A stretch of DNA of 64,000 bases from a virus (IMGVR_UViG_3300044695_006747:64001-128000), one strand, 5' to 3'; numbered from the stretch's first letter, positions 1 through 64,000 are shown. Numbers and translations are program-made. The notes: generated from the sequence alone by a model not told the origin.

Positions 1-2
1 AA

Positions 3-2108
3 ACAGTTTATAATCCTAATGTTGATGTTAGATTAGAAAATCTAGTTGGAGGAACCAAAGTACAAGTTGATGGAGATCTAGTACCGTGGAACTATGGTGG
101 TATGCGATTACTAGATGAGGCTGCTCTTATACAAGTGTCGCAAGATAATAATTATCAGCTTCAGTCAGAAACGGGACAGATTACGGTCTATGGAACTCCA
201 GAAGTAAGTATAGGAGATGAATTGAAAGCTACATCATATGCATTTAGAGGACCAACTGTGACCAACGTTCAGGTACAGGTAGGAGAAAATGGTGGAGTAA
301 CAACATATACTTTTAGAACATTTACTCGTAAATTTACTCTTTTTAATAAAGAAAGCGCAGATAGATTAAGAACAATAGGACAAAATGCTATAAAATCCCA
401 AAAAGAATTTAGACAACAATTTAGAAAAATTAACGAAATGTTGATGACGGCCGCCGGAAGCTCATCTTCTGCTACTAATCCCTACGATTTGAGTGGCTCA
501 AAATTAGGTCAATATAGTCCTATGACGGTTTTGGTAGGATATTCTCATCCATACACCAGTCCATTACGGGCCGGAAATATAGGATTCTACCCAAGACCAG
601 GATCTCCTGCTCAATACTCTAAAGACTCTGTTAGACAACTAACAACAGTATCATTACAAGACGTAAGAGAATTACCACAAGAATTTGATCATCTATATAG
701 TACCAAAGCTTTTATGAGTTTGGAAGGATTATTATCTCCAGTATCTTTTTATCCAACATTTAATAATTCCACTAATGCATATAAACCATATTTTACAGAT
801 AATTGTCCAATATGTAATGGTACTAGACAATATAGTTTTGGAAATAAAACTTTATTTTGTATATTTTGTAATGATAAGGTTGCGGGACAAGATCCTGGGT
901 TACCAGAAACAAATATTCAGATACCGCCATATATTCTATCTAGTGAATTAACAGATAGTGTTATAGATAATCCTAATGCTGTTGCGGAATTACTATGGAG
1001 ATCCGTTGGTAAAACTATCAATTATATTAATCTAAATCCTATTATTATGCCCGTAGGAGAGTTAAGAAATAGATATGCTCAAAGCACAGATTTCACCGCT
1101 CATCATATAGATATCGTAGGAAGAAGTTTGGTGCCAATGGCAGGATCATTGTCTATAACAGATAATACTTGTATAGATCAAGATCAAATTTTTGGTAATT
1201 TAAATCTTGCAGATCAAAATGGTAGTATTCAAAATGGAATTCCTCCATCAGATTTGGACTGGAATTCGTATGCTTTCGATTTGAATTCTGGCACACAATC
1301 TAATAGATTTTATCTAATGAATCAAAGATTTTTAGCTTTGAGAGGACCCCTAGTTTTATCTGGATGGGGTTTCGATACAGAGGGATATCCTGTACCAAAC
1401 TCTTCTGGAGAACCCCAACAGTTAGATGATGAAGGATTTCCGAAAAGAATACAAAATCCACAAGATCAAAACGGAGGATTTCAAAATTATGAAGGAACAA
1501 TCTTAGGGAAAAATCAAATATGGGATGAAGAAAAGCAAAGATGGAGTGATCCGTATAGAGAAGATACTTTTTATAAAGGGTGGGGACTCAGACCAGACAC
1601 ATGGCCAGTCGGTCCTGTTGATTTGAGGTGGGATCATAGAAGAAAAGTTTGGACAGCAGCTCCGGAAGTTATGTTTGCAGAAGTTCAGTTAGAGGATGAT
1701 TTATCTCCTCCAACCATAGCTAGGGGATTTCTAAATTATGCAGACGAGCAGGCTCCTCTTCCCAATAATCTCAAAAGAATGGTATTAGTTAAAGATTTTT
1801 CGGAAACTTTTGGCGCCCCTAGAGGAGCTAAATTATATTGTAAGTATGATAGTGTAACAGGATTTTATACTCCTGTTACTAGGCAAAATATTATAACATC
1901 AGGCTTGATCACCAGTCCTAATACTGCGATCATATATAATGGTTATGCTCAGGGCTATGGAGAGAACAATGTGCCACACCCACCACAAAAAATTCCCGTA
2001 CAATATTTAAACTTTTTAAATTTACCAATTAATAATTTCCCAAATCAAGCTGGATTATTTATTTATATAACTAATCAATGGATTTTAATGTCAACAAATT
2101 GTGATTAA
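3..2108 (+). CDS. Phage tail/baseplate-like structural protein, 5'-truncated by the window edge
   Basis: The frame is open from nt 3 (TVYNPNVDVRLENLVGGTKVQVDGDLVPWNYGG) into the ATG at 102, so the true start lies upstream of the window. It has a CPICNG...FCIFC Zn-like motif and a WPVGPVDLRWDHRRKVW motif. It is co-oriented with the giant virion-like protein. Function is inferred from context. Confidence 0.55.
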   Translation, partial: TVYNPNVDVRLENLVGGTKVQVDGDLVPWNYGGMRLLDEAALIQVSQDNNYQLQSETGQITVYGTPEVSIGDELKATSYAFRGPTVTNVQVQVGENGGVTTYTFRTFTRKFTLFNKESADRLRTIGQNAIKSQKEFRQQFRKINEMLMTAAGSSSSATNPYDLSGSKLGQYSPMTVLVGYSHPYTSPLRAGNIGFYPRPGSPAQYSKDSVRQLTTVSLQDVRELPQEFDHLYSTKAFMSLEGLLSPVSFYPTFNNSTNAYKPYFTDNCPICNGTRQYSFGNKTLFCIFCNDKVAGQDPGLPETNIQIPPYILSSELTDSVIDNPNAVAELLWRSVGKTINYINLNPIIMPVGELRNRYAQSTDFTAHHIDIVGRSLVPMAGSLSITDNTCIDQDQIFGNLNLADQNGSIQNGIPPSDLDWNSYAFDLNSGTQSNRFYLMNQRFLALRGPLVLSGWGFDTEGYPVPNSSGEPQQLDDEGFPKRIQNPQDQNGGFQNYEGTILGKNQIWDEEKQRWSDPYREDTFYKGWGLRPDTWPVGPVDLRWDHRRKVWTAAPEVMFAEVQLEDDLSPPTIARGFLNYADEQAPLPNNLKRMVLVKDFSETFGAPRGAKLYCKYDSVTGFYTPVTRQNIITSGLITSPNTAIIYNGYAQGYGENNVPHPPQKIPVQYLNFLNLPINNFPNQAGLFIYITNQWILMSTNCD

Positions 2109-2110
2109 TT

Positions 2111-5100
2111 ATGTCTTGCAATAGCTGTAAATTAAAAAATACACACTGGTTAAACGATCTGATACCACCATCAGGTGATCAGATATCATTTGATCCAGAT
2201 TTATCATCTTTGATAGAGCCATTTGATGCACAATTTAGTGGTATTTGGAGACCATTAATAATAAATCAGAAAAGATTCGAGGAAAAACTATGGATACCTT
2301 TCTATTTGCCAGCAACTGGTTTGTTTGTGGACCGACACAAAGATTATGTTGGCTATGACAAATTTGTAAAAATTGAAAATCCAGAGTTTAAAAATTGGAA
2401 TATTGAAGGAAAATTAGATGTTTGTGTTGATGTTGGTCTATCTCATTTTAAAGCATTTCCTACGACAGGTGCTAATTCAATAAATTATAATGTACAGCAA
2501 ATTTCTAACGAAAAAACAAATAATTTTTCTATTCAAACTAATAATGTTATCAAAAATAAATTAAATGATGAAAAAGATAATACAGAAACTGGATCTGTTA
2601 ATGGAGTTATTCCTAGAATAGATCCTGAAAGCAATATAGTAACAATAGAAGTTATAGACAGAGGAAAAAATTTCGGTCTAAAGGCAACTAATGATGAATT
2701 ATTAAATTTATTTTCAGCTTCTATAGGACAAAATGGTTTAACTTGGCAATTTTCTCCTAATCAAGAATTTTTTAAATATTTATCAACTAATGAATATCTA
2801 TCGCTAGATTACACTGTCTTTACACAAAAAATGTTCCCAGGAGAAACAGTTCCACGAACAGGACAATACAGTATTAGAATTTCATTATTTGGCAGGAATG
2901 ATCTCGCTGAACCAAGAATTATTGCTGATACCGGATCATCAACCATAAATTTAATAGAAAAACCAGATCTTTACACAACAGGATATATCACGGTTAAAGA
3001 CGAAGATATGTCTCAAGAAATTTATGCTTTAGTCGATGATGTTTTTATTAGTGGTCAAACACAAGAATTACGATCTTCAAGGGACGATATAAAAAGAATG
3101 CTTAGTTTTGGTAGGGGTGTTTTGAGAGACACAACAACCAGAGAGTCAACCATAGAATGGTCTTTTTATAGTGGATCAGAAGACTTTCAATATTTAAAAC
3201 ACGGAGAATCACTAACTCTACAATATAATATTTATATATATGATAATCTTGGAAAATATAGTATATATAATAAAACTATAACTATAATTGGTAAAAATGA
3301 ATCTCCTGGCATTGGTTTGTATGATATATTAGACACGAATGGTGGAATATATGATCTAAATAATCCTAATAGTCTTCAAGGAACATTAAGTTATAGTGAT
3401 GTTGATTTTGGAGATAGTGTAACACCACAGGTGCTTTCTGTGAATGTTAACTATTCAAAATCAGGATTGGTTTCTTTTCATGAGTCTTTTAAAAATATGC
3501 TATCTGTTAGCGGAGGAGGAGGTAGAACAGGTAAAATAAATTGGGTTTTTCAACCAGATACTGAATTTTTACAGTATTTAGGTGTCGGTCAAATTGTAGA
3601 ACTAAATTATGTAATAGAAATTACAGACACAAATGGAGCTAAAGGATATGGCCTAGTTACAATTATTGTTATAGGTAAAAATGAGGATATCGAAACAGAT
3701 CAAACTACAATAAGTAAAACTTACACGCTTGAGCCACCACCACAAACCAAAGCTATAGTTGATAGCGAAACTATAACTGTTTCTGATAATAACAATAATG
3801 ATCTATGCAATATTATTATTAGTAATTATAAATATGAGTTTGAAAATTTTAATTATTCTAGTTTACTATCTTTATCTGATGATAGTCAGCTAAATATGGA
3901 GTTACTGGGTGAAAGTATGCGACATATGTTATACTTTGTTCCAGATTACGAGAGTGGTGGCGGTAAAACATATTATAATAAGATAGGCAAATATAAATGG
4001 ATTTTCAATTCTTTTCCTCATCATTTTAGATATCTAGTTAATGGAGAAGAAATATCTAGCTTAAAATTAACATATGAAGTTTTATTAGTAGATACGTATG
4101 GCTCTTATAAAAAAATAAAATTTATATTTACTATTAATGGCTATGAAGCACCAGAGACAGAAAGCACAAGTCCTCTGATAACAGATAATAAATATTATGA
4201 TTATATATTTGGATGGTATAGATATTATGATATCGAAAAATTAAATGATGATAGATATATACCAGGAGTTGATTTTTATTTTGGATCATTGGACACTTAT
4301 GTATACGGTGTTGATGGAATCAGTAGATTAGTCGTACCAGAATATAAAAAATTTGGTATTTATCCCAGACCCGAAATGCCTAGAGACTCTCTGCCAGTAG
4401 ATAATGTATTATTCGAAGATGGATATCTATACGACTATTCTGCTGAAATAGGTCTTATGCATTTAGGTCCAACTGGTTCATTATTGAGTCCAAGTGGCAC
4501 TCTCTATCAGTATATAACAAACCCTTATGAAAGACAAAAAGCTTTACATATTATAAATACCAGTCCTTATATTGATCAAATTACACATACTCTTACAGAT
4601 ATAGATGCTGTTGATTATACACGAGATTCTTATGGCAGAATTTTACCACTATTGAGCGGCATGTCTGCCAAATCTTTTAAGGATCTTTCTTTGAATAGGT
4701 TTGTTTCAAGAAAACAAGAAATATTTTATAGACTAGCACAAAAATATGGACTATCACTAATATTAGAAGAATCAGAAAAATTAAAATTAAAATCAAAATT
4801 TGTTTCAGATATTGGGGCAAATGTTAAAATTAATCAAAAAATGTTCATGGAACAAGATCCTGAGCAAACAGATAAATTATGTTTTATTGATACTACAATA
4901 AATATTGGTGATATAAAATATCATCGAGGATTATGTAAAAAAGATGAAACAGATATGCCTATAGTTTTGGATGTTAATAAAATGATTAATTCTCCAATAG
5001 TTATAGGCCCACCCCCACCGCATCTTTTGGCAAACTATATAGACACAATAGATGATTATTTTTTTCATATAATAGATTATAGACTTAATGAAAAATTAGT

Positions 5101-8100
5101 TAATCAACAATATGTATTTAATCTTAAAGATAAGGATTATTACTATAACGAATACAACACCCCTTTTATTCCACCATACTTTCCTAGTTACCCATATAGA
5201 GTTCCGAAGGGTATAGATGATCTAAATTTAATATTTCATGGTCATGGTGGAATTCAAGATTTATCTATAGTAATAGCAGAAGAGAGTCCACTAAGAGATA
5301 TAGAACATTTTGATTTAACTTACAAAGAATACGACCTTGAATCGATAGAGGGACCTCCTTCGCCTATTGAAATATCGTATTATAGTAATCATGGTTCTCG
5401 TGTCTATTTGGGAGATATAGAAATAGACTATTTACGTACTCCTTCAAGACCTAAATGCGAACCATTTATTTCTTATCGTAGTTACGGTCCACGTCCACGA
5501 CCACAAGCAATTGGGTATATTAGCGAGACATTCTATGATTTTATAGATGAAGATATAAAATTATTTTCATATCTACCTGCAATAACGTCATACTATTTAC
5601 CTTCTGGTAATTATTATGCTTCTTTAACAGAGGACCAAAGAAAATTATTCAATATAGATTTATATAATCATCCCAGTGGATCAACCCCTCTGCTAAAAAC
5701 TCATAATGTGCAAGAGCTAGATCCAGAGTATAGTTCCTTTAACTCTACTTCAATAGATACAGGAGCTGAAATACTCTTACTAAACGTAACACATAATGGC
5801 AATATATCATTTGATTATCCGGTTTCTGGGTTAAAATCTGGTTATTTTTGTTTAGAGGCAGTATCATCTAGCGGTATCTTTGATTTACAACTACTTCCCG
5901 ATGAAAATACAATATCATCTGCGGATAGTTTGGCTCATGGTTCTTATGCTTTATGTTTAGAAAATATAGCCAATCACCATACTCTAGCAAAAATCACAGT
6001 GTCTGTTTCTGATCCTTGTGATTATTGGGAATTAAAACTATCTCATTTACCTTTTGATACTATTAATCGTCCATTGATATCTAAAATAGATGTGAGTGGC
6101 ACTATAGGATTTTTTCATCCAAATTCTGGATGGATAAATGATAGTCAATATTATTTTAAGACACCAATGGCTCCGTATGTTCCTTTACCTTTAGATTCAA
6201 AAGGAGATTCAGAGGAAACATCCAAACAGCCAATAATTAAACATCATCACTATTTTTGGTATGATAATGAAAAAATGTATAATTCTGAATATTTGAGTGG
6301 ATTTAATTATATGGTAAATTTATCTGGATTAGATTCAAATATACAAAAACATATTCAAAATTCAAGATTTATAGGTGTTGATAAAGAAGACTATTACTTG
6401 ATGACTTCTGATTTTTATAAATTCTCATATAATGCAGAACAATCTCCTATTAAAAAATCTATTCGTATGTCTTATATTGATATGGATTATTCTTACGGAT
6501 ATCCTTTTAATAATTTTAGCTTTAAACCTGTTGATAATAATAAAATTATAGTATCCAGTAATTTTGGTAAAAAAAGACCATTAGCATATTTTGATGATCC
6601 AAGATTACGTCAAGAATATGTAGAGCTTACAAATTATGAAACTATTAATATTGATAGTAAACTACAAAATATTCTTTTAGTTATCAGCAATATAACAACT
6701 CTCTTAAATTCTATTAATAATCAAATACGATATTGGCAGCAGCAACTAATTTTAGTAGATATAAGAAATATTGATGAAAGAAATAGATTAAATAATATTA
6801 TTAATAATTTATTTACTTTAATATCTAATATAGAAGAAAATATACAAATATTAAGACAAAAATATAGTGAGCTATCTGATAAAAAAGATAATTTTTTTAC
6901 AGCTCAAGTAGTGTCGGCAAGCGGAAACAGTGACTATCTATTACTCGAACTAGATAGACCATTGATTGATGAGTTTTTATCTGGAGGATACATCAGAAAA
7001 GCTAAAAACGATGAAAATAAATCTCAATCCATATTATTATATAGATCTAATGTGAGTCGTAATGATTTTGATTTAAAGATAAATAAATGGGGCAATCTTT
7101 TTGTTGTAGACACAGATTTTGTTGGTTCTTTAATTGACAATTCAAAACTACGAGCAGTAGCGGCATGGAGGCAGCCATCTTTGTTTCTCAATCAAAACAA
7201 TAATGGCTCGATAGAAACCTCTGGATATTATGTGCCGTATAGTTTTAAAAATTTACAGACCAGTGACGATGGTAATCCATCTTATTTTCCGACACAAATT
7301 TCTGTGTCGGATTCTGGTCCTTTGAAAATATCATCAGTTAACACCAAAGCACCTTCTAGTATATATGTTGGTCCATACACAGGACAGGTTCATATAACAA
7401 CAGCCTCTAAAGTAATTCAAGGATCTTTTATAAAAGTTGCTGATGATAATAGAGTTTTTTTTAGTTTCGTAGATAATGATATTGGAGAAGATACTCATAA
7501 TAGATATATCCATAATTATAATAAAAACTATATGAATCTTAAATCTGGTGATGCTATTAAATTTATCATAGATAATGAAGACCATCCTGCTCTTAATTTT
7601 ATTGATCCAGAAAATGAATATTATATTATATATTACAATGAAGGTAGGTTTATAGTAGGAGAATCTACCGAACAGCCTTTGGTATACGACGAAAATATAG
7701 ATTCATCAATAGCTGATTATGGATGTTTTGCTATAATAGAAGACCCAAAATTTAATCATGATTCTCCTTGTATTGGGAATCTTCGTGTAAAGTATAATAA
7801 TGAGACAGTTGATAATAAGTTCTCTAAACCGGCATTACCAATTTTTGCTGATATAGAATATGAGCCGATTGATGAAAATGATTTTTCTAAATATATTGCA
7901 CATATTCTTTATAGGTATTATGATCCACCTTTCTCATCAAACAGCAGACCCAGTGGATTATTTCCTGATTATATTGCTATATATGATAAATATATGGGAA
8001 ATATTCATGGAGTATTTTATTCTTATATAGAAGATCCTTCAATTAGAGAACCAAGCGGAATATTGAGAGTTAATAGAAATAGTTTTTATGATCATAATGA

Positions 8101-11100
8101 AGATTTAAAAAATAATTATTACACTTATGCATATGGAACAAATGTTTCTCGTAATAATATTTATTACCAAAATAATAATACTAACGAAGAAATACCACTA
8201 GATAGCGGAAGTATACAGGCTCTATATAATGTAGCTCCACAAACAAATAATATTGTTATAGATAGTGTTATTAATAGTTTAAATCTACAAATAGAAACAT
8301 TACAGGAAGATATTGTCGTATTATCTAGCTTTTTGACAGATACAAGCAGATCTAACGATGAAAAAAATTCTTATAGAAATAATATTACAAATATTAATCA
8401 ACAAATAAATAATATAATTAATACAATTAATCAATTAGATACTTCTCGCGACTCTTTTGGTTTAACTATAGATGATTTTAACTATAAAAAAATACCATTA
8501 ACATATAATCTAAATATTCCTGAATATCTCAGTGGTTATGACACGCATAATCCTTTTTTGGATATGAATATTTTTTCTGAAGACTATAGATTCAAACCGA
8601 CATTATTAACCAATGATCAGCCCGCACAATCTGGTTATGTATATTTTGAAGGATTAGTCGAAAATGTACATAGTAGTTTTTATGATAAAATGCAAACACC
8701 ATACGATCCACATAAAATGTGGATAGATATACCAGACAATGCGGATATTTCTCTTATGACTAAATTTGGTAAAATTTTTTCCTCTAAAGTGGTATACAGC
8801 ATATTGCAAAAAGTAGATGTAGAATGCGATAGTGCTGTTTCTACCTGTGCGGAAATGGCGTCTAAATCATATTGTGATAATCCTGATCTTTTAGAAGGGG
8901 CCGCTGATCTTTTTGGTATTCTAAAATTACCTATGGAATTATTTAATTTTGAAGAAATAACACTGCCTATAGATTGTGATAAAATTAATTTATGTTGTTT
9001 AACTTTGGATAGTAGGGATGGTAGTGCTAGCATCGAAAATTATTATAGAAATTTTAATTTTTATCCCAACATAGGACCACAAGACTCATGGATCTATACC
9101 ACCTCAAACTATGATTATGCTCCATTATTGGTATCATCAGAAGCATTTAATAAAAAATCTTGCCAAACTTTAGAAAAAGATATAAAAGAAATATGTTCAA
9201 AAATCTTTCAAAACTCAGAGAGGGATGTTGGATGTATAGGTTATAGAAACAACTACGCTACGCCATATGCTTATGTTCCAGGAGCAATAGATAATTATAA
9301 TTTAAATTGTAATAATTATTTTACTAATTTGTCTCTTCAACCACCATATAAAATCAATAGTGACTATATTATAGATAATAGGTATTGCCAGAATGGACCA
9401 CCTACTGCTGGCAAACTAAGTATAAAATCTCAAAAAATGTTATTATTTAAACTGAAAAAAATTAAACTAAAAGACCATATACAAATACCATTAGAAAAAT
9501 TAACTTTTATATCGTTGGATGAAGAACGTAATATGGCTATGTATAGCTATACAGATGGCTATCCATCTCAGAGATACACAATATTTCCAGGATATAGATA
9601 TAATAGCCAATTAAATGGCTTTGGCGGATCAAAATTGACCTATTTGCCAACAATAGATACTTCATTAGCTGTAAGATATATATTTGATAGTAATCTTCAA
9701 ATGAATTATCCAACATATGATGTTGGTATAATTACGGTAGCTGAAGGTATTGCAAATGCTGATTATTTGAGTAACAACTTTTATGAATACCCTACCATAA
9801 AAGGAGTTGAAACAGATTATTTTAAACAGGCCAATCAAAACAATGGAGCAAAAATAGCATTAAAAGCTAATCATAATAATATGATATGGCGTAATGAAAT
9901 TATGTATAGATCATTTATTCCTCACAATAATAAAATTCATCCACCATTAAGTGAATATGATATAAATTCTTATGGAAATAATAATCGTAATGTAATAGAG
10001 CGTGTTACTATTGATTGCTTACATAATACTCCAATCTCATCTTTGCCCGGAGAAGAATCGACGATTAGTGAAGAAATAAGATCAACAATTAATAATGAAA
10101 AAAAGAAGTTTATATCGCTAGGACCCATGTATAAACTTACTATTACAGATAATGATATCGATTATACTATAACTGTTTCTTTGGTCTCTTGCGAGGGAAG
10201 TCTTTGTTACGAATATGATATGGATTTGGGCGATTATAAAACCAAAGCATTAATAGATGTTAGCGCTAACGAGTTCGATTATGATAACTACTATTCTGAT
10301 CAGGGGTGTTCAATATCAGAATTAGAACCAAATGAACCAGATCCTCCTTCTCCAGACACAAATTTTAATATACAGCAAATTTATTCTATCAATCCAATTA
10401 AAATTGGTATTTTTTGTAATGATCCGTGTCCAGAAAATTGGTTTTATTGCGAGGATGATTTTGTGGTGTATACAGAAAAACAGGGCGAAATAGAGATTTT
10501 TGGTAATGAGAGTCCTTTTCCTGTAACGATTACAAAGGTTACCAATAGAATGGTTACTATAGGCAGAAGCAGAGAATCTTGTTGCGAATGGAACGAAATT
10601 GCTGATTGTGCTCCTCCAGACCCATCGTCTGGATATAATGAAATTATAGGTTTTAGACATTCACCACATCCGGATAATTATCATACATCATCTTTGACAC
10701 ACAATGCTTATATGTATTATCCTTTTCGTTCTAAGCTAGCATTTCCTAACCAGCCTAAACAATCTAATCGTGCTAGTTTTGTTTCTTCTAGCGAAAAATT
10801 TCGTTTAGGTAGCAGTAGTGAAATAATATCTCCAGGAGGAACTAGAATAGATAATAATTTACAAGAAATAGATTGGTCAGATACAACAGATAGTGCCGTA
10901 AGAATAATGCGCCCATATCTAAATATAGAGATTTTTTCTAATTGTATGAATATAATGATACCAGCCTCAATCATAAGAGGATTCTCACAAAATATATTGG
11001 GTGTAATAGAGTCGTTTTTTTCTTCAGAAGAATTTGCAAATAATATTTTTACAATTGATAGAAATAATAATATTAATAGAATTTTACCATCTATGAAAAT

Positions 11101-11206
11101 AGAATCTTTGAATAAAGATTTATCTGTAAGTTGTTTTTTGGCTGGCGGCGGATTCATAGGAGATACTGTGTACGATCAATACGGAATACAAACTTATGGT
11201 GAATAA
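2111..11206 (+). CDS. Giant (3031 aa) putative virion/tail adhesin with N-terminal VCBS/cadherin-like repeats and a Cys-rich C-terminus
   Basis: Uninterrupted 9.1-kb ORF. About four ~120-aa units follow the pattern G.l.WxF....FqYL..Ge.l.l.Y.i.i.D..G......tI.i.GkNe, which matches the VCBS-repeat consensus of large adhesins. The CDS is certain; the function is inferred. Confidence 0.65.
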   Translation: MSCNSCKLKNTHWLNDLIPPSGDQISFDPDLSSLIEPFDAQFSGIWRPLIINQKRFEEKLWIPFYLPATGLFVDRHKDYVGYDKFVKIENPEFKNWNIEGKLDVCVDVGLSHFKAFPTTGANSINYNVQQISNEKTNNFSIQTNNVIKNKLNDEKDNTETGSVNGVIPRIDPESNIVTIEVIDRGKNFGLKATNDELLNLFSASIGQNGLTWQFSPNQEFFKYLSTNEYLSLDYTVFTQKMFPGETVPRTGQYSIRISLFGRNDLAEPRIIADTGSSTINLIEKPDLYTTGYITVKDEDMSQEIYALVDDVFISGQTQELRSSRDDIKRMLSFGRGVLRDTTTRESTIEWSFYSGSEDFQYLKHGESLTLQYNIYIYDNLGKYSIYNKTITIIGKNESPGIGLYDILDTNGGIYDLNNPNSLQGTLSYSDVDFGDSVTPQVLSVNVNYSKSGLVSFHESFKNMLSVSGGGGRTGKINWVFQPDTEFLQYLGVGQIVELNYVIEITDTNGAKGYGLVTIIVIGKNEDIETDQTTISKTYTLEPPPQTKAIVDSETITVSDNNNNDLCNIIISNYKYEFENFNYSSLLSLSDDSQLNMELLGESMRHMLYFVPDYESGGGKTYYNKIGKYKWIFNSFPHHFRYLVNGEEISSLKLTYEVLLVDTYGSYKKIKFIFTINGYEAPETESTSPLITDNKYYDYIFGWYRYYDIEKLNDDRYIPGVDFYFGSLDTYVYGVDGISRLVVPEYKKFGIYPRPEMPRDSLPVDNVLFEDGYLYDYSAEIGLMHLGPTGSLLSPSGTLYQYITNPYERQKALHIINTSPYIDQITHTLTDIDAVDYTRDSYGRILPLLSGMSAKSFKDLSLNRFVSRKQEIFYRLAQKYGLSLILEESEKLKLKSKFVSDIGANVKINQKMFMEQDPEQTDKLCFIDTTINIGDIKYHRGLCKKDETDMPIVLDVNKMINSPIVIGPPPPHLLANYIDTIDDYFFHIIDYRLNEKLVNQQYVFNLKDKDYYYNEYNTPFIPPYFPSYPYRVPKGIDDLNLIFHGHGGIQDLSIVIAEESPLRDIEHFDLTYKEYDLESIEGPPSPIEISYYSNHGSRVYLGDIEIDYLRTPSRPKCEPFISYRSYGPRPRPQAIGYISETFYDFIDEDIKLFSYLPAITSYYLPSGNYYASLTEDQRKLFNIDLYNHPSGSTPLLKTHNVQELDPEYSSFNSTSIDTGAEILLLNVTHNGNISFDYPVSGLKSGYFCLEAVSSSGIFDLQLLPDENTISSADSLAHGSYALCLENIANHHTLAKITVSVSDPCDYWELKLSHLPFDTINRPLISKIDVSGTIGFFHPNSGWINDSQYYFKTPMAPYVPLPLDSKGDSEETSKQPIIKHHHYFWYDNEKMYNSEYLSGFNYMVNLSGLDSNIQKHIQNSRFIGVDKEDYYLMTSDFYKFSYNAEQSPIKKSIRMSYIDMDYSYGYPFNNFSFKPVDNNKIIVSSNFGKKRPLAYFDDPRLRQEYVELTNYETINIDSKLQNILLVISNITTLLNSINNQIRYWQQQLILVDIRNIDERNRLNNIINNLFTLISNIEENIQILRQKYSELSDKKDNFFTAQVVSASGNSDYLLLELDRPLIDEFLSGGYIRKAKNDENKSQSILLYRSNVSRNDFDLKINKWGNLFVVDTDFVGSLIDNSKLRAVAAWRQPSLFLNQNNNGSIETSGYYVPYSFKNLQTSDDGNPSYFPTQISVSDSGPLKISSVNTKAPSSIYVGPYTGQVHITTASKVIQGSFIKVADDNRVFFSFVDNDIGEDTHNRYIHNYNKNYMNLKSGDAIKFIIDNEDHPALNFIDPENEYYIIYYNEGRFIVGESTEQPLVYDENIDSSIADYGCFAIIEDPKFNHDSPCIGNLRVKYNNETVDNKFSKPALPIFADIEYEPIDENDFSKYIAHILYRYYDPPFSSNSRPSGLFPDYIAIYDKYMGNIHGVFYSYIEDPSIREPSGILRVNRNSFYDHNEDLKNNYYTYAYGTNVSRNNIYYQNNNTNEEIPLDSGSIQALYNVAPQTNNIVIDSVINSLNLQIETLQEDIVVLSSFLTDTSRSNDEKNSYRNNITNINQQINNIINTINQLDTSRDSFGLTIDDFNYKKIPLTYNLNIPEYLSGYDTHNPFLDMNIFSEDYRFKPTLLTNDQPAQSGYVYFEGLVENVHSSFYDKMQTPYDPHKMWIDIPDNADISLMTKFGKIFSSKVVYSILQKVDVECDSAVSTCAEMASKSYCDNPDLLEGAADLFGILKLPMELFNFEEITLPIDCDKINLCCLTLDSRDGSASIENYYRNFNFYPNIGPQDSWIYTTSNYDYAPLLVSSEAFNKKSCQTLEKDIKEICSKIFQNSERDVGCIGYRNNYATPYAYVPGAIDNYNLNCNNYFTNLSLQPPYKINSDYIIDNRYCQNGPPTAGKLSIKSQKMLLFKLKKIKLKDHIQIPLEKLTFISLDEERNMAMYSYTDGYPSQRYTIFPGYRYNSQLNGFGGSKLTYLPTIDTSLAVRYIFDSNLQMNYPTYDVGIITVAEGIANADYLSNNFYEYPTIKGVETDYFKQANQNNGAKIALKANHNNMIWRNEIMYRSFIPHNNKIHPPLSEYDINSYGNNNRNVIERVTIDCLHNTPISSLPGEESTISEEIRSTINNEKKKFISLGPMYKLTITDNDIDYTITVSLVSCEGSLCYEYDMDLGDYKTKALIDVSANEFDYDNYYSDQGCSISELEPNEPDPPSPDTNFNIQQIYSINPIKIGIFCNDPCPENWFYCEDDFVVYTEKQGEIEIFGNESPFPVTITKVTNRMVTIGRSRESCCEWNEIADCAPPDPSSGYNEIIGFRHSPHPDNYHTSSLTHNAYMYYPFRSKLAFPNQPKQSNRASFVSSSEKFRLGSSSEIISPGGTRIDNNLQEIDWSDTTDSAVRIMRPYLNIEIFSNCMNIMIPASIIRGFSQNILGVIESFFSSEEFANNIFTIDRNNNINRILPSMKIESLNKDLSVSCFLAGGGFIGDTVYDQYGIQTYGE
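2580..4150 (+). repeat. About four degenerate tandem VCBS-like protein repeats
   Basis: Repeat ends are ISLFGRND (~2890), ITIIGKNE (~3290), IIVIGKNE (~3675) and FTINGYE (~4135). The units carry internal WxF...F.YL..G/N and (T/S)(V/Y)xD.D motifs. Confidence 0.6.
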
Positions 11207-12638
11207 ATTTTCAATTATTAACAGAATACCAACTCTTGCTTCTCATCATACGCTTCAATTTCAAAAATTGGACTATCGAAGCTGCACCGATATGTGTGAT
11301 GAAAAAACATATATAGGTTATGTTATAAAAGGGAATGATGATTTAGCATATTGTACATATGATGGGTATCCTGGACTCAACAACGCCCCCGTCTTCTTTC
11401 TTCATGAAAAATATCCCATACATCCAAGTAGAAGCTCTTGGACAAACTGTGATATACAAGGATGGTATTTTTTTGGGATTTTTGGATACAAATATCCATC
11501 AAGCGCTTCAAATGCTTATTATTTTGACTCTACCACTAGAGATAGTATTTGTCTTTCTAATTTTGGTTTTACTCCAACATATACTATAGATAACATAGAA
11601 TTATTAGGCAATTATGTATGTAAGAAACCAGACAATTTTGATTGTAAACCAACAACAATACGACGATCAGAAATTATACAAGACTATATTATAAGATTTC
11701 CTTTTGTTGAGGGCACCACAACAGGCACATATGTAGATGTCTCAACTACCGATGAAGTATACGATTTTGAGGGAATGCCAATTGGTATAGGAGATATATA
11801 TACTAGAAACTTATATCCATATAACTATAAATTATCATGTAACTATACAATCAGTTTAGAAAAAGATATTTATGAGGTAGATATAAATTTGATATCCGCA
11901 GCATATTTTACCTATGAAGATAATATACCTGGTACAGTCCCAAATGGTAGAATAGCCATTCAGTCGGATATGTCTTTTAGTGCTTTATCTCATTGTGAAG
12001 CTTTGCCATCATGCAGAGAAGCGAATGCCTATAAAAAAGCTATGACAGGATTCAGAACCGCGAGTATGTGTAGATCAATACCAAATCCAGGATCGGTATG
12101 CTTCGATGCCACAAAAACTATTGAACAAAATGAAGAATGCGAAATCGTTGATTTTGCTGGAGGACCATCGAGAAATTGGCTAGAATCACAGAATTGTTGT
12201 GTTCATAAATATAACAATAGTCCTATAATGGATAATTTTGAAAATTATTGTAATAATAAAAATTATAGTAAGATTACATCACAACTTTCATGTTCTGAAA
12301 TTAATGAAGAACAAAGATCTTTAAAAATAGTACGCGAGGGTAGAGTTATAAGTTCTGTTTCTCCTTTTGTGGGATTGGCGGACAGTGCTGATAATCATCC
12401 ATTTATTATAACATCTTTTATATTCGAATTTCCTGCAAGCATTTGTGTAGCAAAACATAAAACAAATAATATAGATGTTTCTGTTGGATCGGCTGGTGTC
12501 CAGTGTGGTTGCAACTACTTATATCCTGAAGAAGAGAGTATAATTATTAGTCCAACACTTGTAAAAAGATCAATAAAAGTTCCTAAAATTATTACTATAG
12601 AAGTATATTATTGTAAAAAAACATACTCGGAGTGTTAA
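11196..12638 (+). CDS. Cys-rich hypothetical protein (480 aa), probably virion-associated
   Basis: Long ORF overlapping the giant-protein stop by 11 nt, with more than 20 Cys. No recognisable family. Confidence 0.55.
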   Translation: MVNKFSIINRIPTLASHHTLQFQKLDYRSCTDMCDEKTYIGYVIKGNDDLAYCTYDGYPGLNNAPVFFLHEKYPIHPSRSSWTNCDIQGWYFFGIFGYKYPSSASNAYYFDSTTRDSICLSNFGFTPTYTIDNIELLGNYVCKKPDNFDCKPTTIRRSEIIQDYIIRFPFVEGTTTGTYVDVSTTDEVYDFEGMPIGIGDIYTRNLYPYNYKLSCNYTISLEKDIYEVDINLISAAYFTYEDNIPGTVPNGRIAIQSDMSFSALSHCEALPSCREANAYKKAMTGFRTASMCRSIPNPGSVCFDATKTIEQNEECEIVDFAGGPSRNWLESQNCCVHKYNNSPIMDNFENYCNNKNYSKITSQLSCSEINEEQRSLKIVREGRVISSVSPFVGLADSADNHPFIITSFIFEFPASICVAKHKTNNIDVSVGSAGVQCGCNYLYPEEESIIISPTLVKRSIKVPKIITIEVYYCKKTYSEC

Positions 12639-12639
12639 T

Positions 12640-13062
12640 ATGAATAATCTGTATTGTAATTTTGAATTAATGAAAAATAAAAAATTATTACAATGTACTA
12701 ATTGTGGATATGTTATACAATTAAAAGATAAGAATAAACAATACATATGTCATCGTAAGTTAATTAGCGCTTCAATAAATCAAAAAGACGGAGTCAAATT
12801 TATTAAAACAGAGACAGTTGATCTGAATTTGCAATCGAATAAAAAAGAAAACCAAGAAAATATTTCTGGAAATAAATGTTCTCAGTACCAAATAGACTCT
12901 AGATTAGAAATATGTAATGGATGCGAATTTTATCAAAATAATACCTGTTTAAAGTGCGGATGTTCACTATCTAGAGACAAGACTTTTATGAATAAACTTT
13001 ATTGGACAGACCAAAGCTGTCCTATTGGTAAATGGGGTCCGGTTCCGCCGGAAGAATCATAA
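12640..13062 (+). CDS. Small Cys-rich metal-binding protein (DUF6171-like C-terminus)
   Basis: RLEICNGCEFY...CLKCGC...CPIGKW pattern plus an N-terminal CTNCG...C motif. Confidence 0.6.
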   Translation: MNNLYCNFELMKNKKLLQCTNCGYVIQLKDKNKQYICHRKLISASINQKDGVKFIKTETVDLNLQSNKKENQENISGNKCSQYQIDSRLEICNGCEFYQNNTCLKCGCSLSRDKTFMNKLYWTDQSCPIGKWGPVPPEES

Positions 13063-14075
13063 CTTTTTAATTTGGTATTATCGTTCTTTTTATAAAAAGA
13101 GAATACTTTTTTGGTGCCTTCGTTACGAGATACTGTTATCATTTTTTCAGTGATCTTGTCTCCATGCTTAACCCTTAAAAAGACTGGCGTGGTGTCTGGC
13201 TTGTCCCATTGCCAATAATGTTGAACATAAACAGTGTATTTCCCTTCTGGAGCAAACCCAAACGGCCAAAAGATATTTTCAACAGCCCTATTAGTTGTGG
13301 GCTGAACATTACGATCAACATCTAGTGTTCCATTATTAGGACCTATTCTGTTCATCCAATTAATTACAAATCGCCCAGAAGGATTTTCTATAACAACCCA
13401 CAAATCTATATCATTATAATTATCCCAAGCTATTGATACTTGTATTTCTCCGGTTTGCGCTCCTGCTTCGGTTAGTCTTCTTACTGTTTCTTTTCCTCTG
13501 CCAGACGATTGTGAATCCGGGCCAGCAGATACAGAATTACTGTTACTTTTTGATACGGACTCAGATTTTATAGAGAATTCTTCCATAACATTTTGTTCCG
13601 TAACAACTATATCATCTCTAACTTGATCTGAAAATATTTCTGGAGTAGGAACCTCTATATTGTCTTCGGTATTGTAATTAGGCACAGCAACCATAATTTC
13701 CGTATCTTGTTCCGTTTCTCCAGATTCTGGCAAAACAGAATCCATCTCTAGAAAAACCTTGTCGTCATCTACCGGTTCTGGCTCGTGGTTAGCTATAGAT
13801 GCTGATATAATGATTGGTTTGTTTAGCTTTATAGTATGTCCGGCTATTAGCGCCAGAAACAACATTATAGTTGTGTTAACAATAAGGCTATGCAAAATAC
13901 CATTATTGTATAGATATTGTAGATATTCGTCAACAATGTTTATTGCTGATTTTCTGCGTTCTTTTGCCACTTGTGCCAACCTTTGTTTGGTAACCAATTG
14001 TTTTGATCGTCTTTGCGTTTTGGAAATAGTGTGCCACCTTTTTTGTGCTGTCCGAAAGCTAGTATTGCTCCACAA
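12999..14075 (-). CDS. Membrane-anchored protein with C-terminal YfaP/DUF2135-like domain; start uncertain, probably near or below 13940
   Basis: TM segment SLIVNTTIMLFLALIAG, then an acidic low-complexity linker. The C-terminal motifs GEIQVSIAWDNYNDIDLWV, GTLDVD and VENIFW...P.GKYTVYV are typical of the YfaP family. The ORF-track start overlaps the upstream gene by 136 nt. Confidence 0.65.
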   Translation of the reverse strand: MWSNTSFRTAQKRWHTISKTQRRSKQLVTKQRLAQVAKERRKSAINIVDEYLQYLYNNGILHSLIVNTTIMLFLALIAGHTIKLNKPIIISASIANHEPEPVDDDKVFLEMDSVLPESGETEQDTEIMVAVPNYNTEDNIEVPTPEIFSDQVRDDIVVTEQNVMEEFSIKSESVSKSNSNSVSAGPDSQSSGRGKETVRRLTEAGAQTGEIQVSIAWDNYNDIDLWVVIENPSGRFVINWMNRIGPNNGTLDVDRNVQPTTNRAVENIFWPFGFAPEGKYTVYVQHYWQWDKPDTTPVFLRVKHGDKITEKMITVSRNEGTKKVFSFYKKNDNTKLKSYDSSGGTGPHLPIGQLWSVQ

Positions 14076-14272
14076 TCAACACATCGTAGTTCAAAGAAAT
14101 CATTACCGTCCACATTTCTAACCACAAACTTTATATTAGTGCTTCCGCATATTCCGCACTTTTCTTCTCCAAAAATTTCTTGAATAGATGCTAGTTCCTT
14201 AAAAATCTCTTTTTGTCCTTCGCCTTCTAATTCAAATTCTAGTTTAGAGTTTACTTTGTATCTTAGCTTCAT
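13940..14272 (-). CDS. Conserved zinc-ribbon phage protein
   Basis: CGICGS...RCVDCG Cys pairs. The ATG at 14272 overlaps the annealase stop (ATGA coupling). Confidence 0.6.
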   Translation of the reverse strand: MKLRYKVNSKLEFELEGEGQKEIFKELASIQEIFGEEKCGICGSTNIKFVVRNVDGNDFFELRCVDCGAILAFGQHKKGGTLFPKRKDDQNNWLPNKGWHKWQKNAENQQ

Positions 14273-14991
14273 GGCGACCTCCATCCGGCATCATATCCTT
14301 TTGTGGACTCCGGAATATTATCTAAATTTTGTTGGTATTTTGACAATTCTCTTATGATCAACACAGCGTTGTCATGAGACACGTTATTTATAATAGTTGG
14401 AAAATTCAATTCAGCAAGCAATTTTTCAACATTAATATCTAGTCTTCGAGCCATCTGATCCACAAAACTAATCTGATTATTACTTATTTTACCAATACTA
14501 TCACCGTCAACATTGTCTTCTATATTTGAGGCCAATTCTTCAGCGGCCACAACTTTTCGTAACTTTAATCCTCGACGCAAGGCTCGTCCCTCTGCTCGTG
14601 TTTCTGCCACGGCCACAGGATGGTTTCTATAAATCTTGTCACAGTTGCCCCAGTAAACGTCTGCTGCGCCGCTGACGGTCTTATGTTTAAAAGGTGATGA
14701 GTCATCTACCCCATTTAAAACATAGGTCAATGTGTGTACTGCTGTGGCTCTTTTTTCATTATTTATGTCCGGAGTTTGAACCACTTCCGTCTCTGCTGAA
14801 ATAACCACACAATCAAGAGCTATTTCAAATATACGCCTTAGTCCATCTGTTGTGGGATTGCCCTCTATTTTTTCATCGTCGGACAACAATCCTAGAACAT
14901 AGTCATTCCATCCTAAATCATTAGGTGTAACAGCTTCTTTTGTCTCAATAGTCTCTGTTTCGGTCGTGGTTTCTTTTTTGGGTCTAGCCAT
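14269..14991 (-). CDS. Rad52/Sak-like single-strand annealing protein (putative)
   Basis: PTTDGLRR, ATAVHTLTY, SGAADV and AVAETRAEGRALRR resemble the Rad52/ERF-type core. The C-terminal ISNNQISFV...L motif resembles the small helical domain of phage annealases. GGAGA RBS precedes MARPKK at 14991. Confidence 0.5.
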   Translation of the reverse strand: MARPKKETTTETETIETKEAVTPNDLGWNDYVLGLLSDDEKIEGNPTTDGLRRIFEIALDCVVISAETEVVQTPDINNEKRATAVHTLTYVLNGVDDSSPFKHKTVSGAADVYWGNCDKIYRNHPVAVAETRAEGRALRRGLKLRKVVAAEELASNIEDNVDGDSIGKISNNQISFVDQMARRLDINVEKLLAELNFPTIINNVSHDNAVLIIRELSKYQQNLDNIPESTKGYDAGWRSP

Positions 14992-14992
14992 T

Positions 14993-15775
14993 TTATTCTC
15001 CAATCTCAATGTATTTTGATGTTGTGTTGTTTTGATTATTTAATAGTTCTTTAAGTTGATTATATACAATTGATGCTCTGCTTTTTGAAAAGTCTTTTGT
15101 TTGTTTTATCCTAATCAAAGTTAAACCCTTACCAAGTATTATTCCGTTTTTCTTAGTATCGTATTTTTTATTTTTTTGCAAAGCATCGTCTCCCCACACT
15201 GGCTCAAAGTGAGATGGTCCGTCAATTTCTATAGCCACACCCATTGTAGGTAGAAAGAGGTCAATTTGCAACTTTGTATTTACTAGCATTTGTTCTTTAT
15301 GAAAATCTACTTTGTATCCGTCGGCTAATAGTTTTTCTAAGATATACAGTTCCATTTTTGATCCTAAACTACTAGATTGTCTAACAGCAGAGTTTGCCTT
15401 TTTAAGTATTTGCTGCTGTTCATCTGGACTTAATTTTTCCCAATTGTCTCTTGCTATTTTTTTTCTTCTTTCAAGTTCTTTATCGGATAGTTTGTCCCAT
15501 GATTCCATCACACCAAGACCAATCTTTTGTTTTTCTTCTTCTGATCTTTTTTTCCCCATGGTTGGGTGAGAATGTCTTCCTTCTTTTAAAGCCACCTTTT
15601 GAGCTTCACTTTTATTTCTTATTGGTATATTAAACTTCAACGCATCTCTTCTCAACTTATTAGCATATGTATCATAAGAAGAAGCTATTTCTGCAAAACT
15701 ATACAAATTATTTACATACTCTTTTTCTAATATAGTCTTTTTTTGTTGATCAGACATTTTATTATATTGTTTCAT
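14993..15775 (-). CDS. Free-standing homing-type endonuclease (HTH + NUMOD3 + DUF559/Vsr-like PD-(D/E)xK domain)
   Basis: NUMOD3-like HPTMGKKRSEEEKQKIG. Nuclease core QIDLFLP...VAIEIDGPSHF...YDTKKN...LIRIK. Confidence 0.7.
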   Translation of the reverse strand: MKQYNKMSDQQKKTILEKEYVNNLYSFAEIASSYDTYANKLRRDALKFNIPIRNKSEAQKVALKEGRHSHPTMGKKRSEEEKQKIGLGVMESWDKLSDKELERRKKIARDNWEKLSPDEQQQILKKANSAVRQSSSLGSKMELYILEKLLADGYKVDFHKEQMLVNTKLQIDLFLPTMGVAIEIDGPSHFEPVWGDDALQKNKKYDTKKNGIILGKGLTLIRIKQTKDFSKSRASIVYNQLKELLNNQNNTTSKYIEIGE

Positions 15776-16220
15776 AAATAACCTTGGTGTTTATGGATTC
15801 TATAAAATTTCCAGTATTCCATGTTAATTTAAAAATATCATAAATATTTTTTTCTGATATTAAGATTTTTAATTTAGGATTTGTAAATAATTTTTCCCAT
15901 GTTTTATAACTTATATTGGTATTATCTCTCCAGGGAATAGTATTATTATGAATACAAATTACTTCAGATAAATTGGGAAATCCTAGCGCTAAATCTAGTG
16001 TGATCAAATCCCAAACAATTGCTTTACCATAAAAATATTTTGCTTCGTAGATTGGTAATATGCCGAATTTTTTATCCGGAACCAAAATGTTCATCGATGT
16101 GGTATAAATGTTACCATTTACATCTTTATAGGTTTGTAAAAGATCATTTAATAGCATGATGATTTTTTGATCATAACTATTTCCAATAAACGTATTTATA
16201 ATAGCTATATTTTTATTCAT
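15762..16220 (-). CDS. Hypothetical protein in the glycosyltransferase block
   Basis: ORF coupled to its neighbours by overlapping start/stop codons. No clear motif. Confidence 0.55.
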   Translation of the reverse strand: MNKNIAIINTFIGNSYDQKIIMLLNDLLQTYKDVNGNIYTTSMNILVPDKKFGILPIYEAKYFYGKAIVWDLITLDLALGFPNLSEVICIHNNTIPWRDNTNISYKTWEKLFTNPKLKILISEKNIYDIFKLTWNTGNFIESINTKVIYETI

Positions 16221-16954
16221 TTTAATTTATACTTAATAATGTTGGATATTTTATATTGTTGTAATTCAGTTGTGTGTGTTTCATCAAATGTAAGATTAGC
16301 AATATCAGACATATTTAATGATTTAGATACTGGTAAAATTTTATTATTCACAGTTGTAAGAGCTGGTTTTTTCATATTAATAGCATCGTATATATAATTA
16401 TCAGTTAGACCTATATATGCTGAGCATTTGGATATTAATCTAAGCATATCATAATCATTAACAACACCAAGATTTTGAGGATGGTCAAATCTAGGACAAT
16501 TAACTAATTTTACTGGGATTTGTGTGTTTTCAGGATAAATTATATTATCTAGTATAGAATTTTTTTTCTGACTAATACAATTTAATTCACACAGTATATA
16601 TCCATCGTTTTGGACATCAAACTTAGTATATTCATTATAATGATAGAATGTATCATATGGTATCGATATTATATCTTTATGCTTGATGACCAAGTCATTG
16701 TTTTTGAATAAAAAAATAATCTTATTTTTCTTTGTAGATAAACTATTTTTTGTTAAATCTTGTACAAATTTTGATATAAATAAATCATTAGAGTCATCTT
16801 CTGATAATACAATATAATCATTATTACTAGAAAGATAGATATCATATATATTTATTGGATCAAATATTTCTATGCTTCCGTATAATTCATTTGCTATTGA
16901 ATTAGCTACAAGCATTTCTTTTCTAGAATGTAAATTGGTTAAAAAAATTTTCAT
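16217..16954 (-). CDS. Diverged glycosyltransferase-like protein (GT-B C-terminal half)
   Basis: QNLGVVNDYDMLRLISKCSAYIG...IYDAINMKKP resembles the GT-B donor-binding region. Confidence 0.4.
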   Translation of the reverse strand: MKIFLTNLHSRKEMLVANSIANELYGSIEIFDPINIYDIYLSSNNDYIVLSEDDSNDLFISKFVQDLTKNSLSTKKNKIIFLFKNNDLVIKHKDIISIPYDTFYHYNEYTKFDVQNDGYILCELNCISQKKNSILDNIIYPENTQIPVKLVNCPRFDHPQNLGVVNDYDMLRLISKCSAYIGLTDNYIYDAINMKKPALTTVNNKILPVSKSLNMSDIANLTFDETHTTELQQYKISNIIKYKLK

Positions 16955-17634
16955 ATTTTAGTTTTGTGGTTTGTAACCTTTGATATATTTTTGGAAGATA
17001 TTAGTTCTGTTTCAAAAACTATATTATTGTCTATTAAAATATTGATAAATTCAAATAAAAATTTTTGTTTTATATTTTGTTCCATTAGTACGGTTTTTAT
17101 TTTTTGTATATCTGAGTGATTTATATATAATATTTCTGACCAAGTGTTTGGCAAATCATAGAATACATACTCTACTTTTTTATTAGTTATAGTTAACCCT
17201 ATAGTGAACGATTCGTCTTTTTTTTTATCTTTAAGGATCGGCAATATCGACTTGTTTAAAGTTTTTGGATAATAATCTGTTAAAATACCATTTTGTATAA
17301 TTAGAGTGTTTCCAGATTCTATCGAATTTAGAGCTAGTGAAACACCGTAGGCACTGTTTGAAAGTTCATAATTTTTATTGTATATTTTTATAATGTTAGG
17401 ATATTGATCGTTTGGATAAAATTGATCTAGGATTTTTAAAAATTTATCATGCTCAAATCCTATTACTATATATATGTCTGTATTTTTAGTATATCTTTGT
17501 ATGATATTATCTATCTGTTTTATTACAAGTGGTTTTTGTTTATGTTTATTTCCAACAGGAACAAAAGCTTTAGGTCCATATGATTTCATCCCTTTTGTTA
17601 TTTCTGAGCACAACAAGATAACATTATTAATCAT
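16951..17634 (-). CDS. LicC/NTP_transf-like nucleotidyltransferase with a degenerate signature
   Basis: VILLCSEITKGMKSYGPKAF aligns to IILAAGxGxRMxxxxPKxL. DIYIVIGFEHDK matches the following conserved strand. The glycine-rich loop is replaced. Confidence 0.6.
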   Translation of the reverse strand: MINNVILLCSEITKGMKSYGPKAFVPVGNKHKQKPLVIKQIDNIIQRYTKNTDIYIVIGFEHDKFLKILDQFYPNDQYPNIIKIYNKNYELSNSAYGVSLALNSIESGNTLIIQNGILTDYYPKTLNKSILPILKDKKKDESFTIGLTITNKKVEYVFYDLPNTWSEILYINHSDIQKIKTVLMEQNIKQKFLFEFINILIDNNIVFETELISSKNISKVTNHKTKI

Positions 17635-17636
17635 TT

Positions 17637-18398
17637 TTATAGTATTTTTATTTTATGTGTTTCTTCGTCATTTATAACATAATCGTATACTAAACCTATT
17701 TGTTTATTCATATTTATATACAAAGATTTATCAACAACAAAACCATCTAAAAAATTATCTGTAAACAAAATAACTTTTTTTCCGATGCAGTGATTTATAA
17801 TTTCGTTCGTTCTTTTCATTGTATCTTTTTTGTATACAGTATCGGCATACTTTATAAATATAAAACTAGACTGCGTATTAGATAAGTTTGTATCAAGACA
17901 CATATCAATCATTTCACTTATAGTAAATTCGTTATCGGTTATATAATGAACTTTCCATTTTGGTAAATTATATTGCTCTAAAAGTTTTATACATTCTTTT
18001 GGTTTATACGAGGATTTGTCTGTTAAAATAAACGATATAAATGTTGGCCAATAATTTTGATTATTTGATAAATCTTCTAATATATCATCAAGATCGTCCG
18101 AATTATTATTTAATATAATCACTACATAGTAGGGGATCACACTATCTGTAATAACTTTATTCAACGGATCTTCATTTGTTAAATTTTTTAGTGTTTCAAG
18201 CCACTGATGTGTTCTAGCATATGTGCATTTGAAATTTTTTAATATCCATGAATCTTGTGATTTATCTATATTATTAGAATCGTATAGGCCAGGATAATTT
18301 TGACTTATTATTTTATCTATTTCGAGTTTGCATCCTGTTTGCTTAGAATTTTCAGAAATTTTAAAAATACATTTATCGCACTTTGTATTTGTTATCAT
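17637..18398 (-). CDS. Hypothetical protein with an N-terminal Cys cluster and a possible GT-A-like fold
   Basis: CDKCIF...GCKL...FKC at the N-terminus, followed by alternating beta/alpha elements (YYVVIILNN, FIFIKYAD). Confidence 0.4.
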   Translation of the reverse strand: MITNTKCDKCIFKISENSKQTGCKLEIDKIISQNYPGLYDSNNIDKSQDSWILKNFKCTYARTHQWLETLKNLTNEDPLNKVITDSVIPYYVVIILNNNSDDLDDILEDLSNNQNYWPTFISFILTDKSSYKPKECIKLLEQYNLPKWKVHYITDNEFTISEMIDMCLDTNLSNTQSSFIFIKYADTVYKKDTMKRTNEIINHCIGKKVILFTDNFLDGFVVDKSLYINMNKQIGLVYDYVINDEETHKIKIL

Positions 18399-18403
18399 AT
18401 TGA

Positions 18404-18823
18404 TTACCGTATTCTTTTGATTACCACAGTAGTATGAAGAACGCTGATATCTATTTTTTCCACAATGTAATTAGAATTTTGAAAAATCCATTCGTCTAAA
18501 TATTTCTGATCTATCACAGATAAAGTACTTTGTAATATACTATTAAGATCGTCCAAAGCCATATCTCCTTTAATAATAGCTTTTGATAGTAATAATACAT
18601 TGAGCATTTTTATATGTATGGATCCTCCTATCATAATTTTTTTGAGTATATCATTTTGAATTAATATTCTTTTTGATATTTCTAGTGTGTCTAAAATATC
18701 GCAATATATATTTTCTAATGAACCATTTGGAACAGTATTTAATTCATTGACACTAATCTTAGAATTAAATTCTACATTTGTAGTTTTATAACTAGGATTA
18801 TATATCTGTGTCATATTCATCAT
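18404..18823 (-). CDS. Small protein resembling a truncated class I SAM-methyltransferase fold
   Basis: VPNGSLENIYCDILDTL...ILKKIMIGGSIHI resembles the dS.D.i......l...l..lkpGG.l.i segment of Methyltransf_11-like proteins. No SAM-binding GxG motif. Confidence 0.35.
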   Translation of the reverse strand: MMNMTQIYNPSYKTTNVEFNSKISVNELNTVPNGSLENIYCDILDTLEISKRILIQNDILKKIMIGGSIHIKMLNVLLLSKAIIKGDMALDDLNSILQSTLSVIDQKYLDEWIFQNSNYIVEKIDISVLHTTVVIKRIR

Positions 18824-19665
18824 AATATCATTCCTTTTCTTTTTATTTTTTGTATAAATGGTAGTAGTTGATCTTTAAAAATATTTTGCTTTGATAGATT
18901 ATTTTTATACGAAACATTACTCGCTAGTAATCTATTAAAAAGATCCAATAGTCCATCAAGATTTTGTTCCATAAAAAATACTCCATCATAAATTTTTGTA
19001 TATTTATTTGTCATTTCATTTGATATTGTTATATACGGTAAATTATTTGTAGCGCAAAATAACATTTTATAAATGCTTTGTGGATATAGATCTATACAAA
19101 TTTTATGTTTATTTAAAATCTCTAACATAGCATTTTGATTAATCTTTTGTTCATCAATAATAGATAAATTTTTTATTTTTGAACTTAAAACTTGTATTAA
19201 GTTTCCATAGTCATTATTATTATTTATAAATAAACATATATTGTTATCTTTATTTATAACGTTTTTATTGATTGTTGGAGTTATGGCTAACAACTTTTCC
19301 TGTTCTGATTGACCATGATGTTCAACTATATAGTAAATATTTTTTTGGTCTGGTATTTTTGAATCGTCGTATGATCCGTATCTAAGATATGTTATTATTG
19401 GAATATGAAGTTTATTAGAAATATCCAAAATGGCACTAGTTATATTGTAGCATATGATAAAATCATACTCAAATAGAGACGCATCATTTATATAGGCTAC
19501 ATTATTTTTATTAATTTTATTATTCATCAAATCTATATAGATAAAAAAATTAGCATCCCAGTCTGTTATAATATCATCTATAAGATCGTTAGCAGGGTAG
19601 TATAATACATTGATATTGTCAACAGCATGTTTGTGAACAATATTCCTTATGCCGTAGGTAAACAT
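18820..19665 (-). CDS. Diverged glycosyltransferase-like protein
   Basis: GT-B-like features (YDFIICYN; ILNKHKICIDL...MLFCATNNLPYIT). Confidence 0.45.
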   Translation of the reverse strand: MFTYGIRNIVHKHAVDNINVLYYPANDLIDDIITDWDANFFIYIDLMNNKINKNNVAYINDASLFEYDFIICYNITSAILDISNKLHIPIITYLRYGSYDDSKIPDQKNIYYIVEHHGQSEQEKLLAITPTINKNVINKDNNICLFINNNNDYGNLIQVLSSKIKNLSIIDEQKINQNAMLEILNKHKICIDLYPQSIYKMLFCATNNLPYITISNEMTNKYTKIYDGVFFMEQNLDGLLDLFNRLLASNVSYKNNLSKQNIFKDQLLPFIQKIKRKGMIL

Positions 19666-20738
19666 ATTTTTTGTCCTATATTTTTGTATGAAAACTCTTT
19701 GGTATAAAAATCGCTATTTTTATTTTTCTTTCTGTTTTCAAATGCCGATCTCATTTTTTTTCTTAAATCAAGAATATTAGGCATATACCAAATTTCGTTA
19801 CCGTTATAAATATCTAGGTGCGCCATAGTCTCCGGATTATCTAAAATTACTGGACTAGGATAACAGTCTACTACATTCATATCTTCTTCTTTAACATAAT
19901 CTAGTATGCCGATATTAGATGATGATATTAAATAATTCCCATGACATAAAGCCTCGGCTGCTGGTCTGCAAAAAGCTTCACCATATGATGTGATCACAAA
20001 ACAATCGCAACTGTTATGTAAACTGCTCATTTGATCTTCTGCAAGCCTATTAGTGATTAATATCTCATTATGAAAATATTTTTTGGTTCTTAATCTAAAT
20101 TTTATATTTTGAAGATTTTTTTGCACTGTTTCATGGAAATTATCTCCAGATCCAGACAGTTTAAGAACAAGACTAACTGGTTCTGTGATATCAAACTCTA
20201 AATGAAATGCTATAACAAGATCTTTTATGTTTTTTCTTTGTATATATTCACCAATAAAATAAAATTTATAATAATCATCAATAGCATCTGAAAAAATAGT
20301 TTTCTTATTTTTTTGTATTTCTAAAGCATGACCAATAATTTTTATTGGAACATTTACTCCACCATCTACTAAACTTTGTTTTTCTATACTAGAACTTACC
20401 CAGATTTCATCCATCAGGTTTAGATTATGTATAGATGTTGATGAGAAGTTTTGATTTTCAACAAATAGTAATCCTATATTATATAAATGAGTTTTGGTCA
20501 TCATCATTGGTAAAACATTTTGTATAACAATATCATATTGTGATAATTGATTATTTTCTAGATGTTTTATTTTTGTGTCTATATCAGTATCAATACTATT
20601 AGACATATATATTGGTTGACAATGAATATTATTCTTTGTTTCATTAATAGATAATATATAGTCTTTAGCTGCTTGTCCCCAACCATCATTTTGTCTGTAT
20701 GGACCTATGTAAAGTATATTTTTATTTTCTATTAGCAT
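19647..20738 (-). CDS. Glycosyltransferase family 4 (Glycos_transf_1)
   Basis: FYFIGEYIQRKNIKDLVIAF and CDCFVITSYGEAFCRPAAEALCHG (E-x7-E motif). Confidence 0.85.
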   Translation of the reverse strand: MLIENKNILYIGPYRQNDGWGQAAKDYILSINETKNNIHCQPIYMSNSIDTDIDTKIKHLENNQLSQYDIVIQNVLPMMMTKTHLYNIGLLFVENQNFSSTSIHNLNLMDEIWVSSSIEKQSLVDGGVNVPIKIIGHALEIQKNKKTIFSDAIDDYYKFYFIGEYIQRKNIKDLVIAFHLEFDITEPVSLVLKLSGSGDNFHETVQKNLQNIKFRLRTKKYFHNEILITNRLAEDQMSSLHNSCDCFVITSYGEAFCRPAAEALCHGNYLISSSNIGILDYVKEEDMNVVDCYPSPVILDNPETMAHLDIYNGNEIWYMPNILDLRKKMRSAFENRKKNKNSDFYTKEFSYKNIGQKICLPTA

Positions 20739-22383
20739 AATCTATGTAATCTTCTGATTTTAAAATATTAGGATTTGTTCTGGCTGTTTCAGCATTATTA
20801 TGATTATTAATCATAGTATTAAGATTTTGGATTAAATCGTTAAGACTGTATGGTTTTATTTCTGGACCAGCCGTAAAATGACCGTCCTGCGCCATTTGTA
20901 TTTGTCTTAAAAGCCAATAGTCATTCATTGAAAGTCCAAGTTTACTTAGATACTGTTCTTGAAGCATGTATATTGTAGCATAAACATTATTGGTTGCTGG
21001 TAATGAATTTATATCTAGTAATGGAATAATTTCGGCTTTTGATTCCCATTTTTTTTGATATTTTTTGTAATCTATGCTATCTATATATTTGATCCATTTT
21101 TCTACAGTATGTTGCCAACTATATTTTTGTTTAACTATTTCACTACTATAAAAACCTTTTCTTTGTCTCAGTTGATTCGGCATATTCAGTAAAGAGATAA
21201 CCTTAGCAGCAGTATCTTTGTGGTCTGGATATGTTCTTATTGCTGAGGTTTCTAATTCTTTAAAATAAGTTCCTATATTAATAGGCTCGGCATTTATATT
21301 ATTAATTATGTCTGTCATGGCGCTATAGTTCATGGTTAAAATAGGAACACCACAAGCAGCAGCTTCAATTTGAGGCATACCGAATCCTTCGCAGATAGAG
21401 TATTGAATGTATAAATCAAAAATATTCATTATTTTTGATAATACACTAGTATTAATACCGTTGCTTACATTAGGAATTGTAGCAGATTTTGTTCCACAAG
21501 AACTACATTGCTGAACCACTCCGCTAAAATTTGAAGCAAATACTTTACCACATTTTTTGCAATTATATGTAAAGAATATTCTATTGCTAACTTTAGAATT
21601 TTTGATCAGATTAGGGATGTCCCATCCAGCATCCGGATAGCTCGTATGTAAATATAATATTAGATTATCTTTGAAAACATAATTATTTTTTATAGATTCT
21701 TCTACTATATTTTCAAATGTTTGTATGAGTTCTGGAAATAATTTTCTTTTTTGATTTCTCATCACCGTTCCCAAAACTACAGCGTTGACATCTAGACCAA
21801 GCGCTTGTTTAATAGAATCTTTATTAGGATCATATTTAAACATAGATAGATCAGCACATGGAGAGGCAACATCAATGAAATTAATATTTTTAGATGTCTG
21901 ATCTAATAAAACATCTCTACCCCAATCAGAATATGTGAAAATAGCGTCCGCATTAATGTATGTGTCAAGCCATTCGTCTTGTTGAGGAGAAGAGTCTATT
22001 GTTGGCATCAGTATCCAGTGAAAATATTTTCTTAATGGAGACTTTTGTTGATAAGCACTCATCCAATAGTCTCTGACATCTATTACTATATCAGGCTGAA
22101 AGTCTAATACTACTCTATCAAATCTCCATTTACCAAAATGATTTTCTTGGCTTTGTGCAAATTGGTTTTGTCTAGGATCTCCATTCTGTATACCGTTAGG
22201 ATAATATTTCCAAGGAATATTAAATCTTTCTTTGTCTCCTATTAGTCCATATGAAGCAAATTCTGCTACTTCGTAGTTTCCAGTATTATATAGGCCCTCT
22301 AAAAGATATTTATTATATACTCCGAAACCGGAGGATACTTTGGAAGATTCAGAACAAACTAGTATTTTAGGTTTTTGATGCAT
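20722..22383 (-). CDS. Glycosyltransferase family 4 with a zinc-ribbon insertion
   Basis: SGFGVY N-terminal motif, RNQKRKLFP, and EGFGMPQIEAAACGVP. CKKCG...CSSCG insertion. The start is taken as MHQKPK (22383) because the 22404 ATG lies in the upstream terminator. Confidence 0.85.
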   Translation of the reverse strand: MHQKPKILVCSESSKVSSGFGVYNKYLLEGLYNTGNYEVAEFASYGLIGDKERFNIPWKYYPNGIQNGDPRQNQFAQSQENHFGKWRFDRVVLDFQPDIVIDVRDYWMSAYQQKSPLRKYFHWILMPTIDSSPQQDEWLDTYINADAIFTYSDWGRDVLLDQTSKNINFIDVASPCADLSMFKYDPNKDSIKQALGLDVNAVVLGTVMRNQKRKLFPELIQTFENIVEESIKNNYVFKDNLILYLHTSYPDAGWDIPNLIKNSKVSNRIFFTYNCKKCGKVFASNFSGVVQQCSSCGTKSATIPNVSNGINTSVLSKIMNIFDLYIQYSICEGFGMPQIEAAACGVPILTMNYSAMTDIINNINAEPINIGTYFKELETSAIRTYPDHKDTAAKVISLLNMPNQLRQRKGFYSSEIVKQKYSWQHTVEKWIKYIDSIDYKKYQKKWESKAEIIPLLDINSLPATNNVYATIYMLQEQYLSKLGLSMNDYWLLRQIQMAQDGHFTAGPEIKPYSLNDLIQNLNTMINNHNNAETARTNPNILKSEDYIDYANRK

Positions 22384-22402
22384 ATTGTGTGATTGGTGTG
22401 AC

Positions 22403-22437
22403 AAAAGAATCAGGGGACCTTAGATCCCCTGTTCTTT
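22403..22437 (-). terminator. Rho-independent terminator downstream of ssb
   Basis: The minus-strand RNA reads CAGGGGAUC-UAA-GGUCCCCUG followed by AUUCUUUU: a GC-rich stem and a U-tract. Confidence 0.8.
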
Positions 22438-22456
22438 CGCCTTTAACGTTATGTTA

Positions 22457-22822
22457 TCAGAATGCCACGGGTTCCTTTTCCGAAGACTTCTTTGATAACT
22501 TTGTAATCTTGGAGAAATTATTAACTCGCACACGAAGAGTGCTGTGTTTAACTCCATCTTTTTCCCAGCTATCATTTCTTAATGATCCCTCGACCATGAC
22601 TAAATCACCCTTCTTAAATGATTCGGCTATAATCTCAGCACCAGAATCCCATGCTTCACAATTGATAAATGTTGTTACCTTGTCCTTTTCGCCAGAAGCT
22701 TTGGTATACTCTCTAGAAACAGCAACTGTAAAATTAACAACAGAAACTTTTTTGTCTCCATTCTCTAACTTCCTTAGCTCTGGATCCCTAGTTAAATTAC
22801 CACGCAATAACGTAATATTCAT
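22457..22822 (-). CDS. ssb: Single-stranded DNA-binding protein
   Basis: MNITLLRGNLTRDPELR, FTVAVSR, FINCEAW, KGDLVMVEGSLRNDSWEKDG. AAGGAGA RBS. Confidence 0.95.
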   Translation of the reverse strand: MNITLLRGNLTRDPELRKLENGDKKVSVVNFTVAVSREYTKASGEKDKVTTFINCEAWDSGAEIIAESFKKGDLVMVEGSLRNDSWEKDGVKHSTLRVRVNNFSKITKLSKKSSEKEPVAF

Positions 22823-22866
22823 ATCATCTCCTTTAAATAAAAGTAAATAACCAAACTCAACACACT

Positions 22867-22894
22867 ATTATAAGATTTGTTTCCACACGGTCAA
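22867..22894 (-). promoter_or_regulatory. Sigma70-type promoter of ssb (TTGACC-N16-TATAAT)
   Basis: The minus strand reads TTGACC GTGTGGAAACAAATCT TATAAT in the 68-nt gap upstream of ssb. Confidence 0.75.
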
Positions 22895-24435
22895 GGTTTT
22901 GGAATATAAGTCTTTTCAGCAACCAAACCATCTTTGTTTTTTGACTTTGATCCTTTTATAATCAAAATATTACCAACGAATAATTGATTTCTATATTGTT
23001 TATATGTTTCTGGAAAGTAAACAATCGAATCAACTACTGCCGTACCATCGTTAACAGAAACAAACGCCATTTCTGCTCCAACATCTTTTCCTTTTTTAGT
23101 TTTTACTACCCTGATATTTTCTACTTCTCCAGCAAGCATAATATTATTAGCTGAATAGCCATTTTTAAAATCTTTGCAAGAACACGTAACCATACTAATA
23201 TCATACATATCAATTTTAGAACAGCTAATAGAATAACCCAAAAGCATATTTTCTGTATCTGCTATCCATTCTATAGAATCATCTAATGAGTATGGTGGAT
23301 GTAGTAAACTATAAGACAACTGTTCTACGACACTTTTGCGTTTCGCTGTAATCTTACCCACTAGTACAACTGCTAAATTTTTAATTAATGGAGATTTAGT
23401 ATTATAAGATTTTTGTAATGTTTCGCACTCTTTATTAGTCAATTGTGTTAATATGTTATATTCAAATAACATCTGATTTCTTGTTAAGCCAAGATGATCT
23501 AGTGAGCCTGATTGTATAAGTGCTTTGCTCGCTGTAGAATTTATCTTATTCAAAACAAATAATAAATCCATCCATGAATAATCTTTTATATTTAGAGAAC
23601 TATTTTTTAGTATAGATATTAGTTTTTCGTATGCAGATTTCCCAAAACCCTTAACATCAGTTAGACCAAAAAATATCTTATTATTTTTTAATTCTACATA
23701 TTCATTCAATAGTCTTATGTCTGGTTTGCATACTTCAATATTCATTTCTATAGCATTTTGTACAAGTTCTTTTATTTCCGCTTGTGGATCTACTTTATCT
23801 TTTGCAAATCTTAAATATGAAGCAAAAAATACTCTTGGAAAATGTGCTTTTGCATATGCAGATAAATAACAATTCATAGCGTAGCTTACAGCATGGCTTT
23901 TATTAAAAGAATATCTTTGACTTTTTTCTATCCAATTAAATATTTCTTCTGCTTCTTTAGATTTTAAAATAGCCATTTTTTCACATCCGTTAACAAATGT
24001 CTTTTTGAGTTTGGCCATTTCTTCTGGTTTTTTCTTACCAATAGCCTTTCTTAACATGTCTGCTTCTTGAAGATTAAATCCAGCAACAACTCTGGCTATT
24101 TCCATAGCTTGTTCTTGATATACCATTTCCCCATAAGTTGTTTTTAAGATTGGCTCTAAACTTTCATGAAAATAATCTACAGCTTCTTCGCCATTCTTTT
24201 TGTCTATATAATGGTTACTAACACTTTTACCATCTCTAATAGCCTCCAAACATCCTGGCCTCATAATACTGATTAATGCGGCTAATTCCTCTATATTCGA
24301 TGGCTTAAGTTTTTTTGCCATCGATCTGCCTAGTCTAGATTCTAGCTGAAAGCACCCCTTAGTATTACCGCTAGAGATTAATGCCCAGGTTTTTGGACAA
24401 TCAAGATCCATTGAGGCTATGTTAGCATCAAACAT
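22891..24435 (-). CDS. dnaE: DNA polymerase III alpha, C-terminal half of a split DnaE (fingers, HhH, OB)
   Basis: GCFQLES, LAALISIMRPG, TYGEMVYQEQ, LRKAIGKKK, YSFNKSHAVSY, FGLTDVKGFG, C-terminal OB fold EMAFVSVNDGT. Confidence 0.93.
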   Translation of the reverse strand: MFDANIASMDLDCPKTWALISSGNTKGCFQLESRLGRSMAKKLKPSNIEELAALISIMRPGCLEAIRDGKSVSNHYIDKKNGEEAVDYFHESLEPILKTTYGEMVYQEQAMEIARVVAGFNLQEADMLRKAIGKKKPEEMAKLKKTFVNGCEKMAILKSKEAEEIFNWIEKSQRYSFNKSHAVSYAMNCYLSAYAKAHFPRVFFASYLRFAKDKVDPQAEIKELVQNAIEMNIEVCKPDIRLLNEYVELKNNKIFFGLTDVKGFGKSAYEKLISILKNSSLNIKDYSWMDLLFVLNKINSTASKALIQSGSLDHLGLTRNQMLFEYNILTQLTNKECETLQKSYNTKSPLIKNLAVVLVGKITAKRKSVVEQLSYSLLHPPYSLDDSIEWIADTENMLLGYSISCSKIDMYDISMVTCSCKDFKNGYSANNIMLAGEVENIRVVKTKKGKDVGAEMAFVSVNDGTAVVDSIVYFPETYKQYRNQLFVGNILIIKGSKSKNKDGLVAEKTYIPKP

Positions 24436-25120
24436 TCAAAAAAGCATCCTTGAATTTTATTTTATTGCACAAATTTTTATGTAGTTTAAGAAATCTTAAT
24501 AAGATAGAAGCACAATCTTTAACATCTTTTAAAGCGTCATGAGCATTATCTTTTGATATTCCAAGATAATCTCTAACATTGTCTAGAGATAAACTTTTAA
24601 TATCCTCTAAATCAAAAAACCAATAGTACACAAGATTCATTATATCTAATACATCTCTTGGAAAGAATACATTTGATTCACTCTCTTTATTAACATTACC
24701 ATACTTATTGCTAAGTCTGTTGATAATTTTAAGATCAAATCTATATATATTATATCCAGCTGCTATTGGTGCGGAAAATTGTGATTTTTTTGTTGTTCTA
24801 CAATGATATTTATCCAGGTACTCATTAAACATAGTCCAAGCCTGTTTTTGTGGCATTGATTTATGCCAAGAATCCAAAATATCTTCTTGAGAACATCCAC
24901 GAACTTTGGAATGAAATCCAAGAATATCGCTATCATACTTGAAGTCTGGGTCGTTGTCAAGTTTATCTGGCTTGACCATAATATTAAATTCTGAATTAGG
25001 AACAATATCCATTTTTGACGGATCTATCATAATAGCAGCTATTTGAACCGGACTACATATCGACGGATCCGCACCGTCTGTTTCAAAATCAAAAACGCAA
25101 ATTTTATTATATTGTTTCAT
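24428..25120 (-). CDS. dnaQ: DEDDh 3'-5' exonuclease (Pol III epsilon-like)
   Basis: ExoI FDFETDG, ExoII AGYNIYRFDL, ExoIII AHDALKDV. Confidence 0.85.
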   Translation of the reverse strand: MKQYNKICVFDFETDGADPSICSPVQIAAIMIDPSKMDIVPNSEFNIMVKPDKLDNDPDFKYDSDILGFHSKVRGCSQEDILDSWHKSMPQKQAWTMFNEYLDKYHCRTTKKSQFSAPIAAGYNIYRFDLKIINRLSNKYGNVNKESESNVFFPRDVLDIMNLVYYWFFDLEDIKSLSLDNVRDYLGISKDNAHDALKDVKDCASILLRFLKLHKNLCNKIKFKDAFLNV

Positions 25121-25122
25121 TA

Positions 25123-25296
25123 TCAGTTAACTTGAACCTCTTGAAGTGGTGTTATCATAACTTTTTCATTATTGCTTTCTTTTAAAGCATTTAATACTTT
25201 GCAACAACTAACGCGCTCATCTTCTGCTTTAATATAAGTTTCATTATTATAAACAAATTTTTCTCCAACATTTAAATCTTTAAATAATTTATTCAT
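25123..25296 (-). CDS. 57-aa hypothetical protein missed by the ORF track (MNKLFKDLNVGEKFVYNNETYIKAEDERVSCCKVLNAL...)
   Basis: It fills the gap exactly. The ATG overlaps the dnaE-N TGA, GGAGA lies upstream, and the stop is 2 nt before the dnaQ start. Confidence 0.75.
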   Translation of the reverse strand: MNKLFKDLNVGEKFVYNNETYIKAEDERVSCCKVLNALKESNNEKVMITPLQEVQVN

Positions 25297-27179
25297 ATTT
25301 TATTCTCCTTTAATAAATCTTGAATTGTCATAATTTTATCTAACATAGCAATACCAAGAATATCGAATTTAATAATACCTAAACTTTCCAAATCTTGCAT
25401 TTCCATACCGGCTATGGTCTGGTCATTCTTACTATCATAAACCATGGGACACACTTCTCCAAGAGGAGTAGGACTTATAGCAATACCAGCGGCGTGTTTA
25501 GATTGATTAGTTTTTGTTCCCTCAAGTCTTATTGCTTGTTCAAATCTTTTGGCCAATGGACCGGCTAAATTATCGTTATCATCAATATAGCACCATTCTG
25601 ATAGTTCTTTTGATTTATTTTCTAATGCCCATCTAATTATAGAAGATTCTCCATATTCTTCTTTCATATCTTGTAATTCATCTGCTATCTTGGCTTCGTC
25701 TGGTATATGCTTTGTAATATTGTTCATTTCTTCAAATGTAATATTACCATAAGCCCTAAGAACATCTTTTAATGCTCCTCGTCCTTTCATGGTATTAAAT
25801 GTTATCATCTGAGAAACCTTATCGTGTCCATAATTTTCTTTGATATAGTTAATAACATCTTCTCGTTTGTTAATTGGTACGTCTACGTCTATATCTGGCA
25901 TTGATATATGATCAGCAGTATTTCTACCAGAATTATAAAATCTATCAAAAATTAGCCCGTATTTTATGGGATCTATCGCTGTTATGCCAACCAAATACGA
26001 AACCATACAACCAGCAGCAGAACCTCGACCTGGGCCGGGTAACCACCCATTAGATCGAACATATTGAAGTATATCTTGAATTATTAAAAAGTAGCTGGAT
26101 AGTCCAGCGGTTTGTAAAACAGAGAGTTCGTACTTTATACGATCAACATATTCTGTAGTCATTTCTGTATTATTACTAACTTTATTAGCTATTTTATCTC
26201 TCCAGCCGTCTCTACATAGTTGTCTTAGATATTCTGCTTCTGATAGACCGTCTGGACATTTAAAACTAGGAAGTGTTGGTTTTGATGTTATATCATAGTT
26301 TTCACACAAAGAATTCACATAATTTGTGTTTTCGATTTCTTCTTCTGTGTGCAGAGCATTTATTTCTTCATGATCCAAAATATGATAGTTATCAGATATA
26401 AAGAATGTCTCCATACCAACTTCTTCGTTATTTAATATCTTGTTTGTAACATCAGTAAGCGTTGTTTTTAAATTATTACATAATAGTATTCTTTGATCAA
26501 CAGCATCTTCCTTTTCTGCATAATGAGCATCTGGAGTACATATTACTTTTAAACCAGTATCTCGTGCTATATCTCTTATGCATTCAGTAACTTTAGATTG
26601 CATAGGATTATTAATCTGATCCATCAATTGAGCTTCTAGAAAAAAATTATCAGATCCACCAAAAATATCTTTAAGATACGAAGCTTTTTCTATGAGAATA
26701 TTTTTCCAGTCAGGATCAATGCTCTTATAGTCTGTTATACTGTTTGCTAATACTGACCCTAAGTGACCAGCAAACCCTATAATATTTCCATCTAGCATTT
26801 CGCCAAGTCTTTTAAGATCTATTCTAGGTTTATAGTAATAAAATTCTGGCTTATTAGTTTCTGATATGATTTTAATTAAAGTTTTCCATCCAGAATAATT
26901 TTTAGCCAATATTACTAAATGACTAAGTTTTTTATTATCATTATTTTTAATTGTCGCATCATCACTGGAAATATATAATTCACAACCTAGAATTGGTTTA
27001 ATACCATTCTTTTTCATGCAAGAATGGAACTTTACCGAACCAGCTATATTACCGTGATCTGTTAATGCACACGCACCAATATTTGTATTAATACATCTTT
27101 TAGCTATCTGTTCTGGTTTTGATAATCCGTCTAAAATAGAAAAATGGCTGTGAACATGCAAAGGAGTATACAATTTCAT
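25293..27179 (-). CDS. dnaE: DNA polymerase III alpha, N-terminal half of a split DnaE (PHP + palm)
   Basis: PHP motifs LHVHSHFSILDG, TDHG, GCELY and DAHY. Palm motifs GPGRGSAAG, SMPDIDVD, HAAGI and IKFDILG. Confidence 0.93.
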   Translation of the reverse strand: MKLYTPLHVHSHFSILDGLSKPEQIAKRCINTNIGACALTDHGNIAGSVKFHSCMKKNGIKPILGCELYISSDDATIKNNDNKKLSHLVILAKNYSGWKTLIKIISETNKPEFYYYKPRIDLKRLGEMLDGNIIGFAGHLGSVLANSITDYKSIDPDWKNILIEKASYLKDIFGGSDNFFLEAQLMDQINNPMQSKVTECIRDIARDTGLKVICTPDAHYAEKEDAVDQRILLCNNLKTTLTDVTNKILNNEEVGMETFFISDNYHILDHEEINALHTEEEIENTNYVNSLCENYDITSKPTLPSFKCPDGLSEAEYLRQLCRDGWRDKIANKVSNNTEMTTEYVDRIKYELSVLQTAGLSSYFLIIQDILQYVRSNGWLPGPGRGSAAGCMVSYLVGITAIDPIKYGLIFDRFYNSGRNTADHISMPDIDVDVPINKREDVINYIKENYGHDKVSQMITFNTMKGRGALKDVLRAYGNITFEEMNNITKHIPDEAKIADELQDMKEEYGESSIIRWALENKSKELSEWCYIDDNDNLAGPLAKRFEQAIRLEGTKTNQSKHAAGIAISPTPLGEVCPMVYDSKNDQTIAGMEMQDLESLGIIKFDILGIAMLDKIMTIQDLLKENKI

Positions 27180-28222
27180 TGTTTAATTTCGCCAGGGGCT
27201 TGGTAATGTCCAAATGAGTGATTGTTTTGTTTGTACAGACTTGTAACGTTGTCTATACCCAATATGTCTATGTCGTGTTTTACTTGTTCACATTTTGTCA
27301 TAAAAGAATCTTTTTTACACACTTGATTATCTCTATATTCAACATGAGGAACAACATGAGAATCTTCAAAAGTAGTTTTGCCGAAGTGACATAGTTTACT
27401 ACACATCCAGGTTTTTCGCAAGTTGGGTCTTCTGCTTTTTTTTATAATTTCAAACTTATCTTTAAGCATTAATTCTGTTGTGATCAGATCTTTTTTACCG
27501 AAACATATAGAAAAAGGCCCACCATCGTTTATAAAATTAATAGATACCATTATATTTTCTACATCTGGATATAGATGGCTTACAGCATAGTGATATATTC
27601 TTAATTGAGGATCATTTTCTAAACACTCTTGTGTTTTTTCTTTGCCTGTCGCCCAATTTAATCTTTTACCTGTTTTCCAATCTATAATTTCATAGAAGCT
27701 ATCATCCACTTTTGTTATAAGATCTATTGTGCCTTTTATAGCTAGGTATCCTTCCAAAATGCCTTCATCTGTTTGATATTTGTACTTTGCCCAAGGTTTT
27801 TTGATCGTGATATCAAAGTGTTGTTCTGGACAAACAATATTTCTATTTCTAGGATCAAACATTCCATTATTATGTGTTATTGTTTTTATTACCCAATCAT
27901 AACAGTCTTTCTTGTCTTTGGCTAACCATTCGTGATGAGCATTGTTGGTGGTATAATATTCATATACTTTATCAAATAATTTATCGATAGCATAATTTTT
28001 AATTTTTATTTGACCAACAATATCATCGGATATCGATTCTATTTTATCTTGTTCGGCTTTTTTTATCATGGCCAATAGTTCTAAAACTTTATGTACTATT
28101 GTGCCTTTGTCTGCCTTTTTATTAGAAGGTCCTCTCCATCCCAGCACATACTCTAAATAGTATTGTTGTTCGCACATAGAGTGTGCGTTATATGAAGAGC
28201 TTCTAAAATATGTAATTATAAT
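27176..28222 (-). CDS. PD-(D/E)xK RecB/Cas4-like exonuclease, probable ATT start
   Basis: KGTIDLI...EIIDWKTG...QLRIYHYA nuclease motifs with Cys ligands at both ends. The frame extends 15 codons upstream of the ATG at 28177 to an ATT codon (IITYFRSSSY) with an AAAGGA RBS. Confidence 0.85.
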   Translation of the reverse strand: MIITYFRSSSYNAHSMCEQQYYLEYVLGWRGPSNKKADKGTIVHKVLELLAMIKKAEQDKIESISDDIVGQIKIKNYAIDKLFDKVYEYYTTNNAHHEWLAKDKKDCYDWVIKTITHNNGMFDPRNRNIVCPEQHFDITIKKPWAKYKYQTDEGILEGYLAIKGTIDLITKVDDSFYEIIDWKTGKRLNWATGKEKTQECLENDPQLRIYHYAVSHLYPDVENIMVSINFINDGGPFSICFGKKDLITTELMLKDKFEIIKKSRRPNLRKTWMCSKLCHFGKTTFEDSHVVPHVEYRDNQVCKKDSFMTKCEQVKHDIDILGIDNVTSLYKQNNHSFGHYQAPGEIKQ

Positions 28223-28794
28223 GGTAGTATTCCTTTATTTTTAAGAAATTGATCTAGTATTAGATTTTGTTCTTGTATTGTCAAGTTTTTGTTATCTAGT
28301 AGTAAATCAAAGTTCGATTGATCATATCTGTTAATATCTAATGCTGTTTCGCTGTCGTGCTGAGAATCAAAAGGATTTCTGGTTAATTTGATGACAGTTC
28401 CACCAACATTTTTGATGACCCTAACTTCATTGGGAAATCTGCAATCAGCCACAATTGCTAAATCAGGTTTTTCTTTTATAATCTTAGTAATAGTAGCATC
28501 AGCCCATACATTTTGTTGCATGGTTCTAAATATGTCTGTTCCAACGAATTGCATAACCTCTCTTGCTGTTAATCGTTTATTTTGCCATACGCAATTGACC
28601 AATTCATTTTTTTGGTCATCTGTGCCGTAGCATTGTTCATAAGTTAATCCTAATATATTCATACAAATATCCTTTTTAAGAGGATCAGCAAAATTATATA
28701 CTTTAACATTACCAATAAATTTATTGGCTATAAATTCTGAGCAAGTAGTTTTTCCTGATTGTTTTCGTCCAGCAAACGCTATTATTTTTGTCAT
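28216..28794 (-). CDS. Deoxynucleoside monophosphate kinase (T4 gp1-like)
   Basis: Walker A AGRKQSGKTT, NFADPLK, TAREVMQFVGTDIFR, ADCRFPNE. Confidence 0.88.
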   Translation of the reverse strand: MTKIIAFAGRKQSGKTTCSEFIANKFIGNVKVYNFADPLKKDICMNILGLTYEQCYGTDDQKNELVNCVWQNKRLTAREVMQFVGTDIFRTMQQNVWADATITKIIKEKPDLAIVADCRFPNEVRVIKNVGGTVIKLTRNPFDSQHDSETALDINRYDQSNFDLLLDNKNLTIQEQNLILDQFLKNKGILPL

Positions 28795-29903
28795 AAGGTT
28801 ATCTTTGATGTTATTTGTTCTTTAATCTCTGCGTCAGATAATTCTGCTATATCATTTTTAGATATATATATGTGTTGTATATTATATATCTTTTTACATT
28901 TATTTTCTATTTGTGTTCTAGCCTTTATGCCAGCATCGTCAGAATCTGTAATAATCACTAATGTCATAGCGCCACTAGTATCCAATAACATTTTCTGCTT
29001 ATCATTTAAATTGGACCCAAAGATAGCTACAGCATTATGAATACCATTGCTCTCCAACTTCCAAACATTACCAGGACTCTCTACAATTATAGCTGTTCTA
29101 GTTTCTTTGATGTATTTTTTGGCAAACCAAAAATTATACAAACAATTTTCTGCTGAGAAACCCTTGTTATGTTTCCATTTTGGTTTTAGGTTGTCATTAG
29201 TAGAGCGACCGCTACATCCTATCATGTAGTTATACTCTGAATCATAAATAGGAACTACGGCTCTGTCAGACATTTCTTTATTCGGTGTTTCACAATCACC
29301 AACATCATATTTGTCTAATATTTTAGGATCAAAACCCCTGGATATAAAATAAGGACTAGGAATTTTTAATAATTTTCTAACCTGATTTCTATTAGGATAA
29401 TTTGTGCCAGTTACCTGTTTCGTATTTAGTATTGTCAAGCTATTGACAAAATTATTTTTTTCTTTTTCTTTATTTGATACTTTGAGATCTTTGAGATTAA
29501 TCTTTCCAAAATCTGTCAAAAACTTCAGAGTTTCAGAAAAGCTAACAGTATCGTCTCCATCACAAGACCAGTTATGTTTTTTATGAGAAAGTATGCCTCT
29601 CACAAAACCTATAATGGATCCTTTAAAATGTTTTTCACATTGATGAGTTCTGCATTTCCAGTTACCTCTATATGACTCTCCAACATAATATAAATTTATA
29701 GCGGATTCGTTGTCTCCTCCGTGTATTGGACAAGACATACTAATAAACTTACTATTCTGTTTGTACTCTAAATTAAAGTACTCTAACAGATCAGTTATAT
29801 TATCGCATAAATGATCACACAAAATTTTGAGTTTTTGCTGATCAATCGAATGGAATGTTTTCTTCATCTTTGACTTCAAACCCGTCGTCATCGTCCTTTC
29901 CAT
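28791..29903 (-). CDS. dnaG: DNA primase (DnaG-type, Zn finger + TOPRIM); start possibly 29867
   Basis: CPIHGGDN...WKCRTHQC Zn finger, IGCSGR, TOPRIM IIVESPGNVW...VAIFGS, and DSDDAG. Confidence 0.9.
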   Translation of the reverse strand: MERTMTTGLKSKMKKTFHSIDQQKLKILCDHLCDNITDLLEYFNLEYKQNSKFISMSCPIHGGDNESAINLYYVGESYRGNWKCRTHQCEKHFKGSIIGFVRGILSHKKHNWSCDGDDTVSFSETLKFLTDFGKINLKDLKVSNKEKEKNNFVNSLTILNTKQVTGTNYPNRNQVRKLLKIPSPYFISRGFDPKILDKYDVGDCETPNKEMSDRAVVPIYDSEYNYMIGCSGRSTNDNLKPKWKHNKGFSAENCLYNFWFAKKYIKETRTAIIVESPGNVWKLESNGIHNAVAIFGSNLNDKQKMLLDTSGAMTLVIITDSDDAGIKARTQIENKCKKIYNIQHIYISKNDIAELSDAEIKEQITSKITL

Positions 29904-31293
29904 TTACAATCTCCAATCTAGTGTTTCCTTCTGTAATTTTAGCACACCAACCCTTCATATGACAATTAATATAATCGTTATCATCTAGGCCAGCGCCGTG
30001 TCTACTGATTAATGGGATTAATTTTCTATTACCGTTTGTTGGCCCGTCTTCTGCTATTTCTTCGTCGCTTTTTCTTTTGAAAATAGAGAAATTACTACAC
30101 AACCATATGATTCTATCAGATCCGCTAGCGGTATCGGTACTTTCTTTTGTAATACCATCTCTATTTAATTGCACAAAGGCTACTATTGGAAGCTGATATT
30201 TACACGCAAAATTATGAAGTGTTGTCATCATAAAACCAAGAACTTGATATTCTTTCATATCTTGACTAATACCGGCGCTATCCATAAGCTTAAGATAGTC
30301 ATAAAAAATAACACACGGTTTTGCTGTGCCGTCTGAGTTCAGTCCTACTTCTTTTATAATCCATCTTCTCATTATAGATAATTGTTCATCAAAAGATTTA
30401 CCGGCAATAGATTTATGAAATAGTGGAGTTTCTTTTAGATCATTAACAGCGTCCTCTATTTTTTTCTTTAGTGATGGTGTTTGTGCGAATTTTCCACTCT
30501 CAATTTTATTTATTTCTATTTCTGTCATCATAGCCAGTATACGATGAATATGATCATCTTTGGTCATTTCAGTATCCATATTTAATACTGGTATTTTTAA
30601 TTTATTTGCTATATAAAAGCCCATATTGTCCGATAATAGTGTTTTACCAGTTTTTGGTCTTGCTGCTATAACATTTATCGTACTTTTTCTTAGTCCTCCG
30701 CCTATAGCAAAATCATAAGCAGGAAATCCTGTTGATATACCAACCTGATCTATTGGATTGGCAATAAGATCCTCGATATACTCCTCTAGATTCTGACTAA
30801 TCTGTACAGGACTACTATCTTGATCTTCCATAGATGTGCTAAAATTTAGTATTGGCTCCTCGACCAAACTCATTATATGAGATATTGGTTCCGAACCAGT
30901 TATATTGAGCACATTATTTTTGATATCGTCTAATTTTTTATGTAATTTTCTTGCTATTTCTAGTTTTTTGATTTTTGCCGCAAACTGTAAAAGATTATCA
31001 AAGTTAGCTGGAAACTCTAAAATTGCTTTTAGGTGCTGAGTTTCTTCTTTTTTCTGTAAAACATAATCAAGATCAAGCTCTTTTGCAGCGGAGAAGATTG
31101 ATGCTATATCTATTGATTGACAATTATGATCTACAAATATTTTCTTCAAACATTTGTATATTATAATATTGCTATCTATGGTAAAACTATTTTCATTTAT
31201 TATGTCTGCAACTTCAAGGTATGCTTTTTCACCATATTGGCATAATATAGATAGTACTGCTCTTTCAGCAGACGGATCAAATAAAATATTCAT
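29842..31293 (-). CDS. dnaB: Replicative DNA helicase (DnaB family)
   Basis: AERAVLS N-domain, GISTGF, Walker A AARPKTGKT, Walker B IFYDYLKL, QLNR. Confidence 0.92.
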   Translation of the reverse strand: MNILFDPSAERAVLSILCQYGEKAYLEVADIINENSFTIDSNIIIYKCLKKIFVDHNCQSIDIASIFSAAKELDLDYVLQKKEETQHLKAILEFPANFDNLLQFAAKIKKLEIARKLHKKLDDIKNNVLNITGSEPISHIMSLVEEPILNFSTSMEDQDSSPVQISQNLEEYIEDLIANPIDQVGISTGFPAYDFAIGGGLRKSTINVIAARPKTGKTLLSDNMGFYIANKLKIPVLNMDTEMTKDDHIHRILAMMTEIEINKIESGKFAQTPSLKKKIEDAVNDLKETPLFHKSIAGKSFDEQLSIMRRWIIKEVGLNSDGTAKPCVIFYDYLKLMDSAGISQDMKEYQVLGFMMTTLHNFACKYQLPIVAFVQLNRDGITKESTDTASGSDRIIWLCSNFSIFKRKSDEEIAEDGPTNGNRKLIPLISRHGAGLDDNDYINCHMKGWCAKITEGNTRLEIVNGKDDDDGFEVKDEENIPFD

Positions 31294-31297
31294 TGTT

Positions 31298-31675
31298 TCA
31301 TCCAGCAGTCGTTGAACACTTATTGCACTTGTATCTATTTTTATCTAGCACTAGTGCTGGATTACATTTCTCTTTTCTGCCACAGCATCTGCATACCAAT
31401 TCTATGTAAGAAAACTCTCTATTTCTTTCAGTTGGTGGTGTTTTAGATAATTTTTGATCTATTGCAACATCATCTTTATGAAGATTTTTTTCTGACATTT
31501 TATCAAAAAGATTTATATTACTACCTCTTGCTTTTGATTTATTAGTTTTGATATTACTATTTAATTTAGGACTATCACTTACTTCATCATTTTTACTTTC
31601 TGGTAATAATGAAGACAATAATTCTATTAATCCTTTTATTTGTTCTGGATTATTTTTTAAATTTTCAAGATCCAT
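31298..31675 (-). CDS. Hypothetical protein with a C-terminal zinc ribbon
   Basis: CRCCG...RYKCNKC. It abuts dnaB. Confidence 0.6.
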   Translation of the reverse strand: MDLENLKNNPEQIKGLIELLSSLLPESKNDEVSDSPKLNSNIKTNKSKARGSNINLFDKMSEKNLHKDDVAIDQKLSKTPPTERNREFSYIELVCRCCGRKEKCNPALVLDKNRYKCNKCSTTAG

Positions 31676-32159
31676 TCTTCACCTTATTTCTTTGAATAGA
31701 TAATATAATATCCGATAAATTTTTAATGCTATTTGCCAAATATGAGAGTCTGTCACTACGCTGTTTTGCATACTTTTTGATATTGTTTAATGAAGTGGCC
31801 TTGTCGTTGTGTTTTATTGCCTGACCAGCCTTTTCTGCATATCCATAGCCTTTATAGTTATTTATTTCATCGGCTATAGTCTCCTTTATTGTTTCATCTG
31901 ACCAATTATACCGAGCTATCTCCCTGTTGATTGTTCTCTGAATAAAGAAAGCATACTGTCCTAATCTATATGCTATGTTCCCACAATCTTCTGGAGAAAG
32001 TTTTTCTAAGGATTCTCTGTTCATAGATAAATATTCTTGCAGTTCAGATTCTGTTAAATAAGAATTTTGTGCAACATACTTACCTAAGCCTAGAGAATTT
32101 TCATAATCATCTAGAATAGAGTCCCAATGTTGCATTTCTTCTTTAGATGTTTTTGACAT
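31665..32159 (-). CDS. Helical protein, possible UvsY-like recombination mediator
   Basis: All-helical with a coiled-coil C-terminus, located two genes from the RecA/UvsX homologue. Resemblance is architectural only. Confidence 0.35.
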   Translation of the reverse strand: MSKTSKEEMQHWDSILDDYENSLGLGKYVAQNSYLTESELQEYLSMNRESLEKLSPEDCGNIAYRLGQYAFFIQRTINREIARYNWSDETIKETIADEINNYKGYGYAEKAGQAIKHNDKATSLNNIKKYAKQRSDRLSYLANSIKNLSDIILSIQRNKVKNGS

Positions 32160-32547
32160 ATTCGGTCCACTCTTCTGTTTTATTGTATGGTAATTCTACG
32201 TATTTAATATTATTTATTTCACACCACTCTTTCTTTTCTTGATCTCTTTTTTTTGCTTTAGCAAATGCCAATATATTGGTGTGATAAAACGGGGTAAATT
32301 TGTAGTGTTGTTCGCCATGAACCTCAATACATAGTTTAACGAGAGGGATGAAAAAGTCAAGATACGCTATTTGATTTTTTCTAATATGCACTGTTACTTC
32401 TTCTAAGCTTTGCATAGTTGGAAAAATATCTTTTATAATTTGTCTAGTAAGCAAATGTAGACTAGATTTATTAAAAGAATTACTTGTTGAGCCATTTTTA
32501 TGAAAAGACCAATTGCTTACATTCCCGTCCAAGTCCATAACTTGCAT
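32143..32547 (-). CDS. DUF559/Vsr-like PD-(D/E)xK endonuclease
   Basis: YLDFFIPLVKLCIEVHGEQHY...RDQEKKEWCEINNI. Confidence 0.75.
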   Translation of the reverse strand: MQVMDLDGNVSNWSFHKNGSTSNSFNKSSLHLLTRQIIKDIFPTMQSLEEVTVHIRKNQIAYLDFFIPLVKLCIEVHGEQHYKFTPFYHTNILAFAKAKKRDQEKKEWCEINNIKYVELPYNKTEEWTEYVKNI

Positions 32548-33563
32548 TACTTATTTCCTATAATATTTCTTACTTCATTGTATAGCTTTTCGTAGGATTC
32601 TGGGTTTTGCAATAAGTATGCTCGGATTTTTTCCGTTCCCTGAAATTTAGTTTTTTCTCCTTCCAAGAAAGGAAGAGTATACCATGCTCCAGATTTATTG
32701 ATCAAACCAAGATCGCACCCTATGGTAATCAATTCCGTGTGTCTATCAATACCTTCTCCGTATCTTATATAACTAGTAATTTGTCCTCCTGGAGGCCCAA
32801 GAGCAGAACACATAGTCTGCCATTCTACTTCTTGTCCTATTTGTGTGTTATCGGTTCCTAAAAGCCAAGGCTTAAAGGATTTTGCACGAATTTTTATATC
32901 TGTTTGATATGCAATAGCCTGACCGCTTTTTTCCTTAAACTCTGCCCCATATCCTGTTGGATTGCCCATTAAATGTGTGATACCTATTACAATATTTTTA
33001 TTTACAGGAATAACATTTGCTACTTTGCGACAAAATTTAGCTAGTAATTTTGCTCCGTCTGCTCGTTGCATTTTATCCATATCACTAGTTATTTCTGCTT
33101 CTGTGCATAATGCAGAATACGAGTCGATAATGACAACCGATCCTGGTTCTTGGTTTATGATTCTTTCTGCAATTTGAAGATATTCTTCTGCTCTTAATAT
33201 TTTGCCAGTTTGAGACCCTATAACATCAAATTTTTCTAGGTTTAAACCAGGTATACCTTCCAGATCTCTTTTTTTAAGTCGGCCTTCTATGTTCAAATAG
33301 TAAACCATACGACCATCCTTATAGGATCCTGTGCCGTACTCCGGTCTTTGTGCCGTAGCAGCAAAATCCAAAGATGTCGTGGTTTTTCCACATTTTGGTT
33401 GACCAGTTAAAACAACAAAACTTCCTTCTGGAATACCTCCTCCCAAAATCATGTCTAATGCTGGGCTTACTGGTATAACGATTGATTCTTTATCAACAAC
33501 AGAAGATGCTGACAATATAATCTCATCACCAAAATCTTTTTTTACGCTATCTTTAATGCTCAT
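32547..33563 (-). CDS. recA: RecA/UvsX-like recombinase
   Basis: SPALDMILGGGIPEG, Walker A GQPKCGKTT, Walker B VIIDSYSAL, YGEGID...GLINKSGAWY, KFQGTEK. Confidence 0.92.
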   Translation of the reverse strand: MSIKDSVKKDFGDEIILSASSVVDKESIVIPVSPALDMILGGGIPEGSFVVLTGQPKCGKTTTSLDFAATAQRPEYGTGSYKDGRMVYYLNIEGRLKKRDLEGIPGLNLEKFDVIGSQTGKILRAEEYLQIAERIINQEPGSVVIIDSYSALCTEAEITSDMDKMQRADGAKLLAKFCRKVANVIPVNKNIVIGITHLMGNPTGYGAEFKEKSGQAIAYQTDIKIRAKSFKPWLLGTDNTQIGQEVEWQTMCSALGPPGGQITSYIRYGEGIDRHTELITIGCDLGLINKSGAWYTLPFLEGEKTKFQGTEKIRAYLLQNPESYEKLYNEVRNIIGNK

Positions 33564-33996
33564 TATCTATATCCTTTAGTCTATCAAAAATATTTGTTTT
33601 TTTAGTATTTGAGACGCCTTTACTGACGGTATTTCTTTCTATAAGAACGTTTTGTTCATTATTTTTTGTTTGAAGAATGTTTTCTTGTCTAACTATAATA
33701 TCCACCAGATGAGGAGCCCTCAATGAATAAATTTTTTGACCTTCTGGTGTTTTGAGAGCAGCTATAATAGCTTTATCGCTATATTTGCTTAATAGTTTAT
33801 TAGCAGAAAAAATTTGTGATTTATAAAATTTTTCCCACTCTTTATTGATCCAAAATCTATAATGAAGATCTTTTTTATTTTTTATTGCTAAGTGTTCGCA
33901 TATAATTTCTGTTATATATTGCGATGCAGAAACAGTTTTACCGTTAGAATACTTTGATAAATATTTATTCGTTTGTATTTTCTTCTGGTTTGTCAT
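33553..33996 (-). CDS. Hypothetical protein
   Basis: ORF coupled to recA. No motif recognised. Confidence 0.6.
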   Translation of the reverse strand: MTNQKKIQTNKYLSKYSNGKTVSASQYITEIICEHLAIKNKKDLHYRFWINKEWEKFYKSQIFSANKLLSKYSDKAIIAALKTPEGQKIYSLRAPHLVDIIVRQENILQTKNNEQNVLIERNTVSKGVSNTKKTNIFDRLKDIDNEH

Positions 33997-34390
33997 TAGA
34001 TTTATATAGATCTTTACAGGTTTTGGTCAATGATTCTTGTAGATTAACAAAAAAAGTTTCTATAAAAGCTTTGTAGTCAGATACTATAAAATCTATATAA
34101 AATTTCTTATTTTCATGATAAACAGTTTCTGGTGCTGTTGTTACATCGTTTCCTTTTTTAAATACCTTACAATTAGTATCAAGTTCTATTATATATGGTA
34201 TTGGTTTATCTGAATTTGAATTTTCCTTGTCTTCTGCTTCCTCTTCTGTAGAATTATTTAGTGATTCTAAAAAAAATTGTGCTTCTTGTACTTTTGGCAA
34301 TAATTTATAAAATAGCTCTATCTCTTCTTCGGAGATTATATCAGATACTAGCTTCTGTTTTTCTTCAACTTGTTCTGTTATTTCTTCCAT
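33965..34390 (-). CDS. Hypothetical acidic protein
   Basis: Phage-like codon use, contiguous with neighbours. Confidence 0.6.
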   Translation of the reverse strand: MEEITEQVEEKQKLVSDIISEEEIELFYKLLPKVQEAQFFLESLNNSTEEEAEDKENSNSDKPIPYIIELDTNCKVFKKGNDVTTAPETVYHENKKFYIDFIVSDYKAFIETFFVNLQESLTKTCKDLYKSNDKPEENTNE

Positions 34391-34725
34391 TAACTCCTCG
34401 GCTTAAAAATATTTTTGTTAGTGTTTTTATCAGAAACCTTTTTTCTGTTTTCATCCCCTTGTGCAGAAGCGTCCTTTGTCATAATTGCAACAGATTTATT
34501 TCTCTTAACAGATGTTTCCATAATCATGAGATTTTTCTTTTTGTCACCAACAACAGATGATGATGTTTTTATATTTGGGTTTTCTGATGCCTGTGTTTGT
34601 TTTTCCAAAACACCGTTAACTTGTTTAACGTCTATTGACAATTCCTCGGCAATCTGTTCCGGGGAGTTCTCTTTATAATTTAACCATAATATTGCGTAAT
34701 TATTTGCTTTACTTAATTTAGCCAT
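34390..34725 (-). CDS. Hypothetical protein with a possible N-terminal HTH
   Basis: SPEQIAEELSIDVKQVNGVL is HTH-like. Confidence 0.5.
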   Translation of the reverse strand: MAKLSKANNYAILWLNYKENSPEQIAEELSIDVKQVNGVLEKQTQASENPNIKTSSSVVGDKKKNLMIMETSVKRNKSVAIMTKDASAQGDENRKKVSDKNTNKNIFKPRS

Positions 34726-35102
34726 TATGAAGCCTCTCTTTCAGCGTTGTTTAACCATGCTATGTTTTTTGTTTTTAAAAAATTTGTATATAGGTCAAAT
34801 ACCTTATAGCTTACATTTCTAAACTTATCAGAAGATCTACAAATTCTATCTAGAAAAGTTTGATTTTTATTGTCTTGATAAATAGCCACAGGATTATGTA
34901 ATTTTCCATTAGTATTCAATTTAATACTATATCTTATTGATCCATCGTCCCTGGTTATTTTTTTGGCAAATGTGTTATCATTTGCGTCTTTTTGTCTTGG
35001 TAGACGGTTTGTATCTAAAAAGTCTTCCATGCCTATTAGTGTATAATATTCTTCACTTATTTCTGGTTTATTTATCGTTTGAGAAAATATATATTCTTCC
35101 AT
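34725..35102 (-). CDS. Hypothetical protein
   Basis: ORF with an AGGTG RBS, contiguous with neighbours. Confidence 0.6.
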   Translation of the reverse strand: MEEYIFSQTINKPEISEEYYTLIGMEDFLDTNRLPRQKDANDNTFAKKITRDDGSIRYSIKLNTNGKLHNPVAIYQDNKNQTFLDRICRSSDKFRNVSYKVFDLYTNFLKTKNIAWLNNAEREAS

Positions 35103-35112
35103 ATATCACCTT

Positions 35113-35466
35113 TCATGTCCATGTGGGTTTATTCTTTGGTTTAGGAGTATAACTCATACCTTTTGGTAACGGCTTGGTTTGTTCTTTATTGTCTTTGTAT
35201 GAATTATGTTTTGCATGTAATGACTGCTTTTGATCTTCACTTAATCTATCTCTATTTCTTAGTGCAAGATCTCCTATTGTCTTTAGTTCCGAGTCGCTTT
35301 TTTTAACAGACGTGGCTTGTGATGAAACATCTGATATATAATCTCTTACTACATATTTATTGGAGTTGCAATTTGTACATTTTGGACTATCTATATAATC
35401 TCTTATAGAAAAAAATAGTTCAAAGTTCGTTTCACATTTTTCGCAAGTATAACTATAACTAGGCAT
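35113..35466 (-). CDS. FmdB-family zinc-ribbon protein
   Basis: MPSYSYTCEKCETNFE...CTNCNS. Confidence 0.8.
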   Translation of the reverse strand: MPSYSYTCEKCETNFELFFSIRDYIDSPKCTNCNSNKYVVRDYISDVSSQATSVKKSDSELKTIGDLALRNRDRLSEDQKQSLHAKHNSYKDNKEQTKPLPKGMSYTPKPKNKPTWT

Positions 35467-36040
35467 AAGATTCTGGTAAGTATACTAACCATTCCTCAGG
35501 TATCTCGTCTTTTATTTTAAACAGATGGTGTGCTATGGGCAAGTACTTTTGTGTTTTTTGCGGTTTTATTGGTAGATTTATCAGTGGCATATTAGCCTGT
35601 TTTGGTGTTCTACTACCCTTTTTTCTATTGCAATTAACACAAGCCGTAACAATGTTTGTCCATGATGTTGGAGATCCTGCGTCATAGTTCCATTGTGATT
35701 TTGGAATTACATGATCATAAGTTAAATTATTAATAGAAAATTTGTTACCACAATATTGACATGTATGATTATCTCTAACAAAAATATTTTTTCTAGAAAA
35801 TGTTACTGTATAGCTTGTTGATCTAAAAAATCTTTTGGTTTTTGCTATGCATGGTATTGGATATTTTTTATTATTAACACCATTGATATAATCATTTTTA
35901 TAGAAATCAATAATTTCGATCCCATATTTAGGGTTATTTATATATCTCATATGCCATATAATTGCTTTTCCCCAGCCGATAATAGAAAGAGGAGTATAAT
36001 CAGCATTTAATACTAAGCATTTATTGTTATGTAATTCCAT
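35459..36040 (-). CDS. HNH endonuclease (McrA/HNH_5-like)
   Basis: LVLNADYTPL, RKNIFVRDNHTCQYCG...LTYDHVIPKS...WTNIVTACVNCNRKKG. Confidence 0.92.
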   Translation of the reverse strand: MELHNNKCLVLNADYTPLSIIGWGKAIIWHMRYINNPKYGIEIIDFYKNDYINGVNNKKYPIPCIAKTKRFFRSTSYTVTFSRKNIFVRDNHTCQYCGNKFSINNLTYDHVIPKSQWNYDAGSPTSWTNIVTACVNCNRKKGSRTPKQANMPLINLPIKPQKTQKYLPIAHHLFKIKDEIPEEWLVYLPESYA

Positions 36041-36755
36041 TTTCGTAAGATTCTAATCTAGAAAGAATTTTTCCTATAATAGGATTTCTAACAATATCTT
36101 GATTAAATAATTGAGCTACGCCTATTTGATCAACGCCGCTCAAAGCATTTATCAAGTCAATAAATCCTCCTCTCATACTTCTGTGAAGATCTGATTGACT
36201 GATATCTCCTGTTAATACCATTTTACTATCATTTCCAAGGCGTGTCAACAACATTTTTAATTGATCATACGAAGCATTTTGACACTCATCTGCTACTATG
36301 AAAGCATTATGAAAATTACGTCCTCTCATTAGTCCTAATGGAACTATTTCGATTCTATTGTTTAGTTTTAGACTAGCATAATGGCCCATAGGAATAAAAT
36401 GACAGACCTCATCTAATATTGGTAATAGATATGGGTGTAATTTTTCTTCTGCTGTACCAGGTAAATATCCTATTTTTTCTCCGCTTTCAACTACTGGTCG
36501 AGTAATGATAATTTTTTTAACTTTATCTTCTAATAAGTATTCTAATGCCATACCAACAGCTATATGCGTCTTACCACTACCAGCAACGCCTTGACAGAAT
36601 GTAATAGTATTTTCTGCAATAGTTCTGATATATTCTTTTTGATTTTCTGTTCTTGGCTTTAGTCTATTTCTATAGATCATACCTGTTGGTTGAACATTGT
36701 TGGTAAGATCTATGACTTTGGACTTTTTCTTATTGTTTTTAGTATTTTTTCTCAA
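36027..36755 (-). CDS. phoH: PhoH-family ATPase
   Basis: GVAGSGKT, IIITRPVVESGE.IGYLPG, MRGRNF, DECQN, LTGDISQSD. TTG start with a GGAGA RBS. Confidence 0.95.
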   Translation of the reverse strand: MRKNTKNNKKKSKVIDLTNNVQPTGMIYRNRLKPRTENQKEYIRTIAENTITFCQGVAGSGKTHIAVGMALEYLLEDKVKKIIITRPVVESGEKIGYLPGTAEEKLHPYLLPILDEVCHFIPMGHYASLKLNNRIEIVPLGLMRGRNFHNAFIVADECQNASYDQLKMLLTRLGNDSKMVLTGDISQSDLHRSMRGGFIDLINALSGVDQIGVAQLFNQDIVRNPIIGKILSRLESYENGIT

Positions 36756-36777
36756 TGGTTATCTCCACTGGTGATAG

Positions 36778-38970
36778 TTAAATTAGACAAGCTCCGCCAG
36801 CACAACTAATTTCTTCTATTCCAGCAGTATTGTCCTCTGTTTCCAACAGTTGTGTATAATCTACCTTTTTATACGTATCATACAAATCACAATATATTTT
36901 CCAATTATATACATCTTTCATGCAGTATGTGAGTCTCTTTAGGTCTCCGTCAAAATATTTTCCTGCAAAGTTTTTCATCTTAGTTATAAACAATAGTTTT
37001 TCTTTTGAGTCCGTTTCTTTTGCTTGGTTCATGCTTACATAATCACAAGCAGCCCAAAGATTATTATCAAAAGCATTTAATGCTAACTCAATAAGCCCAG
37101 AGCACCACAGGGCTGCATCTCCGTATTCTTTGACTATTTCTCTACTAGTATAAACGGTAGTAAATGGTGCTTGAGGATAGTCTTTATCTCCACTTTGAGG
37201 AATAAGACTAATACCAGCAAAATATTTACGATTGTTATAAATATATTTGGTTACATCGTCCCATTCGTCTGGTTTAACGGTAACAGTATTACTAACATTA
37301 TGACTTAAATATTCCTGAGTACATAGACCTTTATTTTTTCCAGAAAATACCCAATTCTTTTGAGTATCTTTAACGATGCCCAACATATCTACTGCTGGTA
37401 GTTGATTCTTTAATTTTGCTCCGTCTGGTACTTCTATTGGAAATTTTATGACTTCATCAGTATTATTAGCCGACCACCTTGATTTTTCACACGCTTGCGG
37501 GTTATAATTTTTGAAGTGTTGGTATGGAGCCTCTAAAATATTGGCCTGTACGTGTCTGATATAGCGTTTAGCATGGTGCGGGTGAATGCCGGAACTAGTT
37601 CCAAGCATACTTGAAGATGTTCCTTCTGGTTTTAAGCAAGTAACACGAGCGGCCTGATTAATACCAATCTTTTTGGCCATTTCTTTATTTGTATCAACTG
37701 CTATCTTGGCTCCTGCTTTTAATACCTTCTCTGATAGTACTAAATCGTGTTTTTCCATGATACCAGTTAGAGAAACACCAAGCAGAGCTTCTCTTTGAAA
37801 GATTTTGCAACTAATTTCTCCTAGATAATCTAATTTAGTAAAACCAGCCTGTAGTGTTCCTATAATTGCTGCGGCTTTGCAACGATCATAAAAATCATTT
37901 TCGTCCTCAATAGACGAGCAGTTGATGGTAGATAAGTTACAACCCTGCCAACCGCTCTTGCCTGTTGCTTCATCAACGGGCCACATACCTACCTCAACAC
38001 AGGGATTAAAAGTCATTTCTGTTGAATCACTCCAAATAAATCCAGGCTCACCAAACTCTTTTACACTTTCCATCAACGTTTGAAATTGCTCAAGTGTTGT
38101 TTCATCTTTTAGTAATAGAGCAGAATTATTGCTTCTTGCTCTTTGAGGATTATCCATATACCAATTGCCTGTCTTAGCTTTTGCCATTTCTTCATCATCA
38201 GCACTAAACAATGCCAAACTAGCTGATCGTCTTACACCACCACTTAAAACAGCGTCACTACTATGCATGATAATATCATAAGCATCAATTGGTCTTAATT
38301 TTTTCTGACCATTAGCTATACAACGGTCTAATAGAGTTCTTATTTTTTCTAGACCATTTGCTAGTGGTTCAAATCCTGGTGCTTTACCAACACCAGAACT
38401 AAGATCAGAGCCTTTGGGTCTAATATTACTATAGTCGAATACAACGTATGTGTTTTTATACATTTTGAATTCTTCTATAGGTTTACTAAAATAGCTACTA
38501 AGAAGAACGCCTAATGCATCGGCCCATCCTTCTATACTGTCTTCGATAACATATTTTGTTCCTTCTCCATTTTCAATTTCGTGTTCTAGTGATGGAAGTT
38601 TAGCAACGTGGTGTTTTTGAACACTAAATCCTGTGCCACTACCACATAGTAACAACCAAAAACACTCTTGAAAAAAACGTAGTCTATCACAATAGGAACT
38701 TGTGCAATTATAAATTTTTGCATGACGCTTTAGGATAGGATCTCCTCCAAACTGGAGTCCTCTTTGACTTCCTAGTATTTTCTTTTTATACATCATATCG
38801 TATGCCCAGTTAATCTCATCAGAGATTCCTTTATCGGCATACATTGTATGCATCATATTTTTAACGCGCTCAACCGCTTCTTTCCATGTTTCTCTTCTGT
38901 TTTTTTCTGGTATCCAACGAGCATATTTACTAACAAACGTATAATTTTGAAGCTCCTGAAGCGCGGACAT
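36778..38970 (-). CDS. nrdJ: Class II (adenosylcobalamin-dependent) ribonucleotide reductase
   Basis: SKYAR...RETWKEAVER, YNCTS, GGVRRSA, FNPCVE (thiyl Cys), GCNLS, CLKPEGTSS, C-terminal CAGGAC. No nrdB nearby. Confidence 0.92.
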   Translation of the reverse strand: MSALQELQNYTFVSKYARWIPEKNRRETWKEAVERVKNMMHTMYADKGISDEINWAYDMMYKKKILGSQRGLQFGGDPILKRHAKIYNCTSSYCDRLRFFQECFWLLLCGSGTGFSVQKHHVAKLPSLEHEIENGEGTKYVIEDSIEGWADALGVLLSSYFSKPIEEFKMYKNTYVVFDYSNIRPKGSDLSSGVGKAPGFEPLANGLEKIRTLLDRCIANGQKKLRPIDAYDIIMHSSDAVLSGGVRRSASLALFSADDEEMAKAKTGNWYMDNPQRARSNNSALLLKDETTLEQFQTLMESVKEFGEPGFIWSDSTEMTFNPCVEVGMWPVDEATGKSGWQGCNLSTINCSSIEDENDFYDRCKAAAIIGTLQAGFTKLDYLGEISCKIFQREALLGVSLTGIMEKHDLVLSEKVLKAGAKIAVDTNKEMAKKIGINQAARVTCLKPEGTSSSMLGTSSGIHPHHAKRYIRHVQANILEAPYQHFKNYNPQACEKSRWSANNTDEVIKFPIEVPDGAKLKNQLPAVDMLGIVKDTQKNWVFSGKNKGLCTQEYLSHNVSNTVTVKPDEWDDVTKYIYNNRKYFAGISLIPQSGDKDYPQAPFTTVYTSREIVKEYGDAALWCSGLIELALNAFDNNLWAACDYVSMNQAKETDSKEKLLFITKMKNFAGKYFDGDLKRLTYCMKDVYNWKIYCDLYDTYKKVDYTQLLETEDNTAGIEEISCAGGACLI

Positions 38971-38971
38971 A

Positions 38972-39109
38972 TTATCTCCTATCTAAAATGTTGAATAATG
39001 CTAGTATCACCAATGCTTGAAAAGATTTCTGTTGCATTTCTATATTTCCGGCAATACTATTGTAGAAATAAACTAATAACATTAAATATAATACAATCTT
39101 GTATATCAT
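38972..39109 (-). CDS. 45-aa hydrophobic hypothetical protein missed by the ORF track (MIYKIVLYLMLLVYFYNSIAG...)
   Basis: It fills the gap exactly. The ATG overlaps the deaminase TGA, and its 3' end supplies the AGGAGA RBS of nrdJ. Confidence 0.6.
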   Translation of the reverse strand: MIYKIVLYLMLLVYFYNSIAGNIEMQQKSFQALVILALFNILDRR

Positions 39110-39576
39110 AATACACCACACAGTTGTTTCAGCCAAGAAAGATTTGCTTCTACATATTGAACATTAATTCCACTCATAGAAACAAATGTATCAAATCTTT
39201 TTTGTGCATCTGCGTCAAAAAGATGAGTTCCATGATTTTTTGACATTACAACTGTGGATATTCCTTCTTGCCACAAAGCCATTATACAGTCATTGCAGCA
39301 TTGACCGGTAACATAGGCGACACCGTTTTCTGGTCTGATAATACAATTAGAAAGAGCGTTTCTTTCTGCGTGTATCATCCAAGGATATTTTTCTGGTCTT
39401 GTGTTTGGCAATATTGTATCATCAAGACCCCTTGGAAAACCATTGTATCCTAAGCCTAAAATACGATTATTTTGATCTGTAATTACACAACCGTGCTGTG
39501 TTTGAATATCGTGGCTACGTTGAGAAACAACCTTAGCCAATCCTAAAAAGTAATCTGTCCACGATGGTCTGCTCAT
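39106..39576 (-). CDS. dCMP deaminase (ComEB/cytidine deaminase fold)
   Basis: RPSWTDYFL...SQRS, LGYNGFPRG, IHAERNA, CCNDC. Confidence 0.92.
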   Translation of the reverse strand: MSRPSWTDYFLGLAKVVSQRSHDIQTQHGCVITDQNNRILGLGYNGFPRGLDDTILPNTRPEKYPWMIHAERNALSNCIIRPENGVAYVTGQCCNDCIMALWQEGISTVVMSKNHGTHLFDADAQKRFDTFVSMSGINVQYVEANLSWLKQLCGVL

Positions 39577-39582
39577 ACCCTT

Positions 39583-39610
39583 ATGATACAGTATCGTGGC
39601 TTATGGTCAA
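39583..39610 (-). promoter_or_regulatory. Sigma70-type promoter (TTGACC-N16-TATCAT) upstream of the dCMP deaminase-nrdJ-phoH run
   Basis: The minus strand reads TTGACC ATAAGCCACGATACTG TATCAT, with the same -35 and spacing as the ssb promoter. Confidence 0.65.
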
Positions 39611-39861
39611 GGGTTGTTTTTTGTAAGTTTGTTATAGACAACAAGACTTAATATACCGCCAGCAACTCCCATAAATATTCCTGCTGGACTCAAACTTTCG
39701 TATTGTCCAATAAGATATAGTATTGCGCCACCAGCATAAGACCCAGCGACTCCTAGAGCAACTGTTTTAACAAAACCGAAATTTTCCTCTCCGGGGACAA
39801 TAGCCTTTGAAATACTGCCGACTAGAAGACCGTATACTAACCATGTTAATAAACTAAGCAT
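39607..39861 (-). CDS. GlsB/YeaQ/YmgE-family (transglycosylase-associated) small membrane protein
   Basis: WLVYGLLVGSISKAIVPG...TVALGVAGSYAGG...GVAGGILSL. Confidence 0.88.
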   Translation of the reverse strand: MLSLLTWLVYGLLVGSISKAIVPGEENFGFVKTVALGVAGSYAGGAILYLIGQYESLSPAGIFMGVAGGILSLVVYNKLTKNNP

Positions 39862-40249
39862 TTGATGCCTCCATTAAAGTATATACTTCATCCTCCGTGA
39901 GATTAATTCCAGTTCCCATTATACTGTATTGTAAAGCCTTGCCATAAGCTTTGTATTGTTCTTTTGTAAGATGTTGTTTAATAATTCTTTGTAGTCTCCA
40001 TCTATTGAGTAAAGAATCTTTTAGTATAACATCTTGTATATCTTTTTTCATTAAAGAAACAGATTCGTTTTTATCTTTTAGTAATTCTCTATTTTTTCTA
40101 CATTCTTGAATTACTCGGATTAAATTTAATATAACTCCGATTACGATAATAATGGTTAAAGGATCTATTCCATAGTCTTGTTCTTTCGGTAATTGCATAT
40201 TTGTTAAAACTTTTTTTGCAATTTTTTCTACCGCAGCATTATTATTCAT
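39854..40249 (-). CDS. Hypothetical single-TM membrane protein
   Basis: IDPLTIIIVIGVILNLIRVI is a hydrophobic segment. Confidence 0.6.
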   Translation of the reverse strand: MNNNAAVEKIAKKVLTNMQLPKEQDYGIDPLTIIIVIGVILNLIRVIQECRKNRELLKDKNESVSLMKKDIQDVILKDSLLNRWRLQRIIKQHLTKEQYKAYGKALQYSIMGTGINLTEDEVYTLMEASNA

Positions 40250-40252
40250 ATA

Positions 40253-40615
40253 TTATCTTTCTACTGATGGTACGCATCCACAATTTTTACATTTACAACT
40301 TTTGCATTTACAATTTGGGTTCGTACATTTATCAGATTCGCCATATAATTTAATTTCTGGATGGGTTACAGAATCTTTTGATTCTGGCTCACAGTATCCG
40401 CAATCAACCATCTTTATACCATCTCCGCTAAGATACTTTCCCGTTCCTTTACAAACAGGACAATCTTTTCTTGGATATTTTTTTTCTTTGTCTATATGTT
40501 TTGCTTTTATAATACCTCCAACAAGAGTAACAGGCGCTGTTGTGGATCCATTATATCCATAACCAGAATATAGCAAGACAGAGCCTATCAAACACAGACC
40601 GATGATTTTATTCAT
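40253..40615 (-). CDS. Exported Cys-rich protein (CxxCxGxG finger + metallothionein-like tail)
   Basis: Signal/TM MNKIIGLCLIGSVLL, then CPVCKGTG...CGYC, then CTNPNCKCKSCKCKNCGC. Confidence 0.65.
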   Translation of the reverse strand: MNKIIGLCLIGSVLLYSGYGYNGSTTAPVTLVGGIIKAKHIDKEKKYPRKDCPVCKGTGKYLSGDGIKMVDCGYCEPESKDSVTHPEIKLYGESDKCTNPNCKCKSCKCKNCGCVPSVER

Positions 40616-40766
40616 CTGTTTTTCTCCAAGGCAAAATTTTTCTTTTTGGTTTAGGAGTGTCTATTTCTTCAACACTTTTTGGTGATAATATTTTAATTAC
40701 CCCCAATATAAAACTGGCAAGTATACTCAGTAGTCTGTTTAGTGCTATCTTATCTAATAATTTCAT
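40608..40766 (-). CDS. 52-aa membrane-associated protein missed by the ORF track (MKLLDKIALNRLLSILASFILGVIKILSP...WRKTDE)
   Basis: It fills the gap exactly. The ATG overlaps the peptidase TGA, and GAGGA lies upstream. Confidence 0.7.
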   Translation of the reverse strand: MKLLDKIALNRLLSILASFILGVIKILSPKSVEEIDTPKPKRKILPWRKTDE

Positions 40767-41689
40767 AAATAATCCTCAAAACCATATGAAGGAAGTTTTT
40801 GAACAGGAAAACCGTCGAACTGACTAAATGCGTAAGCCCCATTTTGACTTAACATCCCTGCTGCAACATCTGCTTGAATTAAAAACGATCCGTCTGGTAT
40901 TTTACCCCAAGATGGATGACCACCATCATTCCACTTACCCCAACTATTTTGTACTAAAAATGCTGGCTCGCTACCAGTATCATCGCAAGCGATCCAGGCC
41001 ATAGCATGAGCCCAACTACCACTAACTCTTGCAAATCCTTTACTATCTCTTTTATTACTAAATCCATAGCTAGAACATACCGCTAAACCATATCCATTGG
41101 CTAAAGCGTCTCGTGCTTCTTCTATTGTTTTTACTAAACTTACGGTTTTAATTTGATGATCGTTAGCAAGATCAATAACCGGATCTGGCAATCCTCTACT
41201 ACCCCAGCCAGCACCAAGACTACCGTTATATTTGCTAAAGTCTGCTATGCCTTTATAGTTTTTTCTAACAATGACACCACCACTTTGACTAACAAATGTC
41301 GCCGCTCTGGAGCAACTCATTCCTTGACCACCATGACCACGAGCACCATAAATTGCTTCTGTGGCTCCTCTTGAAATCCAAGATTCTTTATCTCTATGAA
41401 CATCAATTTCTACTGCTCTACTTACATCTACGGCATTACGAGTTGCATGACTAACACAATCTCCAGTGGTTTGTCGTTCATTGTAAGGATTGCCATCAAA
41501 TTTTAACACACTTTTAAATGGTGTGCTAAGCTTACCTTTGCCACTATTTTTAATTCTTTTCGCTCCATCACCAAAGTATGCGTATTTTGAATTTTCTAGC
41601 AGTTCATTAAATACGTGCTCTTCCCAAAGGCATCCTTGAAAACCTTTTCTATATTCATTATATAGATCATTAGGAGATAATCTTGCCAT
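40763..41689 (-). CDS. Papain-like (C1 family) cysteine peptidase
   Basis: Oxyanion Gln and catalytic Cys in RQTTGDCVSHA, His in WAHAM, Asn in LVQNSWG. No signal peptide. Confidence 0.88.
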   Translation of the reverse strand: MARLSPNDLYNEYRKGFQGCLWEEHVFNELLENSKYAYFGDGAKRIKNSGKGKLSTPFKSVLKFDGNPYNERQTTGDCVSHATRNAVDVSRAVEIDVHRDKESWISRGATEAIYGARGHGGQGMSCSRAATFVSQSGGVIVRKNYKGIADFSKYNGSLGAGWGSRGLPDPVIDLANDHQIKTVSLVKTIEEARDALANGYGLAVCSSYGFSNKRDSKGFARVSGSWAHAMAWIACDDTGSEPAFLVQNSWGKWNDGGHPSWGKIPDGSFLIQADVAAGMLSQNGAYAFSQFDGFPVQKLPSYGFEDYL

Positions 41690-42180
41690 TATTTGCTTCC
41701 TTCATTACAGGCCCATGCTAATGCTCTAAATGCTTCGGCAGATTTTTTCCTTAGATCAGCATCTAAAGGAACAATATCGTCTCCTGTTTGCATCATAATT
41801 ACAGATTGTGCGGCTTCTGCTAGTCCCGGATATTTCCCCTTTATATTCATTCTTAACATAGCCCCACAAAGACTGTTTGCCTGACGAACTTCTTCTGTGG
41901 TTTTTACAACTTCATCTTCGCCATCAAGTTCTATTAGTGTTGCCAAATCCATATACAAATCAGACAGTCTAGCAGCATCCTTTTTCCTATCTATTGAACC
42001 ATTTGACAGAGCATCTGTAACTAGTTGACATTTATCTCTTAGTTCTTTTTCTTGCGGTGGTGTTACCACAACGATTGTGTTGTTATTATTTGGATTAACT
42101 ATAGGAAAATTAAAATTTGGTTTAAATAATCCTAACAATAATAATCCAATCCCAACAATTAATAATACTTTATTATTCAT
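41689..42180 (-). CDS. N-terminally anchored/exported helical protein
   Basis: MNNKVLLIVGIGLLLLGLFKP anchor, GGAGA-like RBS. Confidence 0.65.
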   Translation of the reverse strand: MNNKVLLIVGIGLLLLGLFKPNFNFPIVNPNNNNTIVVVTPPQEKELRDKCQLVTDALSNGSIDRKKDAARLSDLYMDLATLIELDGEDEVVKTTEEVRQANSLCGAMLRMNIKGKYPGLAEAAQSVIMMQTGDDIVPLDADLRKKSAEAFRALAWACNEGSK

Positions 42181-42554
42181 ACTTTTTCCTCATTGCAAAC
42201 TACTGGACTCAGATAAGGAAACATTTGATCAGCAACCTTGATGGCTTCTGTGCATTGTGCTTTAACTGCCAAGTCTCTTGTTTTTTTCCAACTAGTTACT
42301 AGTTCAAAAAATACATCCTCTTTTGTTTCAACGCCAACGCTATTATTAGTTGCCGCTGGAACAGGTTTTGCAACACCTTGCTTTGAACTAAGCAATCCAT
42401 AAACCTTGTCTACTAATTGTTTAATCACTAAAGAAACAGGATTTAATCTATCCTTAAATAAAACCCATGCTATAATTGCTACTCCAGCATATAGGGCTAA
42501 GTCCGTTGGCCCCAGAGAAGATGCGAACTCGTCAAAACTCTGAGCGTAATTCAT
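42177..42554 (-). CDS. Hypothetical membrane protein
   Basis: LALYAGVAIIAWVLF TM segment. Confidence 0.6.
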   Translation of the reverse strand: MNYAQSFDEFASSLGPTDLALYAGVAIIAWVLFKDRLNPVSLVIKQLVDKVYGLLSSKQGVAKPVPAATNNSVGVETKEDVFFELVTSWKKTRDLAVKAQCTEAIKVADQMFPYLSPVVCNEEKV

Positions 42555-42937
42555 ACTTGACCTTTCTGTAGAAAAATTCCTGTTTGTCTAAAAATCGAAA
42601 CTGTTGCGTCTATGCTAGATGAAACTAGAATCATAAGTACTTTTTTCACATAGCTATGTATGATAGGTTCCAAAAGATTAGGAACAAGAGGAATGTCTAT
42701 TATAGTGAAAGTGGTATCATAAAAAGTATTGATATACTCTATAGCTATAGCTTTCTTATCTTTACCTTCTAAATCTTTTGCTATTGCTTCTATGATTTGT
42801 ACTGTGCTAGCAACTACTAATTGTAGTGCTTTCCACGCCTCACTTAGGGCTACGCTTTTTAGGTTTTTTAGCGACTGTTTTAGTTCTGCTGTTGTTTTTT
42901 CTGCTTGTTCTAGTACTAGTTCTTTTACTGTCATCAT
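42551..42937 (-). CDS. Hypothetical helical protein
   Basis: GGAGA RBS 5 nt before ATG ATG. It overlaps the upstream holin-like gene by 98 nt. Confidence 0.65.
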   Translation of the reverse strand: MMTVKELVLEQAEKTTAELKQSLKNLKSVALSEAWKALQLVVASTVQIIEAIAKDLEGKDKKAIAIEYINTFYDTTFTIIDIPLVPNLLEPIIHSYVKKVLMILVSSSIDATVSIFRQTGIFLQKGQV

Positions 42938-43208
42938 TATTCTCCTTTTGTTCGGATGGTGCTGTAGATACTAATTTTTCTGTTTCAACTATTTTTTTAA
43001 CTTCATTACGACCTTTAATATATTTAGCTAATATCCATACTTGTCCACTAATCAGTATTATACTTTCAACAGCATGAGATACTACGGATATTAATTCTTC
43101 TTTTTGTTCATTTTCTGTTAATAGTCCTGTTAAATATAGTCCGCTAAATACGAAGCTAACTAATGTGAACCAAAATTCGCTAGTTTTATACCCAGCTTTT
43201 ATTGTCAT
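42840..43208 (-). CDS. Holin-like membrane protein
   Basis: N-terminal GYKTSEFW motif seen in phage holins, two hydrophobic segments, and a strongly basic C-terminal tail. Confidence 0.55.
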   Translation of the reverse strand: MTIKAGYKTSEFWFTLVSFVFSGLYLTGLLTENEQKEELISVVSHAVESIILISGQVWILAKYIKGRNEVKKIVETEKLVSTAPSEQKENNDDSKRTSTRTSRKNNSRTKTVAKKPKKRSPK

Positions 43209-43402
43209 GAAGCACTATCTCCAGCATAGTAGCGTGGTTCATCAAATCTAGCATCATATTTGCTTTCGATATCAGTAATTGTAGGAGAGTTTTTAACATA
43301 AGTTTCTATGGTCGAATATTCACCAGTGCGAGTACACGACACTAGTGCTGTTCCGTTTTTGACTGGTTCGCCACTAACCGCTGCTTGAATATCATTGGCC
43401 AT
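43205..43402 (-). CDS. 65-aa hypothetical protein
   Basis: AAAGGA RBS. First gene after the intergenic promoter-like motif. Confidence 0.6.
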   Translation of the reverse strand: MANDIQAAVSGEPVKNGTALVSCTRTGEYSTIETYVKNSPTITDIESKYDARFDEPRYYAGDSAS

Positions 43403-43435
43403 ATTAAGATTCCTTTATTAATAAATATTAAAGAT

Positions 43436-43451
43436 ATTATCTATATACACC
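43436..43451 (-). promoter_or_regulatory. Putative phage-specific (late) promoter motif GGTGTATATAGATAAT
   Basis: Intergenic. It shares an exact TATAGATAAT with the 46800-46813 intergenic site and GTGTAT with sites at 39103-39117 and 52070-52088. Confidence 0.45.
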
Positions 43452-43459
43452 GAATCTAA

Positions 43460-45760
43460 TTAGTTACTACTACTACTACTGCTGCTGCTGCTTGATTGAG
43501 TACTACTACCAGAGGAACTACTGCTAGACGGAGGTGCTGACGGACATACAGACGTCACGCCCATATCATAGGTATCTCCTCCTGGGCCAGAACCGCCAAC
43601 TTGTGTCCAATCATTTTGCACGTAATCCGTAGCGCTATATAAAGCCGATCCACCAACAGATGTTGATATGACATATTCTGTTCCGGTCCAGAATAAATAA
43701 TACGTGTTACTATATTGATAGTATTCTCTATTATTATAGAATCCACCACTAATAAATGAACCATTCATGGGTTCGATAAATCCACAGGTTAGTATAGATA
43801 TTGGACCTTGAATCGGAACACTAACTTGAACAACTTCAACACTAGCGACCCAATAGACATCTTCTGATGCGCTGTTATATGAACACGCAATATTTAAGTA
43901 AGGATCGTTGGATAATTGTTCGATGCTAATATTACAATCCCATCCAGCATCGTCTTCATGAATAACGGTTTTAGTAGAAGCTGCGTCTGGCAATATAAAG
44001 CAGTTGCTAAAACCATCATTAGCTCTATTTTCTATTCCTCCTTCAAATTTATAAACGGCTGTTTCGCTAGGAAAATTAGAAGTAGAACCACTTCCCCACC
44101 CGCCATTACGTCTACCAACAACCTTTATTGTAAAATACCAACTGGTCCATGGAGGAACATATAAGTACTGAGATCCTGACATATTTCCATCCAATTTTAG
44201 ATTCACTGTGGTGGATGTATTATCTCTTCCTCTTAAAATAAATTTTCTAGTTTCAGCGTCTCCAGCATCATTAAATGAGCCAGCAGAATAGGTTTGTTCA
44301 CAGTGTAGAGAAGCAACACCAGAAATACCTCCAACTGTAACACCACTTGTATAGGTTGTAATATAGTTATCTAAACCACCTAAAATTGTACAATAATTTG
44401 AGTATGTGGATATATAATTACCGCTTCCTCCAACAATAGAGGTGTATGGAGAATATGATGATATTGTATTTGCTCTTCCTCCACCTATAAAACCATAATC
44501 TCCATAGACTTGATTATTTAGTCCACCTAATACAGAGCTGTAGTATACAGAAGAATAGTTTGATTGTCCACCTACAATAGTTGCATACTGTCCATTTGCT
44601 ACGTTTTGATAGCCTCCAACTATAACGCTTTGCGGGCCAACCAAATTTGATTGACCTCCAACAACTACGCTCTCATGACTATTGGATAGTGTCTGATTAT
44701 TATTTCCGCCACCAATAAAACTATAATTTGATTGTATTCTATTATTTGATCCACCGCACATTACACTGTAGTTACCTTCAGTAACTTGATTGATAGAACT
44801 TCTTGATCTTTGTAAATCTATAGAATATTGTCCTCTAATATTTCCAGCAATATCTGCTTGTAAAGATCCAGTACCAGTAGGCACGATATATAAAGATCCA
44901 TTACTATTTGTAGCAAAAATAGTATTACCATCTATTCTTATATTGTCTATAGTTAGCAACGCTCCGCTTATACTACTAGAGAATAGTCCGCTACCAGTAA
45001 CATTTAATAAAGATCCATTAAAAGTTAAATTACTTTCACCATTGATACCATTGACGGAACCAGTACTGGTGAGTATTCTATTGTCTCCACTATTGGCTAT
45101 AGTTGGTAGTACACCACTAACACCACTATTGAAGTCTGTGATGTTCGATACCGTATGAGTGTGACCAACAACGCTATAATTGCCACTTGGCTGTAGTCCT
45201 GTCACTTCTATAGTATGCGTTCCTGCATTGTTGCTTATGACAACATAACCAGATCCGATTATATTTTTAACTGGTAATAATCCACTCACGCCGCTAGCAA
45301 AATTCGTAATATCGCTAACAATATGAGAATGTCCCACCAAACTTAGTCCTGTGGTCGAAACAACAAAAGAATTAGAGATATCATTGTATGATAAAAGTAT
45401 TCCAGTTCCACCAACAAACAATCCGCTTCCTACTCTATCGTCAACCGCTTCATTGAAATCAGAGATATAAGAACTATCTAGTCCGCTAACATTTATTGTT
45501 AAAGTATTAGAATTATCGTCATGAACAATGCTAACGCCACTGCCTTGTTGCACAAATGTTGCAACTAAATCTCTGATAACTTCATCATCAGCACCAACAT
45601 ACGGCAATAATGCCCAAGGAGTAGATCCATTCCCTATTTTTAATTTACCAGTATCTTTTTCAAATCCCGGTTCTCCTAACGATAACACAGCACCGGATGG
45701 AAAAGCAGAATTATTCCACTCTGATGCTGTTCCTCTTTTAAATTTTATATTGAATGGCAT
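43460..45760 (-). CDS. Tail fibre/receptor-binding protein with Mtd_N-like N-terminus, HxH motifs, Gly-rich beta-helix repeats and a poly-Ser tail
   Basis: IKFKRGTASEW...LSLGEPGFEKDTGKLKIGNGSTPWALLPY (Mtd N-terminal domain). GHSHIVSDITNF and GHTHTVSNITDF. About 10 repeats of the form s.i.GG..N. Confidence 0.8.
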   Translation of the reverse strand: MPFNIKFKRGTASEWNNSAFPSGAVLSLGEPGFEKDTGKLKIGNGSTPWALLPYVGADDEVIRDLVATFVQQGSGVSIVHDDNSNTLTINVSGLDSSYISDFNEAVDDRVGSGLFVGGTGILLSYNDISNSFVVSTTGLSLVGHSHIVSDITNFASGVSGLLPVKNIIGSGYVVISNNAGTHTIEVTGLQPSGNYSVVGHTHTVSNITDFNSGVSGVLPTIANSGDNRILTSTGSVNGINGESNLTFNGSLLNVTGSGLFSSSISGALLTIDNIRIDGNTIFATNSNGSLYIVPTGTGSLQADIAGNIRGQYSIDLQRSRSSINQVTEGNYSVMCGGSNNRIQSNYSFIGGGNNNQTLSNSHESVVVGGQSNLVGPQSVIVGGYQNVANGQYATIVGGQSNYSSVYYSSVLGGLNNQVYGDYGFIGGGRANTISSYSPYTSIVGGSGNYISTYSNYCTILGGLDNYITTYTSGVTVGGISGVASLHCEQTYSAGSFNDAGDAETRKFILRGRDNTSTTVNLKLDGNMSGSQYLYVPPWTSWYFTIKVVGRRNGGWGSGSTSNFPSETAVYKFEGGIENRANDGFSNCFILPDAASTKTVIHEDDAGWDCNISIEQLSNDPYLNIACSYNSASEDVYWVASVEVVQVSVPIQGPISILTCGFIEPMNGSFISGGFYNNREYYQYSNTYYLFWTGTEYVISTSVGGSALYSATDYVQNDWTQVGGSGPGGDTYDMGVTSVCPSAPPSSSSSSGSSTQSSSSSSSSSSN
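43466..43528 (-). repeat. AGT/AGC trinucleotide run encoding the C-terminal poly-serine tail
   Basis: (tac)n(tgc)n on the + strand translates to PPSSSSSSGSSTQSSSSSSSSSSN. Confidence 0.85.
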
Positions 45761-45766
45761 AATATA

Positions 45767-46087
45767 TTAGGTTCTTTCTATTCTTTCCTCCAAAGCTTCC
45801 AATGTTTTTCCAAGAGTGGCTATTTGGACTTTGAGTTCGTTTAGTACTTCTGTGTTTCTTTGTAAAGCATTAGCAAAAGCAGATTGAATCTCTTTATTGC
45901 TATTTAATCGTTCCATAATAAACTGTCTATCTTGTAAATATGGACTTTTGCTTTCTACCATCTCAGCAACCTCTGCTTTAGTTGCCATATTTTTACCAAT
46001 AGCAAACCAAAAACCTATAAGAGTTATAATAATTCCAATACAAGTGGTGGCTATGCTTTCCCAAAAATGAACAATTGATTCTGACAT
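45767..46087 (-). CDS. TM + coiled-coil small protein (holin-like architecture)
   Basis: IATTCIGIIITLIGFWFAIG followed by a heptad-rich C-terminus. The start is taken as MSESIV at 46087 because the 46123 start lies in a hairpin. Confidence 0.6.
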   Translation of the reverse strand: MSESIVHFWESIATTCIGIIITLIGFWFAIGKNMATKAEVAEMVESKSPYLQDRQFIMERLNSNKEIQSAFANALQRNTEVLNELKVQIATLGKTLEALEERIERT

Positions 46088-46107
46088 ATTATAAACCCTT
46101 ATTATGA

Positions 46108-46145
46108 AATAAGCCAACGACACATCATAGTATCATTGGCTTATT
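46108..46145 (-). terminator. 16-bp stem-loop (terminator or RNA-processing site) after the 198-aa gene
   Basis: The minus-strand RNA reads AAUAAGCCAAUGAUAC-UAUGAU-GUGUCGUUGGCUUAUU: 14 Watson-Crick pairs and 2 G:U pairs, with a weak U-tract. Confidence 0.6.
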
Positions 46146-46170
46146 ATGTGTCGAATTGTAAATTAAATTA

Positions 46171-46767
46171 TCAGCCTGTTTTGCTCTTATAATCATCTAG
46201 CACTGGAGCTAGCTTACCCGTCTTGTAAACAAGTTCGCCAGGAACAGAGCGAGTGGGACTTGCTGCTTGATCTGTAGATGTTGCTGATGTTGTGTTACCA
46301 GCATTGTTCCAGAAAGCATCAACAGCAGTTGTTGGAGTTGTTGTCCAAGAGCCTGAATAGATATTCCAGTAACCAGCACGAATAGCTGTTGTGGTTCTGG
46401 TGCTTCTAACTTTTTCTTGACGATGAATACTTCTAATTAATCCTGGTTGATCAGCAGCACTACGAAGAACAGTGTTACTAACACCGGCTAATGATGTTGT
46501 GACCTTTTTGGCTACTGGCGACTGATTGTTATAGGCAAAAGTACCAGCGCTAACAGCCTTATCCGAAACATCATCATTTAATACTGTTGAAGCAAATACT
46601 TCTTTATTGTATCGTGATACTCCAACATTATCTAATTTTGTACTTGATGTTCCCACTCTTGCGGCTGCTCCACCATTACCACCAGCGCCGCTACCTTTAG
46701 CATTTGGAGGAACCGAATCATAGTCTGTTCCATTAACTTTAGCAGCATATACTTGAGTTAGTGACAT
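46171..46767 (-). CDS. Putative virion structural protein (198 aa, Ala/Thr/Gly-rich)
   Basis: High-expression-like codon use and composition, GGAGAG RBS, dedicated promoter-like elements upstream and a hairpin downstream. Confidence 0.5.
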   Translation of the reverse strand: MSLTQVYAAKVNGTDYDSVPPNAKGSGAGGNGGAAARVGTSSTKLDNVGVSRYNKEVFASTVLNDDVSDKAVSAGTFAYNNQSPVAKKVTTSLAGVSNTVLRSAADQPGLIRSIHRQEKVRSTRTTTAIRAGYWNIYSGSWTTTPTTAVDAFWNNAGNTTSATSTDQAASPTRSVPGELVYKTGKLAPVLDDYKSKTG

Positions 46768-46799
46768 TTTATCTCTCCATATGGTTTGTGATAGACTAA

Positions 46800-46828
46800 A
46801 TTATCTATACCCCAAATTTATTATAACA
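46800..46828 (-). promoter_or_regulatory. Extended -10 (TGTTATAAT, 46820-46828) followed by a GGGGTATAGATAAT motif (46800-46813)
   Basis: Both lie in the 72-nt intergenic gap upstream of the 198-aa gene. Confidence 0.5.
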
Positions 46829-46839
46829 CAACAAAATTA

Positions 46840-47508
46840 CTAGTTTAATTTTTGACCACAAATGTTAGCCATTTTTTTAAGACTATTAATAGTGTGACAT
46901 TTTATACCAAAAACGCTAGATGTTTTTTGTATTAGATCAATATGAGAATCGTTCCATACGTTACCATTAGAAATAAGCTGTATTTTATCAACCTTTTTGC
47001 TAATTAAACCGCAAGCTAGTATATTATCAGATAAATTATCTAATAAATATCCTGTAGAGGGATATATAGTTTTAATATCATGTCCTATCAAAATTTGTGC
47101 GGCTTTATACATTAATTCTAGGGTGAATACTCTATATTCCAGGATATATCTTATTTCAATTCCTTGTGGATCACACAATTCTTTGACCTTAGTAATATCT
47201 TCTCTAAATTTATCATATTTTCTGTTACATAAAAAATATGAAGGACTAACTATTTCAATAATATCGCATCCTGATCTAATGCAATTCTCAACAGATATTA
47301 ATCTAGACTTTTGGTCCATGACGCCCAATGGATAGTCTATAACGCAAGCTAACTTTATAGATAGTGGTAATAAAGATTTAGCTAGTTTAACTGATGTTGG
47401 TAAAACAGATATCGAATTTGGTCTAAGATTTATAGCATCTGTTATCAGATTTTTTGTTTCTGTTTCATTACTAGCGATATCATAATGAGCGTATTCTATA
47501 TATTTCAT
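46840..47508 (-). CDS. deoC: DeoC/DERA-like TIM-barrel protein lacking the catalytic lysines
   Basis: ACVIDYPLG, GCDIIEIV, IRYILEY, YPSTGY and ISNGNV align to the DERA motifs CTVIGFPLG, GADEIDMV, LKVIIET, KTSTGF and KASGGI. Confidence 0.7.
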   Translation of the reverse strand: MKYIEYAHYDIASNETETKNLITDAINLRPNSISVLPTSVKLAKSLLPLSIKLACVIDYPLGVMDQKSRLISVENCIRSGCDIIEIVSPSYFLCNRKYDKFREDITKVKELCDPQGIEIRYILEYRVFTLELMYKAAQILIGHDIKTIYPSTGYLLDNLSDNILACGLISKKVDKIQLISNGNVWNDSHIDLIQKTSSVFGIKCHTINSLKKMANICGQKLN

Positions 47509-48203
47509 TATATTTTTTTTGCATAAGTTTTGAGATAGTCTATATTAGGAAATTTTTTTGTACCCAATACTCCGTCAGCAAAACCATATTCTACCGCTTC
47601 GTCGGCGGTTAGAATCCAATCTCTTTTTGTTGCCAATTGTGTTACTATGTGTTTACGAGCCATTAATCGTTTCCAATTTTTGTCTCTACATATCTTACTA
47701 TTCATACACCTATCCGTAAATATATCTATCATCTTCTCGCTCTCTTTTTCACTCCATTGAATCATACTTAAAGCCGCTTTATGTTCGTTGTCAACACTGA
47801 TAGAGCCGTAATGAACTAAAAAATTTACATTTGGCATCAATACTCTGAGACTAGCTCCCTGTAACAAAACAGTACTACTGGACTCAACTTTTGAATATGC
47901 TAAAATTATAGTTCTTGCTTTGGAATGTTTCAGAGTATCGTATATTCCCAAGCAATCCTGCCAGTCTCCTCCTGGCATATGCATATGAATAAGAATTGGT
48001 TCCAATGATAAAGAATTTAAATATCTGAGATTCTTTTCAAAGATTACAGCAGATCTATAGTCCACTCCAGGTTCGTCATCACTATCACAAAAATATGAGT
48101 GTAAATACATTTCTCTATTATCAACATCTATGTTGTAATTATGTAAATTATTCAACCTATATTCTGTATAATTTTTTTCTTCAGTATTGTTGTGTTTGTT
48201 CAT
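47508..48203 (-). CDS. clpP: ClpP-family serine protease
   Basis: PILIHMHMPGGD...IYDTL, VESSS (Ser), FLVHY (His), RDWILTADEAVEYGFADGV (Asp). Confidence 0.85.
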   Translation of the reverse strand: MNKHNNTEEKNYTEYRLNNLHNYNIDVDNREMYLHSYFCDSDDEPGVDYRSAVIFEKNLRYLNSLSLEPILIHMHMPGGDWQDCLGIYDTLKHSKARTIILAYSKVESSSTVLLQGASLRVLMPNVNFLVHYGSISVDNEHKAALSMIQWSEKESEKMIDIFTDRCMNSKICRDKNWKRLMARKHIVTQLATKRDWILTADEAVEYGFADGVLGTKKFPNIDYLKTYAKKI

Positions 48204-48615
48204 GTTGTTTGACGTTATTCTCTATATTTTTCATTACATCTCTATCTTCAAATACCTTGCCTATGCCAATTCTAAATCTATATCTTGTAAAAATATCTAA
48301 AGTTTCCACACCATCTGTTTTTTCGATTATATTCGCTATTTTTTTGGATAGATTAAAATTTGTGTGGCCAATCCAAAAATTAAATATTTTACTGCTCGCT
48401 GTATATTCATTATAAGGAATTAGACCCATAGGAGTAGCTATAACTCTTATGTGTTTTCCTGGTTGCTGTAATTTGTTTACAGATTCTTTATCCTCTGATA
48501 TACTATCGCTATCTTCTTCATCGAAAAAATTGTTTACATCACTATCGACATCTATTTCATTTTCATCGTATCCTAAAAATGGATCTCTCCATTTTTCCCA
48601 TACAATATAATTCAT
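48181..48615 (-). CDS. Hypothetical protein
   Basis: FNFWIGHTNFNL...GVETLDIFTRYRFRIGIGKVF looks like a conserved core. Family not recognised. Confidence 0.6.
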   Translation of the reverse strand: MNYIVWEKWRDPFLGYDENEIDVDSDVNNFFDEEDSDSISEDKESVNKLQQPGKHIRVIATPMGLIPYNEYTASSKIFNFWIGHTNFNLSKKIANIIEKTDGVETLDIFTRYRFRIGIGKVFEDRDVMKNIENNVKQHEQTQQY

Positions 48616-49055
48616 GTTTTTTCTTCCATAACATATGTTTTAAATGCTTTTGATGGTTTAATTAATGGATCATTAGTATAAGATGATATTGTTTTTTTAA
48701 GAGATAAATATTGTTTCAAAAAAAATAGTATATTATCATAAAATAGCAGATGCTGATTAGATATTTGTTTTTGTTCTTCCATATTATGATATAATAAATC
48801 TATCAAATATTTGTTATTATCACAAATTAATGATAAGAAATATGCAATTTTTTCACATTTAGATATACTAGAACTATTAGACAAGATATCCTCAACATCT
48901 GTATTAACTTTACAAAATATCTGTTCTGTTTCTATATTAGCAGATAAAGTTACTGTAACGTCTGTTGGTTCAATATCACTTGATAATTTTGTATCTGAAT
49001 CTATTATTTTTGGTTTTATAAAAATCGATATTAGTTTTTTTATCAAAGCATACAT
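48612..49055 (-). CDS. Hypothetical protein
   Basis: Contiguous ORF with start/stop coupling. Confidence 0.55.
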   Translation of the reverse strand: MYALIKKLISIFIKPKIIDSDTKLSSDIEPTDVTVTLSANIETEQIFCKVNTDVEDILSNSSSISKCEKIAYFLSLICDNNKYLIDLLYHNMEEQKQISNQHLLFYDNILFFLKQYLSLKKTISSYTNDPLIKPSKAFKTYVMEEKT

Positions 49056-49429
49056 ACTAATTTTCTTAGAGTATCATAGTGTGCAACATATGGTTTTATA
49101 TCAATCCAATAACTATTATTTAGTGAAGTATTGTTTGGTATAAAAATACCATAAAATATTGCTGTAATTAATGTGTTCGATTCTTCATCATACGATAGTT
49201 CAATGTTCAATAGTTTTGGTCTAGACCATTCGAAACTTATATTAACAGATTTTTCAAATAATAATTTTAATATACTATCTAAATTTAGATTATGTTTTTT
49301 AGGATTTAATGTGGATATATCTATTTGAGGAAAAGATAATGAATCCTTATCATTAGATACAATATTGATAGTATCATTATTGAGACCAGCAGTATATAGT
49401 ATACCAATAACTATAGTTTTATTATTCAT
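49043..49429 (-). CDS. Hypothetical protein
   Basis: Contiguous ORF with start/stop coupling. Confidence 0.55.
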   Translation of the reverse strand: MNNKTIVIGILYTAGLNNDTINIVSNDKDSLSFPQIDISTLNPKKHNLNLDSILKLLFEKSVNISFEWSRPKLLNIELSYDEESNTLITAIFYGIFIPNNTSLNNSYWIDIKPYVAHYDTLRKLVCML

Positions 49430-50001
49430 TATTGATTAATTGATTCTCTAATAGTATTTAGGGCCTTCTGAATATTTTGTCTAACAGCTTCTCTGGTAAC
49501 AGAAAATTCTCTTCCTATATCTGCGAGTGTTTTGTTGTCGTAGTAATACATTATAAGCTGCTGTCTTTGTTTTTCAGAAATCGGGGCGCTATCTATTAGG
49601 TTCTTCATATCATTGCTTAAAACTTCTCTTGATTCTTCTTCTTCTACAATATCTGCTGGATTTGCTGCTGTGTTTTCTGTATAATGCATAGCATAGTGAT
49701 CATTATATTTAGCTTGTTTTTTATTCTTTTTAAATTTTGATGTAATATATGTTTTAATCGCCCATATAGCACATTGATTTCTGTATGAGTACATACTCTT
49801 ACCTAATCCCGTAGTTTTTCCTTTTCTGTTTTTATCCCAATTCCAATCGGCCATCATAATAGCTCCAGCTATTTCGGCCACAGTTTCATCATTGCTTAAC
49901 ATTTCCTTGGATAAGCCAGGATAAAATTTAGAAGCAAATTTAGATATGGTTTTTTTAGCTATATTGGTATAGTTCTCTAACGTATCAAATTCCGAAATCA
50001 T
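49429..50001 (-). CDS. Small phage sigma70-family factor (regions 2 and 4)
   Basis: Region-4 HTH ISEKQRQQLIMYYYDNKTLADIGREFSVTREAVRQNIQKAL. Region-2-like AIMMADWNWD...SMYSYRNQCAIWAIKTY. Confidence 0.8.
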   Translation of the reverse strand: MISEFDTLENYTNIAKKTISKFASKFYPGLSKEMLSNDETVAEIAGAIMMADWNWDKNRKGKTTGLGKSMYSYRNQCAIWAIKTYITSKFKKNKKQAKYNDHYAMHYTENTAANPADIVEEEESREVLSNDMKNLIDSAPISEKQRQQLIMYYYDNKTLADIGREFSVTREAVRQNIQKALNTIRESINQ

Positions 50002-50037
50002 TATTAAGTCCTCTTGTTAAGTCCTAGAAACAAAAAT

Positions 50038-50919
50038 TTATTTGGTCAATCTTTTCCATTGATCAGAGTCTGGTCTGTCTTTATCTCCTGGTTTGGCTGG
50101 TTTATAGTTTTTGCCCATTTTTTCTCTTTTTTTGCGAATATTCTCCCATAGGCCCGGACGATTCTCTGCTGCTTCTGTATCGGTTTCCGATGGTCCGAAC
50201 ATTACAAAATTATGAATTGTGATCATATAGTCTTCTGTCACAGCGATTTTACCTTGTAACCAGCTTTCTGTCAAGTTTTCTTTTACGGAAGGTTGTTCTA
50301 GAGCATTTATTATATTTTGAGCGTGTGTCATGATGGATTTGATAGATCCAACACTCATCTCAAAGAAATCATTTTTGTACTCCATCATCTCTTGTTCAAC
50401 AGACTCTTTTTCCATCTTATCTACTTGTGTAAAGTCTTGTCCTTTGGATTTTTTAATTTCCATTAGTTTTTGTTTGAGAATCTCTAATTCTATTTCTTTT
50501 TCTAATTTTTCTATCTCCATTTCCATTGGATCGTCTTCTTCTTCAGTATCATCTTCGCTTTCATCTTCATAATCGTAATCGTTCATAGTATCAACCATTT
50601 CACAAGCCTGACCTGTTTTAACTCCTAATTTTTCTTTTGTTGCTTCTGGTAAAGCGGCAACAAATTCTGGTCCTTTACGTTTAGCCATGTTATATAATTT
50701 CTTTAGAAAAGTATCATAACTCATCTTACCTTTCATACGACCAAAATTACTAATAGCGTCAGGTATATCCTGTGGAGATACTATTGGAAAAGATCTTGTT
50801 TCAGGAAATAGGAAATCGCTGTCTTTTAGTTCGCTACGCTTTTGGCCTTTATAGGTTTTTTGAGCCGCACTGGCAAGAGTTTCATTTACGGAATTAAGAA
50901 TATCATTATATCTTGTCAT
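50038..50919 (-). CDS. Modular hypothetical protein (DUF6582-like N-terminus, acidic/coiled-coil middle, basic C-terminal microdomain)
   Basis: RSELKDSDFLFPETRSFPI; DEMNDY/DESEDD acidic run; RPGLWENIRKKR...KPGDKDRP. Confidence 0.55.
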   Translation of the reverse strand: MTRYNDILNSVNETLASAAQKTYKGQKRSELKDSDFLFPETRSFPIVSPQDIPDAISNFGRMKGKMSYDTFLKKLYNMAKRKGPEFVAALPEATKEKLGVKTGQACEMVDTMNDYDYEDESEDDTEEEDDPMEMEIEKLEKEIELEILKQKLMEIKKSKGQDFTQVDKMEKESVEQEMMEYKNDFFEMSVGSIKSIMTHAQNIINALEQPSVKENLTESWLQGKIAVTEDYMITIHNFVMFGPSETDTEAAENRPGLWENIRKKREKMGKNYKPAKPGDKDRPDSDQWKRLTK

Positions 50920-50963
50920 TGTGATACCTTTCTGCTTTGTAATTTAGCGAATAATTATTATAT

Positions 50964-51503
50964 TTAAACTTGTAAAGTTAAGAAATTATCAACGCCCATT
51001 TGTTCTATCAATTTTAGATAGCTCTCATATAAAGCTATACCATCTTCGCTTCCTTGCAAGAGTGGTATCATAATATTTGCAGTAATTTCATCTCCAATAG
51101 ATCTAGCAGCAACAATTGTTTCTCTCTCTACTTTAGAAGCTTTACGAACACTATCCAAATTATATTGGATTAGGGCTACCATATCATGTCTAGTCCATAC
51201 TGGTTGATTTATAGATAGTGGTTGATAATTAACATCAAAAAACTCTAGTCTCTTTACATTTTCTGCGGCGTGTTGGTGTTCTTGTTCCGCATCTTGTTTT
51301 ATAATATTAGCAAGTTTTTTATATCCCCATCTTTCTAGATGCACGGCCTGTGCTGTTAATGCTGTACATTGTTCCCAATGAATATTTAATGATTGTTTTA
51401 ACAGATCAATGACTGTTGAGGAACTATATCCTTCTACTGTTTGGGCCTGTGAGGAATTTTCTTGTTGAGATAAAAGTTCCTGAATAGTTTTTTCATCGCT
51501 CAT
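50964..51503 (-). CDS. bfr: Bacterioferritin-like protein with a degenerate ferroxidase centre
   Basis: VIDLLKQSL...ERWGYKKLA...EQEHQHA...RLEFFD and the C-terminal LIEQMGVDNFL align colinearly with Bfr. Confidence 0.8.
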   Translation of the reverse strand: MSDEKTIQELLSQQENSSQAQTVEGYSSSTVIDLLKQSLNIHWEQCTALTAQAVHLERWGYKKLANIIKQDAEQEHQHAAENVKRLEFFDVNYQPLSINQPVWTRHDMVALIQYNLDSVRKASKVERETIVAARSIGDEITANIMIPLLQGSEDGIALYESYLKLIEQMGVDNFLTLQV

Positions 51504-51516
51504 TATTATTCCTTTA

Positions 51517-52056
51517 TTAAACTAGGTCTGAAACGTTGGGATTTGACCAAAACTTGCAACTCCAATATCGAGCCTTCCATTTTGGACCGGCATTATCGCA
51601 ATTGTGTCTTGCTCGAAAATTTTTACGCCTATCTGGATCGTCTCTTTTGATTTCCATATTTGGATCACCAAAATTAACTTTTACCACATTTCCTTTTTCA
51701 TTTTTAACATAAACACTAAACTTTTTAGGACCGCTTGGAGTTCTAAATGGTTTATTTAACTTAACTTTTTTATTTGATTTTTCTGCTGATATGACTTTAT
51801 CATCTTCATCGTATATTTCAGCGCATTCGGACTCCCATACAAATTCATTCCATTCGTCATCCCATTCACAATTACTAGCTAATAGATTATCACAAACATC
51901 TTCTAATAACGATGACTTGCTTTTTTTAGTTTGTCCTAAGCAAATAGCAATTCTCTGTTGAACATTGGGATAATCCTTTTTCATTGTTTCGTTGCCCATG
52001 CAGCGACCAACAAATTTTTGTTTATCCTCATTCGGTTTTGGTGATGGTATTGGCAT
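51517..52056 (-). CDS. Two-module conserved phage protein
   Basis: N-terminal MPIPSPKPNEDKQKFVGRCM...QRIAIC module. C-terminal KLNKPFRTPSGPKKFSVYVK...VNFGDP...RKNFRARHNC...RYWSC module, a motif I recall from many phage genomes. Confidence 0.65.
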   Translation of the reverse strand: MPIPSPKPNEDKQKFVGRCMGNETMKKDYPNVQQRIAICLGQTKKSKSSLLEDVCDNLLASNCEWDDEWNEFVWESECAEIYDEDDKVISAEKSNKKVKLNKPFRTPSGPKKFSVYVKNEKGNVVKVNFGDPNMEIKRDDPDRRKNFRARHNCDNAGPKWKARYWSCKFWSNPNVSDLV

Positions 52057-52069
52057 ATAGTATCTCCTG

Positions 52070-52088
52070 TTATACTATGATATACACT
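52070..52088 (-). promoter_or_regulatory. Putative promoter motif AGTGTATATCATAGTATAA
   Basis: It straddles the end of the GT4 gene, immediately before the CAGGAGA RBS of the 179-aa gene. Confidence 0.4.
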
Positions 52089-53166
52089 GAATTAATTGTT
52101 TGGCCGCATGTTGCCAAGAATATTTTTGACCAGTTTTTACTCCATTTATATTAGTTCTAATATTATTTTTATATACATATCTCATATATTCTATTGTTTG
52201 ATCTATTTGTGTCTGGCCAATTTTAGCCCAATTACCGTTACCCAAGAACCATTTTCCATCAAACGCCGTTTCTGTATCAGTAATATCAATTAAAAATGCG
52301 TTATCTTTATCGCAAAATTCTGTATGTGCAGAGTAGTTTGTGGTGATAACCGGTTTATTCATTGACATGACTTCTAATAATTCTAGATTCCATCCTTCTG
52401 CTCGTGAAACAAATAGTCCGCAATCTGCTCGTGATATTAAATTAGCAACATCATTTTGAGTTTTAACCCTAGGAATAATTCTTATTTTTGATGCTAATGG
52501 TCCAGACGAATAAAAACTATGCCATTCGTCCATTTCTTTTTGAGAAAAACACGTTGGATCCGACGAGCCCATTAACCACAATTCGACATTATCATTGACA
52601 GAAAATGCTGAATTAAATAAATTCAATAAAATATCATATCCTTTTCTTACTTCCCATTTTCCTATCATGATAAAAACATAGGGGTCGTCGTCCTTTTTTG
52701 CGTTTTTATCTGATAATGTGTGATCAAAAATAGTACTATCTATACCTAAATGTACAATATTAATATTTTGAGTCATCCCATTATCTATTAATACATTTTT
52801 AGCCCATTGTGATGATACGATAAGTTCATCTGGAACTTTTAAATGTTTCTTCTCTAGATCATTAAACCTGTCTAACTCAAAAAATGGAAAACCAAAATAC
52901 TTACCAGTACCTACTCTTAGTTCCAAATCAAATTGATGCCATATCTTTACGCATGGGGATTTTGGGTCATACTCATTATTTATAATACTACCAAGCAACT
53001 CATCATCTTCTTGAGTATCTAGAGGAGGAATATATCCTGGTTGCACAGTAATCGGATGAACGTGAATATCGCAGCCGAGATGTTTAGCGTTTTTAGCTAA
53101 GTTCCATCCCACAACTCCATATCCCGTATAGCCCATAGGGCTCATTAAAATCATTTTATTGTTCAT
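52075..53166 (-). CDS. Glycosyltransferase family 4
   Basis: GYTGYG, GKWEVRKGYD, ADCGLFVSRAEGWNLELLEVMSMNKPVITTNYSAHTEF. Confidence 0.88.
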   Translation of the reverse strand: MNNKMILMSPMGYTGYGVVGWNLAKNAKHLGCDIHVHPITVQPGYIPPLDTQEDDELLGSIINNEYDPKSPCVKIWHQFDLELRVGTGKYFGFPFFELDRFNDLEKKHLKVPDELIVSSQWAKNVLIDNGMTQNINIVHLGIDSTIFDHTLSDKNAKKDDDPYVFIMIGKWEVRKGYDILLNLFNSAFSVNDNVELWLMGSSDPTCFSQKEMDEWHSFYSSGPLASKIRIIPRVKTQNDVANLISRADCGLFVSRAEGWNLELLEVMSMNKPVITTNYSAHTEFCDKDNAFLIDITDTETAFDGKWFLGNGNWAKIGQTQIDQTIEYMRYVYKNNIRTNINGVKTGQKYSWQHAAKQLIQCIS

Positions 53167-54266
53167 TTTTCATATACTCTGTTGTGTGTGTTATTTACTT
53201 GAATGAATGTTGTTTTTTTGCCAAAGTCTTTAATTTTTGTAGCTCCAATATATGTACATGCGCTTCTTAATCCTCCATAAATATCTTGAAGAATTTCGAC
53301 AGCTTTACCTTTATACGGAACGGTGACACATTTTCCTTCTGCTGTTCTGTATGTCGCCACCCCATCATGATGCTTGTCCATAGCATTTTTGCTACTCATG
53401 CCATAGTATTGTAATGATACTTTGCGTTTTTCAACATCAGGAGATTTTGGATCGAAAGGTTGCCATCCTCCGCTTCTCATTTTCCATTCATATTTCCATT
53501 CTCCTTCACATTCATCAGCACCAGCAAACATACTGCCAAGCATTACAAAATCACTATTACCACCAAAAGCTTTGCAAATATCTCCAACTACTTTGCACCC
53601 ACCATCAGAACAAATATGACCACCAAGACCATGAGCAGCGTCAGCACATTCCATTATGGCGCTCAGTTGTGGGTATCCTACGCCAGTTTTTAAACGAGTG
53701 GTACAAACACTACCCGACCCTATACCAACCTTGACTATATCAACTTTTCCATGAATGATTAGTTCTTCTGTCATCTCTGGAGTAACCACATTTCCGGCCA
53801 TTAAAATAATTTCAGGAAATAATTTACGAATATGAGCAGCAGTTTTTACAAATTGTTCTGTATATCCATTTGCAACATCAAGACAAATATTTGGAAAATA
53901 CCCATTACTACTTTTTATAGTGTTAAAAACTCTCTCCAGTTTTTCTATATCTTTTTTAGATGTTCCAGTAGAATACCATATGAGTTCTGTTGGTTCAATA
54001 AATAAATTTACTAAAACATCTTCATCATAATGTTTATGTAAACAGGTAATTGAGCCAAGAGGAGATAATGATCTACCCATAGAAGATGTTCCAACCGTGT
54101 CCATATTGGCAACCATGATAGGAACACAACTAAGTTCTCTAGGACTGTGAGCAAATCTAAAACTTCGTGCTAAATCAACTTCTGATCTACTTTTTAGTGT
54201 TGATCTTTTTGGACGAATAAGAACATCATCAAAATCTAGTTTAGTTTCATTAATTATTTTTTGCAT
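53163..54266 (-). CDS. guaC: GMP reductase
   Basis: [72 protein letters not shown]. Confidence 0.95.
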
Positions 54267-54267
54267 A

Positions 54268-55173
54268 TTATTTTCTTAATAAGTTATAGTTTTTTATAAA
54301 ATATTCTATTGTAGAATTTAATCCATCCTCTATTGAGGTAAAATTGAAATCTGGAAATAATTTATTTATTGTTGTATCATGACTTGATCTAATCATCATA
54401 CCTTCTGGTTTGGATTTGTCAAAAACAATATTACCATGAAAACCCATAATTTTTGCTATATTAGTAACGATTTCTTCTATAGAATAACAAATGCCTGTGG
54501 ATATGATTATTTGTTCCGGAATTTCATTATCGAGCATTATTTTTAAAAGATCAGCAACGTCCTGAGCAAAAACAAATTCTCTTTGTGCTTTTCCAGAACC
54601 CCACACCTCCAGATTTGTATTATTTAATTTTGCTAAATAGGTTTTATGAATTAATCCCGGTATCACATGGCTATCATTTAGATTATAATTATCATTTAAT
54701 CCATACATATTGCTTGGAATAATGCACGATGTCTTTATGTTGAATTGTGTTTTTAAGCATTTCGATCCTATACTTAGTATCCTTTTTCCGTGAGCATATC
54801 CATAATTGGATGGGTGTGGTTCTCCTTGTAGAAGATATTCATTTATTAGTGGATTATTTGCATCTTTGGGAAAGATACATCCAGATAGCATAAATATAGA
54901 ATTATTGAGACTATATTTTTGACATGCTTTTAAAATATTAAGATTAATTTGTAAATTATCTATTAAAAAATCATATGGGTACTGCGAATTAGCACTTACC
55001 CCACCCACTTTTGCTGCTAAATGCACAAGTTTTGATACGTTATTATTTTCTATAAAATGACATAGTTGATCAAAATTATAAAGATCGAGTTGAGATCTTG
55101 TTGGTTTTATTCCAAAATCTATACAATGACCCAACAATCCATTTCCACCAGTAACAAGTATATTACTGCTCAT
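54268..55173 (-). CDS. fcl: GDP-L-fucose synthase family reductase/epimerase (Fcl/WcaG/ColC-like)
   Basis: ILVTGGNGLLG, HLAAKVGG, SGCIFPK, YAHGK, PSNMYG.NDNY...SHVIPGLI, VWGSGKAQREF, KPEGM. Confidence 0.9.
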   Translation of the reverse strand: MSSNILVTGGNGLLGHCIDFGIKPTRSQLDLYNFDQLCHFIENNNVSKLVHLAAKVGGVSANSQYPYDFLIDNLQINLNILKACQKYSLNNSIFMLSGCIFPKDANNPLINEYLLQGEPHPSNYGYAHGKRILSIGSKCLKTQFNIKTSCIIPSNMYGLNDNYNLNDSHVIPGLIHKTYLAKLNNTNLEVWGSGKAQREFVFAQDVADLLKIMLDNEIPEQIIISTGICYSIEEIVTNIAKIMGFHGNIVFDKSKPEGMMIRSSHDTTINKLFPDFNFTSIEDGLNSTIEYFIKNYNLLRK

Positions 55174-56024
55174 ACAAACTCCAGATTTTCATTCATTAGT
55201 CCCCAAAAATTATCATTAGCATTAAAAAATTGTGGCATTATTCCATATGGATTCATTATTGATCTATAGTCTTTTCCAGCATCATGATGATCTAGATGAA
55301 AAAATATTATTTGATTGTCCTCAAGATCTCCTCCAAATTTATATTTTTGTGATAATCTAATATGTAATTCTATATCCTGCCATCCCCAGTATGGCAGTTC
55401 TTCCCACCAACAGGTGCTATCCTGACCTATTTTTCTAGACATTAAAAGAGACATGGCTCTACCGTCAAAATTTGTAATATTAATTTTATCATGACGAAAT
55501 GATGATAAATTACTATTAGAAATAAATTGATCTGTATCTAAAAAAGATTGAGCATCGTTATAAGATGGTCTGGGTAGGTGGTATCTTGATCCCCAAAAAA
55601 ATGTATCGTGATTATTTTGTATAGATAAATTTTGAGTAAAATCTACTAGCCTAGCAAAATTTTCGTAGGTTATGAAACAATCAGAGTCCCAAAAAATAAC
55701 ATATTCACCAGAACTTCTTTGAAATGAAACATTATAGGCATGGGCTATAGAATAGTCTGACTGTTTGCTATATTTTTTTCCAATATTCTGTGGAACATAA
55801 ACACATTTAAAATTTGTATGTCTATTTTCTAGAATAGAATCAACTATTTTAGTATCGCTACCCCAGTCACATAATATAACTTCAATTTTAGGATTATTTA
55901 ATCTGTGTAAATTATCGCAAAGTTTATTTAGACTTATTTTTAATCTTTGATCAACTCCACCTCGCCCATTAACATCACATCCATACTTATCATTTTTGCC
56001 TTGTAATAAAATAGATAATAACAT
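55170..56024 (-). CDS. GT-A (family 2-like) glycosyltransferase
   Basis: IEVILCDWGS, AYNVSF...GEYVIFWDSD (DxD), WGWQDIEL. Confidence 0.75.
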   Translation of the reverse strand: MLLSILLQGKNDKYGCDVNGRGGVDQRLKISLNKLCDNLHRLNNPKIEVILCDWGSDTKIVDSILENRHTNFKCVYVPQNIGKKYSKQSDYSIAHAYNVSFQRSSGEYVIFWDSDCFITYENFARLVDFTQNLSIQNNHDTFFWGSRYHLPRPSYNDAQSFLDTDQFISNSNLSSFRHDKINITNFDGRAMSLLMSRKIGQDSTCWWEELPYWGWQDIELHIRLSQKYKFGGDLEDNQIIFFHLDHHDAGKDYRSIMNPYGIMPQFFNANDNFWGLMNENLEFV

Positions 56025-56025
56025 A

Positions 56026-57051
56026 TCATTGTGTCCTTAAAAATTCATACCATTTTAATGTTGATAAAATACCATTTTCTGTATTTATAAAATTTTTAGT
56101 GCCAAACTCTTTTTCATATTTCTCTATACTAATACTAACTTTATTTGGGTTTCCAACCATAGTATTATTTTTATCTCCATACGAGATTGTACTATTTGTA
56201 TGTTTGGCGATAGTTTCTGCTATTTCTTTTATAGACGTTTGTTTTTTGCCCGTAAGATTATATACAGTCGAGGATCCTTTGCAGATAATATCTAAAATCA
56301 TTTGAACCATATCGCTAATATAGCATAGTGTTCTGGTTGCGGATCCATCGTCGATAAGATTTATTTGATTTGATTCTAGAGCTTTGTTAATTAGATCATT
56401 AATTACTCTAGAATCATTTAATTTGCATCCAGGTCCATAGGTTGTGCTGATTCTTCCTATTTTTATATTTGCTAAATTGGACATACTTAAGCATATTGTT
56501 TCGCCACATCTTTTTGATTCTATATAGCATGATCTAGGGTGGTCTGTTGATGTTGTACCTATGTCTTGTTCCGATATTGCTTCTTTATTCAATCCGCTAT
56601 ATATCTCGCTGCTACTGCAATAAAAGAACGTGCCACCTTTATTTAGAAGTCTAAAAAGATTCATTGTGACAGAAGTATTAAGTTTTATAGTTGATAATTT
56701 ATTATCTAAAAACTTATTGGGTTGAGCATATCCAGCTGAGTGAATAATAATGTCCGCCCCATTCAGATTTTCTGCAAAATAATTTTCTATAAAATTTATT
56801 AGAGGATCCTCTGTTAAATCTCCAACTATTGTTGTAGAACTTTCAAAAAGATATTTAAGATAATCCGGAACACTGCTATTTATGCAACATATAGTGTTGA
56901 TAGCGTATGTTTTTTTAAGTTGATTTAATAGTGCTAACAAATTAAGTCCAATTAGACCAGAAGCTCCTGTTATGAGTATGGTTTTATTATTGAGGAATTG
57001 ATATTTTGTAATATCTATATTTTCGTAGGATTCTGATATTAATTTATGCAT
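56026..57051 (-). CDS. NAD-dependent nucleotide-sugar epimerase/dehydratase (UDP-glucuronate decarboxylase-like extended SDR)
   Basis: ILITGASGLIG, HSAGYAQP, SSSEIYSG, YIESK (YxxxK), RISTTYGPG. Confidence 0.85.
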   Translation of the reverse strand: MHKLISESYENIDITKYQFLNNKTILITGASGLIGLNLLALLNQLKKTYAINTICCINSSVPDYLKYLFESSTTIVGDLTEDPLINFIENYFAENLNGADIIIHSAGYAQPNKFLDNKLSTIKLNTSVTMNLFRLLNKGGTFFYCSSSEIYSGLNKEAISEQDIGTTSTDHPRSCYIESKRCGETICLSMSNLANIKIGRISTTYGPGCKLNDSRVINDLINKALESNQINLIDDGSATRTLCYISDMVQMILDIICKGSSTVYNLTGKKQTSIKEIAETIAKHTNSTISYGDKNNTMVGNPNKVSISIEKYEKEFGTKNFINTENGILSTLKWYEFLRTQ

Positions 57052-57914
57052 TCTATGATCTTTTTTTGTATTCCTGATATATCTAAATTAAGTTCTTTGT
57101 CGTGTTGTTCTTTAGATCCATAATTATACAAAAACTTTCTTGGTATACCTATATTAGTTATATTATATAATCTATTATCTAGAGTATTTGTGACAATATA
57201 GTTTGTGGTTCCTTTATAGAAAGGTTCACATATAATAATTTTTGAATTGAAGTGTTCAAGTAAAACTTTTTCATCAAATGGCCATATTGTATTATAATAC
57301 AGTAGTGTTACATCTAAATTTTGTGTTGCTTCAAAAACTTGTTGTAGCATAGGTCCGTAGCATATAATTGTAGCTTTTGATCCTGTTTTAACTATATTAG
57401 CTTTTCCATATTCGATATCAAAATCTAAAGAGTGTTCGGTTTCGCTAAGTCTAAAATATTTTGGATTATTATTTGTATATGTTGCTATCAATAATTTGTC
57501 TAATTCTTTAGAATTCCCTGGAATCATGATGCTCATATCTTCGATTGTTAACATCAAAGATATATCTCCTGGACAATGATGAGTACAACCAAGTCCAGCA
57601 TAATCATATGATGATCCAACACTAATAAAATTTCCATTTAATTTTTGATAGCCAAAATCTATTTTTATTTGTTCAAAAGCTCTTTCTACAAGAAATGGAG
57701 CAATTGTATGTACGAAAGGAATAAGTTTATTTTTAGATAAACCAGCAGCTAAACTTACTGTGCTTTGTTCTAGTATTCCTATATTATATACCCTGTCTTG
57801 TAATACTGTAAGTTCTTCATTAAAAGCAAAAACACCTATATCTCCTAGAAGTAAGACAGTATCTTGGTCTCTATAAAGAATATTTTTTAATGTTTTAGCA
57901 AATTGTTTTCTCAT
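57039..57914 (-). CDS. Transketolase-like C-terminal subunit (pyrimidine-binding + C domain)
   Basis: MRKQFA...LLLGDIG, NIGILEQ...AAGLS, RAFEQIK, GCTHH. The ATG at 57914 overlaps the FkbM stop. Confidence 0.9.
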   Translation of the reverse strand: MRKQFAKTLKNILYRDQDTVLLLGDIGVFAFNEELTVLQDRVYNIGILEQSTVSLAAGLSKNKLIPFVHTIAPFLVERAFEQIKIDFGYQKLNGNFISVGSSYDYAGLGCTHHCPGDISLMLTIEDMSIMIPGNSKELDKLLIATYTNNNPKYFRLSETEHSLDFDIEYGKANIVKTGSKATIICYGPMLQQVFEATQNLDVTLLYYNTIWPFDEKVLLEHFNSKIIICEPFYKGTTNYIVTNTLDNRLYNITNIGIPRKFLYNYGSKEQHDKELNLDISGIQKKIIECIN

Positions 57915-58603
57915 ATTTTTTTTACAAAAATAGCATCTCCGTGAAAATCTTGCCATAAATTTATTTTTTCTACAAGTTCAAAATTATAACTTGTCAATAG
58001 ATCAATAATATCTTGTAGTTTTTTTTGTCCAATATATAATTCTTTAGTTGACCATTCTGTCATTATTGCCTTAACGTTGTCTAAAATATTTTTTGCTCCA
58101 TCTAATATTTCCCATTCTGATCCTTGAGTATCTATTAAGAGTATATCTGGCTGGACTTTGTTATGAGTACAATATTGGTACAATGTTGTTACATCTACAT
58201 CTATTTCTTTTTCTAGGATTGTTTGACTTAACATTGAACTATGATCACTAGAATTATATCTTAGAGATTGAATAGTTTTATGCCATAGACTTCTTTGTGA
58301 CTGATCAGAAATATTTGGATCAAAACATTTTATAAATTTTGTTGTTCCTATATGATTTGATAAAGCAATATTATTGCATATTATTTTTTCATTTTTATAT
58401 AATACATTTAATTTTGAAAAACATTCTGGATCTGGTTCAAACGCATGTACTTCACAGTTATTACCAAAAAGTTCTTTTATCTCATCTATATCAACACCGT
58501 CATAGGCTCCAATTTCAAATATTATATTACAGTTGTCAAAAATGTATGATTTTATTTTTGCCATATTTGATGAGCATATCGGTTTTTCGTGTTTATTGTT
58601 CAT
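57911..58603 (-). CDS. FkbM-family methyltransferase
   Basis: IFEIGAYDG, VHAFEPDP, NIALS, ILLIDTQGSEWEILDGA, EWS. Confidence 0.9.
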   Translation of the reverse strand: MNNKHEKPICSSNMAKIKSYIFDNCNIIFEIGAYDGVDIDEIKELFGNNCEVHAFEPDPECFSKLNVLYKNEKIICNNIALSNHIGTTKFIKCFDPNISDQSQRSLWHKTIQSLRYNSSDHSSMLSQTILEKEIDVDVTTLYQYCTHNKVQPDILLIDTQGSEWEILDGAKNILDNVKAIMTEWSTKELYIGQKKLQDIIDLLTSYNFELVEKINLWQDFHGDAIFVKKI

Positions 58604-58606
58604 GAT

Positions 58607-59341
58607 TTATAATCTTTCTATTGTAAAAAGTAATTCTTTATCTTTTGGTATTTTATGATGCCACTCAGGATTATTTTCCATTATTGGAATACCATAGCCT
58701 TTGATTGTATTGCATATGGCAATATTTGGTTTTGGATTATTCTTATTATTACAAATAAAAAGCTGTAATTGATTATGATCATGACCATTTATATTGGAGG
58801 TATTCCAGTTAAAAGAAACAAATTTGTCCTCTATATTATCTAATTTAACGGCCCTATCACCAGAACGATTGTAGTCCAGAAAACAGTATAAGTTATCTAG
58901 GTTATGATGAGATGCCAATAATGCGGATTCCCATATTGTTCCTTCATTACACTCTCCGTCTCCAATAACAACATATATTTTACCTTCTTCTTTTTTAATT
59001 TTTTTTGCTAGAGCCATGCCAACAGCAATTGGAAATCCATGTCCTAAAGAACCAGTTGATGCTTCTATAACAGAAATATTAGAACAAGGATGACCTCCAA
59101 AGTGGGAGTCAAATGAACAAAAGTTATTCAATAAAACTGGATCTATTTTTTTGAAATGTTCTAATATAACATATAATCCAAGGGCGGCGTGTCCTTTCGA
59201 TAATATAAATCTATCTTTTGGCTGTATAATAGAATAGATATTATATAGTATATCTAAAATAGATAAAGAACTAGGAATGTGTCCTTCTTTATTAATTTGA
59301 GCTAGTTCTAATATTCTATTGATAAGAAATTTTTTATTCAT
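58607..59341 (-). CDS. Transketolase-like N-terminal (ThDP-binding) subunit
   Basis: GHIPSSLS, DRFILSKGHA, STGSLGHG, GDGECNEGTIWES, DGH, TIKGYG. Confidence 0.92.
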   Translation of the reverse strand: MNKKFLINRILELAQINKEGHIPSSLSILDILYNIYSIIQPKDRFILSKGHAALGLYVILEHFKKIDPVLLNNFCSFDSHFGGHPCSNISVIEASTGSLGHGFPIAVGMALAKKIKKEEGKIYVVIGDGECNEGTIWESALLASHHNLDNLYCFLDYNRSGDRAVKLDNIEDKFVSFNWNTSNINGHDHNQLQLFICNNKNNPKPNIAICNTIKGYGIPIMENNPEWHHKIPKDKELLFTIERL

Positions 59342-60492
59342 TATAGGCTATCATTAACTATATTACAAATTTTATTAATATCGTTCTCAGATAAAGAAGG
59401 ATGATTTGGGAGATACATACCATATTTGTGAACTAAATCTCCAAAGGCATATTGTTTTTGTCCATATAATTTGGTATAGAATGGTTGTTTCGAAATACTA
59501 CCGCATACAAGAGGACGACATTCAATATTATTTGCTATCAAATTTTTAACCATATCGTTTCTATTTGGATGTATAATAGGATAAGCAAAATTACTTACAA
59601 AATTTTGAGATTTAATTTGCCAAAAATTATTTACTATCATACTGTCATACTGTAAAAAATTTTGATATCTTTTTTTATTTCTACTATCAATAGTTTTTAA
59701 TTGTTGTATCCCCAAAAAAGACTGTATTTCTGTTGCTCTAACATTAAAGCCAGGATAATAGAATGTATATAAACTATCGAAACTATCAATATTATGTTTA
59801 TTTCTTAAGAGTTGAGCAGTTTCATCCGATAAGTCTCTATCCCATCCATGTGATCTAATGGATAGTAATATTTCATATAGCTCAAAATCATCTGTGGATA
59901 TAATTCCACCTTCAATCGTAGAAAAATGGTGTCCAAAATATGTCGAAAAAGTTGACATTAATCCAAAGCATCCAGTCTTAGTGTCATTGTACAATGATCC
60001 AACACTCTCACAAGAGTCTTCAAGCAAAATAACATCATATTTATTACATAATTGTTGTATTTCATCAAAACTATTTGGAAATCCAAGAATATTAGCAACC
60101 ATTAAACACGAAGGTTTTTCTTGCTCTAGTAATCTTTCAAGATGATTTGTATCAATTCCTAAATTATTTTTGTCACTATCACATAGTAATATTTCAAAAT
60201 CAAACTGTATTGCTGGACTTATAGTTGTTGACCAGCCCAAACAAGGTAGCACAATTTTTTTATTTTTAAGCCTACCAGATAATTTAAGAGCATATAACAT
60301 TAATAAATTAGCTGATGATCCTGAGTTTACAAACACAGAGTATTTTCTACCTAACCACTCTGACCATTTATTTTCGAATTGTTTTGTTAATTTATCTTTT
60401 GTTAATCTGGGATATGTAGACAACCAAGCGCATAGATTATCTATGTCTTTGTTTGTTATTGTATCATAAGCTAGTTTAATTGGTATTGACAT
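59341..60492 (-). CDS. colD: DegT-fold PLP enzyme of the ColD type (GDP-4-keto-6-deoxymannose 3-dehydratase)
   Basis: FVNSGSSANL, LLEDSCES, STYFGHHFSTIEGG (His where DegT aminotransferases have the PLP Lys), RSHGWDR, PGFNVR. No E1/DdhC Fe-S Cys insert. Confidence 0.75.
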   Translation of the reverse strand: MSIPIKLAYDTITNKDIDNLCAWLSTYPRLTKDKLTKQFENKWSEWLGRKYSVFVNSGSSANLLMLYALKLSGRLKNKKIVLPCLGWSTTISPAIQFDFEILLCDSDKNNLGIDTNHLERLLEQEKPSCLMVANILGFPNSFDEIQQLCNKYDVILLEDSCESVGSLYNDTKTGCFGLMSTFSTYFGHHFSTIEGGIISTDDFELYEILLSIRSHGWDRDLSDETAQLLRNKHNIDSFDSLYTFYYPGFNVRATEIQSFLGIQQLKTIDSRNKKRYQNFLQYDSMIVNNFWQIKSQNFVSNFAYPIIHPNRNDMVKNLIANNIECRPLVCGSISKQPFYTKLYGQKQYAFGDLVHKYGMYLPNHPSLSENDINKICNIVNDSL

Positions 60493-60495
60493 ATT

Positions 60496-61368
60496 TTATC
60501 TCAATGGTAATAGACTTGTTTTATGTTCTGCTAACAATGATCCATATTTTACAGTGCTGGCTATATTTTCATTTCCTATAAAATCTAATAAAATATTAGC
60601 TATTATTTCTTCTGGAGGCCCGAACAGATTATTATCAAATTCTTTTATCATTCTTATGATAGCATTCGAATATTTGTTCATTATATGAGACCCACCGTAT
60701 GCAATTTTATCATTATGAAGTTCTGGTATATATATTTTATTATTGTCCAACATATCCAATTTAATAACTCTTCTGCATTCTTCGATATCAAAGCGCATAT
60801 CTGGCCTCAATCTAAATACCCAGTCATATTTTTTATTATTTTTATATTCGCTCTGTAATTTAAGTAAATTTGCTTTATATATCAAATAAAACATCTTACA
60901 CGATCCTATAACTCCGTTGTGTATTCCTCTTCCATCCCAATTATATTTACATTTTGTTAAAATATTCCATTGAAGAGGAGAAAACTCAGATGCATAAAAA
61001 GCATAATCGTTAACTTCTATTTCTTTAGCTTCAAAATTTTGTATAATATCTTCGACATTAATATCTATATTGTGACTACCTGGTTCTGATAATCCGTGAG
61101 CACTAGACCAGCAATTTGCACTATTTTGTTTATTCCATGTGGCAATAAAAACATCAATATCTCCATATTGACTTATCAAATTTTTAAATTCTAAATAATT
61201 TTTGTGTAAACGTTTATAGTCTCTAATATGGCCAGATATACAGAAGGCTATAGATAGCTTATCGTCTGTTTTATATTTTATGTCTAGATGTTCAGATATA
61301 ATATTTTCAGCTTCAATTAGTTGTTTATAGCGTTTTCTAAAAAATATTTTTTGAATAGTTTTCCACAT
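60496..61368 (-). CDS. Glycan-cluster protein, putative glycosyltransferase-like
   Basis: IAFCISGHIR...DVFIATW and YDWVFRLRPD, a pattern I recall from viral glycan clusters. Confidence 0.5.
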   Translation of the reverse strand: MWKTIQKIFFRKRYKQLIEAENIISEHLDIKYKTDDKLSIAFCISGHIRDYKRLHKNYLEFKNLISQYGDIDVFIATWNKQNSANCWSSAHGLSEPGSHNIDINVEDIIQNFEAKEIEVNDYAFYASEFSPLQWNILTKCKYNWDGRGIHNGVIGSCKMFYLIYKANLLKLQSEYKNNKKYDWVFRLRPDMRFDIEECRRVIKLDMLDNNKIYIPELHNDKIAYGGSHIMNKYSNAIIRMIKEFDNNLFGPPEEIIANILLDFIGNENIASTVKYGSLLAEHKTSLLPLR

Positions 61369-61378
61369 AATTATAATA

Positions 61379-62740
61379 TTATTGATTAATTTTTAAGAAA
61401 ATTTCTAAATCTTCTGGTGTTCCTAAACCATACATGTTTTTAATATGATAAGTTCTAATCTTTTTATTATCCTGTATAGCTTCATTAAATACGGGACAAA
61501 CATAGAATTCATTATTTATACGAATATTTTTCTCTATCATTTGTTGTGCGTAGCGAACGAAATCTTTTCCTTTATTCCAATAATATATGCCAACAGTAGC
61601 TATATTAGATATTGGTTTTTTTTCTGCTACTTCGTTTACAAGATTATGTTCATCTAGTTTAACGAAAGACCATTTAGGGTGTGTTGATTCAAAAGTTAAT
61701 ATGCAACCATCCAGACTAGAATTTTCCATAGTATACATAAAATCATTACTATTCCAATCTATATATTGATCAGAATTAGCTATTAGTAGAGGATCATTTG
61801 TATTTATTAAATCTTTTGTCAGTAATACTGTGCAGGCAGCGCCTTCTGTGATGTGATCAACACAGATAATTTTGCAGTTGGGCGCAATAAGATTGAGTAA
61901 GTATTTTAAATTAAAGTCTTCATAATGTTTTTGTTGAACAATAAAAATATAGTTAGCATCTATATTGATATTATCAACAATTCTTTTTATCATTGGTTCG
62001 CCATTAACATCTATTAGTGGCTTTGGAAAAGTATATCCAGCTTTCTCAAACCTAGAAGCTGCACCAGCCATTGGTATAACTATATTTAGTTTATCGTTAG
62101 ACCATTTATTAGATATGGCTATTTTATTCATAGTATTAACTTTATTTATTAGTGAACTATTTATATCTTTAGTTCTTTTGACTTTTATAACAAAAGCTCC
62201 ACTATTCTCTGCCGCCTGTATTCCTAATGGCGAATCTTCTACAATAATAGTTTCTTTTGGGCAAACTCTTGCAGATATCATACATTTAAGATAAATTTCT
62301 GATGATGGTTTTGCAAGCATTACATCCTCATTCGAGTAGAATATATCAATATACTTTATATATCCTGTATAATACAGTGCAGATTTTACGGTTTCTCTTA
62401 TACTATTTGACGCTACTGCTATTATTGCTCCAGATTCCTTTAGTTGTTTGAGCGTCTGAATAATATTGGGATCTCCCTGTAAATTTTCTATATATTTTGA
62501 TGTTTTTTTCTGTTTATTTAACCATATAGTATTATAGGAATTTTCTGGTAGTCCTTTATTTTTAGTCAGTAGTTTTAGTTTATCGAATGTTTTCATTCCA
62601 TCATATAAGGATATGTGTTCTTCATATGATATGATAAAAGATTTATCAAATTCACTTATTGCTTCATTAAGAACATTGAAATGCATGTCTTTCATATCTA
62701 CAAGCACTCCATCTAGATCAAAAATAATTAGTTTAATCAT
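61379..62740 (-). CDS. Fusion of a HAD phosphatase and a sugar-phosphate nucleotidyltransferase
   Basis: N-domain FDLDGVL...VASNS...AKPSSE...IVEDS. C-domain IVIPMAGAASRF...PKPLIDV, EGAACTVL, IANSDQ, AEKKPIS, NNEFYV, GLGTPED. Confidence 0.9.
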   Translation of the reverse strand: MIKLIIFDLDGVLVDMKDMHFNVLNEAISEFDKSFIISYEEHISLYDGMKTFDKLKLLTKNKGLPENSYNTIWLNKQKKTSKYIENLQGDPNIIQTLKQLKESGAIIAVASNSIRETVKSALYYTGYIKYIDIFYSNEDVMLAKPSSEIYLKCMISARVCPKETIIVEDSPLGIQAAENSGAFVIKVKRTKDINSSLINKVNTMNKIAISNKWSNDKLNIVIPMAGAASRFEKAGYTFPKPLIDVNGEPMIKRIVDNINIDANYIFIVQQKHYEDFNLKYLLNLIAPNCKIICVDHITEGAACTVLLTKDLINTNDPLLIANSDQYIDWNSNDFMYTMENSSLDGCILTFESTHPKWSFVKLDEHNLVNEVAEKKPISNIATVGIYYWNKGKDFVRYAQQMIEKNIRINNEFYVCPVFNEAIQDNKKIRTYHIKNMYGLGTPEDLEIFLKINQ

Positions 62741-63188
62741 ATGTATATTCTTTTATATAGTCACTACATATTCCATATGAATTTAATAATTCTTGTTTAG
62801 AATAAAAAGATATCTCTGGTAAAACACATACTGTCTTCTTGTTTAGTGACGATCCAGGATATGCCCAGCCTATGCTTTTGGAAGTTAATGTATATTTATC
62901 TTTTTCATGCCAAAAAAAATGTAGATCAGGATATTCATTTTGAATCTGTAATAAATAAAATAAACAATCAGAATTTTTACAATGTATCCATATATTGGGA
63001 TTGGTTAATAATTCTGAAGGCATATCGTATTTAGGCGAATCATGTCCCAACATTAGTTTATTATTTACAAACCATAAATCTATTTCAACATTATATTTTA
63101 GATTTAATGCATTATTGATATAGTTTGGATGATTTTCCTTACTAATATTTTTACCAGTAAGATTTCCTCGATGTGATATATATATCAT
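62733..63188 (-). CDS. Truncated GDPD/PLC-like phosphodiesterase
   Basis: ISHRGN...EN...VEIDLW...LGHD...WIHCKN...GICSDY. Confidence 0.75.
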   Translation of the reverse strand: MIYISHRGNLTGKNISKENHPNYINNALNLKYNVEIDLWFVNNKLMLGHDSPKYDMPSELLTNPNIWIHCKNSDCLFYLLQIQNEYPDLHFFWHEKDKYTLTSKSIGWAYPGSSLNKKTVCVLPEISFYSKQELLNSYGICSDYIKEYTYD

Positions 63189-63802
63189 ATTATTTTTGTA
63201 AAATATATTTTAGCTTGATTACCATATTGATCTATGGGATAAACATTAGTAATAGCAAATTGATTCAATTTAAGGAAATCTGTAGTCTCTGATAGAGAGT
63301 TTTGATTAAGGTATATTGCTTCGGGAATGATCGAAGCAATAAGACTTCCTTCGTGGACTAAGCTAATATATTTACCTAAACCATGCAAGATATCTAAATC
63401 GCTACCGTTAGCGTCTATATTCAGATAGTCTATACAGTTAATTTTTTCTTCAAGACTATCTATAAAAATATCTAGTCTAGTTACAGAAACTTTTGTGTGT
63501 TGTGTAACGATAAAATCGTTTCTTCCTGGCCATACATTCATACAATTATCAGAAAAATTCAATAAAGAACTTAAATTGTGATTATTTGTACCAGCGATAT
63601 TAAATTTTGATATAGCTTCATAATTAGATACTGCTTTTTGTATAGTATAGCAATTTTTAAGTTGATTATTTTTTATACGCTCATTTAGAGTTTCAATGAG
63701 TTGTTCTACTGGTTCAAAAAAATAAATCCTATCATTTTCTTCAAATATTTTATTACTAATATAGTTGGATTCTAAGCCAGTTCCAATATCAAATATAATC
63801 AT
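63185..63802 (-). CDS. FkbM-family methyltransferase
   Basis: IFDIG, YFFEPV, KAVSN, TRLD, IDYLNIDANGSDLDILHG. Confidence 0.8.
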   Translation of the reverse strand: MIIFDIGTGLESNYISNKIFEENDRIYFFEPVEQLIETLNERIKNNQLKNCYTIQKAVSNYEAISKFNIAGTNNHNLSSLLNFSDNCMNVWPGRNDFIVTQHTKVSVTRLDIFIDSLEEKINCIDYLNIDANGSDLDILHGLGKYISLVHEGSLIASIIPEAIYLNQNSLSETTDFLKLNQFAITNVYPIDQYGNQAKIYFTKII

Positions 63803-63999
63803 TTTGGTAATAGATCATCAGATGTGTATGGGCTTCTATGATTGTTTGTGTGAAAATCTTCTGACGGAACCCATGTACCATCTATTGCCCCTATATTTTG
63901 AATTCTAGATATCAATGGTTTAATTTGATAAAAATTCATATTATCATTTTGAAATATGTTTTGATCAAGATAGGTGTCCCATGAAGAAGAGTTATTTTC
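63799..63999 (-). CDS. C-terminal fragment of a probable GT-A glycosyltransferase, truncated by the window edge
   Basis: Open frame ENNSSSWDTYLDQ...PLISRIQNIGAIDG...LLPK*. The TGA overlaps the FkbM ATG. Confidence 0.55.
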   Translation of the reverse strand, partial: ENNSSSWDTYLDQNIFQNDNMNFYQIKPLISRIQNIGAIDGTWVPSEDFHTNNHRSPYTSDDLLPK

Positions 64000-64000
64000 T

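Follow-up and report, generated by a model that had tools for sequence, protein, structure and literature searches.

YerE, which installs the branch of yersiniose A, consists of one chain, belongs to the decarboxylase/acetolactate-synthase ThDP superfamily and moves an acetyl unit from pyruvate onto a CDP-sugar. In the yersiniose route of Yersinia pseudotuberculosis (YerE-like enzymes include ErwE and MyGE), YerE branches CDP-4-keto-3,6-dideoxyglucose and YerF then reduces the product; the order of 4,6-dehydratase, 3-dehydratase, ThDP-dependent branching at C4 and NAD(P)H reductase would be shared with the phage locus described here (PMC9306805). Split-gene transketolases have been proposed to transfer a hydroxyacetyl unit to keto sugars in the miharamycin and amipurimycin clusters and in 13 further Streptomyces candidates (PMC12247030). 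These belong to the same superfamily as the phage enzyme, with the same proposed chemistry (compared by description only), but they come from actinomycete antibiotic clusters and concern a nucleoside-sugar core; none has been characterised in vitro, and the use of a ketone, a keto-sugar or an NDP-sugar as acceptor by a transketolase-type enzyme has yet to be demonstrated in vitro (PMC12247030). In EvdS6 with EvdU5/EvdS3 (everninomicin eurekanate), AviB1/AviB2 and Pau11/Pau12, a UXS-like SDR likewise stands beside a two-subunit ThDP enzyme proposed to form a C4 acyl-branched sugar (PMC10338323; PMC4753412). The ThDP enzymes EvdU5/EvdS3, AviB1/AviB2 and Pau11/Pau12 are, however, pyruvate-dehydrogenase E1 alpha/beta-like and take acetyl from pyruvate, whereas the phage TK-N prefers Transketolase_N. 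The GDP-colitose pathway (GMD, ColD, ColC) resembles the phage set, which has GMD, a ColD-type enzyme with the His substitution and an Fcl/ColC-like reductase, but it lacks the ThDP enzyme, UXS-like SDR and methyltransferases of the phage island. The split transketolase of Carboxydothermus hydrogenoformans (6YAK/6YAJ) and E. coli TktA share with the phage enzyme the fold, domain order, GDG...N ThDP motif, activating Glu and catalytic histidines, and 6YAK and 6YAJ are the best solved matches to the two phage halves (1.1e-39 and 9.1e-19).

The locus lies in a window of 64,000 nucleotides, the stretch of DNA from which the analysis set out, from a complete, large, uncultured phage with a 187-kb genome (186,823 bp). 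Direct terminal repeats, a split DNA polymerase, a helicase, RNR and a tail-fibre-like protein mark it as genuine phage DNA. Among GenBank phages, megablast returned no match, and tblastn matches were below 40% identity and mostly to bacterial-looking records. The minus-strand glycan operon comprises 13 tightly coupled genes. The first island gene fully within the window (63185..63802) encodes a second FkbM-family methyltransferase of 205 aa (Pfam PF05050, 6.6e-09), with a homologue at the equivalent position in the syntenic phage L110; upstream of it, a 243-aa ORF of no assigned function crosses the window end. A 151-aa protein (62733..63188; no Pfam match at E<=0.05) accompanies a 453-aa fusion of a beta-phosphoglucomutase-like HAD domain and a sugar-1-phosphate nucleotidyltransferase (61379..62740; HAD_2 1.2e-28, NTP_transferase 2.8e-09), and its homologues adjoin HAD/NTP-transferase genes in L006, L016 and L110. 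The fusion, whose PDB matches are beta-PGM (2.6e-15) and an NDP-sugar pyrophosphorylase (5.2e-19), is presumed to carry out the sugar-phosphate activation step. Next come a 290-aa protein without a Pfam family (60496..61368), whose nearest Atlas clusters are unnamed, viral and bacterial, and a ColD-type PLP/PMP 3-dehydratase of 383 aa (59341..60492; PDB ColD/WbdK 7.1e-65 over residues 30-365).

The four genes that drew attention in the sequence-only reading follow, all on the minus strand and each with a Pfam match: TK-N, the ThDP/Mg-binding half (58607..59341, 244 aa; PF00456, Transketolase_N, 8.6e-30); an FkbM-family methyltransferase (57911..58603, 230 aa); TK-C, the pyrimidine-binding and C-terminal half (57039..57914; PF02779, Transket_pyr, 9.7e-20; PF02780, Transketolase_C, 2.1e-06; PDB 6YAJ and DXS, the latter at 4.1e-18); and a UXS-like extended SDR (56026..57051, 341 aa; Epimerase 5.3e-35). 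FkbM membership is given by PF05050, Methyltransf_21 (1e-20, 75 bits, cut-off 22.7), and by TIGR01444 (2.6e-19, 70.1 bits, cut-off 37.7). Downstream lie a GT2-family glycosyltransferase (55170..56024, 284 aa; PF10111 7.2e-13, PF00535 1.5e-07), a 301-aa GDP-L-fucose synthase/ColC-like 3,5-epimerase-4-reductase (54268..55173; NCBIfam GDPFucSynFcl 5.8e-63, under its cut-off; PDB GDP-L-fucose synthase 5.1e-55), the GMP reductase GuaC (53163..54266, 367 aa; PRK05096 1.5e-140, over its cut-off) and, as the final island gene, a GT4-family glycosyltransferase (52075..53166, 363 aa; PF13692 1.4e-14, PF00534 5e-14). GuaC sits within the glycan operon, and its equivalent position is kept in the syntenic phages L110, L112 and L144. 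Homologues of the GT2 come after the SDR or a methyltransferase in 17 phage loci. Other loci carry after the SDR a conserved 312-aa methyltransferase-like protein (MTc3; no significant Pfam match, a class-I SAM motif by eye, Methyltransf_25 at 0.18) that is absent from the window phage; the window GT2 was considered as a divergent MTc3 and rejected, the two having no similarity.

The arrangement proposed earlier, separate TK halves with an FkbM gene translationally coupled between them and the SDR directly after, is borne out where the genes meet. In the sequence, the ColD stop shares one base with the TK-N start (TAATG), 3 nt separate the TK-N stop from the FkbM start, and TK-C runs 13 nt into the SDR gene. 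The longest TK-C ORF begins at 57956; however, since every relative begins at the MRKQF methionine, the true start is most likely the in-frame ATG at 57914, giving 291 aa. The FkbM stop overlaps this ATG, and the FkbM/TK-C coupling would therefore be a classic ATGA overlap. The inserted methyltransferase is not peculiar to this phage. At least one gene lies between the TK halves in 23 of 76 loci, those identified being mostly methyl-transfer genes of unrelated families. L111/L118 and L149 have an FkbM gene there too, and further loci have methyl-transfer genes from other families; the window FkbM is one case of a recurrent methyltransferase slot.

Of 80 related viral loci, 76 share a core of TK-N, TK-C and an SDR directly after TK-C. 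The gene after this trio is a ColD-type dehydratase in 32 phage loci (median gap 15 nt), with GMD often coming next, and a methyltransferase in 35 (median gap 21 nt); in 32 phage loci a GMD gene is no more than 3 kb from the trio. The suggested link of the transketolase to the ColD product is thereby supported by context. Compact modules in L135 and L139 consist of an RmlC-like gene, TK-N, (a methyltransferase), TK-C, SDR, ColD and GMD, without Fcl. Phage modules hold GMD, ColD, the TK pair and the SDR in one run, in line with the enzyme logic of the yersiniose route. In the window phage the GMD (387 bits) is at genome positions 10583-11569, 110 kb from the cassette, and a profile built from the related loci found no RmlC-like epimerase in the phage. 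One scan of genome contigs gave the bacterial gene context: 36 bacterial and archaeal loci keep the order TK-N/TK-C/UXS-like SDR, often within Wzm/Wzt, GMD, Fcl, GT10 or GT11 clusters. Most bacterial cassettes are without ColD, and the 3-deoxy step is therefore placed outside the conserved core.

The architecture of the phage enzyme is Transketolase_N + Transket_pyr + Transketolase_C across two chains. Among family models, E1_dh scores 6.8e-06 as against 8.6e-30 for Transketolase_N, with PDH E1 beta models at 1.4e-05 or worse, and the YerE-type single-chain TPP_enzyme_N/M/C architecture is absent (a weak TPP_enzyme_C match, 1.2e-04, falls over the ThDP motif). The earlier comparison with YerE thus stands for the shared enzyme logic, but as analogy and not as membership: the phage enzyme is two-subunit, of the transketolase superfamily, and its neighbours point to GDP-sugars.

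In E. coli TktA numbering, the window halves keep the equivalents of H26, H66, H100, D155, N185, H261, R358, D381, E411 and H473, which are conserved in every cassette member. The ThDP/Mg motif GDG(X)n-N and the cofactor-activating Glu (D155, N185, E411) are found in the window and, without exception, in the 57 cassette members, and the catalytic histidines H26, H66, H100, H261 and H473 are five of five in the window; among full-length representatives, E411 occurs in 118 of 119 and H473 in all 119. The sugar-phosphate/2-OH site, in contrast, is altered in the window (S385F, H461G, D469L, R520E), only R358 being kept of its five residues, and its clade shows these exchanges as well, with an aromatic residue at 385. 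The pattern recurs across the 119 representatives, where position 461 is G in 115, 469 is L in 79 and 520 is E in 62. True transketolases retain S385, H461, D469 and R520 (6YAJ alignment and full-length enzymes), positions that F, G, L and E occupy in the phage family. Seven full-length transketolases keep all of R358, S385, H461, D469 and R520, and full-length enzymes from the same bacterial genomes as cassettes retain these residues. Judged by its residues, the sugar-phosphate and 2-OH pocket of the split transketolase is dismantled, with cofactor site and catalytic histidines intact.

These replacements bear directly on the reading of the pair as an ordinary split transketolase, an auxiliary metabolic gene boosting the host pentose-phosphate pathway during infection. 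It would explain the matches to transketolase families, NCBIfam transketolase models being on top, though far under their cut-offs (180 vs 488 bits). The loss of H461, D469, R520 and S385 speaks against it, as do a clade apart from housekeeping transketolases and the embedding in, and translational coupling to, glycan genes. The earlier remark on the absence of pentose-phosphate genes beside the pair is borne out to the extent examined: a search of all 186,823 bp gave no transaldolase match. In the tree, which the sequence-only reading had suggested as a check, the halves do not group with housekeeping enzymes: the window falls within clades of 32 and of 50 rows (SH-aLRT 100 each), and branches of 0.71 + 0.71 part these from the 7 full-length transketolases. 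Five cassette-bearing genomes also encode a full-length transketolase (436-515 bits). With an N half of about 245 aa, an adjacent C half of about 290 aa, Gly at 461, a non-basic residue at 520 and then an extended SDR, the window enzyme is, by sequence, a member of a glycan-cluster split transketolase-like clade and not a housekeeping transketolase. On active-site residues, tree and gene context the auxiliary-gene explanation was rejected, and we regard it as extremely improbable.

The same pocket residues touch on two further explanations. Aldehydes are the natural acceptors of transketolases, and the loss of D469 (acceptor 2-OH ligand) and of phosphate ligands would fit a non-phosphorylated acceptor without a free alpha-hydroxyl; the enzyme might thus pass its ketol unit to a sugar-nucleotide aldehyde (for example at C6), yielding a linear higher-carbon (C8) ulose that the SDR then reduces. 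However, no conserved partner gene is known to make a sugar aldehyde, and the only consistent carbonyl-generating partners (GMD, ColD, UXS-like SDR) make C4 ketones, which leaves such chain extension quite unlikely. Alternatively, the skeleton could be built before activation, TK making or interconverting a free or unusually phosphorylated ketose that a HAD-mutase/nucleotidyltransferase then activates. The HAD-nucleotidyltransferase and 151-aa companion found close to the cassette in the window and in L006, L016, L034, L110 and L147, the transaldolase/FSA gene immediately before TK-N in L002/L111 and the retained phosphate ligand R358 would agree with this. Nevertheless, the HAD-nucleotidyltransferase is alongside only 4 of 80 phage loci and a transaldolase alongside only 2, three of four phosphate ligands are lost with R520 turned acidic, and the window phage has no transaldolase; this order of events appears less probable still.

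In the ColD-type enzyme His replaces the PLP Schiff-base Lys, GHHFST aligning to SHHIAT of ColD (7.1e-65), and the HH motif is kept in 30 of 32 phage homologues. On sequence grounds the window DegT-fold enzyme is ColD-type (GDP-4-keto-6-deoxymannose 3-dehydratase group), its substrate preference being predicted. The SDR, for its part, carries TGxxGxxG, (T/S)-S-E and YxxxK, each conserved in at least 32 of the 33 family members. The (T/S)-S-E motif is common to decarboxylases, GMD-type dehydratases and other 4,6-dehydratases; it is needless for a plain side-chain ketoreductase, a point against the SDR role favoured below. The SDR was also considered as the 4,6-dehydratase of the pathway; this was rejected, as a genuine GMD is encoded elsewhere in the phage genome and many phage loci have GMD right beside the trio.

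The SDR is central to a two-pathway alternative, in which ordinary GDP-colitose (or GDP-fucose) is the product of GMD, ColD and the Fcl/ColC-like reductase, and the SDR acts as a uronate decarboxylase releasing an NDP-4-keto-pentose that TK branches at C4 before methylation, parallel to the proposed eurekanate route. Human UDP-glucuronate decarboxylase (UXS) is the best solved SDR match (2.3e-27), and T/S-S-E and YxxxK, expected of the UXS/ArnA/EvdS6 group, are kept; moreover, the TK/SDR pair is the invariant core and ColD is optional. The UXS-like EvdS6 releases UDP-4-keto-xylose, the proposed acceptor of a two-subunit ThDP enzyme (PMC10338323). Set against this, the window phage has no UDP-glucose/GDP-mannose 6-dehydrogenase and just 2 of 89 related loci have such a uronate-forming dehydrogenase nearby, dozens of phage loci have GMD and ColD next to the trio, the compact L135/L139 modules hold no other candidate 4-reductase for the ColD product, and T/S-S-E is not decarboxylase-specific. 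We consider the two-pathway alternative unlikely, if the least unlikely of those discussed so far. Two observations count against a single GDP-sugar route as well: GMD, ColD and Fcl/ColC already suffice for GDP-colitose, so the TK cassette could serve another sugar, and 24 of 80 phage loci have no GMD, ColD or Fcl within 9 kb (many of these contigs are short), ColD being absent from most bacterial cassettes.

Given the lost sugar-phosphate pocket and the setting among GDP-deoxysugar genes, the split transketolase probably works outside central metabolism, attaching a two-carbon branch to an activated keto-sugar. To the fuller reading, that TK-N and TK-C form a two-subunit ThDP-dependent carboligase of the transketolase superfamily tailoring nucleotide sugars by a GDP-sugar route and not the pentose-phosphate pathway, we give an even chance. 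The best fit would be a GDP-sugar analogue of the YerE/YerF yersiniose route leading to a C2-branched, methylated (3,)6-deoxysugar. The HAD-nucleotidyltransferase would supply a GDP-hexose, the phage GMD would convert it to GDP-4-keto-6-deoxymannose, and the ColD-type enzyme would take off the 3-OH to give GDP-4-keto-3,6-dideoxymannose. TK would then transfer a two-carbon ketol from hydroxypyruvate or a ketose donor to the C4 carbonyl, creating a tertiary alcohol. Transketolase histidines hold the donor C1-OH, and because they are kept, a hydroxyacetyl unit is expected. The remaining carbonyl could be reduced by the UXS-like SDR and/or the Fcl-like reductase, O-methylation may be performed by the FkbM enzymes, and the GT2 and GT4 would pass the sugar to an acceptor. 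Cofactor and catalytic residues, the lost sugar-phosphate site, the clade and the synteny with SDR, methyltransferases, ColD and GMD are observed; from these we infer donor, acceptor, step order, SDR role and product. The branched, methylated 3,6-dideoxysugar suggested earlier accordingly gains from the non-housekeeping clade, the loss of H461, D469 and R520 and the ColD context, and stays conditional in donor, acceptor and SDR role.

A bolder version is tentative, and we hold it somewhat doubtful: that the phage TK uses the C4 ketone of a GDP-4-keto-(3,)6-(di)deoxyhexose to make a tertiary-alcohol, hydroxyacetyl-branched eight-carbon sugar, that the inter-subunit methyl-transfer genes are its required co-translated methylation partner, and that the sugar is displayed throughout a class of aquatic phages and ultra-small bacteria. 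Were it true, the reaction type would be one undemonstrated for any transketolase and the sugar an undescribed one. The claim that such a product is not described from a phage agrees with the literature searched, where queries on transketolase in O-antigen/capsule clusters, in phages, or as 'split-gene transketolase' found nothing relevant; the cassette itself, however, is common, being present on at least 113 IMG/VR contigs.

The signature G461, L469 and E520 with intact catalytic histidines offers a simple tool against the mislabelling of these proteins as pentose-phosphate transketolases. If the proposed chemistry is true, nature would reach branched-chain sugars by a new route, and a transketolase would for the first time have been shown to yield tertiary alcohols, an open goal of biocatalysis (PMC12247030). 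With 188 clusters at 50% identity that score E<=1e-30, from many bacterial and archaeal phyla, besides the viral contigs, the family is large, so the cassette product is probably a widespread surface sugar of aquatic microbes. Phage biology would, in that case, gain a complete phage-borne deoxysugar tailoring pathway, whose target may be the host envelope, the virion or another structure.

The viral record comprises 186,823 bp with direct terminal repeats and was judged complete; the window, its bases 64001-128000, has a G+C content of about 30%. The encoded products include a split family-A-type DNA polymerase, a DnaB-like helicase, a UvsX-like recombinase, a ribonucleotide reductase, and a tail-fibre-like protein, which indicates a genuine large phage, and no close relative was found among GenBank phages. 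Thirteen minus-strand genes lie closely packed in a single array that runs from about position 63802 to 52075. Their products are, in order, an FkbM-like methyltransferase, a 151-aa protein, a beta-phosphoglucomutase-like HAD domain fused to a nucleotidyltransferase, a 290-aa protein, a DegT-fold enzyme (59341-60492), a Transketolase_N protein (TK-N, 58607-59341), a second FkbM protein (57911-58603), a Transket_pyr plus Transketolase_C protein (TK-C, 57039-57914), an extended SDR (56026-57051), a GT2, an Fcl-like SDR, a GMP reductase, and a GT4. The DegT-fold gene meets TK-N at TAATG, a 3-nt spacer separates TK-N from FkbM, and TK-C overlaps the SDR by 13 nt. This arrangement agrees with the sequence-only reading except for the start codon of TK-C: the longest ORF begins at 57956, and the start at 57914, which gives an ATGA junction with FkbM, is preferred because all relatives start at the corresponding MRKQF.

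Two other members of the array were also recorded. The 151-aa protein (62733-63188, minus strand) has no Pfam match and starts with ISHRGN...VEIDLW...LGHD, which by eye recalls the HRG, E-x-D, and HD motifs of glycerophosphodiester phosphodiesterases; its length is insufficient for such a fold, and it occurs together with the HAD-nucleotidyltransferase in loci L006, L016, and L110. The GMP reductase (53163-54266, minus strand; PRK05096, 1.5e-140) is full-length and part of the glycan operon, where it adjoins the genes of the Fcl-like reductase and the GT4 with junctions of 1 nt and 4 nt. It takes the same place in the syntenic phage loci L110, L112, and L144, and may serve GDP-sugar turnover or nucleotide pools only.

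The phylogenetic position of the two transketolase halves was assessed in a quick maximum-likelihood tree (IQ-TREE, LG+G4) that did not include the experimentally characterised housekeeping split transketolases. The window groups with three other phage sequences (SH-aLRT 95), and these are nested in cassette clades of 32 and 50 rows, each with a support of 100 and separated from full-length transketolases by a long branch. The comparison of the halves with housekeeping and glycan-cluster enzymes, on which the proposal of a sugar-tailoring role had been made to depend, thus came out in its favour.

The active site departs from that of housekeeping transketolases in the same direction. The concatenated halves of 57 cassette members were aligned with E. 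coli TktA, with the numbering verified on the K-12 sequence. Residues H26, H66, H100, D155, N185, H261, R358, D381, E411, and H473 are intact in all 57, whereas His461 is replaced by Gly in 53, Asp469 by Leu in 42, and Arg520 by Glu or Asp in 42. Position 385, a Ser in TktA, comes out as an aromatic residue or as a gap in different MAFFT runs; counting directly from D381 gives Phe in the window. Seven of seven full-length transketolases keep all of these TktA residues, and six of the seven come from cassette-carrying bacterial genomes. The residues are also kept in three basal split transketolases, save for an Ala at 385 in one. The characterised split transketolase of Carboxydothermus likewise has, in a HMMER alignment, the Ser, His, Asp, and Arg missing from the phage protein. 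Thus, the window TK-C differs from TktA and the full-length enzymes at S385, H461, D469, and R520. An exhaustive search of 1.84 billion representatives returned 188 clusters matching TK-C at E ≤ 1e-30, and among the 119 full-length matches Gly461 was found in 115, Leu469 in 79, Glu520 in 62, and H473 in all 119. Judged by these residues and the tree, the window transketolase is not a housekeeping enzyme.

The pattern of retained and lost residues bears on the reaction. The transferred unit would be a ketol (hydroxyacetyl) rather than an acetyl group, as favoured by the retention of H100 and H473, which in transketolases bind the C1-OH of the donor. The acceptor would be neither alpha-hydroxylated nor provided with a terminal phosphate, as favoured by the loss of D469, which reads the acceptor 2-OH, and by the acidic residue in place of R520. 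Positions 385, 469, and 520 are also hot spots where E. coli transketolase has been evolved in the laboratory to accept non-phosphorylated and aromatic aldehydes. More speculatively, R358, at the very N-terminus of TK-C, might contact the diphosphate of a nucleotide sugar.

Neighbouring genes could supply such an acceptor. The DegT-fold enzyme matches ColD structures (E 7e-65) and carries GHHFST at the site of the aminotransferase Schiff-base lysine, features that identify it as a ColD-type 3-dehydratase. The reductase at 54268 belongs to the GDP-fucose-synthase/ColC family (5e-55), and a genuine GDP-mannose 4,6-dehydratase (GMD) is encoded outside the window, at 10583-11569 of the genome, about 110 kb from the glycan island. 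This GMD gene has a sigma-70 region-2-like gene on one side and an ERCC4 nuclease gene on the other; many related phages have GMD immediately next to the cassette. The SDR after TK-C is closest to human UDP-glucuronate decarboxylase (2e-27), and its TGxxGxxG, (T/S)-S-E, and YxxxK motifs are kept across the family, although these motifs are not known to distinguish decarboxylases from 4,6-dehydratases or from reductases related to them. No sugar 6-dehydrogenase, transaldolase, or RmlC-like epimerase was found in the phage.

A profile scan of IMG/VR recovered at least 113 viral contigs; 80 loci were retained, and 76 of these contain the TK-N/TK-C/SDR trio. The gene directly after the SDR encodes a ColD-type dehydratase in 32 phage loci (median gap 15 nt; HH motif in 30 of the 32) and a 312-aa methyltransferase-like protein in 35 (median gap 21 nt), while GMD lies within 3 kb in 32. 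Two loci, L135 and L139, hold the whole module: RmlC-like, TK-N, (methyltransferase), TK-C, SDR, ColD, and GMD, with glycosyltransferases on the flanks and no Fcl-like gene. Modules of this type make a single electrophile, the C4 ketone that GMD or ColD produces, and contain a single reductase, the transketolase-associated SDR. Of the arguments for action of the transketolase pair on this ketone, this is the strongest. The proposed order, addition to the C4 ketone followed by reduction by the SDR, resembles that of YerE, which acts on CDP-4-keto-3,6-dideoxyglucose before YerF reduces the product (PMC9306805).

Several features of the viral loci vary. Besides the 35 viral loci, 35 bacterial ones have the protein of about 312 aa after the SDR (e.g., L014:13830-14768 and L002:9897-10823); it has no significant Pfam family and a class-I SAM-binding motif, EFGCGPAYH, so that it appears to represent an unnamed methyltransferase family specific to the cassette. 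It was not found in the window phage. In a related 185-kb phage (L002, the same contig as L111), a 226-aa gene of the transaldolase/fructose-6-phosphate-aldolase family (5893-6573; 1.9e-37) directly precedes TK-N, and the same family occurs near the cassette in L074 and L082; the L002 gene could provide a ketose donor or have an auxiliary role unrelated to the cassette. Alignment of the window TK-C with five further viral contigs (L006-L010) covers only about 155-165 residues of the pyrimidine-binding part, so these appear to have a shorter TK-C; radical-SAM genes lie near the cassette in L006, L008, and L010, and the five seem to form a 'minimal' branch of their own within the family.

The gene between the two halves is also variable. 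Three phage loci (L110, L112, and L144) are syntenic with the window island from ColD to the sigma factor. In L144 the halves abut with no gene between them, and in L110, whose TK-C is 81% identical to that of the window, and L112, a Methyltransf_24/TylF-like gene of 183-186 aa occupies the exact slot of the window FkbM. Most genes of L110 (IMGVR_UViG_3300045125_000172), the closest relative of the island, were recovered in two to four tblastn pieces in different frames, which look like sequencing or assembly indel errors, not real pseudogenes. At least one gene separates the halves in 23 of the 76 phage loci (examples at L112:8453-9004, L135:8441-9001, L145:8261-9004, and L173:7667-9001): FkbM in the window, L111/L118, and L149; Methyltransf_24/TylF-like genes in ten loci; a Methyltransf_25-type enzyme in L145; a B12-binding radical-SAM enzyme in L173; a 281-aa family without assignment in four loci; and a few other ORFs. 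The identified inserts are methyl-transfer enzymes from unrelated families, so the window FkbM exemplifies the replacement of one gene by a non-homologous one at a slot that recurs, a pattern that speaks for a functional link between methylation and the transketolase product.

The cassette is not restricted to phages. A scan of 185,579 species genomes gave 576 relatives, of which 80 loci were kept; TK-C follows TK-N in nearly all cellular loci, and the extended SDR comes next in most. The clade nearest the phage includes Patescibacteria, Bacteroidota, Omnitrophota, Pelagibacter, SAR116, an actinobacterium, and others, with the typical order GMD, Fcl, Wzm, Wzt, TK-N, TK-C, UXS-like SDR, (Fcl-like), the 312-aa methyltransferase-like protein, and then GT10 or GT11. 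A second clade has the signature Y-G-D-D, with a Methyltransf_24 protein, an RmlC-like epimerase, a GHMP kinase, and a nucleotidyltransferase as companions. Carriers include Desulfospira joergensenii DSM 10085 and Bradyrhizobium yuanmingense in this second clade (loci L061 and L063) and, in the first, Actinobacteria bacterium IMCC26103 (L046), whose genome is complete. The cellular loci are cell-surface polysaccharide loci, and the presence of GMD, Fcl, and fucosyltransferase families indicates GDP-6-deoxyhexose chemistry.

Comparable gene pairs are known from antibiotic pathways. Two-subunit E1-like ThDP enzymes adjoining a UXS-like decarboxylase have been proposed for eurekanate (PMC10338323) and paulomycose (PMC4753412), and split-gene transketolases of the miharamycin and amipurimycin type have 13 further Streptomyces candidates, none characterised in vitro (PMC12247030). 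No paper on this transketolase family in surface-glycan clusters or phages was found in the literature searched. The initial interpretation of branched-sugar biosynthesis is partly supported, its genomic context being strong and its chemistry proposed only. The window pair is carried by a phage and belongs to a large family, biochemically uncharacterised and derived from transketolases, with a putative role in sugar tailoring.
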